DNA from: Candidatus Latescibacterota bacterium
GTDB lineage: Bacteria; Latescibacterota; UBA2968; UBA8231
NCBI GenBank assembly: GCA_965200315.1
Contig: OZ241362.1
Location: 5,216,001 to 5,280,000, forward strand
Direction: 5' to 3'
Length of the DNA stretch: 64,000 nucleotides
Shown: piece by piece, positions 1-64,000 of the stretch
Layout: every line of letters starts with the position of its first letter
Numbering within the stretch: position 1 is the stretch's first letter
The notes under the pieces: model-generated
Seen by the model: the letters and a program-made list of their open reading frames with translations, nothing else
Told to the model about the DNA's origin: nothing
Database searches by the model: none
Translations under genes and position numbers: made by a program

Positions 1-900
1 GAAGGACTTTTAACAGCGAAGAATGGAGAGTACATATACGAAGCTACTAAAGCATTTATAGAACTGGGCTATAGAGTACGCGTCGATAAGGTTTATGCAC
101 ATGAGTACGGGATTCCACAAAGAAGAAAGCGCGTTTTGGTGATTGGCAACCGCTTGGGATACGATTTTAGTTTGCCTCAGCCCGTACAGCATATTCATGG
201 AGCTATTTTTAGAAAATCGAGTTCGACGCTTAGACATGCAATAGGCGATTTGCCCGAACCATCTGTCAAGAAAGAACAAACAGTAAGATATAGTGGTACT
301 TGGAAAGATGAGATAAGGGATGGCGCTAGAGAAATAAAGGATCACTTTAGGCCATTGCTCCAAGATACACAGGCAGAGCGCATTCGCGCATTAAAACCTG
401 GGCAAACCATGAAGGACCTCCCCGAAGAGTTACAGCACAGCTCCTTTAGGAGAAGAGCCTATAGGCGAGTAATGGACGGAACGCCTTCAGATAAGAGAGG
501 TGGTGCGCCTTCTGGTCTGAAAAGACTGCGCTTTGACGAGCCCTGCTTAACGATTACTGGGGCTGCTTGCCGAGAATTTATTCACCCAATTGAAGATCGA
601 CCGTTGACGATTAGAGAATGCGCCAGAATCCAAACATTCCCGGATTCGTTTATTTTCTTGGGAAATACGTCTGATAAGATACGGCATACTGGTAATGCAA
701 TTCCACCAAAGCTCGCACTAATTTTTGCCGAGCATATAAAGGGTTACGGATTCTTACCAACTAAAGAAATGGGACATGGAGCATTGATAGGATTTACTTT
801 GACAAAAGCGTCTGCGATGAGTCCGTCTCTCATAAAGACAGCGCGATTGCTGGAGAGTCTAAAGAAAAGTGATAAACCACAATTAACCTTATTTGAATAA
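1..900 (+). CDS. DNA (cytosine-5) methyltransferase, 5'-truncated by the window edge
   Basis: Frame 1 is open from base 1 (EGLLTAKNGEY...YGIPQRRKRVLVIG = motif VIII). Motifs IX/X are present (RPLTIRECARIQTFPD, GNAIPP). AT-richer than the flanking DNA. Confidence 0.9.
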   Translation, partial: EGLLTAKNGEYIYEATKAFIELGYRVRVDKVYAHEYGIPQRRKRVLVIGNRLGYDFSLPQPVQHIHGAIFRKSSSTLRHAIGDLPEPSVKKEQTVRYSGTWKDEIRDGAREIKDHFRPLLQDTQAERIRALKPGQTMKDLPEELQHSSFRRRAYRRVMDGTPSDKRGGAPSGLKRLRFDEPCLTITGAACREFIHPIEDRPLTIRECARIQTFPDSFIFLGNTSDKIRHTGNAIPPKLALIFAEHIKGYGFLPTKEMGHGALIGFTLTKASAMSPSLIKTARLLESLKKSDKPQLTLFE

Positions 901-1936
901 AATTTCTATGACTAATACTTCAATCCGATATTTGCTGAGCAAGTGCAAAATTCACGGTACAGGAGACGCACAGGTTATTCTCTCCGATTCTGAATTATAT
1001 GTTCTTTTGTCGATCAGTGTGCGAGATCTCAAATGGAACTCGTCTGAGTTGGGACTATCCGATATAGAAATTCCCAATCAAGACTACTATCAGATTTCTA
1101 TACAGTGGTTTTCTGCAAGTGAAATACCTTATGCAAACTCAGATTTGCTTTTGCAGGTACTAGATAATGCAGTCAGAAAACATCCTGACTTTGCGCTCTA
1201 TATTCAGAATCTATGCGCCCTACACAGACGGCGAGTGAAGTACCGGCGAATTCTAGAAACACAGCCACTCGCACAAGCCGATCAAATTGGCCCTCGAAGC
1301 CTCCTTGAATTCGGCTCATGCGATCTTGAACTTTTGTTTAGCTGGATGACTTGGCGAAAGTGGATATACGATATTGATAATCGATCTGCACAAGAAACAG
1401 GATATTTATTTGAACCCATCCTTGCGAGTTGCTTGGGTGGAGAACCTATTGGAGCACGAAATTCGCCAGTAAAGCGCCTAGATGAGGATGGAAAGCCGAC
1501 GAAAAAAGGTCGTCAAATTGACTGTTTTGTAGCAGAAGGAAACCTAGCCTATGAGTTCAAACTCAGAGTTACCATTGCGGCAAGTGGTCAAGGCCGCTTT
1601 TCCGAGGAGCTGTCTTTTCCGAGAGAATGCAAGGCAGCAGGGTTTACCCCTGTTCTTCTGGTGCTAGATCCAACTTCATCACCCCGTCTTACAGAACTGG
1701 CCGAAGAATTTATGAATGCGGATGGTATTGCTATGACTGGAGAAGAAGCATGGGAACACATAGAAGAGAATGCAGGACAAATTTTATCGACTTTTGTGAT
1801 GAAGTATATACGCCCACCGATAGATGCAATAGGAGTAATTGACAACAGGCTTCCTGCAAATCTCAAGCTATCTTGGGGCGAAAAATCCATTTCAATAGCT
1901 TCAGAAAATGTTAGGTATGAAATTAGACGAGAGTAG
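893..1936 (+). CDS. Type II restriction endonuclease, probably ApaLI-like
   Basis: Overlaps the MTase stop. PD-(D/E)xK-like core QIDC...AYEFKLR. The segment LRVTIAASGQGR...EELSFP recalls the ApaLI family (recognised from memory, not searched). Confidence 0.7.
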   Translation: MNKISMTNTSIRYLLSKCKIHGTGDAQVILSDSELYVLLSISVRDLKWNSSELGLSDIEIPNQDYYQISIQWFSASEIPYANSDLLLQVLDNAVRKHPDFALYIQNLCALHRRRVKYRRILETQPLAQADQIGPRSLLEFGSCDLELLFSWMTWRKWIYDIDNRSAQETGYLFEPILASCLGGEPIGARNSPVKRLDEDGKPTKKGRQIDCFVAEGNLAYEFKLRVTIAASGQGRFSEELSFPRECKAAGFTPVLLVLDPTSSPRLTELAEEFMNADGIAMTGEEAWEHIEENAGQILSTFVMKYIRPPIDAIGVIDNRLPANLKLSWGEKSISIASENVRYEIRRE

Positions 1937-1960
1937 GGATTTCTAAAAAATACAAGGAGC

Positions 1961-3361
1961 ATGCGTCTTATGAACATCATCGTCTTGGTCAGCGACACCT
2001 TTCGCTACGACTATTTGGGGTGCAACGGCAATGCGTGGATCGGCACGGCGGCGCTCGACCGCTTTGCCGAGCGGGCGGTGTGCTTCGACCGGCACTATTT
2101 GTCGAGCTTTCCGACCATCCCCAACCGCACCGACCTCTTTACCGGCCGCTACAGCTTCCCCTTCCACGGCTGGAAACCGCTCGACGCAGGTGTCCCGGTG
2201 CTGAGCACGATTTTCGGTGCGGCCGGCTACCAAAGCCAGCTTATCTGCGACACGCCGCATCTGATGAAGGGCGTCCACCATTTTGACCGGGGGTTTGACG
2301 GGGCGTATTGGATTCGTGGCCAAGAGGGCGACAAGCCGCTGTTGAAGGGCAACTTGCCGCCGCGCATGGAAGTAGCCGGGGCGAAGACGCGCATTGATCC
2401 GCATCTGGCTCAGTCGCGCTTTGGCAATCTGGCGACCTTGCACTCGTGGACTAACCGCGATTGGGCGTGGGAGGAAGACCGCTTCTGCGTGCGCACGGCG
2501 CAGACGGCGAGCCGCTGGCTGGAGGAAAATCGCGGCTGTGAGCCGTTCTTGCTGTGGGTGGATTTCTTCGACGCGCACGAGCCGTGGGACCCGCCGGAAC
2601 ATCTCGTGGGCCGCTATGATACCTCTGGGTACGACGGCCCGGCGATGATTCATCCGAACTACGGCCCGGCTACGGCGTACACGTCGGCGGAATTGGCCAA
2701 CCTCCAGGCACACTATGCGGCCGAGATTTACTTGGTCAACAAGTGGATCGGCTACGTGTTGGACAAAATTGAGGAGCTGGGGCTGTTCGACAACAGCGTG
2801 GTGGTCTTTACCTCGGATCACGGCATGTTCGTCGGCGAGCACAACCGCACAGGCAAGTCCAACATCCACCCCGAGGATGACCGCGTCTGGCCGCTATACG
2901 AAGAGATCAGCCACATCCCGCTGCTGATCGCTGCTCCCGAGGTCGCGGGCGGACAGCGCGTGAGCGCGTTGACGCAGTCGGTAGATTTGCTGCCGACGCT
3001 GATGGCTTTAGCTGGCGTAAAAAAAAGCGACCTAAAGATGCACGGGCACTCGCTCGCGCCGCTTATGACCGAATCGGCAACGTGGCCGCGGCAATACGCC
3101 TTCAGCTCGACCTTTATCCGCAATGGCGGACCGACGGTGACCGACGAGCGCTGGACCTACTTGGCGTATGGCGAGCACGGCGGCGCACCCGAGCTGTACG
3201 ACATGCAGGCCGACCCCCAGCAGCAGACGAATGTGATCGGCGAGCACCGAGAGGAGACCCGGCGGATGCAGCAAGCCTTGGCGGACTTTCTCGACGCGGT
3301 GGAGACGCCCGCGGAAAATCGTGCGTTGCTGGGGCCGGTCGGCGGGCCGGATTACAACTGA
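1961..3361 (+). CDS. Sulfatase/alkaline-phosphatase-superfamily hydrolase with Thr at the nucleophile position
   Basis: NIIVLVSDT, TIPNRTDLFTG, DAHEPWDPP, FTSDHG, ELYDMQADP motifs; RBS AAGGAG. Confidence 0.85.
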   Translation: MRLMNIIVLVSDTFRYDYLGCNGNAWIGTAALDRFAERAVCFDRHYLSSFPTIPNRTDLFTGRYSFPFHGWKPLDAGVPVLSTIFGAAGYQSQLICDTPHLMKGVHHFDRGFDGAYWIRGQEGDKPLLKGNLPPRMEVAGAKTRIDPHLAQSRFGNLATLHSWTNRDWAWEEDRFCVRTAQTASRWLEENRGCEPFLLWVDFFDAHEPWDPPEHLVGRYDTSGYDGPAMIHPNYGPATAYTSAELANLQAHYAAEIYLVNKWIGYVLDKIEELGLFDNSVVVFTSDHGMFVGEHNRTGKSNIHPEDDRVWPLYEEISHIPLLIAAPEVAGGQRVSALTQSVDLLPTLMALAGVKKSDLKMHGHSLAPLMTESATWPRQYAFSSTFIRNGGPTVTDERWTYLAYGEHGGAPELYDMQADPQQQTNVIGEHREETRRMQQALADFLDAVETPAENRALLGPVGGPDYN

Positions 3362-3370
3362 TCGCTGCCG

Positions 3371-3586
3371 CTATCCCGTGAAGAAGTCGAAGATATGGCC
3401 GAGGCGCGAGCTGTCGGCGGCGTAGAATTCGGTGTAGCGGCACTGCTCGCAAGTTACGGTTGTCAACTTGCGGTTTTGCACATCGAATATCTTAGACCAA
3501 AACCCCCCGGAGGCGCGGATCTCGCCGGTCCCGTAGGTGGTGTGATGGCATTTGGAGCACTCAAAGCGCAACGTAGGCGAACTCAT
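3371..3586 (-). CDS. Small zinc-ribbon protein
   Basis: CSKC...CEQC pairs and the SKIFDVQN...YTEFY signature of a small conserved Zn-ribbon family. Confidence 0.8.
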   Translation of the reverse strand: MSSPTLRFECSKCHHTTYGTGEIRASGGFWSKIFDVQNRKLTTVTCEQCRYTEFYAADSSRLGHIFDFFTG

Positions 3587-3790
3587 GGGGCCTCATGCGT
3601 CGGATGTGGATGTTCGCTAGGGCAATATATCACAAAATGTAGATCAACACCCTACTTATCAAGGACGTAGGACGTGGAATGGCTATAGTGCGGCCGAGCT
3701 AGGGGATGGACTGGATTTTTGCCGAAAAGCGGAAGAGGACGGGGGATGGTCTAGCAGGGGTTTTTGTGTTGCTTCGGGATGCGCTGCGCG

Positions 3791-4000
3791 TCACTCCTCT
3801 ACATTGGCGAGTATTTCTTCAAGGGTCCACAAACGCTCGGAGTCAGCGATTAGGGCTTCGATGATGAGGGGATGGGCCTTGATGGTGCGCGAGTCGATAA
3901 ATTCAAAACCGGGCTGGTCGCGCAGGAGCATTTCTCGATCCTCTATGACGAAGATGTCGTCTGGCCCCCCCGAGGCCTCTGAATGGCGATAGAGTGGCAT
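3791..4000 (-). CDS. Small acidic hypothetical protein
   Basis: 69-aa ORF with an AAGGAAGG-type RBS upstream and no competing gene. Confidence 0.5.
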   Translation of the reverse strand: MPLYRHSEASGGPDDIFVIEDREMLLRDQPGFEFIDSRTIKAHPLIIEALIADSERLWTLEEILANVEE

Positions 4001-4107
4001 ATTGTCCTTCCTTGTAAAAGGTTTTGTCTAGCTTAGACGCCGGTATTGGATATATAGTTGCCGGCATCTTTACGGGGCAAAATTTTATTCGCTCAAATAT
4101 CAAGTAA

Positions 4108-5037
4108 TTATGTAATATCGCGCTCTTTTATCCATTGTTTGATGCAGTCGGCCGTCTCGTCGGGGTATTCGAGGTGGGGCGCGTGTCCGCAATTGGGGAA
4201 GATGTGCAGGTCGGCGCAGGGCAGGTCAGCAGCAAAGCGCTGGGCCGAGTACACGGGTAAGACGCGGTCTTGTTGCCCCCACAAAATTAAGGTTGGGCAG
4301 GTGATGTCGCAAAAGCGCTGGTGGAACGTTGCTACGTCGGGTGGTAAGAGGTTCCGTGCTGAGTAGTGGTAGGCGTACGCGGCGTTGGGTGTTTCGAGCG
4401 CGGAGCGGGCGACTGTTGAGAGTTCGGGGGGGATTTTGCTGCGGTCGTGGAAGCAGCGCCGGAAGGTGCGCCAAACAGCCAAGCGCAACAGACCGAAGGC
4501 TCTCGCTAGGGTGTGGATTGGGGCACGGGCCAGCAGCTTGCTTGGATGACTGCCGAGGGTGCGCACGTGTACGGGAAGTTTGTGGGGATAGCCGGCTGCG
4601 TCGATGAGTACCAGTCCGCGCACCTTAGCTGCGAGTGCGGGAAAGTCGAGGTACAAGCGCAGGGCCAAGCCTCCGCCGAGCGAGTTGCCCAAGAGAATCA
4701 CCTCGTCCAAGTCCAGCGCCGCGATAAAGGCCACAAGGTAGCTAACCTGCATATCCGGCGAGTAGCGCTCGTGCGCCGGGCGGGCAGCAAAGGTCGGCTT
4801 GCTGCTATACCCGTGGCCGATCAAGTCGGGGGCGATAATGCGGTGGCCGGGCAGGCGGGCGATCAAGCGGAAAAAGGTGGCCTTGTTGTCAAAGATACCG
4901 TGCAAGAGTACTAAAGGGGGACGGTCTCCGCTGCCGCCATTGTCGATATAGGCCATTTCGACTTGGTCGGCGAGGGCGATGCGATACTCGGCGAACTTGG
5001 GGAAGAGGGGCGAGGATGAAGAAGAAATAGGCGACAT
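4108..5037 (-). CDS. Alpha/beta-fold hydrolase
   Basis: LVLLHG, DLIGHGYS, GNSLGG nucleophile elbow, WGQQD, GHAPH. Start probably MSPISSS at 5037 rather than 5076. Confidence 0.9.
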   Translation of the reverse strand: MSPISSSSSPLFPKFAEYRIALADQVEMAYIDNGGSGDRPPLVLLHGIFDNKATFFRLIARLPGHRIIAPDLIGHGYSSKPTFAARPAHERYSPDMQVSYLVAFIAALDLDEVILLGNSLGGGLALRLYLDFPALAAKVRGLVLIDAAGYPHKLPVHVRTLGSHPSKLLARAPIHTLARAFGLLRLAVWRTFRRCFHDRSKIPPELSTVARSALETPNAAYAYHYSARNLLPPDVATFHQRFCDITCPTLILWGQQDRVLPVYSAQRFAADLPCADLHIFPNCGHAPHLEYPDETADCIKQWIKERDIT

Positions 5038-5058
5038 AGTGTATGTAAAAAAGCATAT

Positions 5059-5225
5059 TTGCCTAGTGAATTTCAACTCGAAGCAACCCTAGTCTATGGT
5101 CAGATTTGGGGCGTCGTTGGAATAGCCGCGACGAAGCAGGCCGGGATGTGGCCGCCGGCGTGTATCTCTATCGGGTCGAGGTGGATGGGCGCGTGGAAAC
5201 CAAGAAGATGACGAAGCTGCCGTAA
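5059..5225 (+). pseudogene. Remnant of a FlgD-Ig / T9SS-like C-terminal domain
   Basis: LPSEFQLEA (from 5059), then in another frame WNSRDEAGRDVAAGVYLYRVEVDGRVETKKMTKLP* (5118-5225). Matches the tails of the two M6 proteases in this window. Confidence 0.7.
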
Positions 5226-5267
5226 GGGAAGAAACCTCGGGTCGCATTTGACTGCGGGCAGAAGATC

Positions 5268-5304
5268 AACCGCCGCTAACGCCATAAGTTAGCGGCGGTT
5301 TTTT
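5268..5304. terminator. Intrinsic terminator between convergent units
   Basis: Perfect 13-bp stem AACCGCCGCTAAC / GTTAGCGGCGGTT, 7-nt loop, followed by a T run on +. Confidence 0.8.
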
Positions 5305-5308
5305 ATAC

Positions 5309-6292
5309 TCAGCGTGCTTCTCGTTCCACCAGTGCGCTGATGGCTTCGAGGTCGAGGTCGCTGCTGTCTTGGGGGTAGGTGTAGGGGAGGAGCCACCAGT
5401 CCTCGGTGAAGGATGCCTCGCCGCCGGGCGGTATATCCTCGCGCGGGCCGATCGGCTCCAACTCGCACATCAGATCCTCATAATACCATATCGAGATGGT
5501 CAGTCCGGCCAATTCTCCATAGGGGCGGTCGGGGTACACAGGATAGCGCTTGACCCACAGTAGGTCGTTGCGGTCGAGATAGGCAAACCATCCGGCTTGC
5601 GAGTCCATGCCGAGCTTAGGTCTGAGCGGCGTCGAGAGGACTTCGAGGAAATTGTCGCGGATGCGGATATTGGGGTCTTCGGGGCGGTAGTTGATGACCG
5701 GGCCGGGGCCGTACATGACATAGGAAGCCGGGAACCGGCTCCCTCGCGTCAGGGGGATGAGTACGATGCCGCCGCCCGTGCCAAAGGTGCGGCTCCAGTG
5801 GCCCCAGTGTTTTTCGCTGTCAGAGACGTTTTTGATGGTCTGGGTGACGCTCAAGTGAGTGGAGGCCTCGGCGAGCTGGAAGTCGCGGATGAGCTGGACG
5901 CCGGTCGGCTCGTCTTTTTTGCTAATCAGGCGAGCCGAGCGCGGGCCGGTGATTTGGCTTTCCCACTGCCCGAGCCAGAGGTCGGGATGGGCGGGGATGA
6001 CCATTTCCGGGCCGATGTCGAGGCGGCCGCCGGTGGGGCCGAAGCGAGGATCGCCGTCCTCAAAGGTCGCGCCTTCTTGGGCCGGGTCGAGGTAGATGGC
6101 GTTGGGGCCTTTGCGCGAGTATTCGAGGACGCGGCCGGCCGATGAAGTGAGGACGACGCGGGTGTGGGCGTTTTCGAGGCGGATGCAGTCTTCGTAGCCA
6201 AAGTACGCGATGCGGTCGGTCCCGGGCATGTTGGAATCGGCTCCAGCTAAGGTGGCGGCGAGGGTGAGGAGTAGAAGCGTTAGTCGGCGCAT
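5309..6292 (-). CDS. Secreted protein, DUF4380 / galactose-mutarotase-like fold
   Basis: Signal peptide (MRRLTLLLLTLAATLAGA); GRVLEY, GGRLDIGPE, CELEPIGP motifs. Confidence 0.65.
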   Translation of the reverse strand: MRRLTLLLLTLAATLAGADSNMPGTDRIAYFGYEDCIRLENAHTRVVLTSSAGRVLEYSRKGPNAIYLDPAQEGATFEDGDPRFGPTGGRLDIGPEMVIPAHPDLWLGQWESQITGPRSARLISKKDEPTGVQLIRDFQLAEASTHLSVTQTIKNVSDSEKHWGHWSRTFGTGGGIVLIPLTRGSRFPASYVMYGPGPVINYRPEDPNIRIRDNFLEVLSTPLRPKLGMDSQAGWFAYLDRNDLLWVKRYPVYPDRPYGELAGLTISIWYYEDLMCELEPIGPREDIPPGGEASFTEDWWLLPYTYPQDSSDLDLEAISALVEREAR

Positions 6293-6303
6293 AGCGTGTT
6301 TTC

Positions 6304-7275
6304 CTAGTTGGGGTTGACGATGACGCGGCCCTGCACTTTGCCCGCTAAGATGTCCTTGCCGAGGCGGGGGACGTCGGCTAAACCGACCTCAGTACAGATG
6401 CGATCTAGTTTTTCCAAGGGCAGTTGGGTGGCTAGGCGTACCCAAGCAGCCGTGCGGTGCTCGGCTGAGTAGAACACGGAGTCGATGCCGAGGATGTTGA
6501 CGCCACGCAGCAAGAAGGGAATGACGGTGGTTGCAAATTGGGCACCGCCGGCTAAGCCGACTGCGGCGATGGAAGCCCCATAGTTCATCTGGGCCAAGAC
6601 GCGGGCCAAGGTGGTGCCGCCGACCGAGTCGATGCAGGCGGCCCAGCGTGCACTTTCTAGGGGTTTGTTGGATGGCTCGGTGAGGTCTTGGCGCGGGATG
6701 ATGGTTTGGGCACCCAGGTCTTTTAGATAGGGTTCGAGTTCGGGGCGGCCGGTGGATGCGGCGACTTGGTAGCCCAGCGAGGCGAGCAGTAAAACGGAGA
6801 GGGAGCCGACGCCGCCGGCTGCGCCGGTGACAAGAACCTCGCCTTTGTCAGGCGTAAGGCCGTGGGCTTCGAGTGCTTCTAAGGAGATGGCTGCGGTCAG
6901 GCCCGCAGCACCCAAGCCCATGGCGGTGCGCAGCGTGAGGCCGGCGGGTAGGGGCACGAGCCAGTCGGATTTGAGGCGCGCCTTTTGCGCGTACCCTCCC
7001 CAGTGGATTTCGCCGACGCGCCAGCCTGTACATATAACTTGGTCGCCGGGTTGGAACTGGCCGTTCTGGCTGTGGGTGACCGTGCCAGCGAGGTCAAGGC
7101 CGGGGACGTGGGGGTAGGTTTTGACCAAACCGCCTAGGCCGTTGAGGATCAGCCCGTCTTTGTAGTTGAGCGAGGAATACGCAACGGCGATTTCTACGTC
7201 TCCGGCGGGCAGGCGGCTTTCGTCGAGTTCTTCGATGAGAGCAGAGTGCTCATGTAAGATGAGTGCTTTGAACAT
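6304..7275 (-). CDS. acuI: Acryloyl-CoA reductase AcuI/YhdH-family MDR oxidoreductase
   Basis: YSSLNYKD, GEIHWGGYAQKAR, VTGAAGGVGS, PFLLRGVNILGIDSV signatures. Confidence 0.85.
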   Translation of the reverse strand: MFKALILHEHSALIEELDESRLPAGDVEIAVAYSSLNYKDGLILNGLGGLVKTYPHVPGLDLAGTVTHSQNGQFQPGDQVICTGWRVGEIHWGGYAQKARLKSDWLVPLPAGLTLRTAMGLGAAGLTAAISLEALEAHGLTPDKGEVLVTGAAGGVGSLSVLLLASLGYQVAASTGRPELEPYLKDLGAQTIIPRQDLTEPSNKPLESARWAACIDSVGGTTLARVLAQMNYGASIAAVGLAGGAQFATTVIPFLLRGVNILGIDSVFYSAEHRTAAWVRLATQLPLEKLDRICTEVGLADVPRLGKDILAGKVQGRVIVNPN

Positions 7276-7445
7276 GGTCTTTATAGGATCGAAAGAGGAA
7301 ACTGAAGCAAGCCAACAGCCCGCCGACAGACGATCTGCCGAGGGATTATGGTATTGTCTCCGTTTGAAATTCGCAAACCGACATCGTCTTGCTGGAGGGC
7401 GAAGCGGGTTAAGTCGTGGGGGGTTGCCTAACGTCAGTTATTCAT

Positions 7446-8255
7446 TCACTCCACCGGTATTTCGTCGTTGAAAACCTGAGTGCGTTTCATCAGGCGGCGC
7501 TGGTGGGAGGGAAAGGCGAGGCGGCGGTGCATGGTGGGGCGGTTGTCAAAGAGGACGAGGTCGCCGACTTGCCACTCGTGAGTCCAGACGAAGCGCGGCT
7601 GTTCGAGATGGGCGTACAGTTGGCCGAGCAGGGCGTCGCTGTCACGGTGGCTAAGGCCGACCACGTATTGGGTCAGGTGCGGCCCTACGTAGAGCGAGCG
7701 GCCCCCCGTTTCCGGGTGGGTGCGGACGATGGGGTGGGCGACGTGCTCGGGTGGGTTTTGCGCTTCGACGTAGTGGCGATGCACGGCGCGCATTCCCTTG
7801 AGGCGGATTTTCCAAGCGTCGTCGAGCGCTTCGTAGGCGGCCGTGCAATTGCACCACTCGGTCTGGCCGCCCTGCGCGGGGATCTCCACCGCGTAGAGCA
7901 CCGACAGGGTGCCGGGGCGCGGCAGGTAGGAAAGATCCGAATGAAAGGGAATCAGCTCGTCGCCTAGTTCGCCGATTGGCTCGCCGTTTTCTTTGACATT
8001 GGAGATGAGGAAAATCTCCTTGACCCGCCGTGGGCGCTGTTGGCGTACGTGCGGTACGGGTTGGCCAAAGTACGCGGTGAAGCGCACTTGGTCCTCGTCG
8101 CTGAGCTGCTGCTGGCGAAAGAAGACCACGCCGTGGTCGAGCAGTGCTTGGCGCACCTGCGCGACTTGGGTGGGCCTAAGCGGTGCGGACAGGTTACAAC
8201 CTTTGATCTCAGCACCGAGCGCGCCGCCGGTGGGCGCGACTGTTATCTCAGACAT
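7446..8255 (-). CDS. TauD/TfdA family Fe(II)/2-oxoglutarate dioxygenase
   Basis: LGAEI, HSD (HxD), HPIVRTHPETG, FDNRPTMHRR. Confidence 0.92.
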   Translation of the reverse strand: MSEITVAPTGGALGAEIKGCNLSAPLRPTQVAQVRQALLDHGVVFFRQQQLSDEDQVRFTAYFGQPVPHVRQQRPRRVKEIFLISNVKENGEPIGELGDELIPFHSDLSYLPRPGTLSVLYAVEIPAQGGQTEWCNCTAAYEALDDAWKIRLKGMRAVHRHYVEAQNPPEHVAHPIVRTHPETGGRSLYVGPHLTQYVVGLSHRDSDALLGQLYAHLEQPRFVWTHEWQVGDLVLFDNRPTMHRRLAFPSHQRRLMKRTQVFNDEIPVE

Positions 8256-9009
8256 TGCAGACTTTGAAAGCGTGGGCTAGCGAATTGAGGGGATCGCCCT
8301 TGGGCCGGTACTCGTGGCCAACAAAGCCATCGTAGGAAGTGGCGGCGATGGCTTGCATGATCGGCGGGTAGTAAATCTCTTGCTGGTCGTCGAGGTCGCG
8401 GCGACCGGGGTTGCCGGCCGTGTGGAAGTGGCCGATGCAGTCGATGTGGTCGGTGATGTTGCGGATGAGATCGCCTTCCATGATCTGCATGTGGTAGATG
8501 TCGTAGAGCAGCTTGAAGCAGGGCGAGCCGACGGCCCGGCACAGGGCCACGCCCCAAGCGGTGCGGTCGCACTGGTAGTCGGGGTGGTTGACCCGCGAGT
8601 TGAGCAATTCCATGCAGAGCGCAATGCCCTTTTCCTCGGCGGCATCAGTGACGCGGCGCAGACCGGCGACGCAGTTGGCGAGACCCTCTTCTGAAGACCG
8701 GCCCTCGCTGTTGCCGGAGAAGCAAATCAGCGAGGGAATGCCACATTCAACGGCGAGGTCGATATTGGCGAGGAGCTCGTCTTCGATGCGGTCGTGATTC
8801 TCGGGCTTGTTGAGGCCGTCGGGCAGGGAAGCGTGGCCGGAGACGATGGCGATGGCGAGGCCGTGGTCTTGGATCAGCGGCCAGTGTTCCCGCGCAGCCA
8901 TCTCTACGGATTGGTAGCCAATGCGGGCGGCGGCCGCGACCAATTCTTGCGGACTGAGGCCGCAGGAGGTGAAGGGATTGAAGCAGACAGATTGTTTGAT
9001 GGCAGGCAT
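8248..9009 (-). CDS. Hydroxypyruvate-isomerase-like TIM-barrel protein
   Basis: ELLNSRVNHPDY, KLLYDIYHMQIMEGD, HFHTAGNPGR, VGHEY. Start MPAIKQS at 9009. Confidence 0.88.
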   Translation of the reverse strand: MPAIKQSVCFNPFTSCGLSPQELVAAAARIGYQSVEMAAREHWPLIQDHGLAIAIVSGHASLPDGLNKPENHDRIEDELLANIDLAVECGIPSLICFSGNSEGRSSEEGLANCVAGLRRVTDAAEEKGIALCMELLNSRVNHPDYQCDRTAWGVALCRAVGSPCFKLLYDIYHMQIMEGDLIRNITDHIDCIGHFHTAGNPGRRDLDDQQEIYYPPIMQAIAATSYDGFVGHEYRPKGDPLNSLAHAFKVCNV

Positions 9010-9013
9010 AAAG

Positions 9014-10501
9014 CTAGGCTCCTGTGCCGAACATTTCGGCGACCGGGGTAAAAGGGGCATCGAGTTCGAGGGGATACATGGGGCGCTGACAGACGCGGTG
9101 CCCGAGGGTGGGCAAGTTCGCGCTGGTCGAACCAAGGGCATCGATGTTGAAGTTTATCTCGGCCCATTCGTCGAAAAAGTGCCACTGGCAGTGCGGTGAC
9201 TTGATGACGATGAGATCGTAATTCTTGGGGTTGATGTCGTGGGCGATAAAGACCGAGCGGTCGATAAAGGGCACCGAGCGGCTGACGCAGACGATGGTGA
9301 GGTTGTCGCTTTCCAGCACGGCTGTAGGCCCGGCGTACTGGGGCGTGTTCCAAGATTCGCAGAGATATTCGCCATCGCCGAGTTGGGCCACTTTGACCTC
9401 TAAGTCGAGCGGGGCAAAACGCGAGTCGAGCGAGCCGCCCAAGACCACGTGGATGTGCGCCCCTAGCCCGGCGTCGTGGGCCATGTACGCGGCGGGTGCA
9501 TCCACTAGCGGCGCGAGCACTTGGCCGGAGTAGCCGCTGGTGTGCAGGGCTTGGAGCAGCACGTTGCTGTCGCCGGTCGCGCCCGAGGAGGGGGCATCGG
9601 CCGCGTCGGTGAAGAGCACTGGACCTCTGTATTGGGCGGCTTGGGCGACGGCGTCTTCGACCGACACGAAATCGGGCTGCATGAGTGCGCGGCGTTCCCA
9701 GAAGTCAGCGGCGAGGTGTAGGGCCTCGCCGCGGGCGAGATCGGAGTCGGCATCGGCCACGACGATGGCTTGGGAGCACAGCTCGGGCACATCGGTGAAC
9801 GGATTGCCGATCATCATGCCGGCGGCGAGAATGTCGGGCTGCTCCTCTAGGGATTGGCAGTAGCGGATGGTCTCACCGTACACGCCCGAGGCGGTAATGA
9901 GTTCGTTGCCGCGCACGAGCGCGGGGACCCGCACGCGGGCCACTACGGGCTGAGCGCCAGCGAGAACTTGCAGGAGCAAGTACGCGGCGCGGCGGCCGGT
10001 GTCGGCCAGATCGACGTGCGGGTAGGTGTGATAAATGGCGAGGCCGTTTGAGTGCTCCAGCATGCGATGGGTGAGGATGCCGTGCAGGTCTTGCGAGATC
10101 ACGATGGGGAAGTCTGGGCTAGCGCGGCGGCGAATCTCTTGGAGCAGGTAGCCCTCTGGGTCCAGCTCTTGGGTGCAGCCCATCGCGCCGTGCAGACAGA
10201 AGTACATGCCGTCGGCGTCGGCTAGGCGCGGTATGACCGCGTCGAGCAGCTCGGCGGCAAGGCGCTCAAAGTCCCGTTGGTCTAAAGGCCCGGCCGAGGG
10301 GGCGACGGCCCCATAGGTGGGGATGACCTCGACGTGGCTATCGGCGAAGACCTGCAAGGCACCGCACAGTTCGGTCTCGCGGCCTTGGTGATAGGTGAGC
10401 AACTCGGGGCCGCGGCGGACGGAGAAATTGTCGTACGTGCCAATGACCGGGTTGAAGGAGGAGATTTCTTGCTTGCACTCGGCGACGAGGATGCGGGACA
10501 T
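9014..10501 (-). CDS. M81/MlrC family metallopeptidase
   Basis: QEISSFNP, LHGAM, DLHG, YHTYPHVD, DAADAPSSGATGD. Confidence 0.9.
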   Translation of the reverse strand: MSRILVAECKQEISSFNPVIGTYDNFSVRRGPELLTYHQGRETELCGALQVFADSHVEVIPTYGAVAPSAGPLDQRDFERLAAELLDAVIPRLADADGMYFCLHGAMGCTQELDPEGYLLQEIRRRASPDFPIVISQDLHGILTHRMLEHSNGLAIYHTYPHVDLADTGRRAAYLLLQVLAGAQPVVARVRVPALVRGNELITASGVYGETIRYCQSLEEQPDILAAGMMIGNPFTDVPELCSQAIVVADADSDLARGEALHLAADFWERRALMQPDFVSVEDAVAQAAQYRGPVLFTDAADAPSSGATGDSNVLLQALHTSGYSGQVLAPLVDAPAAYMAHDAGLGAHIHVVLGGSLDSRFAPLDLEVKVAQLGDGEYLCESWNTPQYAGPTAVLESDNLTIVCVSRSVPFIDRSVFIAHDINPKNYDLIVIKSPHCQWHFFDEWAEINFNIDALGSTSANLPTLGHRVCQRPMYPLELDAPFTPVAEMFGTGA

Positions 10502-10533
10502 GAGGGGCCGTTCGGTTAGGCTTCGACCTGAGC

Positions 10534-11919
10534 TCAGCCGAAGGTTTTGAGCGGGCGAATGTTGGGGCCTTGGGGGGTGTCTTCGATTTCGTAGCCGGCC
10601 GCAGCGATTTCGTCGCGCAGGGCGTCGGCTGTGGCCCAGTCTTTGGCATCGCGGGCCTGTTGCCGCTGGGCGGCGAGTTCGCGAATCGCGTCGGGTACGT
10701 TCTCCTCACGCGGCGTCCAATCGGCCAGCCCCAAGCCCATGACTTGGTCGAAGTGCAAAAGCGTGGCCTTCTTGGCGGCGTCGGGGAGATCGTCGGCTAC
10801 GAGTTCCCAGCACAAGGCGAGGACACGCGGCATGTTGAGGTCGTCTTCGATGCGCTCTTTGAACGCGGCCACGTAGCGAGCATCAGGTTCAGACGGCGCA
10901 CCCCAAGCGTGGACGACTGTGCGCAGCCGGTTGAGGGCCGTGCCCGCGCCGGCGAGGCTTTCCCAGCTAAAGGAGAGCTTGGCCCGGTAGCGCGCCCCGA
11001 GGCAGAAAAAGCGGTAGGCGAGGGGGTCGTACCCTTCTTCGACGAGGGATTCGAGGCGCAGGAAGTCGCCGCTCGACTTGGACATCTTTTCGCCGTCGAG
11101 CTGCAAAAACGCGCCGTGGAGCCAAAACTCGGCCAGCCGCGTGTCGTAGCAGGCTTGGGCTTGGGCGATCTCGTTGGTGTGGTGGACTGGGATGTGATCC
11201 TCGCCGCCGCAGTGGATATCGAAGTACGATCCCAAGTACTTGGCGGCCATGGCCGTGCATTCGATGTGCCAGCCGGGAAAGCCGCGCCCCCACGGGCTGT
11301 CCCATTCCATCTGCCGCTGCGTCTGTGCCGGGCTGAACTTCCACAGCGCGAAGTCCGTGACGCGGCGCTTCTGCCCGAGATCGACTCGCTGGCCACCTTG
11401 CAGGCCCGCGATGTCGAGGCGAGCGAGATGGCCGTAGTCGTTCAAGCGCGAAGTGTCGAAGTACAGGCCATCGCTCGTGCGGTACGCGTAGCCTTTTTCT
11501 TCGATGGCGGCGATGGCCGCGATCTGCTCGCGGATGTGGTCGGTGGCGCGACACCAGATGTGGGGCTCGAGGATATTGAGCCAGTCGAGCTTTTCTCGGA
11601 AATCCGCAGTGTAACGCTCGGCGATTTCCCAAGACGTCAGGCCGGTGCGCCGCGCGCCGGCCTCCATCTTGTCCTCGCCGGTGTCCGCGTCGGAGGTCAG
11701 ATGCCCCACGTCGGTGATGTTGACGACATGGTGGACTTCATAGCCGCTGTATTCGAGGGTGCGCCGCAGGATGTCTTCAAAGATATAGGTGCGCAAGTTG
11801 CCGATGTGCTGGTAGTTGTACACAGTCGGACCGCAGGCGTACAGGCGAACTTGGGGCGGCGCGAGCGGCGTAAAGGGGCGCTCTTGGCGGGCATAGGTTT
11901 CAAAAAGATGCAGGGTCAT
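10534..11919 (-). CDS. cysS: Cysteine--tRNA ligase
   Basis: CGPTVY, HIGN (HIGH), DFALWK, GFPGWHIEC, KMSKS. Confidence 0.98.
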   Translation of the reverse strand: MTLHLFETYARQERPFTPLAPPQVRLYACGPTVYNYQHIGNLRTYIFEDILRRTLEYSGYEVHHVVNITDVGHLTSDADTGEDKMEAGARRTGLTSWEIAERYTADFREKLDWLNILEPHIWCRATDHIREQIAAIAAIEEKGYAYRTSDGLYFDTSRLNDYGHLARLDIAGLQGGQRVDLGQKRRVTDFALWKFSPAQTQRQMEWDSPWGRGFPGWHIECTAMAAKYLGSYFDIHCGGEDHIPVHHTNEIAQAQACYDTRLAEFWLHGAFLQLDGEKMSKSSGDFLRLESLVEEGYDPLAYRFFCLGARYRAKLSFSWESLAGAGTALNRLRTVVHAWGAPSEPDARYVAAFKERIEDDLNMPRVLALCWELVADDLPDAAKKATLLHFDQVMGLGLADWTPREENVPDAIRELAAQRQQARDAKDWATADALRDEIAAAGYEIEDTPQGPNIRPLKTFG

Positions 11920-11974
11920 AAGTCTATTAAAGAGAGGTTAGTGGCAAGCTGTGGCAATAAAAAAAGAACCAAAT

Positions 11975-12982
11975 CTATAACTCGGCGATGGATACTTCGC
12001 GGCCCTCCATCGCGCTTTTGACGGCCGCGAAAACCATGGCCATGGACTTGAGGTTGTCGGCCGCGTTGCACTCGGGAGGGCGGCCCTCCTCGATAGCGGC
12101 GACGAATTCCCTCAGCACGGGGTTCTGGTCTTGGCTACCATCGTCGTCGAGCGGAAGCTGCCGCCTGATTTTGGGATCGGCGCGATGCGAGTGGGTGTGG
12201 TACAAGTCAAAGCCCTCCCACGTCAGGGTGCCGCGCGGCCCCTCGTAGCGCCACTCGCCGTTGTGCCCGGCGGGCACGGAGCCGACCGTGCAGCCAATGC
12301 CGCGATGGGTGGCGACTGTGCCGTTGGCAAAGCGGAAGAGGATCATCTGGGCGGCGTCGCCTTGGTGCCAGCCCCAAGGGAGGTTCCAGGTGAGAGCGTG
12401 TGCGCTCACAGGGTCTTGGCCGAGGGTGTAGCGCATCATGTCGAAGTGGTGAATGCCCATGTCGGTGAGGAACATATACGGCTCGGTGACGTAGTGCGAG
12501 CCGGGCGAATCAGCCCAGTTGACGTAGAGTGAGACATCGAGCTGGCCGACCGGGCCGATGAGGTCTTCGGCGAGCAGGCGGCGGGTCGTGCGCGGCAGGC
12601 CGTTGAAGCGGTAGTTCTGGGTAATCATGTGGGCGACGCCGGCTTGAGTGCCCGCCTCCACCACGCGCCGGGCCGCTTGGTAATCGTCGCTGAGCGGCTT
12701 TTCTCCAAGCAGGTGCAGGCCGGCGGTAAAGGTCTGCACGGCGATTTCTTCGTGGATAGCTGGCGGGGTTACGTCGAGCACGAAGTCGGCCTGCACGGCG
12801 TCGAGAGCTTGGCCGAGGTCGCCGTATATCCGATCGGCGGCAAAACCGTGGTCGGCTGTCGCGCGCTGGTGGTTGGGCGCGGAAGGCTCGACGCAAGCTA
12901 CTACCTCGACGCCCGACTGCTGTTGGCACTGACCGAGCCAATAGCGTCCCCTACCGCCCAACCCTACGAGTATGGCTTTCAT
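11975..12982 (-). CDS. Gfo/Idh/MocA family oxidoreductase
   Basis: GLGGRG Rossmann motif, EKP, DMGIHHFD. Confidence 0.9.
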   Translation of the reverse strand: MKAILVGLGGRGRYWLGQCQQQSGVEVVACVEPSAPNHQRATADHGFAADRIYGDLGQALDAVQADFVLDVTPPAIHEEIAVQTFTAGLHLLGEKPLSDDYQAARRVVEAGTQAGVAHMITQNYRFNGLPRTTRRLLAEDLIGPVGQLDVSLYVNWADSPGSHYVTEPYMFLTDMGIHHFDMMRYTLGQDPVSAHALTWNLPWGWHQGDAAQMILFRFANGTVATHRGIGCTVGSVPAGHNGEWRYEGPRGTLTWEGFDLYHTHSHRADPKIRRQLPLDDDGSQDQNPVLREFVAAIEEGRPPECNAADNLKSMAMVFAAVKSAMEGREVSIAEL

Positions 12983-13055
12983 TGGTGTCCTTTCTTTCTC
13001 TTTATTCCTCCAAATAAAGGGCTTGGCCTGCGGCCGGGCCAGTCGCCGGAAAAAA

Positions 13056-13084
13056 TTGACACGGTTGGAGCATAGAACTACCTT
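13056..13084 (+). promoter_or_regulatory. Putative sigma70 promoter
   Basis: TTGACA (13056-13061), 17-nt spacer, TACCTT (13079-13084) in a divergent intergenic region. Confidence 0.55.
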
Positions 13085-13154
13085 TGGACGCTTTTAACGA
13101 GAGGTGCCATAGATAGCCCCCCTTTCGTCCCCTTGTCGCTGAGGTACACTGCTT

Positions 13155-14327
13155 TTGGCTACATCGCATAGGGTTTCTACTCGTCTTTTCCTCGCGCTTC
13201 TCGCGTGGTCTTTGAGTTGGAGTTGCGCCCAAGAAAACACCGAAGACGAGGAAATAGCCCCCGGGGTGGTATACCACAAAATTCACGTGCCCGAAGGGCC
13301 GTGGCGGATCTATGTGGTGGAGGTGGATCTGCCGCGCTCTTGGGCGGCGGGCATTCGCATACGCACAGCCAAGCAGAAAGAGACGCAAAAGACCAGTAGT
13401 TTGGCCGCCGGTGCCTTAGCGGCCATAAACGGGGATTTTTTGTTCCCCGGCGAACCCGGCCGGCCGGCCGGATTATACATTGAATCCGGTAATCTCGTCC
13501 ACCTCCCACAGCGGCGCTCGGCCTTTGCCATTACCGAGACGGGTCAGCCTTTGATCGCAGTGTACAAGATGGAATTGGGCCTGTTGACGGCCGGGGGCGA
13601 GCACCTGCACATCGCGGGCTTCAATCGCGAGTCGGCGCTCGGGGAGCTATCCGTGTTCAACGATCGCGCACAAATGCAGGGGGATTCGCTGCAAGCAGCC
13701 ACGGGCTTCCTATTGCAAGGATTGGACACATCCTCCATCGCCAACGACACGATCTCTGTTTGGGTCCAACAAATCCGGCGGCAGGCTTGGCCGCTCTCCC
13801 TCCAGCCCAACCAGTGGCTGTTGGCCGCTGGTGCTGAATACGAGGCGACAGAGCAGATCGCCTTGGGCGACACAGTGCAACTGTATTGTCGGCTGTTGCC
13901 AGCCCGCGCCACGCTGATGGAGGCCATCAGTGGTGGGCCGCGCATCCTGCGCGATGGCGAAGTCTCCATTGAAGTAGAAGAGGAGCGGCTTAGCCGCAGC
14001 TTTGCCGACAAGCGGCATCCGCGCACGGCCATTGGATATTCTCAAGACGAGCAGGTCCTCTTTCTGATTGCGGTCGATGGTCGGCAACCAGGGTACAGCG
14101 TTGGCATGAGTTTGCAAGAGCTAGCTGAATTTATGCGCACGCGCTTGGCCGAATTTTCCCGCGCCAAGGTCAATGCCTATCAAGGGCTAAACCTCGATGG
14201 CGGTGGCTCGACGACGATGGTCATAAGTGAGCAGGTGGTCAACAGGCCCTCTGATCCTACGGGCGAACGGCCGGTGGTCAATGCTCTGTTGGTCGTGCCG
14301 GATGTCTGGGACGAGGAGCGGCCCTAG
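13155..14327 (+). CDS. Phosphodiester glycosidase (NAGPA-like) family exported protein
   Basis: AAINGDF, HPRTAIG, AVDGRQPGYSVGM, NLDGGGSTTM; N-terminal signal peptide. Confidence 0.88.
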   Translation: MATSHRVSTRLFLALLAWSLSWSCAQENTEDEEIAPGVVYHKIHVPEGPWRIYVVEVDLPRSWAAGIRIRTAKQKETQKTSSLAAGALAAINGDFLFPGEPGRPAGLYIESGNLVHLPQRRSAFAITETGQPLIAVYKMELGLLTAGGEHLHIAGFNRESALGELSVFNDRAQMQGDSLQAATGFLLQGLDTSSIANDTISVWVQQIRRQAWPLSLQPNQWLLAAGAEYEATEQIALGDTVQLYCRLLPARATLMEAISGGPRILRDGEVSIEVEEERLSRSFADKRHPRTAIGYSQDEQVLFLIAVDGRQPGYSVGMSLQELAEFMRTRLAEFSRAKVNAYQGLNLDGGGSTTMVISEQVVNRPSDPTGERPVVNALLVVPDVWDEERP

Positions 14328-15391
14328 TGCCGACCTTGTGCGCCGAAGATCTCGATGCGCTGGCTCGAGCTTGCTTGCGGCGGGTCGGTGTTCCGGCGGA
14401 CGATGCGGCGTTGGTAGCCGAACACTTGGTCGAAGCCGGGCTGATGGGGCACGATACCCACAGCGTGTTGCGGCTGCCCCAATACGTGAACATGGTGCGC
14501 GACGGTCAAGTCGATCCTAAAGCCGAGTTGGTGGTGCTGGACGAAAGCGAGTGCGGGGGGCGGCTGAGTGGCCAGTGGAACTACGGACCGGTGACCGCAA
14601 CCGAGGCCGTGCGCTGGGCACTGGACAAGCTCGGCGACGGTGCCGTGGCGGTCGTCGGGGTGCGCGACTGCAACCACGTGGCGCGGCTGGGGCGTTTCGC
14701 CGAGATCGCTACCCGCGCCGACTGCATTGCACTCATCGCGGCCAATGGCCACGGCGGCGACAGTGCGGTGGCTCCCTTTGGTGGCCGCAGCCGTCGCTTG
14801 CCGACGAATCCGATCTGCTGCGGCATTCCCACCAGCGGCGCGTGGCCCGTGATCTTGGACATGACGACGAGCATGATTTCCGGTGGCGATATGCGGCTTT
14901 TGCGCAACAGGGGTGAAGATGCGCCGCCGGGAATGCTGATTGACTCAGAAGGTCTCCCAACGACAAAAGTGGACGCTTACTACGGCCCGCCGGCCGGTGC
15001 CATCTTGCCGCTTGGTTTCCCGCAGAGCGGTCACAAGGGCTACGGGCTTTCCGTGCTGGTTGATATTTTGGCCGGGTCGCTTTCCGGGGCCGGGATGACG
15101 CAAGAGGCACCCGAGCGCACGGGCAACGCGCTGTTCATCGCCGTGCTCAATGTCGCGGCTTTTCTGCCGTTGGACGAGTTTTACGCCGAGGTCGCAGGCT
15201 TTGTCGAGTGGGTTAAGTCGTGTCCGCCGGCTCCCGGAGTGGCCGAGGTGGTGCTGCCTGGGGAGCGAGCGTACCAGCGGTTGCAGGCGCGGCGGCGCGA
15301 TGGGCTGCACGTGGATGAGAAGGCTTGGGCCGAGATAGGAGCCTTGGCAGCCGAATTGGGAGTGGAACTGCCAATGCTGTTTAAAAATTAA
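14327..15391 (+). CDS. Ldh_2 family (malate/L-lactate/ureidoglycolate) dehydrogenase
   Basis: GHDTHS, NHVARLG, PTNPI, LDMTTS, GHKGYGL. Confidence 0.9.
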   Translation: MPTLCAEDLDALARACLRRVGVPADDAALVAEHLVEAGLMGHDTHSVLRLPQYVNMVRDGQVDPKAELVVLDESECGGRLSGQWNYGPVTATEAVRWALDKLGDGAVAVVGVRDCNHVARLGRFAEIATRADCIALIAANGHGGDSAVAPFGGRSRRLPTNPICCGIPTSGAWPVILDMTTSMISGGDMRLLRNRGEDAPPGMLIDSEGLPTTKVDAYYGPPAGAILPLGFPQSGHKGYGLSVLVDILAGSLSGAGMTQEAPERTGNALFIAVLNVAAFLPLDEFYAEVAGFVEWVKSCPPAPGVAEVVLPGERAYQRLQARRRDGLHVDEKAWAEIGALAAELGVELPMLFKN

Positions 15392-15424
15392 GACCTCGTA
15401 ATTCTAAATTAAAAGGAGTTTGCA

Positions 15425-16420
15425 ATGCTTCACATCGGGATTGTCGGCATGGGTGGAATTGGCAACAATCACGCCCGTTGCTACACGGCAAACGAGAACG
15501 CAAAGGTCGTCGCTGTGTGCGATATGGTTAAAGAGCAAGCGGACAGAGCGGCCGAGTCCTATGAGGCAGGGGCCTTTTACTCGATCGAGGAGATGATTGC
15601 TAGTGGCCTGCGGCTCGATGCCTGCTCGGTGACCACGGCTGGGGTGGAGAACGGGGGCGATCACTACGAGCCGACGATGGCGCTTTTGCGGGCCGGCATT
15701 CCAGTGCTGGGCGAGAAGCCGATTTCCAATGAAATTCCCAAGGCGCGGGAGATGGTGGCCTTGGCCGCACAAAAGCAGTTGCCCTACGGAATCAACCTGA
15801 ATCACCGCTTCACGCCCGCGGCCGTTAAGGCCAAGGAGTGGCTGACCAACGGGCGGCTCGGCGAGCTACAGATAATCAACATGACGATGTGGATCAACAA
15901 TCCCAACGAATCGAGTCCGTGGTTCCACATCCGCGCTCTGCACCCGCACTCGCTGGACGTGATGAGCTATTTCGCCGGCGGAGTGGATCGGGTCCACGCC
16001 TTTTTCAAGAAAGGAAAAGGTCGGCAGATCTGGTCCAATGTGCAGGCGAATCTGCTGTACGAGAATGGCGTCATCGGGCATTTGACCGGGTCGTACGACG
16101 CTGGAGGAAGCTACGGCTTGGAGACTTTGGAGCTAGTGGGTTCAGAGGGACGGGTCATCATCAACGAAGCCTGCGAAAAGCTGACGTTTTACCCGCGTTT
16201 TTCGCGCGAGGTGGAAAGCTACGATCACCTCGGGGGCATGGGCGGCTTTGCGGATACCTTTCCGATGCGCATCAACGCTTGGATCGACGATTTGCTAAAC
16301 CAAGTCCCGCCGGAGCAGGTGGATGCCAAAGGAGCGGACGCCTTGCGGGTCCAGTTGGTGATTGAGGCACTCATCGAAAGCTGGGAAACCGGGCTGGTGG
16401 TGAAGGTGCCGCAGCAATAA
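15425..16420 (+). CDS. Gfo/Idh/MocA family oxidoreductase
   Basis: GIVGMGGIG, EKP, NHRF; strong RBS AAGGAG. Confidence 0.9.
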   Translation: MLHIGIVGMGGIGNNHARCYTANENAKVVAVCDMVKEQADRAAESYEAGAFYSIEEMIASGLRLDACSVTTAGVENGGDHYEPTMALLRAGIPVLGEKPISNEIPKAREMVALAAQKQLPYGINLNHRFTPAAVKAKEWLTNGRLGELQIINMTMWINNPNESSPWFHIRALHPHSLDVMSYFAGGVDRVHAFFKKGKGRQIWSNVQANLLYENGVIGHLTGSYDAGGSYGLETLELVGSEGRVIINEACEKLTFYPRFSREVESYDHLGGMGGFADTFPMRINAWIDDLLNQVPPEQVDAKGADALRVQLVIEALIESWETGLVVKVPQQ

Positions 16421-16447
16421 GTGCAAATGGCGGCTGGGGGGGTAGTT

Positions 16448-16456
16448 TGTTATACT
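16448..16456 (+). promoter_or_regulatory. Extended -10 promoter element upstream of lepB-arc
   Basis: TGnTATACT about 22 nt before the lepB start; no good -35. Confidence 0.4.
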
Positions 16457-16478
16457 CAGGTCTGAGGAGATACTGCGG

Positions 16479-17183
16479 ATGAAGCAAGCCGAGAAAAAGT
16501 CCGAACTTGGCCAATACCTGCATTCGATACTGACCGTCGTGGGTTTGTTTCTGGTCATTCGCACTGGGGTGGTGCAGGCCTTTTACATCCCTTCTAGCTC
16601 GATGGAAGACACGCTCTTGGTGGGCGATTATCTGTTGGCCAACAAGTTTGTCTATGGCGTTCCGGTCGATGTGCCCCTGACGAGCATTTCCCTCTTCCGC
16701 CTGCCCGCGCTCAAGGAGCCGCAGCCGGGCGACATCGTGATTTTCCGCTCTCCGCAGGACGAGGGGCGCGACTTGATTAAGCGCTGCGTGGCCGTTGGGG
16801 GGCAGAAAGTGGAGATTGTCGACAAGGTGCTCTACGTCGATGGCCAGCACCAGCAGGACCCACCGCGGGCCAAGTACGCCGACCGCACGTACTATCCGGC
16901 GGAACGCAACTCCCGCGACAACTTTGGTCCGTATATTGTGCCCGAGGGACATTTCTTTATGATGGGCGACAACCGCGACAACAGCTCGGATAGCCGCTAC
17001 TTTCGCGCCGTGCCCAAGCGCTTGATCAAGGGCAAGGCCATGAATATCTATTGGTCGTGGGAGCCCGACACCCGCGGGCCTTACTACCGGGGCTTGACGT
17101 CTCTGCCCACGGTGGTGGCCAGCTTTATCTGGCGCCTGCCTAGCCGAGTGCGCTACGGGCGTCTCGGCGATATTATCTACTAG
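16479..17183 (+). CDS. lepB: Signal peptidase I
   Basis: IPSSSMEDTL (catalytic Ser), LIKRCVA (catalytic Lys), MGDNRDNSSDSR. Confidence 0.96.
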   Translation: MKQAEKKSELGQYLHSILTVVGLFLVIRTGVVQAFYIPSSSMEDTLLVGDYLLANKFVYGVPVDVPLTSISLFRLPALKEPQPGDIVIFRSPQDEGRDLIKRCVAVGGQKVEIVDKVLYVDGQHQQDPPRAKYADRTYYPAERNSRDNFGPYIVPEGHFFMMGDNRDNSSDSRYFRAVPKRLIKGKAMNIYWSWEPDTRGPYYRGLTSLPTVVASFIWRLPSRVRYGRLGDIIY

Positions 17184-17216
17184 CATCTTCCCTTACTCTT
17201 TGGAAAGGGGAGCGGA

Positions 17217-18908
17217 TTGAAACGGGAATCGCACGAATACGACAAGGCCCAAGAGCCAGAAGAGCAGGTCGCCGAGCCGTTGCGCTTGGTCGATCAGCTA
17301 CTCGCGCTGGCCCCAGACCGCGACCCGGCTCGGCCCCTGCTGTACCGTCTCCGGCGCCAGCTCATGGAGCGGGAGATTTCCTTTCAGGAGGCGCGCCGGG
17401 CGCTCGTGGAGATGGAAGCCGCGCTAGAGAAGGTGACGGCACCAGCCAACCGCGTCGGCATTTTTCTCGGCATGCCGTGCGAGGGGATTGCCACAGTCTT
17501 CGTCGGCAACGCCGAGTACTATGCCAACATCGACCCGCGCGTCGATGGGTCCCAGCTCAAGGTTGGCTGCCGGGTGCTGGTAAACGAAGCGTACGCGGTC
17601 GTCGGCAACTTGGGGCACAGCCCCTCGGGGCCGGTGGCCAAAATTGGCGATCTGCTCCCAGAGGGCCGGTTGCGCATCGCCCAAGCGCACGGCACCCAAG
17701 AGGTGGTCGTGGAGCGTGCGGCGGAATTGGCGGACGCGAATTTGCAAATCGGCGATGAGGTGCGGATGGACCCGGCCTACAAGGTCGCCCTAGAAATGTT
17801 GCAGTCGGCCGAGAGCAAGGAGTACTTCATCGAGGATGTTCCTCCAACTCCTTGGGAGAGCATCGGCGGCCAGCAAGAGGCGATCGAAGCCATCCGCGAC
17901 ACCATTGAGCTGCCCGCGTTGCACCCTCAGCTCTTCGAGCGCTTCGAGTATTCGACGCCCAAGGGCTTTCTGCTCTACGGCCCTCCAGGTTGCGGTAAGA
18001 CCCTCATCGGCAAGGCCACGGCGTACAACTTGGTCCAGCACATGCGCGAGGTCGAGGGTTTGGAGTTGGAAGAGTACTTCATGCACATCAAGGGGCCGGA
18101 GATACTCAACATGTGGCTCGGCGAGACCGAGCGCATGGTGCGCGAAGTCTTTGCCCAGGCGCGCCAAAAGCGCAAGGAAGGCTATTTGCCCTTTGTCTTT
18201 ATCGACGAAGCCGAGTCGATCTTGGGCACGCGGCGCTCGATGCGCAGCCACAACATCTCCAATACGGTCGTGCCGATGTTTTGCACCGAGATGGACGGCA
18301 TTGAGTCGCTGCACGACGTAGTGCTGATTTTGGCCTCTAACCGCCACGATCTGATTGATCCGGCCGTGCTCCGGCCCGGCCGCATCGACCGCAAGATCAA
18401 GGTCGCACGCCCCAACTACGAGGCGGCCGGCGACATTTTAGGGATTTACCTCAAGCCCGAACTGCCGATCGATAGCACCGAGGTAGAGCAGCACGGCAGC
18501 GAAGCGGCCGCGCACGAGGCCATAATACAGGAGGGGCTAGACGAGTTATTTTCCAAAGGCGAAGAAGCCCGTTTCTTAGAGGTGTCGCTGCGCAGTGGCC
18601 GCCAAGAAGTGCTCTATCGCGGCGATCTGATTTCCGGAGCCATCATCGCCTCGGTCGTATCGCGGGCCAAGGAAATGGCGATCAAGCGCGCCATTGCCGA
18701 AGAAGACCCCGAAGGCGGGATTCGCGCCGAGGACTTGCGGCAAGCGACGCGGGCTGAATACCGCGAGAACGAGGTGTTCCCACCCTCGGACAGCGTCGAG
18801 GATTGGCTCAAGCTGCTCGACTACGAGCCGGAGAACGTGGTGAGGGTGATACCCGTTAGACCCCAGCCGGAAAAGGCACCGGAAAAGCGCGTCGGTCAGG
18901 TGATCTGA
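17217..18908 (+). CDS. arc: Proteasome-associated AAA ATPase (ARC/Mpa)
   Basis: N-terminal coiled coil plus tandem OB region, GFLLYGPPGCGKT, IKGPEILN, FIDEAES, DPAVLRPGRIDRKIK; heads the proteasome operon. Confidence 0.93.
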   Translation: MKRESHEYDKAQEPEEQVAEPLRLVDQLLALAPDRDPARPLLYRLRRQLMEREISFQEARRALVEMEAALEKVTAPANRVGIFLGMPCEGIATVFVGNAEYYANIDPRVDGSQLKVGCRVLVNEAYAVVGNLGHSPSGPVAKIGDLLPEGRLRIAQAHGTQEVVVERAAELADANLQIGDEVRMDPAYKVALEMLQSAESKEYFIEDVPPTPWESIGGQQEAIEAIRDTIELPALHPQLFERFEYSTPKGFLLYGPPGCGKTLIGKATAYNLVQHMREVEGLELEEYFMHIKGPEILNMWLGETERMVREVFAQARQKRKEGYLPFVFIDEAESILGTRRSMRSHNISNTVVPMFCTEMDGIESLHDVVLILASNRHDLIDPAVLRPGRIDRKIKVARPNYEAAGDILGIYLKPELPIDSTEVEQHGSEAAAHEAIIQEGLDELFSKGEEARFLEVSLRSGRQEVLYRGDLISGAIIASVVSRAKEMAIKRAIAEEDPEGGIRAEDLRQATRAEYRENEVFPPSDSVEDWLKLLDYEPENVVRVIPVRPQPEKAPEKRVGQVI

Positions 18909-18916
18909 TTCAGTTC

Positions 18917-20461
18917 ATGCAGCGGCTCTGCGGGCTAGAAACCGAGTACGGCATCCAGGTTGATGAGGACGAGTCCATGGACGTGGTGGTAGAGTCCATG
19001 GAGTTGATTCGCTGCTATGTGCGTCAAGATTTTGTCACGCTGTGGAATTACGCGCTCGAAAACCCGCGGCTCGACATGCGCGGCTTTGAGGTCACCGAGC
19101 TACTCAACGACAAAGATGAGACCGTCCACTTGCAGAAGGATCGCCAGCGCCCGATCCAGCTAGCGGACCTCAAAAGCGACTTGATCGTCCACAACGGTGC
19201 CCGCCTGTACAACGACCACACCCACCCGGAATTTTCTACTCCAGAGTGCTATAGTCTCCGCGACTTAGTCGCTGTCGATCGCGCTGGCGAGCGGATTCTT
19301 CTCCAGTGTGCGCGCCAGCGCACCGAGGACCGCCGCCGCGGTGTGGTGCGCTTGTACAAAAACAACACTGACTTTGAGGGGCATAGCTATGGCTGCCACG
19401 AGAATTTCCTGCTCAGCCGCGACATGCCCTTCCAGCAGGTGATTGACGGGCTGCTGCCCTTTGTGGTGACGCGGCAAATTTTTGCCGGGGCTGGCAAAGT
19501 CGGCGTCGAACAGGACGCCCGGGCGCGGGCCGCCACCTACCAACTAAGCCAGCGCGCGGACTTTTTCGAGGTCATCGCCAGCGTCGATACCATGCACCGC
19601 CGTCCATTGGTCAACACCCGCGACGAGCCACATGCCGATCCTGCGCACTACCGCCGCCTGCATCTGATCATCGGCGATGCCAACATGTGCGAATACGCTA
19701 CCGCGCTCAAGGTCGGCACGTCTTCCTTGGTGCTGGATTTGCTAGAAGCTGGTACATTGCCCGCGTTTACCTTGGCCGATCCCATTGGTGCGCTCAAGGT
19801 CATTTCCCGCGACGAATCACAGCAGTGGCCAGTGGCTTTAGTCGGGGGAGGATCGAGTTCGGCGCTGGAGATCCAAACAGCCATTATGGCGGCGGCGACG
19901 CGGGCTTTTCAGGGCCGCGACGAGGAGACCGATTGGGTGCTTACGGCTTGGCGCGATGTGTTGGACTCACTTGCGCGCAATCCGCAGGAGCTGATCGGAC
20001 GCCTTGATTGGGTGACCAAAAAGTGGCTTTTGGATGCGTTTGCCGAGTCCGAGGGCCTCGATTGGGAACGGCCGGAGGACCGCACGTGGCTGCAAAGCCA
20101 AGACCTCGAATACCACAACATCGACCCGGCAGAGGGATTGTTCTTGCTGCTTGAAGCCGCAGGCGAGGTAGAGCGCGTCGTCTCCGAGGAGGCGGTGTGT
20201 CGGGCGTTGGTTGAGCCGCCCGGGGACACGCGGGCCTATTTTCGCGGCAAGATGTTGCAGAAGTTTGCCGCGTCGGTGCGCTCGCTCAACTGGGACAGCA
20301 TTGCGCTAACCATCGGCGGTCGCTCTGAGGTCATTGACCTCAAGGCTTGTGTCAGCCGGGAGGTAGCGACTTATTATAATCAAGCCTTAGACGCGGCGAC
20401 GAGCGTTGAGGATTTGCTCGCCAGACTGGGTAGAAAACCAAAACCGGAGGTGGCACCATGA
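18917..20461 (+). CDS. dop: Dop-like deamidase/deconjugase (PafA/Dop family)
   Basis: GLETEYGI, NGARLYNDHTHPEFSTPEC (Dop-type DHxHPE), KNNTD..G.SYGCHENF, RPLVNTRDEPHAD. Confidence 0.85.
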   Translation: MQRLCGLETEYGIQVDEDESMDVVVESMELIRCYVRQDFVTLWNYALENPRLDMRGFEVTELLNDKDETVHLQKDRQRPIQLADLKSDLIVHNGARLYNDHTHPEFSTPECYSLRDLVAVDRAGERILLQCARQRTEDRRRGVVRLYKNNTDFEGHSYGCHENFLLSRDMPFQQVIDGLLPFVVTRQIFAGAGKVGVEQDARARAATYQLSQRADFFEVIASVDTMHRRPLVNTRDEPHADPAHYRRLHLIIGDANMCEYATALKVGTSSLVLDLLEAGTLPAFTLADPIGALKVISRDESQQWPVALVGGGSSSALEIQTAIMAAATRAFQGRDEETDWVLTAWRDVLDSLARNPQELIGRLDWVTKKWLLDAFAESEGLDWERPEDRTWLQSQDLEYHNIDPAEGLFLLLEAAGEVERVVSEEAVCRALVEPPGDTRAYFRGKMLQKFAASVRSLNWDSIALTIGGRSEVIDLKACVSREVATYYNQALDAATSVEDLLARLGRKPKPEVAP

Positions 20462-20649
20462 GCGATTTTATTTCCTACCGGGAGCGCACGCCCCGGCCGA
20501 CCAAGCCGCTTGACGACAACGACGACGGACCAGATACCGGTCCGCGCCGGCCGCGGGTCGAGCGTCCTAGCACGGACGATATCCTCAAGCGGATGCGCCG
20601 CGTAGATCCCAATCAGGCCCGTCGCTATCGCCAGCGCACCGGACAGTAA
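20458..20649 (+). CDS. ubact: Ubiquitin-like modifier UBact (Pup analogue)
   Basis: 63 aa, acidic/Pro-rich, C-terminus LKRMRRVDPNQARRYRQRTGQ (UBact R[ST]G[EQ]); RBS GGAGG; ATGA overlap with dop; lies between dop and prcB. Confidence 0.92.
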   Translation: MSDFISYRERTPRPTKPLDDNDDGPDTGPRRPRVERPSTDDILKRMRRVDPNQARRYRQRTGQ

Positions 20650-21414
20650 TTGCCGATGGAAAGCTGCAACTTCCTCGACTTGCTCAAGGAGCGGGGGCTC
20701 TTGCCCGTTGCCCCCGTTGCTACTGCGGAAGCGTCCTTGCAGCCGGTCGAGGGTACCACGATTGTAGCGGTGCGCTGCGCCGACGGGGTGGTGGTGGCTG
20801 GCGACCGCCGCGCCACCATGGGCAACTCAGTGGTGTACGACCGCGCCGACAAAGTGCTGATCATCGACGACGAAGCAGTCATGGCCATTGCTGGCTCGCC
20901 GGCCGTGGCGTGGGACATTGCGCGGATGCTGGAAATGTCGGTGCAGTACTACCGCCGCAGCCAGCTACAAGAGCTGAGCTTGGACGGCAAGGTGCGGACT
21001 TTGTCGCGGCTGTTGCGCCAGAACTTGCCGCTGGCCATGCAGGGGATTGGCGCAGTGGTCCCGATTTTCGCGGCCTTTGATCGCACGGCTGCAGAGGGCA
21101 AAATTTTCTTTTACGACCTTTTGGGGGCTGAGTTCGAGTGTGTGGATTTCTGCGCCACTGGGTCGGGGGCACACATTGTACGCGGTGCGCTGTACTATCA
21201 AAACCGCTGGGGGCCGCAGCCGTTGCGGGAAATGGCCGGGGAGCAGGCGGTTGAGCTGGTGCTCAAGATGCTGGAGACAGCCGCTGAATACGACACGGCT
21301 ACTGGCGGTTTCCGCGAGGCCGCGCACATCTTTCCCCAGGTCGTGCAGGTGACGGCTGCGGGTTTGAGCGCTGTGCCCGAAGCGGATTTGGCCGCGCTCT
21401 ACTCAAGGGCTTGA
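20650..21414 (+). CDS. prcB: 20S proteasome beta subunit
   Basis: Propeptide then G|TTIVA (Thr1), GDRRATMG, ATGSG. Start may be ATG 20656. Confidence 0.93.
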   Translation: MPMESCNFLDLLKERGLLPVAPVATAEASLQPVEGTTIVAVRCADGVVVAGDRRATMGNSVVYDRADKVLIIDDEAVMAIAGSPAVAWDIARMLEMSVQYYRRSQLQELSLDGKVRTLSRLLRQNLPLAMQGIGAVVPIFAAFDRTAAEGKIFFYDLLGAEFECVDFCATGSGAHIVRGALYYQNRWGPQPLREMAGEQAVELVLKMLETAAEYDTATGGFREAAHIFPQVVQVTAAGLSAVPEADLAALYSRA

Positions 21415-21419
21415 GGAGC

Positions 21420-22181
21420 ATGTTAGAAGAACCTTATCGCTGGGTCGAGGCCATCAATAACCGCCGCGAGTACGTGGAAGACCAACTCGCGAGCGGCAGT
21501 CCGGTAGTAGGCGCGACGTACGCCGATGGGCTACTGCTGCTGACAGCTACGCCAGGCCCGCGCAAGCTCTTTGAGGTGTACGACGAGATCGCCTTTGCGG
21601 CCGTAGGGCATCCAGCCGACATCGAGAAGCTCCGCAAAGCCGTCATCGACATCGCCCATATCGAGGGATTCAACTTGTCGGCCAACGATGTGACTTTACA
21701 GCGGTTGGTCAGCTTTGGCATCGGTCCGCTGATGAAGGCGGCTTTCGACGAGCTGTTTCGCTCGCCCTTTGTCGCCCGCGTGCTGATGGCCGAGCTAGAC
21801 CCGGATGGCGGTGGAGATGCTTTTTTTACCATCGACGCCGATGGGTCTTTTGCCCAAAGTGGTGGGGTGGCGACCATCAGCGGCAACGCAGAGAGCGCAC
21901 AGGCTATGAGGGCCCAACTGCAAGAAACTAGTCCAGAGCTTCCCCTCGACCAAGCCTTGTGTGCGGCGTTGGAGGTGTGGGGGTTGGGCCGGTTGATCCT
22001 CGACACTCGAGATGGAGAGCTGCCCAGCGCAGAGGCTGTGCGCGATTTTCTCAAGGGCGGCTTGCAAGGGCTGACAGTCGAAGCCGCAGTGCTCGACCGC
22101 GGCCGCGCCGCCAAGTCGAAGTTCCGCCTGCTCACCGCGCAACAACTAGCCGAGCCACTCGCTTCCTACTTCGAGAGCTAG
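21420..22181 (+). CDS. prcA: 20S proteasome alpha subunit
   Basis: GSPVVG, RKLFEVYDEIAFAAVG, VEAAVLDR...KFR; ATG at 21420 after GAGGAG. Confidence 0.9.
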   Translation: MLEEPYRWVEAINNRREYVEDQLASGSPVVGATYADGLLLLTATPGPRKLFEVYDEIAFAAVGHPADIEKLRKAVIDIAHIEGFNLSANDVTLQRLVSFGIGPLMKAAFDELFRSPFVARVLMAELDPDGGGDAFFTIDADGSFAQSGGVATISGNAESAQAMRAQLQETSPELPLDQALCAALEVWGLGRLILDTRDGELPSAEAVRDFLKGGLQGLTVEAAVLDRGRAAKSKFRLLTAQQLAEPLASYFES

Positions 22182-22182
22182 T

Positions 22183-23610
22183 ATGGAAGGTCGCATCTAC
22201 GGGCTGGAAACAGAGTACGGTTGTCTGCCGCCGGCTTCGGATCCCTTTTTGAGTCCCGATTTCGTGTCGATAAAGGCCAAGGACTGCGTGTTCTACCGCG
22301 AGGGTTTGGGCATCGTCGATATGCACTATCGGGGCCGCGATGAGCCGCCCGGCAACGGCGGCTTTCTCTTCAACGGCGGGCGCGTGTACATCGACATGGG
22401 CCACGTCGAATACGCCACTCCGGAATGCACCGGACTTTTTGATTTGGTGGCTGCCGATCGGGCCGGTGAGCGGTTGGTGCAGCGCGCGCTAGATCAGCTT
22501 GGCTTGGCTGATAGCGCGGCCTTTTTCAAGAACAATATCGACCACTACACAGGGGCTACGTTTGGCTGCCACGAAAACTACCTCGTGCGGCGAGAGGTGC
22601 CGTTTTCGCAAGTGTTGCTGCCGACTATGCTGCCCTTTTTCGTCACCCGCCAGATATTCGCCGGTGCTGGCCGCGTGGGTTGCCACACGGATATTTTCGA
22701 GTACGGCAATGCCGAGGACGAAGGCATTGGATTCCAACTGTCGCAGCGGGCCGACCACATAGTCACCGAGATCTACCAGTGGATTCAGTTCAGTCGCGCA
22801 ATCATCAACACGCGCGACGAGCCGCTGGCCGACTGGGGGCTGTACCGCCGCTTGCACCTTTTGGTAGGCGATTCAAATATGATGGAGTACGCCACTGCCC
22901 TGAAGGTGGGTACCACGGCCTTGGTGTTGCAGCTTTTAGAAGAGCAAGAGCGCATAATCTGCGACGACATCAGGCTCCTCGACCCGGTGCAAGCTATCCG
23001 CGACATTTCGCGCGACATGACCTATCGCTGGGAAGTGCAGCTAGAGGACGGTCGCTACACCACGGCTACGGAGATTCAGCGTGCGTATCTCGACTTGGCT
23101 GAGCGCCATCTGCGCGGCCAGGACGAAGAGGGCGACTGGGTGTTGGACGAGTGGCGCTTTGTCATCGACGCCTTAGAGCACGATCCTCAGTGCTTGGTTG
23201 ATCGCGTTGATTGGGTAGCCAAGAAGTGGCTGTTGGAGTACTTCATGCGGGAAGAAGGGTTGGACTGGCAGGATACTTGGATCCAAAGTTTGGATTTGGA
23301 ATACCACAATCTCAATGTGGCGCGGAGCCTCTATTTTGATCTGTACGAGCGCGGGATGGTCAAGCGAGTCGTCAGCGAAGAGCAGATCAACCAAGCCATT
23401 ACGCATCCTCCGGTCGATACGCGTGCCAGTGCCCGTTCTCGCGTGATGAGGGCGCTGACCGACCAGAAGACGCGCTACCAAATCGATTGGGATTCCATCT
23501 GCGTGGGCGACGATAAATTCCTCAGCCTCGACGACCCCTTTCTCACCTATGGCCGCGAAGCCGAAGTCTTCATCCGCGAATGTCGGCAGATGCCGGGTGC
23601 CCAGCTTTGA
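22183..23610 (+). CDS. pafA: PafA-like modifier ligase
   Basis: RIYGLETEYG, NGGRVYIDMGHVEYATPEC (PafA-type), GCHENYL, RAIINTRDEP, RRLHLLVGDSN. Confidence 0.85.
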   Translation: MEGRIYGLETEYGCLPPASDPFLSPDFVSIKAKDCVFYREGLGIVDMHYRGRDEPPGNGGFLFNGGRVYIDMGHVEYATPECTGLFDLVAADRAGERLVQRALDQLGLADSAAFFKNNIDHYTGATFGCHENYLVRREVPFSQVLLPTMLPFFVTRQIFAGAGRVGCHTDIFEYGNAEDEGIGFQLSQRADHIVTEIYQWIQFSRAIINTRDEPLADWGLYRRLHLLVGDSNMMEYATALKVGTTALVLQLLEEQERIICDDIRLLDPVQAIRDISRDMTYRWEVQLEDGRYTTATEIQRAYLDLAERHLRGQDEEGDWVLDEWRFVIDALEHDPQCLVDRVDWVAKKWLLEYFMREEGLDWQDTWIQSLDLEYHNLNVARSLYFDLYERGMVKRVVSEEQINQAITHPPVDTRASARSRVMRALTDQKTRYQIDWDSICVGDDKFLSLDDPFLTYGREAEVFIRECRQMPGAQL

Positions 23611-23694
23611 TGTATGCCGCTGGGCCGGCAAGTCTCAAGAGATTGTCATACGTTAGCTATAGAGCATTCCTCTATGGGGACCTCCTCGATTGGC

Positions 23695-24120
23695 TTCATT
23701 AGAAGATCGCACTTCTACAGTTAGCCAGTCGCGTCGTGGCGTAGCATATACCGACTGACAGGTTTTGAGTTAGTTGAGTTTTTGCGGGAAAGGTTGGTGT
23801 TGTTAAGAGTGCTTATGTCTGCTAGTGGCTCTATTTACCTGCACATCGACTACAAAATTGGTCCCTACATCAAAGTGATGATGGATGAAGTATTTGGCAT
23901 CGCTAATCCCAAGAATTTTAAGCGGATTGGATATGGCAACTTAAAAGACACGATTCTGTTTTTATCGCAAAACATCGCATCTTACATGGAATGAACCAAA
24001 AGAAAAGTACTCGACACAAATCTAGAGGGGCTGTTTCCAAAAATAGACCAACGAGGAAGGCGTTATACTAAGGTGCCGATTCACGCGCCGGGAGAAACTC
24101 AACGCGGAAAACCTAGATAG
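23695..24120 (+). pseudogene. Decayed site-specific (N6A/N4C) DNA methyltransferase fragment
   Basis: EFLRERLVLLR...GSIYLHIDYKIGPYIKVMMDEVFG...YGNLKDTILF, then frameshifted WNEPKEK / GRRYTKVPIHAPGET. No start and several frame changes. Confidence 0.7.
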
Positions 24121-24146
24121 GGAGTCATGTCAAGGTTTGGTATTAA

Positions 24147-24242
24147 GAGGCCCTAACAAAACTGGATTCCCGCCTACGCGAGAACGACATGGGCGGGATA
24201 CTCGCGTTGTGAGTAGCACTCAGCGGGTTTTGTTAGGGCCTC
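24147..24242. mobile_element. MITE-like element (IS5/Harbinger-type ends)
   Basis: Perfect 16-bp terminal inverted repeats GAGGCCCTAACAAAAC / GTTTTGTTAGGGCCTC, flanked by TAA on both sides; 96 bp, non-coding. Confidence 0.7.
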
Positions 24243-24275
24243 TAAGAATGTTTAACCGTTGTAGGAGAACAACGC

Positions 24276-25011
24276 ATGAGTACTGTTAGTTGCTTCGACG
24301 CATTACGAAAAGCGTTATGTGCCGATTTGGATTTTCATGGTACAGACGGCAAGTATGCCTCGCATGGTTGGCATCCGTTTCCCGCCAAGTTTCCGCAGTG
24401 GCCGATTGAATTTCCAAACAACAGGTACGCCTTTTCAAATTCGAGCGGCTAGCGCGGATAAAACCGGCTTGGCAACTGAGAGCGTTGATCTGATTGTAAC
24501 GTCGCCTCCTTATGCCAACAATGCGATTGACTATATGCGAGCACACAAGTTTTCGCTGGTGTGGTTTGGCTGGAAAATAGCCAATCTCACCAAGATTCGC
24601 GCCCAGTACTTGGGACACGATGTCGCATCCGACGAGAAATACGATTGTTTGCCTGATCAATGCGAAAAAACGCTGGTAAGGCTGGCCAAACTCGACGCGA
24701 AAAAAGCGGGGGCTTTGCGCCGGTATTTCGGCGAAATGCAAGCTGTGATTGCAGAGATGCAGCGGGTTTTAAAAAAAGGTAAGGCAGCCGTAACTGTCGT
24801 CGGTACCTCGCATCTGCGCGGCATGGATGTTGAGACACAAAAGGGGCTAGCCTCCATTGGTGAAAGCGTTGGTTTTGACTTGGCCGGAATCGGCGTCCGC
24901 CGTTTAGATCGCGACAAGCGCATGATGCCAGCGCGCTGGGGTACTAAACGACACTCGCAGATTGAACAGCGGATGTACGAAGAGTACGTCATTGGATTGG
25001 TAAAGCCATAA
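24276..25011 (+). pseudogene. N4-cytosine-type DNA methyltransferase, internally deleted and frameshifted
   Basis: RBS AGGAGA, ATG 24276 MSTVS...HGWHPFPAKFP, then in another frame VDLIVTSPPY...EMQRVLKKG. The SAM-binding DPFxGxG region is missing. Confidence 0.75.
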
Positions 25012-25848
25012 TGTTGGGTAGGGTCGAACAACTGCGACGTGCATACCATTGCCAGATTTGCGATAAGATATTGCGCAAAAACGAATCTGATGTTCCCAAC
25101 AATGCCGATAGTGGAAGTGCGGCCAGCGTCAGAATAGGCAAGAGAATTATTGACAGTATCGGGTTTCCGGTAAAGACTGAAAGACTAGCCGGACAAACAG
25201 CGGGCCACCGATTCGAGACGGCAACCAAGGATTTTCTGCGCGACGCATTCGGATTGCTAGCTCATCTGCGTCCAGGCGAATGGGAATTTTCGCTAGGCGG
25301 TAATATAGGTGATTACGAGCAATACCAGCATTTATCCGATGTGTCGCGGGTAGTCGAAGAGCCCGAGGAACTGCGAATTGTTTTAGGAGATTACATCGTT
25401 ACGCCTGATATTGTCGTTTGCCGGAAGCCAGTCAACGACGAGACGATCAATGAAAACGATGTGTTGTTAGGCGAGGGCGAAACAGCTAGGCATACGCCTT
25501 TGCGGCGTGCGAATTCGCCAGCGGATATTTTGCATGCCAGTGTTTCGTGCAAATGGACGATTCGCAGCGACCGCTCGCAAAACGCACGGACGGAAGGATT
25601 TGAATTTGGTACGTAACCGCAAGGGCCGGACTCCGCATATTGTCGTCGTTGTTGGTGAACCATTGCCAAGTAGAATCGCGTCGCTGGCCTATGGCACTGG
25701 AGACATAGATTGCATCTACCATTTTGCGTTACGCGAATTGATAGAAGCCGCTGCGGATAGCGATTCGGACTCTGATCTATTGAATACGCTAGTGTCCGGC
25801 CGGCGCTTGCGCGACGCCAGTGATCTGCCGTTTGATTTGGCGATTTGA
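25011..25848 (+). pseudogene. NgoMIV-family type II restriction endonuclease, frameshifted
   Basis: GQTAG..FE, PDIVV, LHASVSCKWTIRSDRSQNARTE, then a +1 shift near 25598 to LNLVRNRKGRTPHIVVV.GEPLPSRIASLA.GTGDIDC.YH...DLPFDLAI. Confidence 0.85.
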
Positions 25849-25857
25849 GCATCCTTC

Positions 25858-28800
25858 ATGCTGCGGCGATGGTTTCTGTTCTTCTTCCTGTTTGCACCGT
25901 ACCCGTCCTCGGCGGCCCAGTTTGCCTGCGCGGCGTTGGAGTCGTCGGCACAGCAGGTTGTGCATACGCCAGAGCACCTGAGTGCATTAGTTATCTTCGC
26001 GCAGTTCCAAGATGAGGGTGCCCCTACCACTGCGCCCTCGTGGGCAAACGGCCTTTTCGACGCTGAGTTGCCCGGCAGTTTTGCCCATTTCTACCGCGAT
26101 ATGTCGGGCGGACGGATTCACGTCGATGGTCAGGTACTGCCGCGGCGCTATCAATCGCGCACGGCTGCAGATACCTACTTGGCTGATGCTCTAGGGGCTA
26201 GGGGCCAGTTTGGCCGTTTCAATCTGGAGATTCTCACCGCAGCCGACGCGGACGCCGATTTCGGTCTCTTTGACAACGACGGTCCCGACGGAGTGCCCAA
26301 CTCTGGCGACGACGACGGGTACGTCGATATCGTCTTTATCAACCTACATACTACTCCCCGCGATTTCTTTATCGGCGCGGCCACTGGCATCGCTAGTCTG
26401 GGGCTAGACACCGATTACATTAGCGGCGATCCGGCGGCCGGCGGCGGCTTTGTGCGGGTGCGGAGTCGCTTCACGGGTTTCGGCGGCACCACGCAGCGGG
26501 GCCACACCTTCAGCATTACGGCCGCGACAATGTGCCACGAGTTCGCTCATGTGTTGGGATTGCCTGATCTTTTCGATCAGACGGCGTTGACCGTGGCCGA
26601 GTTGGCCCCGGAGGAAGATTCTGCGGGCATTGGCAATTGGGGGATCATGGGCTGGGGGACGCTCGGTTGGGGCGTGGAAGATGGCCCGAATGCCTTTTCG
26701 GCGTGGTCGCTAGCCACTCTCGGTTGGGTAGAGGTGGTAGAGGTGGAAGGGAGCGTCTCAGGGCTGGAGATTGGGGAGATCTTCGGCGACCGCAAGGCGT
26801 ACAAAATTTCCCTGACCCAAGACGAGTACTTTCTGCTGGAACACCGGCGCGCCGATGGCTCGTACTACAACCGCAATATCCCGCAAGATGGCCTGCTTAT
26901 ATGGCACATAGACGAGCAGGCCGACAACGACGAAGAGCGCCACAAACAGGTCGATTTAGTATGCGCCGATGGGCTTTTTGCCGACCGGGGCTTTCCCAAC
27001 GGCAACCCCGATGCCGTGGAAGGACGGGACAATCTCGACTTTTGGGCGCGGGACGCAGCGTATTCTTCAGCTCACAATGGCAACAAAGGCGACGCGACCG
27101 ACCCTTTTGACGGCGTGCGCTTCCGCCGCTTTGCTTGGGACACAAATCCGGCCTTCAGCGGGCACACGGGCTTTGGGCGGAACTTGCCGTTGAGCGTGGC
27201 CATAGACAACATCCGCCCACAAGGTGCCGCGATGGTCGTCGATGTGGTGCGGCAGCAACGCACTGGCCACATTGTCGGCGATACAACGTGGACGGGTCGG
27301 GTGGATTTGGATGGGGACGTGGTCGTGATGCCGGGTGCCGCGCTGACCATTGACGCGGGTGCGGAGATCCGCTTTGCTCGCGGCGATGTGCAGGGCACGG
27401 GATTTGATCCAGACCGCAGCGAGTTGATCGTCTATGGCGAGCTCAAAATCGGCGAGGGCGCATCGTTTGCGTCGAGTGCGACGCGCTCCGGCCCCTTGGA
27501 TTGGTCGGGCATTTACCTGCTCGATGGCCAAGGGGTTGATCCTGCGGCCATTGCCATTGAGCACGCCCATCGCGGGGTCGTTGGTTTCCGCCTGCCGCCG
27601 GGGCGGACTCAGTGGCTGGACGAGCAGGCCGTGTACGGGGATTTGGTGGTGCCGGTTGGGTCCGAACTGCACATCGGCCCGAGCAGCGTGTCTTTTGCCC
27701 GCTCTGATCTCAGTCGGAGCGGCATGTCCCCGGACTTCGCCGAGCTGATCGTGGAAGGCGCGTTGACGATTGAGGGGATGGCCGGCCAGCGGGCGCAGCT
27801 AACCACTGATCCCGGCCCGGACAACGACGGCCTGTGGTATGGCGTCCGCGTGCTGCCGGGTGCCCAAGTCGAGGTGCAACACGCCGAGCTGAGGCGCACG
27901 GCTTTTGCCTTTAGTGGCGAGATTAACGGGAAGACGAGCCTACGCATTGTCGATTCCGCGGTGCGCGAAAGCGGTGGCAACGGCCTACGGCTGGCGCTCA
28001 ATGGCCAAGCACAGGTAGATCGGACTGAATTTACCTTCATTGCCGGCCCGGCCGTGCTCGTGGCCGGTAGCGGGCAACTCGCGTTGCGCAACGTCACCAT
28101 TGAGGGCAACGGCCAAGAGGGGCTCCTGCTCAACAACGCATCCTTAGAGGCTATCCGCGTCGCTGTAATAGACAATGGCCGCCTCGACTCGGACGACCCG
28201 CGGGCTGGGGTGCGGGCCATAGGGGGCCGCGGCCAGCGCATTGAGATGTGGGAGTCGCAGATTGAGCAAAACACCGGGCATGGCATGGATTTGACAGAGT
28301 GGTTAGGGGAGGTGGAATTGCACAACAGCCGCCTCGTCGCCAACCAAGGCGATGGTTTGCGCGCCGAGCGTGCGGCGCGCTTGGTACTTGCACAGGTGCT
28401 AGTCGAGCGCAATTTGCGTACTGGGGCCGAAATCGCCGGGTCGCTGGTGGAGATATGGAACTCGACGTTTAGGGCGCATGTTGCCGCGGGGTTGCGCTTG
28501 GGGCCGGGGACGAGAGGGGCAATTGAGATGGGCGCGTTTGTTGGGGGCCGAGGTTTGGAGCTAACCGGTGTGGAGTCGCTGGAGATTCGCGCCAGCGAGT
28601 TTGTCCGCGGGACGCCGGCCATTCAATCCGTGAATTCTGCACCGCATATCGTCGGCAACCGCTTTGCGGACAATGCCGGGGCCATCCGGGTCGCAGGGCC
28701 GCGGATGCCGACGGCGATTCGCGGCAACACCTTTGCCAACAATACTAAGGCCATTGAGAATTTGAGCGCCGAGGAGTTGAACGCCCAAGACAATTACTGG

Positions 28801-29181
28801 AGCGGGGCCGATAGTGCGTCCATTGCTGTGCAGATCGAGGGTTCGGTGGCGTGGACGCCGTTTCGCACGGAGGAAGGGGCATCCAAGGCGGTGGTCCTGC
28901 CCACCGATTTTGCGCTGCATCTGGCCTATCCCAACCCCTTCAACGCCGAGGTGGCATTGTCGTTTGATCTGCCTCAGGCGTCGTCGGTCGCGCTGGTGCT
29001 CTACGATGCGCTAGGACGGCCCGTGCGCCATCTTGTAGAAGGGTCGTTAGCGGCTGGCCGCTACCGATTCGTCTGGAACGGACGCGACCGAGAGGGGAGA
29101 GCGGTGGCTGCGGGAATGTACTTCTATCGCTTGGTGGCGGATTCGTTTGTCGCGGTGGGGCGCTTGGTGTTGGTGCGTTGA
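25858..29181 (+). CDS. Secreted M6 (immune inhibitor A-like) metalloprotease with beta-helix repeats and FlgD-Ig C-terminal domain
   Basis: Signal peptide, HEFAHVLGLPDLF, WGIMG Met-turn, EYFLLE.R, GLLIWHID, parallel beta-helix repeats, YPNPFN...WNGRD..G..VAAGMYFYRL. Confidence 0.9.
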   Translation: MLRRWFLFFFLFAPYPSSAAQFACAALESSAQQVVHTPEHLSALVIFAQFQDEGAPTTAPSWANGLFDAELPGSFAHFYRDMSGGRIHVDGQVLPRRYQSRTAADTYLADALGARGQFGRFNLEILTAADADADFGLFDNDGPDGVPNSGDDDGYVDIVFINLHTTPRDFFIGAATGIASLGLDTDYISGDPAAGGGFVRVRSRFTGFGGTTQRGHTFSITAATMCHEFAHVLGLPDLFDQTALTVAELAPEEDSAGIGNWGIMGWGTLGWGVEDGPNAFSAWSLATLGWVEVVEVEGSVSGLEIGEIFGDRKAYKISLTQDEYFLLEHRRADGSYYNRNIPQDGLLIWHIDEQADNDEERHKQVDLVCADGLFADRGFPNGNPDAVEGRDNLDFWARDAAYSSAHNGNKGDATDPFDGVRFRRFAWDTNPAFSGHTGFGRNLPLSVAIDNIRPQGAAMVVDVVRQQRTGHIVGDTTWTGRVDLDGDVVVMPGAALTIDAGAEIRFARGDVQGTGFDPDRSELIVYGELKIGEGASFASSATRSGPLDWSGIYLLDGQGVDPAAIAIEHAHRGVVGFRLPPGRTQWLDEQAVYGDLVVPVGSELHIGPSSVSFARSDLSRSGMSPDFAELIVEGALTIEGMAGQRAQLTTDPGPDNDGLWYGVRVLPGAQVEVQHAELRRTAFAFSGEINGKTSLRIVDSAVRESGGNGLRLALNGQAQVDRTEFTFIAGPAVLVAGSGQLALRNVTIEGNGQEGLLLNNASLEAIRVAVIDNGRLDSDDPRAGVRAIGGRGQRIEMWESQIEQNTGHGMDLTEWLGEVELHNSRLVANQGDGLRAERAARLVLAQVLVERNLRTGAEIAGSLVEIWNSTFRAHVAAGLRLGPGTRGAIEMGAFVGGRGLELTGVESLEIRASEFVRGTPAIQSVNSAPHIVGNRFADNAGAIRVAGPRMPTAIRGNTFANNTKAIENLSAEELNAQDNYWSGADSASIAVQIEGSVAWTPFRTEEGASKAVVLPTDFALHLAYPNPFNAEVALSFDLPQASSVALVLYDALGRPVRHLVEGSLAAGRYRFVWNGRDREGRAVAAGMYFYRLVADSFVAVGRLVLVR

Positions 29182-29466
29182 GTTCGCCAAGCGGGTACGT
29201 GAGCCGTTACCAAGGCTTTCTCTAGTCGCTCGTCTGCTCCACCGCTTTCCCCACCAGTGAGGTAGGTCGTTGCCGCTCGTCCGAGCTTGTCGAGCAAGTC
29301 GCTCAGCCGGAGATCGAGGCCCTCAATTGCGCCGTTGATGTCGGACGAGTCGAACTGTAATGCCTTTTTCAGTCCGCGTAGCACACCCACAAAAGCCGAT
29401 CTGTTTGTGCGTACCGCAAGGGCGGTTCACGCGAGTGATGGCTTGCAGGAGCACGTGGTCGCGCAT
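29182..29466 (-). pseudogene. hsdR: Type I restriction enzyme R subunit remnant
   Basis: Minus strand MRDHVLLQAITRVNRP (HsdR helicase motif VI), then frameshifted FVGVLRGLKKALQFDSSDING. Confidence 0.7.
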
Positions 29467-29562
29467 GGCCAATATGCTTGCCTGAGGAAGTAGTCTCCCG
29501 GGCCATTGTGCTATCTATGGAATAGGATATTTTTGTTGAAAATCCGATAGTATATAAACGAT

Positions 29563-29805
29563 ATGCAACAATCTATTCCCCGCTCGACATTGCTCTCTGA
29601 GGCAATCAGCGGCCTCGAAGAGGCACCGGCTGTGGCTTTATTAGGTGCCCGGCAGGTTGGCAAGACGACGTTGGCGCGACAGTTAGCAGCGGCATGGCCG
29701 GGGCGATCAACAGCGTTCGACTTGGAGTACCCGCTCGCACAGGATATAACGGCCCTGCCGTTGAAGAAAGTTGGCGACCTCGCGTTGCAGACGCCGAGGA
29801 GTTGA
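29563..29805 (+). pseudogene. Truncated AAA_14/DUF4143-type ATPase
   Basis: PAVALLGARQVGKTTLARQL...FDLE Walker A region only; 80 aa. Confidence 0.75.
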
Positions 29806-29815
29806 GACGGAACTT

Positions 29816-31246
29816 TTATATTCCCAACTGCTTGCGCAACAATTCCTGCACGAGCTGCGGGTTGGCCTTCCCTCGCGTCGCCCTCATTACTTGACCCATC
29901 AGAAATTGCACGGTGTTGTGGTTGCCGCTCTTGATTTTTTCGACCGCGTCGGGATGCGCGGCGATCACCTCGGCTACTGATTGGTCGAGCTCGCCGCTGT
30001 CGGAGATTTGCCCGAGGCCGCGTGCGGCGACGATCTCGGCGGGCGAGCCGCCCTGTTCCCACAGTTGGCCAAAAACTTCGCGGGCCGCGTTTTGGTTGAT
30101 CGTGCCCTTTTTGACTAAGGAGAGTAACTCGACGAGCGCGGCCGGCTGGACCTCGACGTCTTCAATCGGCCGGCCCTCGGCGTTGAGGCGGCGAAAAACT
30201 TCTCCGGTGATCCAGTTGCCCACTTGCTTGGGGTCTGCGTCTTGTATTTGTGCGGCTTCCTCAAAGTACGCGGCCACGGCATGATCCTCGACCAAAGCGG
30301 CGATCTCCTGTGGGTTGAGTCCGTAAGAATCGGCAAAGCGCTCGGCTTTGGCAGCCGGCAGCTCGGGCAAGCTGGCGTGGACTCTGGCGATCCACTGGTC
30401 GTCTAACTCCGCGACGAGCAGGTCTGGCTCCGGGAAGTAGCGGTAGTCATCCGAGGTCTCTTTGCTGCGCTGCGGACGGGTGATGTTGGTGCGTTCGTCC
30501 CAGCCCATGGTCTCTTGCTGGACGTGGCCGCCGGCTTCGACGATGCGTTGCTGGCGCTCGGCTTCATAGGCGATGGCGCTGCGCACGGCGCGGAAGGAGT
30601 TGAGGTTTTTGACCTCGACCTTGGTGCCCAATTCGCGGCTGCCCGCGGGCCGGATCGAGATGTTGGCCTCGCAGCGCATAGCCCCTTTCTCCATGTCGCC
30701 AGAGGACGCGCCGAGGTAGCGGACGATCTGGCGGATCTGGGTCAGGTACGCATAGCTCTCGTCGGCTGAGCGGAGCGAGGAGTCGGTGACGATTTCCATC
30801 AGCGGCACGCCGGCGCGGTTGTAGTCTATCAGGCTGGAGTGGCCGGCGTGCTGGAGCTTGCCAGTGTCTTCTTCGAGGTGGACGCGGACGACCCCGACTT
30901 GCTTGGGGCGGCTCTCGCCGTCGATTTCGATCCAGCCGCTCTCGCACAGGGGCTGCTCGTATTGCGATATCTGGTAGCCCTTGGGCAGGTCGGGATAGAC
31001 GTAGTTTTTGCGCGCAAAAACGCTGCGGGGTTTGACTTGGCAGTTGAGGGCCATGCCGGTCATAACCGTCAGCGCGACAGCGCGGCCGTTGATCACGGGC
31101 AAGGCCCCGGGCTGGCCGGTACACACCGGGCAGATATGGGCGTTGGCCGCCACCTGAAAGTGATCGGCCGCACAGGCGCAAAACATCTTGGAGGCGGTTT
31201 GCAACTCGACGTGGACTTCCATGCCAATGACGGTTTCGTAGTGCAA
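29816..31246 (-). CDS. gatB: Asp-tRNA(Asn)/Glu-tRNA(Gln) amidotransferase subunit B
   Basis: [56 protein letters not shown]. Confidence 0.98.
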
Positions 31247-31362
31247 AGGATGCTCCTTGGGTTGTTAGTAGGTTAGGGCGTCGGCGTCCGCCGCGATAGC
31301 AAGTTCTCGCGAATAAGTTCCCCCAATTTTTTGAGCGAAACCGCCATTATCATCCCTGTAAT

Positions 31363-33900
31363 CTAATCTAGAGCGTCTTGGGGCAATTCTGGACGGGCTT
31401 TAGTCCACCGAAAAGCGATAGCCTTATTCAGAGCGGCCTTGATTTTCTTTTGGCAACTGTGAAGTTTATCGTCTCTGTATCCAAACCCTCTTAAAAATAG
31501 CTCGTCGAGTTGATCGATGAGACGATAGGCTTTTTCATTTTTTCGGTCTTGAACATCCAAAATGGGATCCATGATGTTCAATAGTTCTTCTCTTATATTT
31601 GAAGGAAATGAAGCAAAGTCAGGACACGGTAAATTGTTAAGGTGACCAACTTGGATTTTCAACATAAAGCTACCGTCAAATCGCGCACGATGAAGCCCAA
31701 TACCCTCTAGCAATAGATGGGCGATTCTACTGGATAGAAACAAAAATAGAAGAATGTCAAGCTCGCGGTCGCCAGAAGATTCGACGACTTGAAACTGATC
31801 AATTGCATAAGTTCTGAATTTGTTCCAAAAGACACCAATGGTTGTATCGACGATACATTGAACAGCAATGGCTGGAGGGGTAGACAGAGAGAGTGTGTAC
31901 CACTCTGGCCAATGGCTCTTAATCGACGTTCGATGGGCCAAGTGTTCGGCGCTAGCACCGTATTCCTGAATATACTTGAAAACAGGTTCATTTTCGTTTA
32001 CTCGCCTGTATAAGTTCAACAATCTAAAGGGAGTGTGCTGAGGAATAATGAAGCCGCGCAGGCCACGCGAATTTTTTACTGCGGGGACTAAGTGCTTAGA
32101 TGAAACATTTGCGAAAAAGTTCAGAAATGGATCGCGGTCTTCTCTCAAAAGAAAAAAGGCATTCCATCCTGTTTTTACACCCATTTTGGCGCGAGTATAT
32201 TGAGACAGTGTAGTCGGGCAAAGGGAAATCAACTCTTTACGGATTTTCGTTTGAAAGAAGAGTGTCTCGGTCCAGTTAGCGGAGAGTGCGAGCTCGCGTC
32301 GTTTTACTGGACGACCCTCATTTATGCTCAGAGGTTGCTGCCAGTCAGAAAGATGATTAAAGAGAAGGCTATCGCCAGCAGGTTTACTTCGGTTTAAGGT
32401 CAAGATGACGGTATTCGCTTTCGCCTTCATACCCGATTGGATAAAGGGGTGAGTGTGCAGTGTGAATATGTGGCGTAAATCGACCTCATTGGTCAAGTAC
32501 TGCCGGAGAGATTTTCCGTATTTAGTATCGAAAAAATTACGAGATGTTATATACGATAGGCTTCCCTCGCGATTGAGGACTTCAATACCGCGCAATATGA
32601 AGAACGTGCTCAAATCCGCGGTAGGTTTAAGCGGATAAGTAGGACAAGCGGCGTTCCAATGCTCGATAAATTCGCGTTTTTCGCGAATGCTATTCTGCTG
32701 ACTTAGCGGGACGAAAGGCGGGTTTCCCAGAGAAATATCAAAGCCGTCAAGCCGGCTGAGAAAAGACTGCACGTTTGTCTGCTGAGGAGCAATAGATGCG
32801 TCATCAAATATGGAGAGTTGGTAGTTATCGCTGGCGGCGAGAGGAATGAGTGCATTACCTGCTGTTAGGTTTTTCAAAGGATCTAAGCAATGAGATGGCG
32901 TCGATATGGATAACAGGGCTCTCTCTAGTAGCCACAGACGCAATTTGGCTAAATCGAGGGCTTGGGGCGCAATGTCCATACCATAGATATTTTGTGCAAA
33001 TATATGCCTTATGATGGAAGCACGAGAACAGCTATTGGTGTTCGCTAGAGAGGTAAACTGGAAAAAATCCACGAGAACATTCACGGCTGCTACCAGAAAG
33101 GCCCCAGCTCCTACCGCCGGGTCAATTATCCTTACTGTTTTCAATGAGTGCTCGATCCAAGAGAGGACCGTGGGATGGCGGTTGGCATAACTCTGGCGAG
33201 CCGTGCTATCAGTGCAGGAGAAAGCCCACAAGAGCACATCGGCAGCCTTAAATTCTCTTTTGTATTTATTTAGCAACCAGTTTTCAATAGCGTGGCGGGC
33301 AATGGTATAACAAAGGCCATCAGGGGTGAAATACGTTCCGGCCTCCTTGCGATCGATGCTGCGTTCGTATAGATAACCTAATATCCATGGCTCGATGTTG
33401 GGCGAATGGTTTTCAGCGGGTGTTTTATCCGTAGTGGAAAAATTCCAATTGTATTTGGGAAAAACGCCACATATAAGTTGATATAATTGCTCGCTATCAA
33501 CTGTCACCGCTGCCAAAGGTCGTACAAACACCGCTTTGTCCAGATAGGGAATCCCGTGAAAAAGTGGATGCTCGCTAAGCACCGGCGTTCTGCAATCGAG
33601 AGGAACGGCAAAAATTTGAGTGAACAATACCTTGACAAAGTCCTCATAGAGGTCTTGTCCCTTTGCAAGCACCTTTTGCGCGGCCTGCTGAAGATAGTTT
33701 CCCCTCTTTGTGCCCAAATGTCCATTTTCTTGCAAGAACTGCACGAATAGCAAACGTGATATAAGAGCGACTTCCGCCGCGTTCCGTTCTGGCCCCTCCA
33801 TAATAAGCCCCGGCGCATACTTTTTGAGATCGCCTAATAAAAGCAGGGAGGCATCCTGCGTTTTGTTTGCGCTCTGGGGCATTTTGTGTGACACGTTCAA
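31363..33900 (-). CDS. Orphan Eco57I/TaqI-like (gamma-class) N6-adenine DNA methyltransferase with TRD
   Basis: LGYLYE...GTYFTP, IIDPAVGAGAFL, IYGMDI, GFDISLGNPPF, MGVKTG.NAFF; markedly AT-rich. Confidence 0.82.
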   Translation of the reverse strand: MNVSHKMPQSANKTQDASLLLLGDLKKYAPGLIMEGPERNAAEVALISRLLFVQFLQENGHLGTKRGNYLQQAAQKVLAKGQDLYEDFVKVLFTQIFAVPLDCRTPVLSEHPLFHGIPYLDKAVFVRPLAAVTVDSEQLYQLICGVFPKYNWNFSTTDKTPAENHSPNIEPWILGYLYERSIDRKEAGTYFTPDGLCYTIARHAIENWLLNKYKREFKAADVLLWAFSCTDSTARQSYANRHPTVLSWIEHSLKTVRIIDPAVGAGAFLVAAVNVLVDFFQFTSLANTNSCSRASIIRHIFAQNIYGMDIAPQALDLAKLRLWLLERALLSISTPSHCLDPLKNLTAGNALIPLAASDNYQLSIFDDASIAPQQTNVQSFLSRLDGFDISLGNPPFVPLSQQNSIREKREFIEHWNAACPTYPLKPTADLSTFFILRGIEVLNREGSLSYITSRNFFDTKYGKSLRQYLTNEVDLRHIFTLHTHPFIQSGMKAKANTVILTLNRSKPAGDSLLFNHLSDWQQPLSINEGRPVKRRELALSANWTETLFFQTKIRKELISLCPTTLSQYTRAKMGVKTGWNAFFLLREDRDPFLNFFANVSSKHLVPAVKNSRGLRGFIIPQHTPFRLLNLYRRVNENEPVFKYIQEYGASAEHLAHRTSIKSHWPEWYTLSLSTPPAIAVQCIVDTTIGVFWNKFRTYAIDQFQVVESSGDRELDILLFLFLSSRIAHLLLEGIGLHRARFDGSFMLKIQVGHLNNLPCPDFASFPSNIREELLNIMDPILDVQDRKNEKAYRLIDQLDELFLRGFGYRDDKLHSCQKKIKAALNKAIAFRWTKARPELPQDALD

Positions 33901-33903
33901 GAT

Positions 33904-35784
33904 TCAAGCAAAGAGGACGTGTTGGCGGAGGAAGGCTTCGCAGGCTTGGTAGAAGGCCCGCACGGTCTCGGGCCTGCGCCAGCCGTGGCCTTCGCCTTCG
34001 TACAGGTGATAGACGTGTGGTATGTTGCGGCGGCGCAGCGAGGCCACGATCTCCTCGGCTTGAGCCGGGGGCACGACTTGGTCGTCGGTTCCCTGAAAGA
34101 TGGCGATTGGGTCGCGTAGCTGGTCGGCGGCATAGATTGGCGAGCGATCGCGATAGACCGCAGCCGCTTCGGGCAGGGGGCCGATCATGGAGTCGAGGTA
34201 GCGGGACTCAAATTTGTGGGTGTCTGCGGCAAGGGTGAAGAGGTTGGCTATGCCGTAGAGGCAGATACCAGCGCGGAAAAAGCCGGGCCGTGTGGTGAGT
34301 GCCCGCAAGACCGTGTAGCCGCCGGCGCTGCCGCCCATGATGACGAGGCGCTCCGGGTCGGCGAGACCATGGTCGATGAGGTGTTGGGCACCGCCGATGG
34401 CGTCTGCTACGTCGAGTAGGCCCCACTCGGAGCGCAGGGCGGTCATGTAGGCGCGCCCGTGGCCGGTGCTGCCGCGGTAATCCACGTCGAGGACGGCCCA
34501 GCCGCGCGTGGCAAAGTATTGGTGCCTGCCTTCAAAGCCGGTCTCTATCTGACCGGTGGGGCCGCCGTGGACGGTCACGATCAGCGGGGGGCGACCCCGC
34601 CCGCAAAAGCGGCTGCTGGCTGGTGGGTAATAGAGGCCGAAGATGCCAGTGGCGTCTTCGGATTGCCAAGAAACGGGCTGCGGTGCGGAAAGATCGTCCG
34701 CGGTTAGCAACTCCGTGGTTGTGTGCGCCTTCACCTGCATTTGCTCGGCCGTGCCAGCGACGATGCGGGCTGGTACGGCGCTCGCCGAGGCAATACAAGC
34801 GAGGCCCTTGCCGCGCGGAGCGGCGATGAGCTGCTCGACGTGGGTATAGCTCGCTAGGGCCGGGACCTTGGCGAGCGCACCGCTGTGGAGGTCGAGGCGG
34901 TACGCGGCGCGCTGGCTGTTTTCGCTGCGGACGAAATACAAGGTGCGGCCATCAGCGGCCAGCGAAAACGCCCGCCGCCCTTGGGCCCAAGCCGGGCCGG
35001 CCACGTCGTACGCGTCCTCGTTGAGGCAGCGCGTCGCACCGCTGGCCAAGTCGCGGCACCAAAGCTGAGAGTACCCGCGTTGGTCGGACGTGTACAGGAG
35101 CGAGTGGCCGTCGGGCGAGAAGCAAGGCTGGGCCACGGCCGTGTCGAAGTCACCGGCGACCTGTTCGGTGGTGCGCAATTGCGGCAAGCCGCTGCGGCTG
35201 CGCATCACTTGACTTAGCATCAGGCGAGTGCCATCCCAAGGCATTTGCGGATGGTCCCATTCGATCCACGCGAGGCGGTCGCCGCTGGGATGCCAAGCTG
35301 GCTGCATGTAAAAGTCGGCTCCCTCGACGAGGCGTTGCGGCCAACCACTTCCCCCCGCGTCAACTATGGCGAGGCAGTCGCGATCCTCGTAGTGGTGGAC
35401 ATAGACCAGATGGCGGCCCGAAGGGGAAGGCGCGGGGGCTGCGGCATAGCCAAAGGCCGGGATAATGGGCTGGGCTGGCCCGCTGGCGAGTGCCTGCCGA
35501 TAGAGGCGGCCGGACTGCTGCTCGGCAAAGTACAGATGGCCGCGATGGACGGCGAAGTCGCCGCCGCCGTAGCCGACTTTGGCGCGCACTGACAGGGCGG
35601 CGTTGAGGTCGCGCGGCGCGGCGTTAGGCCCTTGGCAGACTAAGACGCCTTGCGGCCCTCGCCCTTCGAGCCAGACGAGAGTGCGGCCATCGGCATCCCA
35701 AGCGAGATCGGACAACCGGATGGCGGTGGCAAGGTCGTCGGGCGAGAGGGCGCTCGGCCACAAGCCAAAGGGACGGACTTCCAC
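33904..35784 (-). CDS. S9 family (prolyl oligopeptidase-like) peptidase
   Basis: Beta-propeller N-terminus, HGGP, DYRGSTGHG, GGSAGG, QGTDDQVV, EGHG. Confidence 0.93.
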   Translation of the reverse strand: MEVRPFGLWPSALSPDDLATAIRLSDLAWDADGRTLVWLEGRGPQGVLVCQGPNAAPRDLNAALSVRAKVGYGGGDFAVHRGHLYFAEQQSGRLYRQALASGPAQPIIPAFGYAAAPAPSPSGRHLVYVHHYEDRDCLAIVDAGGSGWPQRLVEGADFYMQPAWHPSGDRLAWIEWDHPQMPWDGTRLMLSQVMRSRSGLPQLRTTEQVAGDFDTAVAQPCFSPDGHSLLYTSDQRGYSQLWCRDLASGATRCLNEDAYDVAGPAWAQGRRAFSLAADGRTLYFVRSENSQRAAYRLDLHSGALAKVPALASYTHVEQLIAAPRGKGLACIASASAVPARIVAGTAEQMQVKAHTTTELLTADDLSAPQPVSWQSEDATGIFGLYYPPASSRFCGRGRPPLIVTVHGGPTGQIETGFEGRHQYFATRGWAVLDVDYRGSTGHGRAYMTALRSEWGLLDVADAIGGAQHLIDHGLADPERLVIMGGSAGGYTVLRALTTRPGFFRAGICLYGIANLFTLAADTHKFESRYLDSMIGPLPEAAAVYRDRSPIYAADQLRDPIAIFQGTDDQVVPPAQAEEIVASLRRRNIPHVYHLYEGEGHGWRRPETVRAFYQACEAFLRQHVLFA

Positions 35785-35790
35785 TCAGCC

Positions 35791-36159
35791 CTACTCCATT
35801 AACTCGATTTTGACGTTGTCTGGGCCGTTGATAAAGACGATGCGGTTGCCGTCGTCGAGCGTTACCGGCCCCATCCAGATCTCGACGCCGAGCTCGGCGA
35901 TGTCGGCGAGGGTTTGATCGAAGTCGTCGGAGACGAGGGCGATGTGGTCGTAGCCTTGGTAGCGCCCCAATTCCATGGGGGCAAACTCGCGGTCCGTGAC
36001 GGTGATTTGCACGGCACCGATGTGGACCGGAACCCAAGTTGCACCGCCGCGCTCAAAGGGCGGATCGTTGGTGGCACCGAAGAGCTTTTTGTACCAGTCA
36101 ACCGCGGCGTGGACATCGACGGCCTCGTGGTGGACATGGTTGAGTGTGTAGTTGGGCAT
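35791..36159 (-). CDS. VOC/glyoxalase family protein
   Basis: LNHVH, YDHIAL, FINGPDNVKIELME. Start MPNY at 36159 after AAGAAAGGA. Confidence 0.85.
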   Translation of the reverse strand: MPNYTLNHVHHEAVDVHAAVDWYKKLFGATNDPPFERGGATWVPVHIGAVQITVTDREFAPMELGRYQGYDHIALVSDDFDQTLADIAELGVEIWMGPVTLDDGNRIVFINGPDNVKIELME

Positions 36160-36211
36160 GAGAAATCCTTTCTTGGTGAAAGCCCGAAAGTTTGCAAAAA
36201 GGGTGCTACTG

Positions 36212-37039
36212 TCAAGGGAGGTCCAAGGCGGCGGCAAGGCCCTTGAGATAGTGGAGACTACCAGCGGCGATGGTGCGCGGATCTGGGCTAAAATCAAACA
36301 CTTCTACGGAGACGTAGCGCTGATAATCCAACTCTTGAAGAGTCCGCATGACGCTGGCGAAGTCGGTGTTGCCAAAGCCAGGACCGCGCTTGTTGGCGTC
36401 GTTGACGTGGACGTGGTAGAGGTGCTCGCCTGAGTCGCGCAAAAGCTGGGCGACGGGAATTTTTTCGGTTGATCCGGAGCACACATCGACCATGGTCTGG
36501 AAGTGCGGGTGGTCGATCTCGGCGACCATTTTGTGCGCTTGGGCACAGGTGGTGATGATGTTCGTCTGCTCCTTGCTCAGCGACTCGATGCAGAGATCGA
36601 CGCCGTGCTGTTGGGCCAACTCCAAGCTGCCTTCAAAGGCTCCGCGCATGCGGTTCCAGCACTCTTGGTAATCCCACCCCTCCTGCACGTTGCGCTGCAT
36701 GGGCGAGCCGATGATCATCACTTGGCCGCCGAGGTCGCCGCAGAATTGGACTAGCGCCTTGAAGTACGCGCAGGTGCGTTGGTAGATGGCTGGGTCGGGA
36801 TGGGTGATGTACAGCCCGTCGGGGCTGGCCAAGAGCCAATGCAGGCCGGCGATTTCTACGCCAGCGCGTTCGGCGGCCGCGCGGATTTGGGCGCGGCGCG
36901 ACGCGGGGATGTCCTCGACGCTGTCGGCGAGTGTGAAGGGGGCGATTTCTACGGCTTCGTATCCGAGGTCGGCCGCGTAGTCGAAGACCTCTTCGATGGG
37001 CCAGTCGGCGAAGTACTCGTTGCAGGTGGCGAATTTCAC
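36212..37039 (-). CDS. Sugar phosphate isomerase/epimerase (xylose-isomerase-like TIM barrel)
   Basis: GYEAVEIAPF, CIE, MVD, HVHVND, VSVEVF. Confidence 0.88.
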   Translation of the reverse strand: MKFATCNEYFADWPIEEVFDYAADLGYEAVEIAPFTLADSVEDIPASRRAQIRAAAERAGVEIAGLHWLLASPDGLYITHPDPAIYQRTCAYFKALVQFCGDLGGQVMIIGSPMQRNVQEGWDYQECWNRMRGAFEGSLELAQQHGVDLCIESLSKEQTNIITTCAQAHKMVAEIDHPHFQTMVDVCSGSTEKIPVAQLLRDSGEHLYHVHVNDANKRGPGFGNTDFASVMRTLQELDYQRYVSVEVFDFSPDPRTIAAGSLHYLKGLAAALDLP

Positions 37040-37076
37040 ATTGTAGCTCCTTTAGAAGTATTTCAGAGTGCTGTCG

Positions 37077-37739
37077 TTACGATGCACAATCGATAAACTC
37101 CATCTCGACAGAGGAGCAGGACGCAAGTATGCTCTCTAGTGCTTCCGCCTCTCTGCGGTCAATCGTGAGGCCATACTTTCGGCGCACTTCAACGATGCGC
37201 TGGGCAAACCAGCACCTATTCATGGGCGGCATCCATTCGGCACCATCGTAGTGCCGCTTGCGGCCGCGATTTAATTCGGGGCTGGCAAGCGTCAGATTGA
37301 GCGGATCGGCAGCAAAGGCTCGACGTATTTGCACGATATTGGGGGCAGGCTCGCATAGCCCACTGTCGTGCGCCTCGGAAAGCGCGACGACGTGTTCGAT
37401 GTCCGTCTCCCACCGGCCGGAAAAGCAGTGCCCCGTGTACGGGCTGTAGATGCCGCCGAGTCCTTCGATAATGACCAGCTCGACGGACTGCGGGTAGCGA
37501 TAATCGCTGCGATCATAAGGGGAACATCTACTCTCGGGACGGATCTCGATCCCTCGCCAGTGGCTTTCTGCATTCCCAATGGCATTGTTCCCGCTGTCGT
37601 GCTCTTGAGCGGCGGCGGGTTGTTCCTGCCTCCGGCTCTCCCCAATGGTATTGTCCCTACTGCCTTCGACGGGATTGCCGTCGCCGCAGGCGATGAACAG
37701 GGCATTGGCAAGCAAAATAGTGTATTTGAAGACGCTCAT
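37077..37739 (-). CDS. Lipoprotein HNH nuclease, DUF1524-like
   Basis: Lipobox-like LFIAC; YSPYTG, DIEHVVALSEAHDSG, FAADPLNL...N..K, EWMP. Confidence 0.8.
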   Translation of the reverse strand: MSVFKYTILLANALFIACGDGNPVEGSRDNTIGESRRQEQPAAAQEHDSGNNAIGNAESHWRGIEIRPESRCSPYDRSDYRYPQSVELVIIEGLGGIYSPYTGHCFSGRWETDIEHVVALSEAHDSGLCEPAPNIVQIRRAFAADPLNLTLASPELNRGRKRHYDGAEWMPPMNRCWFAQRIVEVRRKYGLTIDRREAEALESILASCSSVEMEFIDCAS

Positions 37740-37901
37740 GGATGATCTCGTTGGGGAACGGAAACGCCCCATCCGCCTCGGCGACTCTGTAACCTAAAAG
37801 AAACAGAATAGGGAATAAAGGATACACTAGCCACTGCCCCCACCACTGACCGCCCCTCATGGCACAATCGTTGCAAGAGTCCAGACAAAGGAGGAAGGAC
37901 T

Positions 37902-39455
37902 ATGTGGCGACTGTGGGTGTTGGTATTGGTCGGCCCGGTGTGGGCACAAGAGGATTTGGGTGAAGAGGACGCGGGCTATTTGGAGCAGCGGTTGGACGAC
38001 TTGGGAGGGCTGGACGCGGCAGCCGTGCGGTGGCGGGTGCGCGGGGCCGAAGCGGCTCAGGAGCAGTGGCAGTTGTATCAGCGGGTGGAGGTCGCGCCGG
38101 TTAGCGGACAGGCGTTTTTTGGCTTGGCCGAGCGCGATCGAGGCGAGTCCGGGTGGAGCGATTTTAGGACGTTTTACTACGCGGTGCAGAGGCGGCGGTC
38201 CGAATGGGTCGTCGGTGACCTGCGGCCCGGCACGGGTGCGGGCTTGGTGTTTGGGCGCAACCGACGCGGGAGTATTGCGCCGAGGATGCCGGCGGGAGAC
38301 AGCAAGCGCTTGGGGTATCGCTCCAGCGGGGAGAATCACGCCCTGCGCGGGGCGGCGTGGCGCTACGAGGGGCAGGCGTGGAGTGGGATGCTGATTGGGG
38401 GTTGGGCGCGGCGGGATGGACGCTTGGACGAACAGGGGCAGGTGCGGTCGCTGCCCGAGAGCGGCTATCACGTGACCGCGACCGAGGTGGCTGGCCGCGA
38501 CCTGCTGGGCCTCCGCGCTGGCGGCGGCCGGCTGCACTGGCGCGGCGAGCATTGGCAGGCGGGCACATCCCTGCTGGCCTTGGACTTTTCTCACCATATT
38601 GACTTGCGCCGGAATGGGCGGACGCCTTGGGGCTTTGTCGGCGACGAGCAGCGCATGGGGGCCGTGGACGTGCGCGTGGATTGGGAGCGGGGCCGTGCGG
38701 CGTTGGCGTTGGCTGGCGATGGGGTGGGGCACTGGGGGATGGTCGGGGCCCTGCGAGTGCGGTATGGGGGGCTGCGCATGCGGACGCTGGGCCGCTACTA
38801 TGCGCCGGGATTCCACAGCTTCTTTGGCGCAGCTTCAGGGACCTCGGCGATGCAGAACGAACAGGGCGTCGTCGCCGAGGTCCGCGGGCGGGGCTGGCAC
38901 GGCTACGTGGATGTGTACCGCCGGCCCGCGCGCTCCTACTTCATACCAGTGCCGGCCACGTATGCGACTTGGGGGGGCGAACTGCGGCGGCGGTTGGGCC
39001 ACGTCTGGGCGGTGCGCGGGCAGTGGCAACGACGCCTGCGGCCCTACTGGACGGACGAGCGATTGACTCAAGAGCGCAGCCACAAGTGGCGGCTAGACGT
39101 GGACCGGGGGCCGTGGCGCTGGCGCGGCGAATGGGTGCGCTGGCACCGCGCCAACCGCGCCGAGTGGGGCCTGTTGGGCAGCGTGCGGTTTAAGGTGCGC
39201 TGGCTGACCTTACACGTGAGCCGCTTCCGCACGGACTCGTACTGGACGCGGATTTACGAATACGAGGTGGCTCTGCCCGGGGCCGTGAGCATTCGCTCGC
39301 TCTACGGCACGGGCTGGCGCGGCTACGCGCTGGTGGAGATCGCCTATCGCGGCTGGCGGCTGAGCGTCCGCTACCGCATCCAGCGCGACCAGCAGTTGAG
39401 GCACTACAGCGGAGTCCAGATCGACTGGACCCGAGGCCATATTGACAAGCGCTAG
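37902..39455 (+). CDS. Putative outer-membrane beta-barrel protein related to the C-terminal part of ComEA/HhH-associated proteins
   Basis: Signal peptide, alternating aromatic strands, G.GLVFG, GYHVTATE, F.TDSY.TRIYEYE...YG.G.R.Y motifs; RBS AAGGAGG. Confidence 0.55.
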   Translation: MWRLWVLVLVGPVWAQEDLGEEDAGYLEQRLDDLGGLDAAAVRWRVRGAEAAQEQWQLYQRVEVAPVSGQAFFGLAERDRGESGWSDFRTFYYAVQRRRSEWVVGDLRPGTGAGLVFGRNRRGSIAPRMPAGDSKRLGYRSSGENHALRGAAWRYEGQAWSGMLIGGWARRDGRLDEQGQVRSLPESGYHVTATEVAGRDLLGLRAGGGRLHWRGEHWQAGTSLLALDFSHHIDLRRNGRTPWGFVGDEQRMGAVDVRVDWERGRAALALAGDGVGHWGMVGALRVRYGGLRMRTLGRYYAPGFHSFFGAASGTSAMQNEQGVVAEVRGRGWHGYVDVYRRPARSYFIPVPATYATWGGELRRRLGHVWAVRGQWQRRLRPYWTDERLTQERSHKWRLDVDRGPWRWRGEWVRWHRANRAEWGLLGSVRFKVRWLTLHVSRFRTDSYWTRIYEYEVALPGAVSIRSLYGTGWRGYALVEIAYRGWRLSVRYRIQRDQQLRHYSGVQIDWTRGHIDKR

Positions 39456-39532
39456 CGGCGCAGATAATTTGAAACATGCCCCCGGTAGAAGTCTTTATAT
39501 CTATTAACGTTTCCAGCAGTTAAAGCATCCGC

Positions 39533-40372
39533 ATGAACGGTCCCGACCCCTATAAAGACTTCACTGATCGCCTGAAGCTGTTAATCAGCAAACACCCAGA
39601 TTTGATCGCGACCACGCTCAGCAATGTCTTTACCATGCGTCTTATTGGGAACAAAACACACGGCGACTTGGCAGAGATAGCAATTGCCGAATTCATCGAT
39701 CAATACATGTACGATTTCCGTTCTATTCACGTCGGCAAAGATCTTTATCGAGCAAATCAAAAGAGGAGGATATTAAGATCATCAACGAAGTTACCAAAGC
39801 TGAGTTTCCGGTCAGCCTTAAGGCGTACGGGGATGGTCCTCTTCAGCTTTCCACCGACAAGAACTTCCGCATGTTTCCGCGGTTAGAAAAAGAGGGGCCT
39901 GAAGTAAAGGGGCGCATGGCGGTGCAAAAATTTTGCAAGACCCTGCATTTGTTGAGTTTCGCAATATTAACGTACTGCCGCTTATCTACGACGAAGAGCA
40001 TCAACGATATAACATTCTCGTATTCGACTACAACCGTGCAATGAGTGAAACTGCTCACATTGCGAAAGAGGTGGGAGGAAAAGGCAGAAAGCACCCTGTA
40101 TATCGCTTTTACAATATCGCTGGAGACTACATTTGCGCTATGGCGATGCCACGGCAAACGCTCTGCAACGCGGCCTATGGACTCACACCAAGAATGGATT
40201 GAGCTATTTCGAGAGCATCACTCGAGGATGGATCGACTATTCATACAACCCGTTACTCGTCAAGCTATTTTCTCATGCACTGGTGTCGTCCCTGACTGGA
40301 CACACAGCGGCCTTGGCAGAAATTAAAAAAGATATGGCGCGATTGCAGCGCGGATCGGGGATAGCAACATGA
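39533..40372 (+). pseudogene. Frameshifted putative type II restriction endonuclease
   Basis: Consecutive fragments in different frames (HGDLAEIAIAEF; EEDIKI...VSLKAYGDGPLQLSTDK; NVLPLIYDE; YGDATANALQRGLWT); ATGA-coupled to an adenine MTase. Confidence 0.65.
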
Positions 40373-40949
40373 CGCAACTGCCGCTCTTTGGCGATATCGT
40401 CGTAGAGGTCCCTCACACAGAGGGCATCAAGTACGCCGGGTCCAAGTTGAAGCTGCTCCCACACATCTTGCAGATGGTTGAAAAAGTGGGAGCTAAGACC
40501 ATTTTGGATGGGTTTTCTGGCACGACGCGCGTATCGCAGGCCCTCGTTCAGCGTGGCTATACGGTTATCTGCAACGACATTGCCGCGTGGTCCAAAGTGT
40601 TTGGCTCGTGCTATCTGCTCAACAAGAAGAAACGCGAGGAATACCAATCGCTTATCGATCACCTCAATGCCATGCCGCCAGTGGATGGGTGGTTCACTCA
40701 GCACTACGGAGGACAGCCTAATGGCGACATCCAGCGCGTTGGACGATCCTGTCCTATAGTTCGGGCGGCCGGGCAACAGCCCGAGAATTGGACGACGTCC
40801 TGAGAAGGCACGGCAGGCTTTTAGACGTGGTCGAGATCGAATACAAGAAGAACGTCATGGCGGGAATGAAGTGGACGTATGAATGGACGCGCGATGCAAG
40901 CGAGGCGAATCGCGAATTCTTGTTTTTACTCGAAAAGCAAGCCGCTTAA
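40369..40949 (+). pseudogene. DNA adenine methyltransferase with large internal deletion
   Basis: N-terminal KYAGSKLKLL, DGFSGTTRVS, ND. The C-terminus (ILSYSSGGRAT...EFLFLLEKQAA*, stop 40947-40949) follows in another frame. The catalytic DPPY region is absent. Confidence 0.78.
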
Positions 40950-40968
40950 TCCGCCCCACCTGAGTTTG

Positions 40969-43638
40969 ATGCTTAAATTCGTTGCCAAAATCGCCCTCGT
41001 CGCCCTCGTCGCCCTCATCGCCGCAGAAGTCGGCGCGGCCCCCCTGCAAGACGTCGTCCCCTCAACCGGGCACATCCACGCCCTGACCATCTTCGCGCAT
41101 TTTGCTGATGAAGGCGGCTTGGGCCGTGCGGTCCCGTCTTTTGCGGCGAAGATTTTCGCCGAGCAGCCGGGCAGCCTAACCCACTTCTTCCGCGAGATGT
41201 CGCGCGGGCAGTTTGAACTCACCGGCGAGGTGCTGCCCCGCTGGTACGCGTCCCGCAGCAATGCCGCGGTGTACGCGGGCGCAGAAGGCGGGTATGGTCG
41301 CTTTGCCCGCGAGATAATTCAGGCCGTTGATGCCGACGTGGACTTTAGCCGCTACGACAACGACGGCCCCGACGGGGTGCCCAACTCCGGCGACGACGAT
41401 GGGTACGTGGATTTTATTTTTATCATCTCGGCCTCGACCCCAACGGGCTTTATCGTCGAAGAGGCCACAGGTATTGCTCGGCTCGGATTGGGCAACGATT
41501 TTGTGAGCCAAGACCGCGCCCTCCGCGGCGGTTTCATCCGGGTCGGCTCGAACAAAGGTGCTGTCCAGCGCGGCCGGTCTTTTGTCGAGTCCGTAGGCAG
41601 CATGGCCCACGAGTTTGGGCACGTTATCGGCCTGCCCGACCTGTACGACCGCGATCTTGGATCCGAGCCGGACCACGACTCGGGGGGCATTGGCTATTGG
41701 GGCTTGATGGGGCACGGCAATCGCGGCTGGGGCGAGGTAGATGGCCCCAACCCCTTCTGCGCGTGGAGTTTGGGGCAACTCGGCTGGCTGGGGGTAAACA
41801 ACCAACAGCTCAAAGTGCTGAGCGAGGACCAAAACGACGTGGTTTTTGCCGATGTCAACGCGGGTGGCGATGTGTATTTGCTGCCCGCGCCCGCGCCCGC
41901 CGAGCACTTTTTTCTCGTGGAGTTCCGCAGCCGGCAGCACAGCTACTACGAGCGCAATCTGCCCGGTGAAGGCTTGCTGATCTGGCGCATAAATCCCACT
42001 CGCTACGGCAATAATATGGAAGCCATCAAACAGGTGGACTTAGTGTGTGCCGATGGGCTTTTTAGGGATGCGGGCTTCCCCTTAGGCCGCGCGACAGCCC
42101 CGTTTAATGGTCGCGACAACCTCGACTTTTGGGCGCACGATGTGCGCTATCGCACGGATTTTGGCGGCAACCTTGGAGACGCCACCGACGTGTTTGACGG
42201 CGAGCAATTTACCGACTTCTGGGCCGCGTCCAACCCGGCGTCCACGACGGGGATTAGCGTGACTAATATCCGCCGTGCGGGCGATCGGATGGTGGCCGAT
42301 CTGAAGCTGCAAGACCGCCGTCGCGCCGGTCCGATTGCCGACATGGAAATCTGGCGCGACCGCATTGAAATCGTCGGCGACGTGACCGTTTTGCCCGGCG
42401 GGCACCTCGATGTCAGCGCTGGTGCGCAGGTGCAGGTGGGGCCGGACGCGCTGGCTGCGGGTGCGGATACGGCCCGCGTGGAACTGATAGTGTACGGCGA
42501 TCTCTTCATCGGCGTTTCGGGGCAGGGGCAAACCGCCTTCCACTCGGCCGCCGCCGACCCGCAGCCTGGAGATTGGCACGGCATCGTGCTGCACCCCACT
42601 GCCACGGCCTATTTGCGCAGCGTCTTCATCGACCATGCCCACTATGGCCTATTGTCCGAGGAAATCGGCCACACTATTACCTTGGAAGATGTGACGATCC
42701 GCCACCCCAGTGCGGACGGCATTCGCTTAGAAAAGGTCGAAGAGGAGATTCTCTTCGAGCGCGTACACGTCGAGGAAGCAGGTGGAGTGGGGATTTGGAT
42801 CGCTGGCCCAGGCTTGACGCGGATAAACCAAGCTGAACTACGCGACAATGGCCGCGCTGGCCTCTGGCGCGAGGGCGGATTTTTGTCGTTGCTCGATACC
42901 CGTTTCAACACCAACGGCTCGGGTGCGCCTGAGGAAGCCAACTTGGTCTTGGGGCGGGGGACCAGCGGCAAGGTGGCGGGCAATTCGTTTACCGGTGGGA
43001 TTGGGATTTACTGTGTGGAGACGCGAGAAGTCGAAATTGAGGGCAACGTGCTGTACAATCACGAAGTTGGCCTTTGGACTAGAAATGCGCGCCCGCGCAT
43101 TGTGCGCAATCGATTTTTCCGCAATGCGTTGGCCCTGCGGATGGAGGGGAGCGTGGTACCGACACGGCTGGTTTTGAACGGCGTCCAAGAGGGTGAGCAA
43201 TTGATCGACAACCAAACAAATCAACCGTTGCAGGCAATTAACAATTGGTGGGGGAACGAGGACGAGAGCTGGATTGCAGCCCGGATCAGCGGCGATGTCA
43301 ACTGGCGGCCCTTCCTCAACTTCGACCCGCGCATGCCATTGGACTTTGCCTTGGGGCAGAATTACCCCAACCCGTTCAACGTGGGTACGCAAATCGACTA
43401 TCAGATTGGGATCAACGACCCCATTGTCGCTGGCCAGACCATGGTCGAGCTGGAAGTCCGCACCTTGACCGGCGGTTTGGTGCGGCACTTGGTGGAGGGG
43501 CTGGCGGCGCCGGGGTTGTACAGCACTTCTTGGGATGGCCGCGACGAGCGGGGCGAGCGCGTGGCCAGCGGCATGTATTATTATATATTGCGCGTCGGGC
43601 CGATCTCCCGCGCTAATAAGATGATTTTTATCAAATGA
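40969..43638 (+). CDS. Second secreted M6 metalloprotease with beta-helix and FlgD-Ig C-terminal domain
   Basis: Signal peptide from MLKFVAK (40969), HEFGHVIGLPDLY, WGLMG, QNYPNPFN...WDGRDERGERVASGMYYY. Confidence 0.9.
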   Translation: MLKFVAKIALVALVALIAAEVGAAPLQDVVPSTGHIHALTIFAHFADEGGLGRAVPSFAAKIFAEQPGSLTHFFREMSRGQFELTGEVLPRWYASRSNAAVYAGAEGGYGRFAREIIQAVDADVDFSRYDNDGPDGVPNSGDDDGYVDFIFIISASTPTGFIVEEATGIARLGLGNDFVSQDRALRGGFIRVGSNKGAVQRGRSFVESVGSMAHEFGHVIGLPDLYDRDLGSEPDHDSGGIGYWGLMGHGNRGWGEVDGPNPFCAWSLGQLGWLGVNNQQLKVLSEDQNDVVFADVNAGGDVYLLPAPAPAEHFFLVEFRSRQHSYYERNLPGEGLLIWRINPTRYGNNMEAIKQVDLVCADGLFRDAGFPLGRATAPFNGRDNLDFWAHDVRYRTDFGGNLGDATDVFDGEQFTDFWAASNPASTTGISVTNIRRAGDRMVADLKLQDRRRAGPIADMEIWRDRIEIVGDVTVLPGGHLDVSAGAQVQVGPDALAAGADTARVELIVYGDLFIGVSGQGQTAFHSAAADPQPGDWHGIVLHPTATAYLRSVFIDHAHYGLLSEEIGHTITLEDVTIRHPSADGIRLEKVEEEILFERVHVEEAGGVGIWIAGPGLTRINQAELRDNGRAGLWREGGFLSLLDTRFNTNGSGAPEEANLVLGRGTSGKVAGNSFTGGIGIYCVETREVEIEGNVLYNHEVGLWTRNARPRIVRNRFFRNALALRMEGSVVPTRLVLNGVQEGEQLIDNQTNQPLQAINNWWGNEDESWIAARISGDVNWRPFLNFDPRMPLDFALGQNYPNPFNVGTQIDYQIGINDPIVAGQTMVELEVRTLTGGLVRHLVEGLAAPGLYSTSWDGRDERGERVASGMYYYILRVGPISRANKMIFIK

Positions 43639-45194
43639 AAATCGAGGCGGATTATCTCGTTCTCGGCAGCGGTATTGCCGGTTTGTTCTTTGCTCTCAAG
43701 GCTGCTCAGCACGGCTCCGTAGCCGTAGTGACCAAGCACGAGCGGCGCGAGTCCAATACGCAATACGCGCAAGGGGGCATTGCCGCCGCCATGGATGCGG
43801 CTGATTCAGTCGCTAGCCACACACAGGACACGCTCGCGGCAGGCGCGGGCCTGTGCGACCGCACGGTCGTCGAAGGGGTGGTGGCCGAAGGGCCGGAGGT
43901 GGTGGCCGAATTGCTGGCAATTGGTGCGGAGTTCAACCAAGCGCGGCCTAGGGTGTTGGCGCTGGGGCGCGAAGGGGGCCATGCCCATGCGCGGGTCGTA
44001 CACGCGGACGACACGACCGGCCGCGAAGTTACGCGAGCCTTGGTCTCAGCCGTGCAAGCACTGCCGCAAGTGACCTTGTACGATCACCATCTGGCTATAG
44101 ACTTAATCGTAGATGAGCAACGGCGTTGTCTCGGGGCTTGGGTATTGGATTCGCAGCAAGCCGATCCCATCGCTGCAATGGCGCCGGTTACGCTGCTGGC
44201 CACGGGTGGCTGTGGGCAGGCTTTTTTGCACACCACCAATCCGCGCGTAGCTTCTGGCGATGGGGTCGCTATGGCGTGGCGGGCTGGCGCGAGGGTGGGC
44301 AACATGGAGTTTATGCAGTTCCACCCGACCATGCTCTACGATCCGGGGCGCCCATCGTTCTTGATTACCGAGGCTTTGCGCGGGTTTGGTGCCGTGCTGA
44401 TCGACGAGCGCGGCGCGGCGTTCACCGATCCGTTGCAGACGCGCGATGTGGTGTCGCGGGCCATTGTCGCGCAGATGCAGCAAAGCGGTGCCGAGTGCGT
44501 CTATTTGGATGTCACCGGCCAAGATGCCGACCAGACCCGCCGCCGCTTTCCCAACATCTATCGGCATTGTCTGGGGATGGGAGTAGAAATGACCAAGACG
44601 CCGATCCCGGTGGTGCCGGCGGCCCACTATAGTTGCGGTGGGGTGTGGACGGACGCGCACGGCCAGACGGATATCGCGGGTCTATACGCGGCCGGCGAGG
44701 TGGCTATGAGTGGGTTTCAAGGGGCCAATCGGCTGGCGAGTAATTCGCTGTTGGAAGGGTTGGTTTTTGCGCGCCGTGCGGCCGAGTACGCCCGTGCTGT
44801 CGCGCCCGTGGCTGGGGGTCGGTTCGAGATGGAGCAGGCGGGTGATGCTGTTGCGCCTGCTGAGCTGGAGGAGCGGCGGGAGTGGCTGCGGCGCTTGATG
44901 TGGGACGAAGTGGGGATCGTGCGCAGCGACTGCGGCTTGGCGCAGGCTCAGCAGGAGACGGAGCGGCTGGCGCGAGAAGTTGAAGCGTTGTACAGCAGTC
45001 AGCGGCTCGACGCCGAGCTTGTCCAGCTACGCAGCTTGGCGACCGTGGCTCAGCTCATTGCCCGCTCGGCGCGGCAGCGCTTGGAAAGCCGCGGCGTCCA
45101 CTACAACTGCGACCATCCCGTACGCGACGATGCCCGCTGGCAGCGGCCGACGCTGTTGGTGAGGGATCGGGCCGCGGCGTCAAAAATACACTAA
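43635..45194 (+). CDS. nadB: L-aspartate oxidase
   Basis: GSGIAG, AQGGIA, REGGH, QFHPT, LITEALRG, PAAHYSCGG, GANRLASNSLLE. Confidence 0.95.
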   Translation: MKIEADYLVLGSGIAGLFFALKAAQHGSVAVVTKHERRESNTQYAQGGIAAAMDAADSVASHTQDTLAAGAGLCDRTVVEGVVAEGPEVVAELLAIGAEFNQARPRVLALGREGGHAHARVVHADDTTGREVTRALVSAVQALPQVTLYDHHLAIDLIVDEQRRCLGAWVLDSQQADPIAAMAPVTLLATGGCGQAFLHTTNPRVASGDGVAMAWRAGARVGNMEFMQFHPTMLYDPGRPSFLITEALRGFGAVLIDERGAAFTDPLQTRDVVSRAIVAQMQQSGAECVYLDVTGQDADQTRRRFPNIYRHCLGMGVEMTKTPIPVVPAAHYSCGGVWTDAHGQTDIAGLYAAGEVAMSGFQGANRLASNSLLEGLVFARRAAEYARAVAPVAGGRFEMEQAGDAVAPAELEERREWLRRLMWDEVGIVRSDCGLAQAQQETERLAREVEALYSSQRLDAELVQLRSLATVAQLIARSARQRLESRGVHYNCDHPVRDDARWQRPTLLVRDRAAASKIH

Positions 45195-45284
45195 CGCTGC
45201 TACTTCATCTAATAGACCCCGGACGTAAATCAGTGTTAGGGACAACAAGAGCGCGTCCGTTCGTTCCGGGCGCTCATTGGCCAC

Positions 45285-46559
45285 CTAGGCTTTCGCCACG
45301 CGGTGCCAACACCAGCCGAGCAAGAGCAGCCCCAACCCGCTGAGCCAGATCGTGCGCTCGACGAAAAACGCCAATCCGAGACAGGCGATTAGGCCCACTA
45401 TGGCTATCCACCGGGGGTAGAGCCGTTGGGCGGCTGGCAAGCGCAGGGCGCAGAAGTTGGTGATGGCGTAATAGACCAGAATGGTGAAGGCGCTAAAGGA
45501 CCAAGTGGTCTTGATGTTGCCTATGAGGACCAGCCCGGCGATGGCCAGCCCGACGACCACCACGGCAATAGAGGGCGTAGTCTGAGCCCGATTGAGACGG
45601 GCAAGCACCCGGGGCATATCCCCGCGGCGGCCCATAGCGAGCAGGACCCGCGATAGACCGAGGATTAGGTTGAGCAGTACCCCGGCCATAGCGGTGATCG
45701 CTCCCAAGGCTAGGAGCCAAGAGACGCCGGGCGCACCAAAGTTCTCGGCGATGACCTTTAGGGGAGCGGCTTTCTCCATCGTGGCCGCGTAAAATGCCTC
45801 CGACCCTACGGAGGCTATGGCGATGGCACCGACGCCGATGTAGAACATCATGGCGATGAGCAGCGCGGCGACGATGGCGCGGGGGATCGTCTGGCGGGGT
45901 TGGCGCACTTCTTCGCCGAGCGTGGCGATGCGACCGTAGCCTGTATAGGCAACGAACATCAGGGCGCTGGCTTGCAACAGGGCCGACCCGCTTTGGTCCC
46001 CCAAGAAAGGGGTCAGGTGCAGGTTGTGCAGGGCGCTAGGCGTACCGGCGATGACGAAGGCGAGTAGCGAGCAAAGCGTCGCGGCGACGATGGCGATGTT
46101 GACCTTGTTGGTGCGGTTGATGCCCAAGAGGGCGATGAGGGTGAGTGCCAGCACGGCGGCCAAGGCACCCGGGGTAATAGATGCGGCCTGATCTAGCGAG
46201 TTGAGCAGGTAGCCGGCTAGTCCGAGTGCCGCAGTGGCCGCAGTCGCGCTCTTGGCGCAGATGAACATCCACCCGGCGGTAAAGCCGATGGCTGGTGAAG
46301 CGTACTCATAGCCGTACTGGTAGGTGCCGCCGCTGAGCGGATGGCTGGCGGCTAGCTGGGCGCTAGACAGGCCGTTGCAGAGGGCGACCAGCGCCGCGAT
46401 GGCAATGGCGACGAGGACCGCCGGGCCAGCGATGCCAGCGCCAATCCCAATACTGACAAAGACGCCGGTGCCGACGATCGAACCCAAGCCGAGGGCAATG
46501 GTGCCGATTAGGCCCAACTCGGGACGCAGGCGTGCGGATGGGGTGGGTGTGGAAGTCAT
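45285..46559 (-). CDS. APC family amino acid permease
   Basis: GSIVGTGVF, FVAYTGY, EEVRQP; about 12 hydrophobic segments. Confidence 0.92.
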   Translation of the reverse strand: MTSTPTPSARLRPELGLIGTIALGLGSIVGTGVFVSIGIGAGIAGPAVLVAIAIAALVALCNGLSSAQLAASHPLSGGTYQYGYEYASPAIGFTAGWMFICAKSATAATAALGLAGYLLNSLDQAASITPGALAAVLALTLIALLGINRTNKVNIAIVAATLCSLLAFVIAGTPSALHNLHLTPFLGDQSGSALLQASALMFVAYTGYGRIATLGEEVRQPRQTIPRAIVAALLIAMMFYIGVGAIAIASVGSEAFYAATMEKAAPLKVIAENFGAPGVSWLLALGAITAMAGVLLNLILGLSRVLLAMGRRGDMPRVLARLNRAQTTPSIAVVVVGLAIAGLVLIGNIKTTWSFSAFTILVYYAITNFCALRLPAAQRLYPRWIAIVGLIACLGLAFFVERTIWLSGLGLLLLGWCWHRVAKA

Positions 46560-46705
46560 GCGATCAAATCAAATATAGTCTGGCGGTTCGCTCGCATCCT
46601 ATCAGTCCGTTTACTAACAGCGAAAAAGCCAACGCGCCTTGACTATGTACTTAAAGCCCCTTTACGTACTATTTACCACTCATTAACCAACTGCGGGAAG
46701 AAATC

Positions 46706-46804
46706 ATGATCCGAATATCATCATTTGTTCTAGTTGCGATGGGGCTGCTCGGTGGAGCAGAAAAAGCTGCTGCTACCGCAAGGAATATAGTAGAGGTAGC
46801 CTGA
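46706..46804 (+). pseudogene. Signal-peptide-only remnant (possibly a fasciclin-domain protein N-terminus)
   Basis: MIRISSFVLVAMGLLGGAEKAAATARNIVEVA*: a signal peptide followed by NIVEVA and an immediate stop. Confidence 0.4.
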
Positions 46805-46821
46805 AAGGGCAGGTGTAAACC

Positions 46822-48627
46822 TTGAGCATCGTCGTCCTCGACTTCGGAGGGCAGTACGCCCACCTGATCGCCAATCGCCTGCGCCGCCTCCGCGTCCATG
46901 CTGAGATCCGCTCGCCAGAGACAGAAGTCGCCGATTTGCAAGACGCCGACGGGCTGATTCTGTCGGGCGGACCGGCCAGTGTCTACGACCCGCAAGCCCC
47001 GGCGTACAATCCCGATATTTTGGCGATGGACAAGCCGATGCTGGGCTTGTGCTACGGCCACCAACTGCTCTGCCACCGCTTGGGCGGCCAAGTTGAGCGG
47101 GGGGCGATCCACGAGTTTGGCGCGGCCTATCTGCACGTCCACAAGGCCGAGGGCGTACTGGCCGGGTTAGACGCACGCGAGCGGGTGTGGATGAGCCATC
47201 GCGACCACGTCGCAGCCCTGCCGCCCGGGTTTGCCGTCTTGGGCGCGACCGAGGCTTGCCCGGTGGCGGCCATGGGCAATGCCGAGCGCAAGATATACGG
47301 CTTGCAGTTCCATCCAGAAGTAACCCACACTGTCCGGGGCATGGACATCCTCGACAACTTTGCCGCGCTGTGTGGCGCAGCGCAAAACTGGACGATGGAG
47401 CGCTACGCCGAGCAGGCCATAGCGCGGATTCAAAAGCAGGCGAAGGGGCGCAACGTCTTTTTGTTCGTCAGCGGCGGGGTTGATTCGTCGGTGGCGTTTC
47501 TCCTGCTCAACCGCGCCTTGGGTGCCGAGCGGGTGCTGGGCTTGCACATTGACAACGGCTTTATGCGCGAGGGCGAGACCGCGCTGGTCGAGCAGCTGAT
47601 GAAGGGGGCCGGCCTGCACAATCTGGAGGTTGTCGATGCCAGCGCGGAATTCCTCGCCGCCACCGAAGGAATTGCCGACCCGGAAGAAAAGCGGCGGCGG
47701 ATCGGCGAGGAGTTCATCCGCGTCCGCGACCGGGCGCTGGCGGCGCTGGCGCTGGACCCGGACGAGTGGTTGTTGGGCCAAGGGACGCTCTACACGGATA
47801 CCATCGAGTCCGGCGGCACGGAAAACTCAGCGGTCATCAAGACTCATCACAACCGCGTCGGCGTCATCGATCAGCTCTTGGCCGCGGGCAAGGTAGTCGA
47901 GCCGCTGGACCAGCTCTACAAGGATGAGGCGCGCACCTTGGGAGAGACGCTCGGCTTGCCGCACCATTTGGTTTGGCGGCATCCGTTCCCAGGGCCGGGG
48001 CTGGCGGTCCGGGTCTTGTGCAGCGAGGGGCGAGACGCAGAGAATGCCGGTGGCGACTTAGCTCGCGAAACAATCGCCGAGGCTCAGCAGGTGGCGGAGA
48101 CATTTGGTCTGGTGCTTGATGTGTTGCCGTTGCGCAGCGTCGGCGTGCAGGGCGATGGGCGCACCTACGCGCATCCAGCGGTGGTCACTGGTCAGCGCGA
48201 ATGGAAAACGCTGGAGGCCCTGTCCACTGAGCTGACTAATCACTTCCCGTCGATCAATCGGGTGATCTACTTGCTGGGGCCGACGCCGCGGCCGCAGCAA
48301 AACATCAAAGCGGGATATTTGACCCGCGACCGGCTCGATCTCCTGCGTCGGGCCGATGCCATCAGCATGGAGGCGCTGGAACGCCACGAGCTGATGGAGG
48401 AAGTAACCCAGATGCCGACAGTGCTCCTGCCGCTGTCGTCGGATGGAGTGCAAGAGAGCGTGGTGCTGCGGCCGATAGCGACTTCCGACTTTATGACCGC
48501 GCGCTTTTGCCCATTGCCACAAGCGTTTTTGGACGACGTGTGCCAGCGGCTGTTGGCGCTAGCGGGGATTGAAGCGGTCTTCTACGACATTACCCACAAG
48601 CCGCCGGGCACTGTGGAGTGGGAGTGA
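46822..48627 (+). CDS. guaA: GMP synthase (glutamine-hydrolysing)
   Basis: LDFGGQY, GLCYGHQ, QFHPEV, SGGVDS, IKTHHN, RHPFPGPGL, KPPGTVEWE. Confidence 0.97.
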   Translation: MSIVVLDFGGQYAHLIANRLRRLRVHAEIRSPETEVADLQDADGLILSGGPASVYDPQAPAYNPDILAMDKPMLGLCYGHQLLCHRLGGQVERGAIHEFGAAYLHVHKAEGVLAGLDARERVWMSHRDHVAALPPGFAVLGATEACPVAAMGNAERKIYGLQFHPEVTHTVRGMDILDNFAALCGAAQNWTMERYAEQAIARIQKQAKGRNVFLFVSGGVDSSVAFLLLNRALGAERVLGLHIDNGFMREGETALVEQLMKGAGLHNLEVVDASAEFLAATEGIADPEEKRRRIGEEFIRVRDRALAALALDPDEWLLGQGTLYTDTIESGGTENSAVIKTHHNRVGVIDQLLAAGKVVEPLDQLYKDEARTLGETLGLPHHLVWRHPFPGPGLAVRVLCSEGRDAENAGGDLARETIAEAQQVAETFGLVLDVLPLRSVGVQGDGRTYAHPAVVTGQREWKTLEALSTELTNHFPSINRVIYLLGPTPRPQQNIKAGYLTRDRLDLLRRADAISMEALERHELMEEVTQMPTVLLPLSSDGVQESVVLRPIATSDFMTARFCPLPQAFLDDVCQRLLALAGIEAVFYDITHKPPGTVEWE

Positions 48628-48633
48628 GCAAGC

Positions 48634-49337
48634 GTGTTCGACACCAGCATTCTCGACGAAGCCATAAGGGCGCGCCGCCAGAAGCTAGCGGCCGAGCAAG
48701 CCGAGTTGCTCGCCGGTGTTCGTCGCACCCTATTGGAACTGCGGAAGCCTCTCGGAATTGAGGCGGCGTACATTGTGGGCTCGCTGCGGTCGCCAGATTC
48801 TTGGCGCGAGTCGTCCGGCAAAGAGGTGGACGTAATCGACCTCGACCAGCATCCTTCCCCCAATCCTTTGCGCAGTCTGGAGTCGAGGTCTATGGACTCG
48901 AAGCGGAACTACGAGCGCGTTTACGAGACATCAGTCGCATCAACGGTCGCATTGAGGAACGCCTAGGCGCGTTTACCCGTAGTGCCGAAGGGGTGGACAG
49001 CATGGGATACCAGCTCCACAATCTCTATGGCGCGTTTGAGCAGTTGTTCGAGGAAGTTGCGCGATTCTTTGAGAGTCGAATCGAAGGGATTCAGCATCGC
49101 GCAGAACTGATCCGGCGAATGCAGCTAGAAATCGCGGGCATCCGCCCGGCACTTCTGGCCGCAGAGACTGCTTCCGACCTAGATGAATTGCGGCGATTCC
49201 GCCATCTGTTTCGCCACGCATACGCCGCGGATTTAGAGCCCGACAAGGTGGCGGATTTAGCGGCCAAAGCCGGGCGCGTTCAGCGCACTTTTACGCAGGA
49301 CTTTGAGCGATCCTTAGCGCATTTGCGGTCTGAGTAG
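48634..49337 (+). pseudogene. Decayed MNT (MntA-like) / HEPN (HepT-like) toxin-antitoxin module
   Basis: MNT part has IVGSL and VDVIDL but lacks the DxD segment. HEPN part has LHNLYGAFE and RRFRHLFRHAY (Rx4H). Frames are scrambled at the junction. Confidence 0.75.
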
Positions 49338-49338
49338 C

Positions 49339-50586
49339 TCAGCAGACGAGTGTGTACTGCTTCTTACCTCGGCGCACGATCAAGTACTTGCCGTGTAGGC
49401 CCTCTTGGCACCGCATGCTCCGCGCCAGGTCCGTGCAGCGGGTGCCGTTGATGTATATGGAGCCGTTTTGCACATCTTGGCGGGCTTGGCGCTTGGAGGG
49501 CGAGACGCCGGCCGCGACGAGCAGATCGACTAGCCCTAATTCCCCCGGACCCATCGCGTGCGTTGGCACGTCGTCAAAGCCTTCGAGGATTTCCTCCTCG
49601 GATAGTTCCTGAAATTTCCCGTAAAAGAGCGCGTCCGAGATGCGTTCGGCCCGGCGAGCAGCGTCGGCTCCGTGTACGATAGTCGTTGTTTCAGTGGCGA
49701 GGGTGCGCTGGGCCTCGCGCTGGGCAGGCTGATCGCGGACGGCCTCGGCGAGCTGGAGAATCGCGTCTTGCTCCAAGAAGGTGTACGTCTTCAGGTAGTC
49801 GATGACCTGCTGATCCTCGGCGTTGATCCAGAATTGGTAAAACTGGTAGGGCGAGGTTTTAGCGGAGTCGAGCCAGACGGTGCCCGCCTCGGTTTTGCCG
49901 AATTTGGTGCCGTCTGCTTTGGTTACGAGCGGGCAAGTCAGGCCAAAGGCTCGGTTGCCGGCCGCGCGGCGGATCAGATCGGTGCCAGCGGTGATATTGC
50001 CCCACTGGTCAGAGCCGCCGGTCTGCAACTCGCAGCCGTATTTTTCGTTGAGGGCCAAGAAGTCGTACGCCTGTAGTGCCATGTAGCTGAACTCGGTATA
50101 GGAAATGCCCGTTTCTAGGCGCGAGGCGACCGAGTCCTTGGCCAGCATGTAGGGGACTGGAAAGTGCTTGCCGACGTGGCGCATAAAGTCGATGGCCGAG
50201 AATTGGCCGAGCCAGTCGTGGTTATCGACCATGATCGCGGGGTTGGGGCCATCGAATGCGAGGAAACGCTCTAGCTGGGCTTTGACCTTCTGAGTCCACT
50301 CGGCCACGACGTCGCTGGCATTGAGCTGGCGTTCCTTGGTTTTGCCGCCTGGATCGCCAATCAGGCCGGTGCCGCCGCCAGCGAGGGCGATGACCTTGTG
50401 ACCGGCGAGCTGGAAGCGGCGCAGGAGCAGGATCGGCACGAGGTTGCCCACAGTCAGGCTGTCGGCGGTCGGATCGAAGCCATTGTAGAGCACGATCGGC
50501 CCGGTAGCGAGGCGTTCGGCGAGGCCGTTGAGGTCGGTGACTTGGTGGATCAAGCCGCGAAATTCAAGATCGGGTATGATGTTCAT
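49339..50586 (-). CDS. tyrS: Tyrosine--tRNA ligase
   Basis: YNGFDPTADSL, QAYDF, GGSDQWGNI, KFGKT, C-terminal S4 domain ending RRGKK. Confidence 0.98.
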   Translation of the reverse strand: MNIIPDLEFRGLIHQVTDLNGLAERLATGPIVLYNGFDPTADSLTVGNLVPILLLRRFQLAGHKVIALAGGGTGLIGDPGGKTKERQLNASDVVAEWTQKVKAQLERFLAFDGPNPAIMVDNHDWLGQFSAIDFMRHVGKHFPVPYMLAKDSVASRLETGISYTEFSYMALQAYDFLALNEKYGCELQTGGSDQWGNITAGTDLIRRAAGNRAFGLTCPLVTKADGTKFGKTEAGTVWLDSAKTSPYQFYQFWINAEDQQVIDYLKTYTFLEQDAILQLAEAVRDQPAQREAQRTLATETTTIVHGADAARRAERISDALFYGKFQELSEEEILEGFDDVPTHAMGPGELGLVDLLVAAGVSPSKRQARQDVQNGSIYINGTRCTDLARSMRCQEGLHGKYLIVRRGKKQYTLVC

Positions 50587-50605
50587 TGCGTTTCCTTATG
50601 GGCAT

Positions 50606-50632
50606 AAAAAAAGCCCCTGTAATCAGGGGCTT
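50606..50632 (-). terminator. Intrinsic terminator in the tyrS 5' leader (attenuator)
   Basis: Minus strand AAGCCCCTG-ATTA-CAGGGGCTT followed by TTTTT, ending 20 nt before the tyrS ATG. Confidence 0.85.
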
Positions 50633-50664
50633 GTAAATGCGGTTGAGACGATAAAGCGGATGTA

Positions 50665-50724
50665 CTACCCTTGTCTATGAAGCGGGGTATAATAATAGTG
50701 GCGATCAGCGAGATTCTGCATCAT
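50665..50724 (-). CDS. Putative tyrS leader peptide MMQNLADRHYYYTPLHRQG
   Basis: GGAGA RBS (50733-50729), ATGATG, three tandem TAT codons (50697-50689), TAG stop; lies between the promoter and the terminator. Confidence 0.8.
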   Translation of the reverse strand: MMQNLADRHYYYTPLHRQG

Positions 50725-50740
50725 CCATTCTCCGCGCAAA

Positions 50741-50769
50741 AATATAACCGCGATCCCTATCCCCGTCAA
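50741..50769 (-). promoter_or_regulatory. sigma70 promoter of the tyrS leader
   Basis: TTGACG (50769-50764), 17-nt spacer, TATATT (50746-50741). Confidence 0.7.
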
Positions 50770-50783
50770 TTAAGAGGCTAACA

Positions 50784-51875
50784 ATGACTAATGAACAATA
50801 CCGAGTGGCCGTCGTCGGCGCGGCCGGCACGTGGGGGGGCTATTACACGCACGCCTACGCCGCCCATCCCAACTGTGAGATTGTCGGCCTCGTCGATCGC
50901 GCCAGAGAGCGGCGGGACGCCATGGCCCGGCGCTACGGAGTGGAGAAGGTGTACGACGATCTCGACAGCCTCTTGGCGGCCGAAGTGCCCGACATCGTCT
51001 CCGCTGTGGTTCCGGTGGGCCAGAACTACCCCTGTGTTACGGCCTGCGCTCGCGCTGGGGTGCGGGTCGTCTCCTGTGAGAAGCCGATTTCTCACCAGCT
51101 CCACGAGGCCGATGAAATGATCCGCATCTGCCGGGAGCACGGTGCGTTATTCGGCTGCGCTCAGGCCGGATGGGCGACTCCGTATATGCCCGAGGTGGTC
51201 GAGTGGGTGCGGCAGGGGCATATTGGCCGGTTGACCGCGGCGGCGATCCCGGGCGGGTTGCCGACCGAGGTGTCGGGCGGCGGTTGCGTGCAGATCGCGG
51301 CCTTGCGCATCCTCACTGGTATGGACGTGGAATGGGTGGAAGGGTACACCTTGCCGGCGGTGTCGGGGTACGTGGCGGAAGGCGCACCCGTAGAGGAGGG
51401 GGATGTGCCTGCGTATGGCCGCTTGGGCCTGAGCGGTGGCATCGTCTGCGAGGTCGTCGCCCCTGAGCCGGATGGTCGTGTGCCGACCTTTATCTCGGTT
51501 GTCGGCGAATGCGGGCAGGTCTTTTTAACGCGCCAGCAGCCCGTGTTGATCGAGGGGACCGGCGCGGCGGCTTCTCCAGTATATCCCGACTTTTTGGATC
51601 AGCCAGCGGCCGACTCTTTTACCTATACGATTGAGCGCCTAATGAACGCCCATCGGGACGGCACTGAGCCGTATAGCAGCGGCGACGACTACCGCCACGC
51701 GCTCGAAGTGGCCATCGCCTTGGTGCGCTCGGCTCATCGAGGACACGAGCGGGTGTCCCTGCCGTTTGCGGACCGCACGCTCAAGCTGTATCCGCATCCC
51801 TATCGCCTCAGAGGCGGCGATGTCGCCGGGTGGCAGAGCATTGGCTACGATGGACCGCCGGCGATGGATTTTTGA
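50784..51875 (+). CDS. Gfo/Idh/MocA family oxidoreductase
   Basis: VAVVGAAGTWG, CEKP. Confidence 0.85.
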   Translation: MTNEQYRVAVVGAAGTWGGYYTHAYAAHPNCEIVGLVDRARERRDAMARRYGVEKVYDDLDSLLAAEVPDIVSAVVPVGQNYPCVTACARAGVRVVSCEKPISHQLHEADEMIRICREHGALFGCAQAGWATPYMPEVVEWVRQGHIGRLTAAAIPGGLPTEVSGGGCVQIAALRILTGMDVEWVEGYTLPAVSGYVAEGAPVEEGDVPAYGRLGLSGGIVCEVVAPEPDGRVPTFISVVGECGQVFLTRQQPVLIEGTGAAASPVYPDFLDQPAADSFTYTIERLMNAHRDGTEPYSSGDDYRHALEVAIALVRSAHRGHERVSLPFADRTLKLYPHPYRLRGGDVAGWQSIGYDGPPAMDF

Positions 51876-51877
51876 GA

Positions 51878-52038
51878 ATGTGGGGTCGAACATAGCGCTG
51901 GCTGTCATGCCGCGGTCGCACTGGAGCAGGGGTACTCAAGTGAAGGTCCAGTTGCCAAAGGACGGCATGGTGGATGCTGAGGTGGTGCGGGTGCCGTTCT
52001 TCGATCCAACCAAGGAGCGTCCCAAGAGCGCTTTGTGA
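51878..52038 (+). pseudogene. C-terminal remnant of a GcvT/aminomethyltransferase-family protein
   Basis: NVGSNIALAVM...GTQVKV...AEVVRVPFFDPTKERPK, with no N-terminal domains. Confidence 0.65.
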
Positions 52039-52042
52039 AGAA

Positions 52043-53293
52043 TCAATCGCCGCGATAACCCTGTGCTGCCCAGATTTTGCTCGCCAGCTTTTCCGCTGCG
52101 GCGTCTGGTTCGATTGTACCCAAGATACTGCTCGGCGGCTGTCCTTTCTTTTTGCGCTCGGGGTCGGGCGACCAGTCGTCTTTGGCGTATTTTCTGCGCA
52201 CGGACTCGCGGCGGAAATCGGGTACTTCCATTGGTGCCGAATCGTTCAGCACCGAACGCCACGCTTGGATTCCGGCGATGCTCATGTCGATGCCGCGGTA
52301 CACGTCGAGATAGGGCGGCTCGCTGGTGCGGATGGCCGCGGCAAATTGGTAGCTGGTGAAGAAGTCGCCGCCACCGTGGCCGGTGCGCGTGGCTTGGGCA
52401 TGATGTGCGGGGAAGTTGGGACTGTACACGGTTTCGACTGGATCGCTCTGGCGCTTTTCCCACGGTTCGTACCACACGCGCAGCCGCTGTTTGTCGCCGT
52501 GGCGGCAGTTTTCCATCACGCCCTTGTTGCCGTGGATGCGGACGTAGTTGCCGTGCCCGCGCAGAGCGCCGTGTAGCGATTTCATCACCGCGTCGTTATC
52601 CATCCGACAGATGATTACTGCGGCAGTGTCACTGCGGTTCATGTGCAGCGTTTGGGTGGGGTCCGCAAAGTCAAAGGGGATGACAAAGCCGTTCACTTTT
52701 ACGGGCCGGGTGTCGGTGATGTACATGACTGGGGCGATGGAATGGGTGCAGTAGTAGGTGGCCGGGATCCAGTTGCGCCAGTGGTCGCGCCCGCAGCTAC
52801 GCGCCAGTTTCACTTCGGGTGGGTCGGGGTGGACGTATTCGCCCTCGCCGTATTTGAACTCGCCGACGCGGCCTTGTTGGTAGAGCCGCTTCATCTCTTG
52901 GTTGAAGACCATATAGGGGTAGTTCTCGGCGAACATGTAGGTCTTGCCGCTTTTCTCGACCGCTCGCGCCAGCGCCACGCCTTCGCCCAAGGTGTGGCAG
53001 GCTGCGGTTTCGCTCATTACGTGTTTGCCGGCGTTGAGCGCTTTGATGGCAAAGGGCGTGTGCTGGTGGAAGTAGTTGGCTAGCACGACCGCGTCCATGT
53101 CGCAGCCGAGGAATTCGCGGTAATCGACAAATGTCGGCACGTTGAGCGCCTTGCCTTCTGCAAGGAGGCGCTCTTCCCATATATCGCAAATGGCGACCAG
53201 TTCCATGCCGGTCGCCGCAGCCGCCTGCATGAAGGAGCGGCCGCGACCGACGCCGACTACGCCGACGCGGATGGGACGTTGTTTTTTGGTCAT
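52043..53293 (-). CDS. Gfo/Idh/MocA family oxidoreductase
   Basis: VGVVGVGRG, GKHVMSE, YMFAENY, GEGEYVH, YCTHS, GHGGGDF. Confidence 0.9.
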   Translation of the reverse strand: MTKKQRPIRVGVVGVGRGRSFMQAAAATGMELVAICDIWEERLLAEGKALNVPTFVDYREFLGCDMDAVVLANYFHQHTPFAIKALNAGKHVMSETAACHTLGEGVALARAVEKSGKTYMFAENYPYMVFNQEMKRLYQQGRVGEFKYGEGEYVHPDPPEVKLARSCGRDHWRNWIPATYYCTHSIAPVMYITDTRPVKVNGFVIPFDFADPTQTLHMNRSDTAAVIICRMDNDAVMKSLHGALRGHGNYVRIHGNKGVMENCRHGDKQRLRVWYEPWEKRQSDPVETVYSPNFPAHHAQATRTGHGGGDFFTSYQFAAAIRTSEPPYLDVYRGIDMSIAGIQAWRSVLNDSAPMEVPDFRRESVRRKYAKDDWSPDPERKKKGQPPSSILGTIEPDAAAEKLASKIWAAQGYRGD

Positions 53294-53391
53294 GATTCGA
53301 TCCTGTGTATTGGTGTATGGGAAGATTCGCTAGCCGTGCGGAGGGGACCTATTATACCTATGTACACCGGTAAACGCCAGAGACTCAGAGT

Positions 53392-53981
53392 GTGATGAAC
53401 CCACGCCCGAATATAGTGCTGATTATGTGTGACCAGATGCGATGGGACGCGGGCGGATTCGCGGGTAGTCCTATGGTTCAGACGCCACACCTCGATGAGT
53501 TGGCGGCGCATGGCGTTTGCTTTGAGAACGCGTACTGCGCTTCGCCGGTGTGTTCGCCTGCACGCGCGAGTTGGTTGACGGGCCTTTATCCGCTATGCCC
53601 ACCTGCAACTGCGCAATTACGGCCCCGGCAGAAAGGGAGAGTTCGGTTCCTATCTGCCGGATAACTGCATTACAATCGGGGATGTGCTGAAAGCGGTCGG
53701 GTATCGCTGTGGCATCGTTGGACCGTGGCATTTGGGCGATGACCACCTGCCGCAACACGGGTTCACCGACTTCTGGTGTACCTACCGTTATTTGGGCGAA
53801 TATCCAGACCCGCTGTTTGATTATTTTAAACGAGAAGGGGTTCCCGGGTGAAATGAAAAACGTGGCTGGCCGTCCCGATTGTCAGGACCGGCTTGCTTCA
53901 ATGCGCGGGCAAATCGCCGAGATGATTTGCCATACTGGGCCTGGGCCGGACGAGTGGTGCTTGGAAGAGGTTTGCCAATGA
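53392..53981 (+). pseudogene. Sulfatase pseudogene (frameshifted, internally deleted)
   Basis: RPNIVLIMCDQMR, CSPARASWLTG, then frameshifted GYRCGIVG.WHLG and a C-terminal PGEMKNVA piece; only about 590 bp remain. Confidence 0.8.
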
Positions 53982-53987
53982 TGGCAC

Positions 53988-55331
53988 CTAAAACGTCCCG
54001 GGTTTGGGCGTTGCCGGAGGCCAGTAGCCGTCGGGGTCTTCGTCCCACGCCGTGCCGCACATCCGCGAGATAACTGCCCATTCGGCCGCGGTCAGGTGGG
54101 CGTGATTGTGGAAGAGGAAGCGCTGTAGCCCGGCCGCTTCCGAGGCTTGAAGGATGCGGTGGAGATCGCCGGCGGTCATGGGGTCGCCGCCGTGGGGCAT
54201 GCGCCCGGTATCGACCCAGGGCAGGATTTTTTGCGGATCGCCGACCGCGGAGATGGCGCGGCGCGTCTCTTCTTGCACCACCTCGTCGAAAAACGCCTGC
54301 GGAAACCCCAGTTCCATATCGGCTAGGCACTCCACTTCGGGCAGGCGGATGCCGAGCCAAGCGCGGAGGACCGTCCAGCACTGCGCCTCGCTCAACACCG
54401 GATTCCACGCCTGAATCTGCTGCACCCAGCGGGCGACTGTGCCGTACATCCCGTCGAAGCCGCGATGCCAGAAGTAGTGCTTGACCAGCAGCAAATCCAC
54501 GATCTGGCCCCAAGCGTGGAAGTCGAGCGCGGTCATGCCGGAAAACACGGCTGAGCGCGGGCCGTTGCTCAAGAGCAATCGGCGCGGCAGCTCATCGAGG
54601 GCTTGGCGGAAGGCGCGGCCTTGGCGAATGCCGTCTTCGCGACGCCAGCGCAGCCAGTAGAGCGCGTCCTCGTTGATGTCGAAGAGGTTCATCGCCGAGA
54701 GTACGCCGTAATCTCCATAGTAGTTCACTTCGGCGGGCGTGAAGCACTGGAAGCGCTGGTGCAAATGGTGGCGTCCCCGATCCAAACGCTCGGCGTCGTA
54801 GCCTCTAGCCGTTGCTTCTCGACGTTGGCCGTCGTTGAGCGGGCGGAAAACCGCGTTGCCGTGGTGATACGTCAGCTCGTAGGGCGACTCGGTCCAGCCA
54901 TCGACAATGCCGCCGTCGGCTTCCGGGAAAGCCGCGAAGATGTCCTCCCAAGACGCAGCGTGTAGCTGAGTGCCGTAGGGGTCTTCTGCCAGCGGCAGGC
55001 CCTCGGCGGCGATGGTGCCGGAGGCAGGCGCGAAGATCATCACGGTCCAGCCGCGCTTTTTGGCGTCGGCCAGCATGGCGTGCAGGAGCTTTTCTTTGTC
55101 GGGTTGCCGGGGCACGTCGCGCAGTTGGGCTTTGAGGCCGCGCTTTTGATAGGGCGCGAGGTCGCCCTTGAACGCGGGTATGGTACACTGGCCTTGCTCA
55201 TCGGTAAACAGCAGGCGGCCAAAGACCAGGCCGCGAATGCCGCCTTGTTCCCAGGCGTCGAAGATGCGCTCGTAGTCGGCCATGACTGCCTCTAAGGGCT
55301 GGCCGATGCGGATCCAAGGGGTCAAAGCCAT
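53988..55331 (-). CDS. Conserved-looking hypothetical protein (possible TIM-barrel)
   Basis: Long ORF with host-like codon usage. Start MALTPW at 55331 after AGGAGA. Confidence 0.75.
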   Translation of the reverse strand: MALTPWIRIGQPLEAVMADYERIFDAWEQGGIRGLVFGRLLFTDEQGQCTIPAFKGDLAPYQKRGLKAQLRDVPRQPDKEKLLHAMLADAKKRGWTVMIFAPASGTIAAEGLPLAEDPYGTQLHAASWEDIFAAFPEADGGIVDGWTESPYELTYHHGNAVFRPLNDGQRREATARGYDAERLDRGRHHLHQRFQCFTPAEVNYYGDYGVLSAMNLFDINEDALYWLRWRREDGIRQGRAFRQALDELPRRLLLSNGPRSAVFSGMTALDFHAWGQIVDLLLVKHYFWHRGFDGMYGTVARWVQQIQAWNPVLSEAQCWTVLRAWLGIRLPEVECLADMELGFPQAFFDEVVQEETRRAISAVGDPQKILPWVDTGRMPHGGDPMTAGDLHRILQASEAAGLQRFLFHNHAHLTAAEWAVISRMCGTAWDEDPDGYWPPATPKPGTF

Positions 55332-55518
55332 GGCGTGTTCTCCTGTCGATGAGTAGGGCAGGCAATATATTGAGTCGATGTAGCGGCGTCCATTCATCTT
55401 GACGCAGATAACCAACATCACTGGCTTCGTTGTCGCGATTGAAAGCAAGTTCACCGAGCAATAGTTATATAGTTATAGTATTGATAGATCAAAGAGAAAC
55501 GGACAAAGGAGGTGTCCA

Positions 55519-57264
55519 ATGGACCGCGATGTGATGACCAACGAAGAGAATTACTGTTTTGACGTGGCTGGATATTTGCACGTGCCGGGGACGTTGACTC
55601 GGCCGCAGGTCGAGCGGCTCAATAGGGAGATTGACGCCATGGGGGCGACGGAAGGGATGCTGGGCTGGCCGGGGAAGGCGCGGGAGCCGTTCCGCGACCT
55701 GTTGGTGCATCCGGCGTTGGTGTGGTATCTCAACCAGCTCGTCGGCGAGGGGTTTATCCTCGACCGCGCACCACAAGTTTGGTGCGAGGAGACCGGCGAT
55801 ACGAGTGCGCCGCTGGTCGGCGGCAACGAGCCTCGGGACCCGGCCATTGCTTACTACTTCCAGAACGGGCGGCGCTTCAGCGAGGGAGTGCGGGTGCTGT
55901 GGGCGCTGGAGGATGTCGGGGAGGGGGACGGCGGTTTTGTGCTGGTGCCGTGCAGCCACAAGGGCAATGTGGCGACGCCGGAGGAGGTAGCGACCGGGGC
56001 CGACGATATGGGGCTTACCTCGCAGCCGGAGCTCCAAGCGGGGGATTTGCTGATCGTGGCGTTGGCGACTGTGCAGGGGATGCGGCCGTGGAAGGGGAAA
56101 GGACGCCAGCGGCTGCTGAGTTACGAATTCGTGGGACGCGGCGCGATCCGCAGCGCGGGGACTGGGCCGCAGACCAAAGCGGAGCCGCGCCCGGAATGGC
56201 ACGCCGAATTGGATGCGGTGCAGCGGGCCTCGCTCTACAAGCCGGGCTATCAGGCCATGTCTCCGCCGCCGACGATTGCGACCGATGGCCAGACGACGCG
56301 GATGGAGTCCGGGGTCTTCCATCCGTCGCTTTTGCAAGAAGATCCCAACAGCAGCATCGACTACCGGGAATTTTACTTTTGGGACCTCAACGGCTATCTG
56401 GTCTTGCGCGGGGTGATGGACGAGGAGTGGTTGGCCGCGGCCAACGAGGCTGTGGACCGCTTTGCGGAGCAAATCCAAGTCGGCGAAGAGCTGGCGCGCG
56501 GGTCCAAAAGCTTGGCGGGAACGGGGCGGCCCTTGTTGCACGGACTGCTGGAACTGCCTCATCCGCATTGCGAACCGTTCCGGCGCATGGTCGCGCATCC
56601 GGCGGTCGAGCACCGGCTGAACTGGATGGGCGGCAGCGGCGGGCGGATGGGTGGAGCGACAGGTTTTGTCTCGGTCAAGGGGACCAGCGGCCACGCCCTG
56701 CACGACGCCAACGAGCCGCTCAACCCCAGCCGCGGCTATGTGTACCACAACGGCCGCAGCTATTGCGAGGCAATCACCGTAACTTGGCAGCTCCGGGACG
56801 TGCGGGCGGGCGACGGGGGTTTTGCCTGCGTGCCGGGCAGCCACAAGGCCTACTACAAAATACCTCCCGGCGTACGGACCTGCGACCGCGATATGGGGCT
56901 GGTCAAACACGTCGAGATGCAGGCCGGCGATGTGCTGTTCTTCGGCGATGGCGGCACGACCCACGGGGCGTTGGCTTGGAAGAGCGAGATGGCGCGGCGG
57001 GGCATCCTGATCAAGTATTCGTCGCGCAACTTCAACCGCAGCGGCGGCGAGATGGTCCACCCGCAAAACCGCTGGGGCGAATTGGTCGAGGGCATGAGCG
57101 ACGCCCAGTTGGCGGTGATGCGCGGCCCGGACCGCGATGTGTTCAACAGCAACGTGCCGCGGCTAGACGTGGCCAATGGCGAAGTGACCGTGTCGTACGA
57201 GCGGGGATCGTCGCTCTATAGCAAGGAAGCGCCGACCGGGCCGTTGGCAGAGGACAAGCCCTAG
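55519..57264 (+). CDS. Tandem two-domain phytanoyl-CoA dioxygenase (PhyH)-family protein
   Basis: Two repeats of (F/W)D..GYL...EPFR....HP...W.L.DV..GDGGF..VP.SHK...AGD; RBS AAGGAGG. Confidence 0.88.
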   Translation: MDRDVMTNEENYCFDVAGYLHVPGTLTRPQVERLNREIDAMGATEGMLGWPGKAREPFRDLLVHPALVWYLNQLVGEGFILDRAPQVWCEETGDTSAPLVGGNEPRDPAIAYYFQNGRRFSEGVRVLWALEDVGEGDGGFVLVPCSHKGNVATPEEVATGADDMGLTSQPELQAGDLLIVALATVQGMRPWKGKGRQRLLSYEFVGRGAIRSAGTGPQTKAEPRPEWHAELDAVQRASLYKPGYQAMSPPPTIATDGQTTRMESGVFHPSLLQEDPNSSIDYREFYFWDLNGYLVLRGVMDEEWLAAANEAVDRFAEQIQVGEELARGSKSLAGTGRPLLHGLLELPHPHCEPFRRMVAHPAVEHRLNWMGGSGGRMGGATGFVSVKGTSGHALHDANEPLNPSRGYVYHNGRSYCEAITVTWQLRDVRAGDGGFACVPGSHKAYYKIPPGVRTCDRDMGLVKHVEMQAGDVLFFGDGGTTHGALAWKSEMARRGILIKYSSRNFNRSGGEMVHPQNRWGELVEGMSDAQLAVMRGPDRDVFNSNVPRLDVANGEVTVSYERGSSLYSKEAPTGPLAEDKP

Positions 57265-57265
57265 A

Positions 57266-57392
57266 AGCCATCTCACATGGCTGTCCTATCCTAACTGGGT
57301 GCGTGGACGTCTCGCCCGCTGGCTTACGGCCGGGAACGCAGCGGAGCCGGATCCGATAGACGTTCCATGCTTTCAACTCATGTAGGATGGCT
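57266..57392. mobile_element. Possible degenerate MITE
   Basis: Imperfect 14-bp inverted ends AGCCATCTCACATG / CATGTAGGATGGCT (12/14), with TAG one base outside each end. Confidence 0.4.
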
Positions 57393-57427
57393 ATAGATGC
57401 CACCAGCCCCTAGGCTTGTTAAACAAC

Positions 57428-57440
57428 GGTCGCCCCTACA
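57428..57440 (-). repeat. GTAG-class REP half-site
   Basis: Minus strand TGTAGGGGCGACC, the typical start of GTAG REP palindromes; the partner arm is absent. Confidence 0.4.
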
Positions 57441-57507
57441 CAAATGACGTATGCAGACGTTTATGAGATGACTTCTAATCCCCATCCATCGACACTTGGG
57501 AGGAATC

Positions 57508-58418
57508 ATGCGCCTATCTATCCTAATCCTCATCCTCGGCACAGCCCAGCTAATCGCAGCCGACGCACCCGACTGGCGGCGACCTGTAGCCACGTATTCC
57601 ATAGTCGCCCGCGATTCCCTCAGCGGACAGCTCGGCGTCGCCGTCCAGTCGCACTGGTTTTCCGTGGGGCCTATCGTTCTGTGGGCCCGTCCCGGCGTTG
57701 GCGCGGTGGCCACCCAATCCCTCGTTGATCCGGCCTACGGTCTGCTCGGCCTCGAACTGATGGCCATGGGCAAGACGGCTTCAGCGGCCCTCACCGCTTT
57801 GCTTGCGGGAGATGCCGACTCTGCGGTGCGGCAAGTGGCCATGGTCGATGCTGCTGGGAATGTAGCTGGCCACACGGGCGCGCGGGCCATCAGACCGGGG
57901 CCCAGTACAGCGTCCAAGCGAATCTGATGGACCAAGACAGCGTGTGGCCGGCTATGGCACACGCCTACGAAAACGCCGAAGGCGATCTAGCCGAGCGGCT
58001 GCTGGTGGCCCTCGAAGCCGCCGAGGCCGAGGGGGGAGACCTACGCGGCCGCCAGTCCGCGGCTATCCTCGTGGTCTCTGCCGAGGATACGGGCCGGCCG
58101 TGGGTCGATCGCCTGTTCGATCTGCGCGTGGAAGATCATCCCGAGCCTGTGGCGGAACTGCGCCGCTTGGTGCGTCTGGCGCGGGCCTACCACAAGCTCA
58201 ACGAGGGCGACGAATGGGTGACCGCAGGCGACATGGAGGCGGCGATGGATGCCTACCGCGCAGCGACCGAGTTGGTGCCCGATGCGGCGACGGGCGGCGA
58301 GGCTCCGTTCTGGGTGGGTGTGACCTTGGTTTCTGAGGGCCGCGTGGAAGAGGCCGTGCCCTACCTGCAACGGGCGCAGGCACAGCACGCCCGCTGGGCG
58401 CAGAGCCTTCGTTGCTAA
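57508..58418 (+). pseudogene. DUF1028 (Ntn-hydrolase-like) protein with TPR tail, frameshifted
   Basis: Signal peptide, TYSIVARD..GQLGVAVQS, GAVATQS; frameshift near 57890-57925; AEGGDLRGRQSAA, DLRVEDHPEPVAEL. Confidence 0.8.
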
Positions 58419-58620
58419 ATAATGCACCTGCTGGACGAAATGAATTTCCTGCATCATTTCGTCGTGTGGGAATTCTTCGCGGATCCTCTCTCGCTCATCA
58501 TCCGTCACTTGGCCCATCGGTAGCTCCTGTGGCTCTGGTGGAGCCATGAGCTCAACTGGCCCATATCCTATCAAAGGGTTTACCAAGTTTACTTCTCGAC
58601 GGGTTGCGCGTTCCAGCAGC
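58415..58620 (-). pseudogene. Short gene remnants (possible PIN-type toxin tail plus small partner)
   Basis: ...REVNLVNPLIGYGPVELMAPPE then MGQVTDDERERIREEFPHDEMMQEIHF; AT-richer patch; family assignment weak. Confidence 0.3.
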
Positions 58621-58623
58621 ACC

Positions 58624-59727
58624 TTACTCGACGACAATCGCATGGATCGTGGCCGCCTGCATAGCTTCCCAGTCCACGGCGAGGCCGAGGCCCGGCCCGG
58701 CGGGCGCGTACGCATAGCCGTCGGGTTGGGCGCGGATGACTTCTTGCATTCCGTATTCGTAGGGTTCGCAGGGAACCGACTGCTCGAAATAGGAGCAATT
58801 GTCGCGAGCCAGCATCAGGTGCAGGTTGGCGGCCGACACGAGGCTGTATCCCCACGACATGATCTCGCATTTCATGCCAGCCGCTTCGGTGAGGGCGATC
58901 GCTTTGTTGGTCTGCGTGATTCCGCCCATCATGGCCACATCGGTGCGGGCGCGGCCCCACGCCTTTGAATGGAGGGCTTCGGCAAAGGTGTGGAGGTCTT
59001 GGAACCAGTTGCCGGACGGCAGGATTGGAATGGTTACCCGGCGCGTCAGATCGCGGTAGCCGTCGAGGTCCGAGTCGTGCAGCGGGGCCTCAAACCACGT
59101 AAAGCCCATTGCTTCAAGCTCTTGGGCCACGCGCAGGGCACCGTCGCGGTCGTAGTTGTTTTCGGCGTCGAGCATGAAGGCGACCTCGTTGCCGGGGTAC
59201 TGCTTTCTGACGGTGCGGGCAAGTTCGAGGTCTAGCTCGGGGATGCACCAAGTGTGGAACTTGATGGCCTTGAAGCCTTGGGCGATGAATTCCTCGGCAT
59301 TCTGTAGATAGGATTCGACATCCTCAAAGAGCGGGGTGCTGGCGTAGGCGGGGATTTTGTCACGCGCTCCGCCCAGTAGCTGGTAGAGCGGCAGTCCCGC
59401 CACCTTGCCTGCCAAATCCCACAAGGCAATATCGATGGCGGCCAGCGACTGGGGCGGCAGCGGAAAGACGCGCGGCCTGATCGCGTGCCATATGTGTTCC
59501 CGCAAGAGCGGGTCCTTGCCCAGCAGGATGGGGGCTAGGTGGCGTATGGATTCGGCGGTGTAGCGCTCGAAGTCAAAGGAGGTCGCGTTCCAGACGCCGG
59601 CTACGCCCTCGTCTGTATAGAGCCTGACGACCGTGTTGGTCGAGTACTGGTCCGGCAGATCATCCGACCAAGTGAAGCGGTCAACCGGCGGAGCTACGGT
59701 GCGTATTTCGACCTTGGTGATGTGCAT
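58624..59727 (-). CDS. Mandelate racemase / muconate lactonizing enzyme family protein
   Basis: AIDIALWDLAGK..GLPLYQLLGG, GFKAIKFH, MLDAE, WFEAP, GGIT. Confidence 0.92.
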   Translation of the reverse strand: MHITKVEIRTVAPPVDRFTWSDDLPDQYSTNTVVRLYTDEGVAGVWNATSFDFERYTAESIRHLAPILLGKDPLLREHIWHAIRPRVFPLPPQSLAAIDIALWDLAGKVAGLPLYQLLGGARDKIPAYASTPLFEDVESYLQNAEEFIAQGFKAIKFHTWCIPELDLELARTVRKQYPGNEVAFMLDAENNYDRDGALRVAQELEAMGFTWFEAPLHDSDLDGYRDLTRRVTIPILPSGNWFQDLHTFAEALHSKAWGRARTDVAMMGGITQTNKAIALTEAAGMKCEIMSWGYSLVSAANLHLMLARDNCSYFEQSVPCEPYEYGMQEVIRAQPDGYAYAPAGPGLGLAVDWEAMQAATIHAIVVE

Positions 59728-59751
59728 GGAATACCTTTCGTGGAAACGAAT

Positions 59752-61437
59752 CTATAAGGCCGATTCGGATGCGAGGTTCTCGGGATATATTTCGATGTGC
59801 TCTGCATACTGCTCCCGCAGTTGGTTTAGAAATGCTTCAAAACGCTCCTCAATGCGCTGGCCATTTGCCGATCGCACCATCTTTTTTACGGTTTGCTGAA
59901 CCTCGGGATGGGCAAAAGGTAGCAATCGGGCCGGGCGTTGCTCCAGCGTGCGAAACACGATGTATCCCGGCCAGATTTTTTCGCGCGGCTGGAAGTGTAC
60001 CAAGAAAGGCCCACCGACTTTTTCCACTGGGGTTTTGCGGACGGCCGCCAGCACGGCCGACATGGAGTGCGGGGAGTGGGCGTGTTGTTCGTCTTCCTCG
60101 CGGTGGATGTGGTAAATGTTATAGTGGAACCAAGCGTCGTGAAAGCGAGGATAACCTTGGGCCAAAGTCCACATATCGGCTCCTTGGCGCACTTTTTCGG
60201 CGACGTCGAGTGCATCTGCTTCGTGGCGGAGCAGGATGGCTTCGTAGATGAGCAGATCGGGATCGGTAAACCAAGATAGATGATCCTCGTAATAGGCCCG
60301 CCTAGCCGCTTCGTTGACAAGTGGTGCTTCGGCCTCTAGGCGGCGCAATTCTTCGATCATTAGCACTGTTTGGCGCTTTTCTAGGTAGCGCTTCATCTCG
60401 TCGTCGTCGGCTAGCCCGGCCTGCTGAGCGGCTAGCGGCAACAGTACGGAATCGACTGCCGTGCGTCTGGCGTACCGAGCAATACTCGCGGTATCTACGG
60501 TTACGGGACGCCGCTGGGATGGGGTTGCTACTAACCATTGCAGGTACTGTCCAAGTGTAACCTGCCCCCCTTCATAGAGCATTAGCTGCTTTGCTGACTG
60601 CTCGCCCTCGTTGAACTCGGGTATGCCGTGGGAGGCGGTTTTGCCCAGTTTTACTAGCTGCAACCAAGTTTCTTCGACTAGCTGTAGATTGAACTGTTTT
60701 CTGGTGTTCGTGCGCAACTCCGCCGTGCGCACGGCAAGGCGATCGGCGTAGAGCCGGTCTTTGATCCTCTTTTTTACGGACTCATAGGACAGCGGGCGCT
60801 CGTCCTCCACGCGCACGATGTGGAAGTAGCCCTCTCTGCCTTGGAAAGGCTCAGACAGCTCGCCCAACGGCATGGAAAAGAGCACCTTGCTGACGGGGCC
60901 GATCATCAAGGACTCGTCCCAGTAACCTAGGTCTCCTCCTTTATCAGCGGTCTGTTGGTCCAGAGAAAAACGACGGGCTAGCTCGGCGAAATTTTCACCA
61001 TCTAGGAGCGCTTGGTAGAGCGTTTGCGCTTCTGCCGCTGTTTTTACCATGATATGCCGCCCCCGCACCTCGCGCTTGGTGTGCAGGGCACTGTTTTCGT
61101 AATAGGTCCTGATCTCTGCGTCAGAGACTGTTATACGGCTTTTAACCTCTCTTTCGATGAGGCGTTCTACGGCCCGTTGTCGGCGCACGCGTTCTAAGCC
61201 GGATAGGACCTGAGTGCTTTTATCCAGTTCCCTATTCTTGGCTTCTATGAGCAGCAATTCGCGGTTGATAAGCGTCTCTAGGACATCTTGCTTTGATTTT
61301 TTTTGCTCCTGCGGCAACTTGTCCCAGACCCGTTCCACCTGATCGATCGCGATGATCCGCTCGGCGATCCGCGCTGCTACAGAATGGTTCTCCGCGCATC
61401 CCAAGAGGATGCCGGACAAAAGGACTACCATTATCAC
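59752..61437 (-). CDS. Parvulin-type peptidyl-prolyl isomerase lipoprotein (PrsA/SurA-like)
   Basis: Lipobox LLGC; RHIMV, FAELARRFS.D, KGGDLG, GYFHIVRV; second degenerate parvulin domain. Confidence 0.85.
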   Translation of the reverse strand: MIMVVLLSGILLGCAENHSVAARIAERIIAIDQVERVWDKLPQEQKKSKQDVLETLINRELLLIEAKNRELDKSTQVLSGLERVRRQRAVERLIEREVKSRITVSDAEIRTYYENSALHTKREVRGRHIMVKTAAEAQTLYQALLDGENFAELARRFSLDQQTADKGGDLGYWDESLMIGPVSKVLFSMPLGELSEPFQGREGYFHIVRVEDERPLSYESVKKRIKDRLYADRLAVRTAELRTNTRKQFNLQLVEETWLQLVKLGKTASHGIPEFNEGEQSAKQLMLYEGGQVTLGQYLQWLVATPSQRRPVTVDTASIARYARRTAVDSVLLPLAAQQAGLADDDEMKRYLEKRQTVLMIEELRRLEAEAPLVNEAARRAYYEDHLSWFTDPDLLIYEAILLRHEADALDVAEKVRQGADMWTLAQGYPRFHDAWFHYNIYHIHREEDEQHAHSPHSMSAVLAAVRKTPVEKVGGPFLVHFQPREKIWPGYIVFRTLEQRPARLLPFAHPEVQQTVKKMVRSANGQRIEERFEAFLNQLREQYAEHIEIYPENLASESAL

Positions 61438-61518
61438 TATAGCTTCTCCACGGTTCAGGATTGTGCGGGGGAGGATAAGGACGAGGTAGAGGTGCTTGGT
61501 GGGGGCGAAGTTTGCAAT

Positions 61519-61698
61519 TTATTGCACAGGTTCGAGCTCGAGGAGAACCAGCAGCCAAGTACGCGCCCAATAGGCGCTGTTGATATAAGGCGTCTTCGCG
61601 GTGGGCCAGTTCTGCCAGTAGGTCTCGTTGTGGGGGATTCTGTGGTACCACTGGAGTATCGGAATGGAGGGTAGCTCGCGCAGCCAGATTTTTGACAT
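61519..61698 (-). pseudogene. C-terminal remnant of a family-5 ABC solute-binding protein
   Basis: MSKIWLRELPSIPILQWYHRIPHNETYWQNWPTAKTPYINSAYWARTWLLVLLELEPVQ* (59 aa, below the ORF-track cutoff); resembles peptide-binding SBP C-termini. Confidence 0.65.
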
Positions 61699-61718
61699 GC
61701 ACTATGCTATTAAATAGC

Positions 61719-61748
61719 TTGAACGGGCAAAAGGGCGTATGGTATAAC
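61719..61748 (+). promoter_or_regulatory. Putative sigma70 promoter
   Basis: TTGAAC, 18-nt spacer, extended -10 TGnTATAAC. Confidence 0.5.
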
Positions 61749-61834
61749 CCTTCAAAAAGGAGGTTTTAGTAGTGAACAGAACGAGCATATCTGACCAACA
61801 AAACAGCCCATTTAATCCTAAAAGGAGGCTAACC

Positions 61835-62743
61835 ATGAGAATCTGTGCTGTTTTTGGCGTTTTGCTGTTGGCTACGAGCATGTGCTTTGCGCACAGCAAC
61901 GCCAATGGTTTCGGGTATTTCGCTTTGGAATGGCCCGCGGATGTGACGTACGTCGCCGATGGTGAGGATGGAGATTGGGCGTGGTACGATCCCAATTTCA
62001 TCGTCACTCCCGACGAAATGGGCGAGGTCGTACAGCAGGTGATTCCAGATAAGAGCGATATTGATGTTTCCATCAGGACCGCTTGGACGCAGGCACCCGA
62101 CAACCGCATCTTTGGCTTTGTGCGGGTGACGGACGATTCGCTGCACGCGGCCGAAACAGATCCGGAAAACGGATGGTATGAGGACGACCTCGAAATCATT
62201 ACCGACGGCGACCACAGTGGTGGCCCGTACCGCGATCCGAACCAAGTAAACGCTCAGCAGTGGACCATGCACGTGCAGGTTCCCGGCGGGTATTCGACGC
62301 CCTACGGCAACGGCACGACTTGGCTACGCAAAGACGCCGATCCAGCCAAGCAGTGGGCCACAGCCTATATTGAGGCCGATGTCAGTCTCAGTCCTCCTGG
62401 TGCTACGCACGGATCGACCAATGTCACCTTAGGCTATGAGTTCGCCATGCCGCTGTGGGTCAGCTTGGAAAACGACGAGGCCTCTACCGAACGCGTGGTC
62501 CTGCAACCGGGAATGACCGTTGGTCTCACCTATCAGCTCAACGAGGCCGATACGACACCTGCGGAAGGTGCCGCCCGGACGCATCAGCTTGTCACTGGGG
62601 ATGTCAACGGGGCGCATAGAGATCAGGATTTCGCCTCTGACTTTACCCTACTTACCGTAGATGAGTACACCCGGGGCAGCGATGCTGGCACTGCGGTCGA
62701 AGGCAGTACTTGGGGAAAAATTAAGGCTACTTTCGACGAGTAA
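61835..62743 (+). CDS. Secreted CBM9/DOMON-like protein with C-terminal TWGKIK motif
   Basis: RBS AAGGAGG, signal peptide, DG..DW, VTDD, DDLEI..DGD, GYEFAMP; ends AVEGSTWGKIKATFDE. Confidence 0.75.
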   Translation: MRICAVFGVLLLATSMCFAHSNANGFGYFALEWPADVTYVADGEDGDWAWYDPNFIVTPDEMGEVVQQVIPDKSDIDVSIRTAWTQAPDNRIFGFVRVTDDSLHAAETDPENGWYEDDLEIITDGDHSGGPYRDPNQVNAQQWTMHVQVPGGYSTPYGNGTTWLRKDADPAKQWATAYIEADVSLSPPGATHGSTNVTLGYEFAMPLWVSLENDEASTERVVLQPGMTVGLTYQLNEADTTPAEGAARTHQLVTGDVNGAHRDQDFASDFTLLTVDEYTRGSDAGTAVEGSTWGKIKATFDE

Positions 62744-62765
62744 AATTTCTCCATTTTATTTTGCC

Positions 62766-62803
62766 GCGGGGGAGGAGAGGTGTGCATATCTTTCCTCCCC
62801 CGC
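62766..62803 (+). terminator. Strong intergenic hairpin (terminator or mRNA stabiliser)
   Basis: GCGGGGGAGGA / TCCTCCCCCGC 11-bp stem, extendable by G-U pairs; weak U-tail. Confidence 0.55.
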
Positions 62804-62841
62804 TTGCGCGTTTTGTAGGATACTGGGGGGAGCGCTTTGCC

Positions 62842-63561
62842 ATGAGTTCATATTTGGGTGCCTTGGTGTTGCTGGTCGGTTGTGGTCGCTACTTCCCAGG
62901 ACCGATCGAACCCGCACCCGAAAATAGCCAGCAAGCCTATGCCTCGGTTGAGGACGACGGGACCATTATCGCGGTTTTTAACCGTCTCGAAATTTCCCTG
63001 CGTCCCATGACGGACGAAGAACTGAACCGTCAATTCGCCGACTACTCTGTGGCGGGTGCCAATTCCAAAAATCCATATACCTTTGGCAACTGGAAGCCGC
63101 TGGGCGATACCTATACGCCACCCAAGTACACTGTCTTTTCGGTTCAGGTAAAAAACTACGAGTATCCCAAGGTGCATCTGGACCCCACCCGCATAACCCT
63201 CGTCTCTCAACAGGCTGGCCGCGAGTATGATCCTCTCAACAGAAGAGATATCCTCGAATTCTATGCTTCTATGATTCTCGGATATGCGGGTAATGCCTAC
63301 AGCGTCTTCCAAGAGCGCAGGGAGATTCTGACCCGCACTATGTATCCAGACGAAGACGTTTTCAGCGGCCAGGAAGTCGAGGGGTATGTGGTGTTTCCCG
63401 CCTTACCTCGCGATATCAATGAGTTTATCGTTCACCTCAGCGACGTGGCGATTCGCTTCGACTTCAGGCAGCAACCTGTCGAGACCATAGATCTGGCCTA
63501 TCGCTTCCAGCGCGAGGTGTTCAGGGGGTATCAGCCTCCGGCAGATTGGGCGCAGGAATGA
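62842..63561 (+). CDS. Hypothetical lipoprotein
   Basis: Start MSSYLG at 62842, lipobox LVGC. Confidence 0.75.
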   Translation: MSSYLGALVLLVGCGRYFPGPIEPAPENSQQAYASVEDDGTIIAVFNRLEISLRPMTDEELNRQFADYSVAGANSKNPYTFGNWKPLGDTYTPPKYTVFSVQVKNYEYPKVHLDPTRITLVSQQAGREYDPLNRRDILEFYASMILGYAGNAYSVFQERREILTRTMYPDEDVFSGQEVEGYVVFPALPRDINEFIVHLSDVAIRFDFRQQPVETIDLAYRFQREVFRGYQPPADWAQE

Positions 63562-64000
63562 GACTGCTGGCGAGCAGGCTCACTTTGTGCGGAATATGTT
63601 ATCTGAGCGCGCCGCTTGAAGCACAGGTCGAAAGCTATAAAGTTGGTGAGGATGGGTTTTCTTGGGATTCTCAAGCCGCGGTTGCCGGGGGAGTAGATCT
63701 GCAAGACCCGGCTCTGATCCGGCCCATCGGCTTGGTCGCAACCGACAATATCCTCCGCTCGCTCAACTGGAGCGACTCGCCTACCTTGGACTTTGTCGCC
63801 GAAGGCCGTGCTCACATCTGGGACAACGCCGCGATCGAAGGCTCGGCCGCTGCCTTGGTCGATGGCGATGAGCAGACTTCCTCTGGCGACCGCTTTAAAG
63901 GGCTAGGCACCGATCAGACTGGACGCATCTTTTTTTTGGACTTGGGGGTTTCTTTTCCGGTCAATCGCCTGATCTACTTCCCTAGTCCATCCTTTCCCGA
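63558..64000 (+). CDS. Secreted protein, 3'-truncated by the window edge (discoidin-like segment)
   Basis: ATGA overlap with the upstream gene; frame open to the end: MRLLASRL...LVDGDEQTS...FLDLGVSFPVNRLIYFP. Confidence 0.7.
   Translation, partial: MRLLASRLTLCGICYLSAPLEAQVESYKVGEDGFSWDSQAAVAGGVDLQDPALIRPIGLVATDNILRSLNWSDSPTLDFVAEGRAHIWDNAAIEGSAAALVDGDEQTSSGDRFKGLGTDQTGRIFFLDLGVSFPVNRLIYFPSPSFP

Follow-up and report, generated by a model that had tools for sequence, protein, structure and literature searches.

Does the run of six genes at positions 17217-23610 of the window, the 64,000-nucleotide stretch of Candidatus Latescibacterota DNA that was analysed, encode a working tagging and proteasome pathway, and by what steps would it act? 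To our knowledge, bacteria of the Gram-negative type are not known to have any ubiquitin-like tagging and proteasome pathway other than UBact. A 2017 paper in BBRC by Lehmann, Udasin, Livneh and Ciechanover is said to have described loci for UBact conjugation and a proteasome in Gram-negative phyla. The canonical order of a UBact locus is Mpa-like, Dop, UBact, PrcB, PrcA, PafA-like. A literature search for 'UBact' returned no biochemical test of any UBact system, the relevant papers only mentioning UBact. The locus is very probably a functional UBact-proteasome operon, most likely working in the manner of the actinobacterial Pup-proteasome system, and we infer every biochemical step of it. The reading is based on which genes are present and intact, on their catalytic residues, on conservation and purifying selection, on contigs in RNA libraries and on a predicted interface between UBact and the presumed ligase.

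The operon consists of six co-directional open reading frames on the + strand, each without an internal stop, preceded by one gene that is given for context only:

16479-17183, + strand, signal peptidase I (S26) gene, matching Pfam Peptidase_S26 (2.3e-47); context only
17217-18908, + strand, arc, 563 aa, with a TTG start after a GGGGAG Shine-Dalgarno sequence
18917-20461, + strand, dop-like gene, 514 aa
20458-20649, + strand, UBact, 63 aa
20650-21414, + strand, prcB, 254 aa; likely start the ATG at 20656
21411-22181, + strand, prcA, 256 aa; likely start the ATG at 21420
22183-23610, + strand, pafA-like gene (loop-less Pup_ligase paralog), 475 aa

The initial annotation had proposed a complete arc-dop-ubact-prcB-prcA-pafA UBact-proteasome operon, tightly coupled with gaps under 10 nt and one ATGA overlap. 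That reading holds, with the six frames confirmed at these coordinates and family matches found for all six. The HMM searches suggested as a check (UBact, Pup_ligase and Proteasome) have been run, and all matched far beyond chance. The gap between arc and the dop-like gene is 8 nt, the UBact start overlaps the dop stop by 4 nt (ATGA), and a single nucleotide separates prcA from the pafA-like gene. The UBact/prcB junction is 0 nt from a TTG start or 6 nt from the ATG at 20656, and prcB and prcA overlap by 4 nt from a TTG start or lie 5 nt apart from the ATG at 21420, the latter start being favoured because of the conservation of the N-terminus in relatives. Scans for promoters (4 sites; shuffled mean 3.5) and for terminators (11 sites; shuffled mean 10.0) gave no excess over shuffled sequence and are therefore uninformative on the operon boundaries.

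The 63-residue product encoded between the dop-like gene and prcB had been identified as UBact, a modifier described in the initial annotation as ending R-[ST]-G-[EQ]. This identification stands. The protein scores above both curated cut-offs, with 73.2 bits against Pfam PF20513 (cut-off 27.8; E 1.5e-20) and 73.9 bits against NCBIfam NF033388 (cut-off 35), and its C-terminus, RQRTGQ, fits the motif. UBact is present in single copy in the genome, in which the Pup family PF05639 has no match. It is found in 75 of 79 related loci, ending in RQRTGQ in 44 and in RQRTGE in 31, and 20 columns are invariant in an alignment of 32 rows. Across the last 40 codons the mean dN is 0.145 and the mean dS 1.334, a ratio of 0.109 (1671 pairs), so the UBact tail is under strong purifying selection. 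The small frame is thus a conserved one, and the suggestion that the intact frames of the operon imply selection is in line with the lack of internal stops and the dN/dS of 0.11 in this tail.

In the ARC protein a helical N-terminal part is followed by two OB domains and then one AAA domain, with matches to Pfam AAA (1.8e-30), Prot_ATP_ID_OB_N and Prot_ATP_ID_OB_C. It scores 453.8 bits against TIGR03689, below the equivalog cut-off of 504.75, and its best solved relative is Mpa of M. tuberculosis (5kwa; 340 bits, aligned over residues 55-544). Its tail is GQVI, lacking the Tyr of GQYL in Mpa. Among 77 ARC tails from genome loci, Tyr is never the penultimate residue and 75 tails end in [VI][IV], as do 30 of 30 from metagenomes; this retention of two terminal aliphatic residues suggests a conserved docking role.

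For the 20S core, PrcB matches Pfam Proteasome (5.4e-31) and scores 170.9 bits against TIGR03690 (cut-off 191.9). A 35-residue propeptide, with its boundary at G35/T36, is followed by Thr1 (residue 36), Asp17 (D52) and Lys33 (K68), and residue 36 is where the alignment to the mature beta chain of Rhodococcus (1q5q_H) begins. PrcA is divergent, at 28.6 bits against Pfam Proteasome (cut-off 22.4; 1.4e-06) and 80.1 bits against TIGR03691 (cut-off 139.05), its best solved relatives being the PrcA proteins of Rhodococcus and M. tuberculosis (43-49 bits).

Two GS-fold paralogs are encoded, both with the GhExE motif. The first, the product of 18917-20461, matches Pfam Pup_ligase at 1.6e-157. It scores 449 bits with the Dop model TIGR03688 and 357.5 with the PafA model; because 449 bits is below the equivalog cut-off of 492.3, it is filed as Dop-like rather than as the actinobacterial equivalog. 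Against the solved Dop 4b0r it scores 392 bits over residues 1-504, and 248 bits against PafA. The Dop-loop, an insertion of about 40 residues (PMC7947786), is present, residues 1-504 aligning across it with residues 1-499 of Acidothermus Dop, while alignments to the PafA models begin only at residue 77-86. The active-site motif D100-H101 and the N-D-H-T and S-T-P-E segments are also present, and at 11 discriminating columns the protein has the Dop state in 6, the PafA state in 1 and another residue in 4. In a 76-row tree it falls in a clade with a support of 100 that adjoins the actinobacterial Dop clade. It is a putative Dop-like deamidase and de-tagging enzyme.

The second paralog (22183-23610; Pup_ligase 7.8e-142) shares 47% identity with the Dop-like protein and lacks the Dop-loop, since Dop alignments begin at its residue 57-61 against chain residue 81-84. 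The earlier assignment of this protein as PafA does not follow in full, as the score as PafA is no better than that as Dop. The values are 367.9 bits for TIGR03686 (PafA; equivalog cut-off 551.3) and 369.8 for TIGR03688 (Dop), both below cut-off, and 299 bits against solved Dop with 246 against solved PafA. With the PafA score tied with that for Dop and below its cut-off, the 475-residue protein is filed as PafA-like only, and 'PafA' is a guess at its function.

At the positions with residues conserved only in PafA (Table 1 of PMC7947786), the loop-less protein has PafA-type states at F61, G73, A78, H192, S204 and D435 and Dop-type states at S29, P80 and E196, with other residues at the remaining positions. 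After the catalytic Asp (D71), both the one-residue insertion of PafA (Val/Ser) and the His seen in Dop are absent. The DPF tail at the C-terminus has an aligned counterpart in PafA alone. In the AF2 model (local pLDDT 71-82) the alpha-loop runs from a short helix (190-192) through a strand (195-198) into coil as far as residue 204; it is alike in the models of both paralogs, with strand plus coil, and unlike the helix described for PafA. A Foldseek search of the loop-less model against the PDB did not separate Dop from PafA (TMq 0.84-0.86 against 0.83-0.84).

Phylogeny is similarly divided. The 76-row tree places the loop-less protein on the PafA side (SH-aLRT 93), whereas a 30-row tree does not group it with PafA, and holding it there gives p 0.332 in the AU test. 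When the topology is constrained under LG+F+G4, grouping with PafA gives the best tree and the rival arrangement falls 31.7 lnL short of it (p-AU 0.181); these trees come from weak IQ-TREE '-fast' searches, of which the unconstrained tree is 57.8 lnL below the best constrained one. The loop-less paralog is a mosaic of Dop-type and PafA-type residues, its orthology to actinobacterial PafA being favoured, not proven (rival p-AU 0.18-0.33).

The loop-less protein is also predicted to bind the tag. Its modelled complex with UBact scores 0.85 (median of three runs), a value that 116 of 157 solved complexes attain, as do 2 of 215 mismatched pairs, and the best of 3 controls scores 0.00; the pass may only reflect likeness, because a like complex, Pup-PafA (4BJR), has been solved. 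At least 76% of contacts are shared between the runs, and the partner pLDDT is 53 or higher. On the UBact side, residues 39, 41-43 and 45-63 contact enzyme residues 11-15, 71-74, 115-130 and 350-387, which correspond to the cradle of the active site and the groove at the C-terminus of the enzyme.

In the proposed mechanism, UBact would be made with a C-terminal Gln, which the Dop-like enzyme would deamidate to Glu; the same enzyme may also strip the tag from proteins. The loop-less paralog would use ATP to phosphorylate the gamma-carboxylate of this Glu and join UBact to the side chains of target lysines. The ARC hexamer would then capture the disordered tag, unfold the substrate and feed it into the 20S core of PrcA and PrcB.

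The system is widely conserved among relatives. Both Pup_ligase paralogs, about 3.2 kb apart, are present in 41 of 41 relatives, and the pair is found in 122 of the 151 genomes that were sampled across the phylum. The system occurs in 119 of the 122 genomes sampled from four families (f1 to f4). The six-gene order is kept in 67 of 79 related genome loci, with 11 of the other 12 cut by contig ends. Most of the loci recovered by a metagenome scan with the UBact alignment are from close relatives (52-81% identity in UBact), and the scan gives little view of other phyla; loci with UBact alone, or with UBact and prcB only, are also present among the metagenomic loci. The host had been described as diderm, a description supported by six matches to the Omp85/BamA family in the genome, the best at 167.5 bits in an 806-aa frame; LpxC and LptD have no match there.

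One challenge to the proposed mechanism concerns the role of the loop-less paralog. It could be an additional hydrolase that escapes regulation, in effect a Dop lacking the inhibitory loop, with ligation carried out by the Dop-like enzyme or by an unlinked protein. The higher pairwise score against Dop, the tie between the NCBIfam models, the absence of the PafA-type insertion after the catalytic Asp, the Pro at residue 80 and the shared strand-plus-coil alpha-loop all lean this way, and Dop of M. smegmatis is still a depupylase after deletion of the Dop-loop alone (PMC7947786). Set against this are the six PafA-type residues, the DPF tail and the loss of the His of Dop, together with the 76-row and constrained trees, which favour grouping with PafA. 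Moreover, the genome has only two Pup_ligase genes, and a system without a ligase is hard to reconcile with the retention of this pair in all 41 relatives. A hydrolase role is accordingly considered quite improbable. It is less improbable, though still unlikely, that the loop-less enzyme is a ligase non-orthologous to PafA, arising by a separate duplication of a Dop-like gene, so that loop loss and ligase gain would have happened twice, with ARC docking through its Tyr-less aliphatic tail. If this were true, UBact tagging would be in part a convergent re-invention of pupylation rather than a transferred copy.

A further possibility is that tag and proteasome are loosely coupled, UBact serving mainly to regulate or unfold proteins through ARC while the substrates of the 20S core are for the most part untagged or disordered proteins. 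The GQYL motif of Mpa is needed for 20S gate opening in M. tuberculosis and, even there, wild-type Mpa with 20S gives no robust degradation of pupylated proteins in vitro (PMC8142254). The Tyr-less ARC tail and the metagenomic loci that have UBact with prcB only, or without any partner, fit this alternative; yet the six genes are separated by 8 nt or less in an order kept in 67 of 79 loci, and the aliphatic pair is conserved in the ARC tails of genomes and metagenomes alike. Loose coupling is considered improbable. That the operon is an inactive relic, or recently acquired foreign DNA without a role, can hardly be credited. The operon does adjoin a low-GC restriction-modification island, and the heavy decay claimed for the neighbouring loci has some foundation in this: two truncated frames, one NgoMIV-like (profile positions 1-192 of 275) and one a D12 methylase fragment (1-71 of 253), are restriction-modification remnants in low-GC stretches, and a further methylase remnant lies just downstream of the operon. 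The claim was overstated, however, since of 28 larger neighbouring frames scanned, 23 have Pfam matches, which extend across the profile in all but two, and 5 have no match. The six genes themselves have a GC3 of 0.71-0.79, like that of their neighbours, and all frames are intact. At the level of sequence data, the relic reading is refuted by the conservation of the system throughout the class and by the selection on the UBact tail.

The functional UBact-proteasome reading makes this locus an ordinary member of a catalogued system with curated HMMs, not a new kind of system. It shares with the UBact loci of Gram-negative phyla the modifier family, the R-T-G-Q/E ending and the six-gene order, and differs in nothing essential, the host here being a Latescibacterota genus. 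Gene order and protein families are also those of the actinobacterial Pup system; the catalytic residues are kept, Gln- and Glu-ending tags both occur among relatives of this locus, and each of the five large proteins has an actinobacterial protein as its best solved relative. In contrast to that system, the tag belongs to the UBact family and not to Pup, none of the five large proteins reaches its NCBIfam equivalog cut-off, ARC ends in GQVI ([VI][IV] across relatives) instead of GQYL, the loop-less paralog mixes residues of Dop and PafA type, and the host has an Omp85-type outer-membrane protein. The locus offers a clean and complete gene set with a Gln-ending tag, and it shows the UBact pathway to be a stable core trait of a whole class within Latescibacterota. 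It also raises the questions of whether the loop-less paralog acts as a ligase given its Dop-like features, and how the 20S gate would be opened without the Tyr of GQYL.

Operon sequences are also found in RNA libraries. In four metatranscriptome runs from one study, contigs contain 93-99% of the sampled words of the operon, which is not proof of transcription because DNA can occur in such libraries. The depth of the contigs is lower downstream of the operon and gives no basis for ranking expression. Runs labelled as sponge, marine or coral contain only 6-12% of the sampled words and are uninformative on habitat. Contigs from the four runs bridge all internal junctions, for example a 5993-nt contig over 16817-22809. 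Contigs also run into the operon from the signal peptidase I gene, which lies 33 nt upstream of arc and is found upstream of arc in 46 of the 79 related loci.

From its sequence, the operon at positions 17217 to 23610 appears to be a real, intact and ordinary example of the known UBact system, which is already covered by curated Pfam and NCBIfam models. Profile searches for UBact, Pup_ligase and Proteasome, as proposed in the initial annotation, were all matched by Pfam at operon genes:

17217-18908, +, arc, ARC/Mpa-like ATPase; AAA and both proteasomal-ATPase OB domains
18917-20461, +, dop-like gene; Pup_ligase 1.6e-157
20458-20649, +, ubact; UBact 1.5e-20, 73.2 bits (cut-off 27.8)
20650-21414 (or start at ATG 20656), +, prcB, 20S beta; Proteasome 5.4e-31
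21411-22181 (or start at ATG 21420), +, prcA, 20S alpha; Proteasome 1.4e-06
22183-23610, +, loop-less paralog, PafA-like; Pup_ligase 7.8e-142

The junctions read from the DNA agree with the earlier description of six tightly coupled forward-strand genes with gaps of less than 10 nt and one ATGA overlap. The arc and dop-like genes are 8 nt apart, and the ATGA overlap joins the dop-like gene to ubact. The spacing between ubact and prcB is 0 nt, or 6 nt with the later prcB start. The prcB and prcA genes overlap by 4 nt, or are 5 nt apart with the ATG at 21420, which is favoured because the N-terminus is conserved in relatives. Just 1 nt separates prcA from the last gene. The GC3 of the six genes is 0.71-0.79, similar to that of the flanking genes.

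The small protein is named UBact by NCBIfam (73.9 bits, cut-off 35). The other five proteins are nearest to the actinobacterial equivalogs, yet fall under every cut-off.

NCBIfam scores of the other five proteins
ARC: 453.8 bits, cut-off 504.75
Dop-like, as Dop: 449 bits, cut-off 492.3
20S beta: 170.9 bits, cut-off 191.9
20S alpha: 80.1 bits, cut-off 139.05
Loop-less paralog, as PafA: 367.9 bits, cut-off 551.3
Loop-less paralog, as Dop: 369.8 bits, cut-off 492.3

The best solved relative of ARC is M. tuberculosis Mpa (340 bits), and those of the 20S subunits are PrcB and PrcA of Rhodococcus and M. tuberculosis. PrcB has a propeptide of 35 residues, with Thr1 at residue 36, and Asp17 and Lys33 are present. 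The host genome, a single contig of 5.36 Mb that is 94.7% complete by marker count, contains one UBact, two Pup_ligase and two Proteasome-family genes; both of the latter are those of the operon, therefore there is no HslV. Whereas the tag of the actinobacterial Pup-proteasome is Pup, here it is UBact, and a profile search of the whole genome gave no Pup-family match. Omp85/BamA-family proteins were found, which fits the diderm envelope proposed initially; LpxC and LptD had no match in this single-contig genome.

Both Pup_ligase paralogs are present in all 41 relatives and in 122 of the 151 genomes sampled from the phylum. By family, they occur in 63 of 66 genomes in f1, 31 of 31 in f2, 22 of 22 in f4, 3 of 3 in f3 and 2 of 2 in f6, and in none of 26 genomes across nine other families. 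The six-gene order is identical in 67 of 79 genome loci, and 11 of the remaining loci end at contig edges. Conservation of the small ORF, on which the initial annotation had made its reading depend, is clear: UBact is present in 75 of the 79 loci with its last 14 residues nearly invariant, the final residue being Gln in 44 and Glu in 31. Its last 40 codons exist in 74 distinct DNA versions and 42 protein versions, with a mean dN of 0.145, a mean dS of 1.334 and a ratio of 0.109 (1671 pairs). The same gene order is seen in most of the 44 metagenome loci of more than 4 kb.

Some loci are arranged differently. In one related locus, L089 (7531-13518), arc and dop are followed by genes for an aminotransferase, a dockerin/LRR protein and two squalene/phytoene synthases, with no UBact or 20S genes there. 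A same-genus genome, L026 (7512-9434), has an insert of about 1.8 kb at the 3' end of dop, containing a 400-aa ORF without a Pfam match and a duplicate of the last ~40 codons of dop directly before UBact. Among the metagenome loci, L146 (6992-7156) has UBact on its own, flanked by a methyltransferase gene on one side and CvpA on the other, while L155 (7001-7980) and L154 have the UBact-prcB pair only, preceded by a GATase and followed by a SpoIIE/GAF phosphatase; Pup_ligase and ARC genes are absent within 7 kb in all three. L164 (6368-7902) has ubact-prcB twice, the second copy inverted and facing the first head to head, an arrangement that could stem from misassembly.

The first Pup_ligase paralog is Dop-like by every measure. 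It aligns over its full length with Acidothermus Dop, its best solved relative (392 bits), Dop-loop included, and both the Asp-His motif and the S-T-P-E segment are present. At 11 discriminating columns it has the Dop state in 6, the PafA state in 1 and another residue in 4, and it falls in a 100*-supported clade adjoining the actinobacterial Dop clade in a 76-row tree. The second paralog, 47% identical to the first and without the Dop-loop, is a mosaic of Dop and PafA states. It scores 299 bits against solved Dop and 246 against solved PafA. At discriminating positions taken from Table 1 of Hecht et al. (PMC7947786), its PafA states are F61, G73, A78, H192, S204 and D435 and its Dop states S29, P80 and E196. 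Its C-terminal DPF tail is alignable only with PafA, and it lacks PafA's extra residue following the catalytic Asp. The 'alpha-loop' region, described as a helix in PafA (PMC7947786), is modelled by AlphaFold2 as strand-plus-coil in both paralogs (model pLDDT 88.6 and 89.6), and Foldseek does not separate Dop from PafA for the loop-less model. Modelled in complex with UBact, this paralog gave a score of 0.85, against 0.00 for the best of 3 controls. Of 157 solved complexes, 116 reach that mark, as do 2 of 215 mismatched pairs; since the Pup-PafA complex is solved, the pass may reflect only likeness to it. Contact agreement among runs was at least 76% and partner pLDDT at least 53. UBact's conserved C-terminal half lies in the C-terminal groove, its end at the active-site cradle near D71.

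With the loop-less paralog as query, the 50%-identity representatives yielded 5742 matches (E <= 0.001), the best at 64% identity and the next at 44%. The NCBIfam scan covered 96 of 150 matches listed, fragments and P0116-P0150 being left out; 7 of these representatives passed the PafA cut-off and 19 the Dop cut-off. Of the 96 scanned, 66 entered the 76-row tree, together with eight proteins taken from four loci and the two paralogs of the window; the 30 omitted had inserts or split matches or were surplus Dop sequences. This tree divides a PafA side from a Dop side (SH-aLRT 93), with the loop-less clade on the PafA side. In a 30-row subset, actinobacterial Dop and PafA are joined (83), and forcing the loop-less clade with PafA costs 5.3 lnL (p-AU 0.332).

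A single ancient duplication behind both paralogs is favoured because constrained trees (76 rows, LG+F+G4, '-fast' searches) rank the loop-less clade with PafA best (p-AU 0.883). The loop-less paralog may instead have come from a separate duplication: its grouping with the UBact-type Dop-like clade retains a p-AU of 0.181, although it lies 31.7 lnL below the PafA grouping. A third arrangement is 69.1 lnL below the best (p-AU 0.0013).

In M. tuberculosis Mpa, 20S gate opening is described as requiring the C-terminal GQYL (PMC8142254). The corresponding tail here is a Tyr-less GQVI, and the difference is consistent across relatives: no ARC tail from 77 genome loci has the penultimate Tyr, and 75 of them, with all 30 recovered from metagenome loci, end in [VI][IV].

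In four metatranscriptome runs, all from one study, 93-99% of the words sampled from the operon are present. Contigs from these runs span all of the operon's internal junctions, reaching for instance from 16817 to 22809 in one and from 12000 to 23378 in another. All are identical to the window at the UBact ORF. These contigs are compatible with expression of the operon, short of proof since the data are contigs and DNA can occur in RNA libraries. Contigs from three RNA-library runs diverge from the window at 22820, inside the loop-less paralog, which suggests a co-occurring strain with another 3' half of this gene.

A literature search, covering few subscription journals and so liable to miss bench work, found no paper with UBact in the title or abstract, and none on Latescibacteria and the proteasome. 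Where papers name UBact in their text, they do so only in passing.

The heavy decay initially described around the operon holds for mobile restriction-modification remnants; it does not hold for the region at large, where most flanking genes are intact housekeeping or metabolic genes. Directly downstream, a low-GC island (0.51) at 23611-25857 extends up to an M6-like peptidase gene and contains:

24319-25011, N6/N4-type methylase remnant
25011-25616, NgoMIV-like ORF (profile 1-192 of 275)

The island is an insertion, because the M6-like peptidase gene starts within ~60-170 nt of the operon in five same-genus loci. At 24396/24397, about 590-650 nt more are present in the related loci L015, L023, L033 and L070 and in other strains (RNA-run contigs). 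Three further low-GC stretches carry restriction-modification genes, at 1-1936 (a C5 methylase truncated at the start of the window, and a 347-aa ORF without a Pfam match), 31363-33900 (an 845-aa Eco57I/MmeI-type enzyme) and 39533-40803 (part of a D12 methylase, profile 1-71 of 253). Large paralogous proteins at 25858-29181 and 40879-43638 each have an M6 peptidase domain, a beta-helix and a FlgD-Ig domain.

Follow-up and report, generated by a model that had tools for sequence, protein, structure and literature searches.

The region ahead of tyrS in the window (the whole stretch of 64,000 nucleotides analysed) raises the question of what a very short ORF with three consecutive Tyr codons, enclosed between a promoter and an intrinsic terminator, may do for the gene that follows. 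The product of that gene matched TIGR00234 with an E value of 4e-117 and 391.7 bits (cut-off 113.8), and this was the one match in the source genome, making it the sole tyrS copy found. A sequence-only reading of the same DNA had described the promoter TTGACG-17-TATATT, the ribosome-binding site GGAGA, a 19-codon ORF, a 9-bp terminator with a U-tract and the tyrS ribosome-binding site and ATG, and had attributed control of tyrS to ribosome stalling. All of these signals were found again (Table 1), and among them only the start of the ORF had to be revised.

Table 1. Positions in the window of the features of the tyrS leader
Feature	Position	Strand	Basis or remark
-35 hexamer TTGACG	50764..50769	minus	sequence and promoter scan
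-10 hexamer TATATT	50741..50746	minus	17-nt spacer to -35
Shine-Dalgarno GGAGA of leader ORF	50729..50733	minus	read from sequence
Leader ORF MMQNLADRHYYYTPLHRQG and stop TAG	50665..50724	minus	ATG-ATG-CAG start; sequence
Tyr codons UAU-UAU-UAU (TAT-TAT-TAT)	50689..50697	minus	putative regulatory codons
Segment 1, UACCCC	50684..50689	minus	begins in last Tyr codon
Segment 2, CAAGGGUAGUACAUCCG	50657..50673	minus	overlaps stop codon; candidate partner of segment 1 or 3
Segment 3, GCAUUUAC and terminator 5' arm AAGCCCCUG	50624..50640	minus	sequence, folding
Intrinsic terminator AAGCCCCTG-ATTA-CAGGGGCTT and U-tract	50606..50632 (hairpin 50632-50611)	minus	sequence, folding
Shine-Dalgarno AAGGA of tyrS	50593..50597	minus	read from sequence
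tyrS, tyrosine--tRNA ligase, 415 aa	49339..50586	minus	ATG at 50586; TIGR00234

The promoter pair gave 10 of 12 consensus matches in a promoter scan, and among 29 aligned leaders the TTGAC of the -35 hexamer showed no variation and positions T24, A25, T26, A27 and T29 of the -10 hexamer were invariant; judged by its sequence, the tyrS leader promoter is of the sigma-70 type. A transcript driven by it would carry a tyrS leader of about 150 nt. The GGAG of the leader-ORF Shine-Dalgarno sequence was retained in most of the 41 distinct leaders collected, and the AGGA of the tyrS Shine-Dalgarno sequence was nearly invariant in the 29 aligned ones. Some distant leaders look as if translated from leaderless transcripts, their ATG lying 6-7 nt past the -10 hexamer. 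The terminator, found in 41/41 distinct leaders, has in the window a 9-bp stem (6 G-C pairs), a loop of AUUA, a computed hairpin energy of -15.5 kcal/mol and seven U residues (50612-50606), the first two of which pair in the stem. In the window, 24 nt separate its end from the tyrS start, too few to hold another promoter, and therefore all tyrS transcripts must pass the terminator. Contigs from RNA-library runs X4 and X7 and DNA runs X1 and X5 of one study cannot show transcript starts, ends or levels; one X4 contig crosses the terminator as well as the divergent promoter, consistent with carried-over DNA, and a 160-nt X7 contig over 50601-50760 carries no weight for transcription.

We found that the first of the two adjacent ATG codons of the leader ORF was replaced in several relatives (ATA-ATG, ACG-ATG or ACC-ATG) and that only the second (50721) was conserved. 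Because the second ATG lies 7 nt past the Shine-Dalgarno sequence, the actual leader peptide is likely the 18-residue MQNLADRHYYYTPLHRQG; the ORF and its Tyr run are as first described, with the likely start moved to the second ATG. An ORF in an alternative frame from ATG 50728, with 7 codons in the window and occurring in only some relatives, was rejected. The end of the leader ORF lies 22-42 nt ahead of the terminator (40 leaders); measured from the stop codon, the terminator arm follows after 31-32 nt in nearly all leaders of the genus and after 27-34 nt overall.

The 41 distinct leaders come from MAGs of relatives carrying the label Latescibacterota or Gemmatimonadetes. All keep the promoter together with the terminator, the relatives sampled being kin, so that counts of leaders are counts of non-independent samples. 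YY-type uORFs with a terminator were seen at 53 of the 110 tyrS loci fetched (duplicates included), and all 23 loci of the genus had the promoter, a Tyr ORF and the terminator ahead of tyrS. Covariance model R1, which misses leaders of the DRRYRR type, matched 36 of the 132 genomes of the class, each exactly once, and every one of these 36 belongs to family f1. In the comparison with related genomes suggested earlier, the Tyr uORF (callable in frame in 40/41 distinct leaders) and the terminator are kept, but the alternative pairings show almost no covariation. Loss of the Tyr run or uORF in relatives, named at the outset as a finding that would speak against attenuation, did not occur.

In our view, the leader is very probably a ribosome-mediated (leader-peptide) transcription attenuator that matches transcription of tyrS to how much charged tRNA-Tyr is available, a reading supported by the architecture, the near-universal Tyr ORF, the codon-sized gaps within that ORF and a Thr leader at thrS. 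When Tyr-tRNA is scarce, the ribosome would stall on UAU-UAU-UAU and cover segment 1, leaving segment 2 (CAAGGGUAGUA, at the ORF end) free to pair with the emerging 5' arm of the terminator, and RNA polymerase would then read into tyrS. When Tyr-tRNA is plentiful, the ribosome would reach the UAG, which lies within segment 2, and mask that segment, so that the terminator could form; with no translation at all, segments 1 and 2 would pair and the terminator would form again. Since a higher level of TyrRS would restore charging, the loop would be homeostatic, like that of E. coli pheM-pheST. The source genome has a single tRNA-Tyr(GUA) gene, and a preference for UAU, the rarer codon, which this tRNA would read by wobble, would sharpen the sensor.

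The most serious rival, which we nonetheless consider improbable, is that a fixed, leaky terminator merely damps tyrS and that the uORF has no sensing role, its Tyr codons being incidental. The codons themselves argue against this. Tyr makes up 120 of 779 residues in 40 leaders (15.4%), compared with 3.07% in the long ORFs of the genome, a five-fold enrichment, and at the latter frequency of Tyr codons a YYY run would by simple arithmetic arise by chance in about 5 of 10,000 peptides of 19 residues. The leader peptides are poorly conserved except for Tyr and the terminal Gly codons, and diverge yet retain Tyr (for example, MQTLRADRYYYYYYTSRPKGG, MHTLHVYRYYYYTLSTRGV, MQTSHTYQYYYSHRHLGGC and MTRTIAYRYYYYASGG), the Tyr codons being preserved through synonymous TAT/TAC switches. 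Among them TAT occurs 82 times and TAC 38 times (68% TAT), while genome-wide TAT accounts for 34% of Tyr codons. The number of Tyr per leader ranges from 1 to 6, with a single Tyr in the weakest cases (L069, L071 and L075), and no more than 1-2 Tyr codons occur in the most distant ones, as in DRRYRR and EYRYTP.

A second argument against a purely leaky terminator comes from thrS. Scanning the source genome, we obtained 236 terminator-like sites, of which 97 were followed within 220 nt by the start of an ORF of 150 aa or longer, and 36 of these 97 had a uORF with some amino-acid run; among the 36, the run was recognised as matching a downstream tRNA-synthetase gene only at tyrS and thrS, the other 34 downstream ORFs being unannotated. 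The thrS gene, identified by TIGR00418 (E 1.7e-205), is preceded by the Thr-rich leader MISALLTVASTPSISGLPSEPTATSTTTISTG and a terminator 24 nt before thrS, and thrS leaders of relatives contain up to 12 consecutive Thr. Codon identity thus tracks the gene. In the same genome, pheS lies downstream of rplT and a terminator, no Phe ORF accompanying them, and trpS and hisS adjoin their upstream genes and have no leader.

What can be said for the leaky terminator comes from the alternative pairings. GGGUA (50670-50666, minus strand) lies within segment 2, the 1:2 helix is present in the MFE fold of the window leader, and GCCCCUG of segment 3 is invariant in 29 leaders. In the 29-leader alignment (A1), 90% of cells were paired in the 1:2 helix compared with 30-64% in slid controls, and 88% in the 2:3 helix compared with 31-58%; covariation was almost absent, each helix having a single double change, and the 1:2 covariation score was reached by 32 of 500 shuffles. 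RNAalifold recovered only the terminator and three 1:2 pairs, with little other conserved structure. The TACCC/GGGTA pairing proposed at first therefore stands as a matter of compatible segments that pair in the MFE fold, but without statistical support.

Nascent-RNA folds of 40 leaders were computed with the ribosome on the Tyr codons, on the stop codon or absent, an antiterminated state being counted when half or more of the 5' arm of the terminator was paired upstream. The arm was predicted to pair upstream in 40/40 leaders with the ribosome on Tyr and in 12/40 with no ribosome, and was still so paired in 2/40 with the ribosome on the stop codon. In 38/40 leaders, the partner of the arm lies under the terminating ribosome, which counts against a terminator indifferent to translation, and the placement of the stop codon inside segment 2 fits masking of that segment. 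The antiterminator nevertheless performed no better than chance: in dinucleotide shuffles of the upstream segment the arm was paired about equally often, only L057 of 15 representatives standing out, and swaps of segment 2 and terminator arm between lineages revealed no preference for the own partner (p=0.36). In the window, where segment 2 has an A for a G of the genus consensus CAGGGG, the predicted antiterminator is weak, pairing 6 of 9 arm nucleotides at -5.8 kcal/mol; 46% of shuffles matched that count, with a mean energy of -7.3. In full-length equilibrium folds with the ribosome footprint masked, the terminator was favoured in 40/40 leaders, indicating that the antiterminator can act only kinetically, by trapping. 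Folding with and without the footprint, as had been suggested, thus reproduces the expected switch in nascent RNA but not at equilibrium, and the 2:3 antiterminator is a consistent prediction that exceeds neither shuffles nor swaps.

Less probable again is that the terminator is switched by something other than the ribosome that binds the leader, be it TyrRS or an uncharged tRNA recognised through a structure that is not a T-box. E. coli ThrRS, which binds the thrS operator, offers a parallel for binding by TyrRS. Nothing direct favours such a factor here, although an AUCGC/AUCGA motif before the Tyr codons, read as Arg and conserved at the nucleotide level across lineages, is unexplained. Against it, the leader of about 150 nt has little conserved structure besides the terminator, and no Rfam family matched the window at E up to 1, the Thr, Trp, His, Leu and Phe leaders included, apart from the SpF51 sRNA; this sole match, at 23.8 bits where the gathering score is 50, was put down to a chance resemblance of the terminator. 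In addition, alignment gaps within the ORF were all multiples of three (3, 6 or 9 nt) and those elsewhere in the transcribed leader were mostly 1-2 nt (29 leaders), a pattern that, together with the synonymous changes, points to translation of the leader ORF.

It is very improbable, and more so than either of these, that the ORF encodes a small protein in its own right and the terminator belongs to that gene, tyrS being expressed only by incidental read-through. The ORF does have a promoter, a Shine-Dalgarno sequence and a terminator of its own. However, the peptide varies too freely beyond its Tyr and terminal Gly codons to resemble such a gene, the leader block always travels with tyrS though the upstream neighbour gene differs among genomes (23 genus loci), and the 24-49 nt between terminator and tyrS across 40 leaders leave no room for another promoter of this single-copy gene. 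A T-box riboswitch as in Firmicutes tyrS, which would likewise precede this gene and end in a terminator, can be set aside at the sensitivity of the Rfam model. RF00230, a match to which the early reading had named as a refuting outcome, gave no hit to the window with E values up to 1, none in the whole source genome and, at the gathering score, 0/10 among the related leader-bearing loci, compared with 3/3 among the Paenibacillus tyrS controls; at 219 positions the model is also longer than the tyrS leader.

Preferring ribosome-mediated attenuation, we note a conserved Arg-Tyr core in the tyrS leaders (DRHYYY, YRYYYY, DRRYRR and EYRY). It is a doubtful but conceivable extension that this is a family showing no T-box, with attenuators for at least tyrS and thrS, in which the Arg-Tyr core of the tyrS leaders may aid stalling through the Arg codon or the nascent peptide; even a leader with one Tyr codon would then still sense Tyr-tRNA. 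If true, Arg-assisted stalling would amount to attenuation with a minimum of regulatory codons, a variant not described for classical leaders. If the attenuator is confirmed, tyrosine would be added to the few amino acids for which leader-peptide attenuators are known, the mechanism would extend to a phylum known only from metagenomes, and small leader ORFs that gene callers miss would be seen to carry regulatory information. The device is self-contained in about 130 nt and hence testable in a heterologous or cell-free system. Literature searches brought up no description of a Tyr leader peptide before tyrS, and a search for Latescibacteria or sponge symbionts and tRNA synthetases returned nothing relevant. 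Leaders of this sort may already be listed by Lopatovskaya et al. 2010 (Mol Biol 44:128), which PMC4833913 cites and which surveys attenuation across amino-acid and aminoacyl-tRNA operons.

Among the closest known systems is E. coli pheM-pheST, in which stalling at low charging leads to read-through and control is homeostatic. There, too, a synthetase gene lies behind an intrinsic terminator and a short ORF in which codons for the cognate amino acid are frequent, with the same homeostatic logic; however, pheM-pheST concerns Phe in gamma-proteobacteria, whereas the leader described here concerns Tyr in an uncultured lineage labelled Latescibacterota, has no sequence relationship to it and is described from its sequence. 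The trpL, hisL, thrL, leuL and pheL leaders are four-segment attenuators of biosynthesis operons, represented in Rfam by Trp_leader, His_leader, Thr_leader, Leu_leader and Phe_leader. They share with the tyrS leader regulatory codons just before segment 1, a stop codon at segment 2 and a terminator formed by segments 3 and 4, but control biosynthesis operons, whereas the tyrS leader precedes a synthetase gene and matches none of these families; no Tyr counterpart of these classical leaders came up in the literature searches. In Bacillus and Paenibacillus, tyrS is a textbook T-box gene, and the T-box, with a leader of more than 200 nt and no ORF, reads the tRNA directly. Gene and output are the same in the two cases, namely transcription past a terminator while tRNA-Tyr is uncharged, but the leader described here is shorter and carries an ORF. 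In PMC1262725, pheST is named as a classical attenuator case, leader-peptide attenuators are predicted computationally for Streptomyces trpS and leuS, and no conserved RNA regulatory structures are reported upstream of tyrosine operons in Actinobacteria. The Streptomyces predictions resemble our case as classical attenuators at synthetase genes outside the proteobacteria, for other amino acids and in another phylum; with pheST known and trpS and leuS predicted, the claim of novelty made earlier holds in a softer form, for Tyr at tyrS. A family of uncultured bacteria thus appears to reach the outcome of the T-box by way of an older ribosome-stalling device, and to do so for thrS as well.

Sequence comparisons indicate that the leader of tyrS is a real, conserved cis-regulatory leader, and it is most likely a ribosome-mediated Tyr attenuator of this gene. 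Rereading of the minus strand and a pattern scan bore out the promoter, SD, Tyr-codon ORF, terminator and tyrS that the sequence-only reading had placed at 50586-50769, with the scan recovering the promoter at 10/12 matches and the leader terminator as the sole terminator in 49000-51200. Since the neighbouring gene is divergent, this terminator ends no upstream gene, and since the gap to the tyrS start is only 24 nt, tyrS transcripts must traverse it. The 19-codon start proposed for the leader ORF did not hold: ATA-ATG, ACG-ATG or ACC-ATG stands at the leader start in several relatives, and only the second ATG (50721), 7 nt 3' of the SD, is conserved, giving an 18-residue peptide. In addition, the window ORF is one codon shorter than the genus consensus (NL-ADR versus NLRADR, 50711-50713 region). 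The window's genome is a single contig of 5.36 Mb with 59% G+C, in which tyrS is the single TyrRS match; the stretch is present in runs labelled sponge metagenome, with run X1 as a possible source and X1 and X5 from one study.

Features of the tyrS leader and its surroundings, and the thrS leader of the same genome
Feature	Position	Strand	Remarks
-35 TTGACG	50769-50764	minus	read from sequence; 17-nt spacer to -10
-10 TATATT	50746-50741	minus	read from sequence
SD GGAGA of leader ORF	50733-50729	minus	read from sequence
Leader ORF, ATG-ATG-CAG...TAG, peptide MMQNLADRHYYYTPLHRQG	50724-50665	minus	read from sequence
UAU-UAU-UAU within leader ORF	50697-50689	minus	read from sequence
Terminator hairpin AAGCCCCUG-AUUA-CAGGGGCUU	50632-50611	minus	read from sequence
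Seven U of terminator	50612-50606	minus	first two U also paired in stem
SD AAGGA of tyrS	50597-50593	minus	read from sequence
tyrS ATG	50586	minus	415-aa ORF; TIGR00234 at E 4e-117
Divergent gene upstream of leader	50784-51875	plus	Gfo/Idh/MocA-type oxidoreductase-like; matches below cut-offs
thrS leader: promoter, ORF MISALLTVASTPSISGLPSEPTATSTTTISTG, terminator 24 nt before thrS	G000 (window's genome) C1:4388646-4390865, outside window		thrS matches TIGR00418 at E 1.7e-205

A promoter, Tyr-containing ORF and terminator precede tyrS in 23/23 same-genus loci (tyrS 78-100% identical); in one of them, L022, bases are masked and Tyr occurs just twice. The gene 5' of the block varies between genomes of the genus. 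A uORF with adjacent Tyr codons and a terminator was present in 53 of the 110 fetched loci, duplicates included. Deduplication left 41 distinct leaders, with three loci removed by a length filter; one of these, L065, still bears ...CRYRYYPQQSGG and the terminator. A Tyr ORF could be called in 40/41, the exception being L095, which has no ATG, GTG or TTG start. The leader was absent in seven loci from a different family of this class, whose tyrS is about 60% identical and lies directly 3' of the upstream gene. In one genome of the sister family f2 (L024), the upstream gene and tyrS are separated by a long array of tandemly repeated GTCTCCC heptamers. Trained on 33 leaders, a covariance model matched 36/132 genomes of the class, exactly once in each: specifically, 36/76 genomes and 6/18 genera in the window's family, including 27/30 genomes of its genus, and 0/31, 0/22 and 0/3 genomes in the other three families. 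The genus genomes missed were G024 (leader bases masked), G006 (tyrS recovered only in part) and G018 (tyrS not recovered, genome 58% complete); because leaders of the DRRYRR type are invisible to the model, misses elsewhere in the family are not proof of leader absence.

The leader peptides are divergent yet keep Tyr (for example, MQTLRADRYYYYYYTSRPKGG, MQTPDAYRHDYYTSSFRWG, MHTLHVYRYYYYTLSTRGV, MQTSHTYQYYYSHRHLGGC, MTRTIAYRYYYYASGG and MKPIYRYYHLGTSGG), and the most distant, before tyrS genes 64-67% identical, have one or two (...DRRYRR..., ...DHRRYRVY..., ...EYRYTP). Of 779 leader residues, 120 (15.4%) are Tyr, compared with 3.07% among 2,425 long genomic ORFs. TAT and TAC occur at 82:38 in the leaders; genome-wide, TAT is 34% of Tyr codons, and the one tRNA-Tyr gene has the anticodon GUA. 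TAT and TAC are swapped at Tyr positions of aligned leaders, gaps are 3, 6 or 9 nt long within the ORF and mostly 1 or 2 nt in the remaining transcribed leader, and the stop codon lies 31-32 nt from the terminator arm in the genus, with few exceptions, and 27-34 nt from it across all leaders. The enrichment, codon switches, multiple-of-3 gaps and near-constant spacing are all signs of a translated frame selected for Tyr codons.

Almost all lineages among the 40 leaders also have an Arg codon within AUCGC/AUCGA one or two codons 5' of the Tyr run (window 50698-50706), in contexts such as DRHYYY, YRYYYY, YRYYH, HRYSY, EYRY and DRRY; the constraint behind it could act on either the RNA or the peptide. 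In five distant relatives (L069, L071, L075, L070 and L072), whose one or two Tyr codons have Arg codons on either side (DRRYRR, DHRRYRVY), the leader ATG is only 6-7 nt past the -10 box, and translation of these peptides may thus start on leaderless transcripts.

A T-box reading of the leader was ruled out at the sensitivity of the Rfam model: RF00230 had no match in the window, in 10 related leader-bearing loci (0/10 at gathering score) or across the whole genome, and it matched 3/3 Paenibacillus tyrS loci used as a control. An Rfam scan of the window at E up to 1 gave a single hit, a chance resemblance between the terminator and an sRNA model. Loss of the Tyr ORF in relatives and an Rfam T-box match had been named beforehand as outcomes against an attenuator, and neither arose.

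A genome-wide scan yielded 236 terminator-like sites, 97 with an ORF of 150 aa or longer whose start lay no more than 220 nt downstream, and 36 of the 97 had a uORF bearing some amino-acid run. Besides tyrS, one of the 36 stood out, thrS; the other 34 downstream ORFs were unannotated. At thrS (loci L111 and L112-L134), genus relatives show runs of as many as 12 Thr codons, e.g. ...GPTTTTTTTTTTTTMCAG; the arrangement is probably an attenuator of thrS that works through a Thr leader peptide. Indirectly, the strongest argument for the codons being the sensor is that a different synthetase gene comes with a different codon run. No such leader was found at pheS, trpS or hisS of this genome. At G000 C1:1709300-1709500 (L142), rplT is followed by an intrinsic terminator and then pheS, with no Phe leader ORF; thus, canonical hairpin and U-tract terminators are also used at gene ends. 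The f2 thrS leaders (L136-L141) are of a different make: a conserved promoter is followed by about 150 nt that lack a Thr-run ORF, and the terminator reads CGCGCGCCGG...CGAGCGCG with a T run.

For the proposed tyrS attenuator, we infer stalling of the ribosome, a 2:3 antiterminator and the sense in which tyrS is regulated. The claimed alternative pairings, of segment 2 (the G-run at the ORF end) with segment 1 (UACCCC at the last Tyr codon; 1:2) or with segment 3 (including the terminator 5' arm; 2:3), were reproduced in folds but gained no statistical support. In the window's whole-leader MFE structure (z-score -2.0), UACCC pairs with GGGUA as the 1:2 hairpin, and the terminator is formed as well. 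When nascent RNAs of 40 leaders were folded as far as the terminator loop, half or more of the 5' arm of the terminator was paired upstream in 40/40 with the ribosome on a Tyr codon, nearly always with the G-run, in 2/40 with it on the stop codon and in 12/40 with it absent, behaviour that would be expected of an attenuator and weakly supports one. Shuffled upstream segments paired about equally with the C-rich arm, only L057 of 15 representatives being clearly above chance, and swapping segment 2 and arms between lineages revealed no own-lineage preference (p=0.36). On a 29-sequence alignment, 90% (1:2) and 88% (2:3) of cells were paired, compared with 30-64% with partners slid; covariation comprised one double change per helix, with unremarkable scores. 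The antiterminator predicted for the window is weaker than all others in the set, at -5.8 kcal/mol (-10 to -20 in the rest of the genus), and pairs 6/9 nt of the arm; 46% of shuffles match this arm-base count, and the shuffle mean is -7.3. Window segment 2 is CAAGGG versus the genus consensus CAGGGG, a G-to-A change (minus-strand A at 50671) at a position without difference among contigs of four runs. With the footprint masked, full-length RNA preferred the terminator in 40/40 leaders, so the antiterminator would have to act kinetically, in line with the accepted view of the classical trp attenuator.

In the part of PMC1262725 consulted, pheST is named as a classical attenuator case, classical attenuators are predicted for trpS and leuS in Streptomyces, T-boxes are ascribed to aminoacyl-tRNA-synthetase genes of Firmicutes, and no conserved RNA regulatory structures are reported upstream of the tyrosine operons of Actinobacteria. 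Literature searches turned up no title or abstract describing a Tyr leader peptide before tyrS; a 2010 survey might list one. The tyrS leader shares its design and proposed logic with the pheM-pheST attenuator of E. coli and with the trpL, hisL and thrL class.
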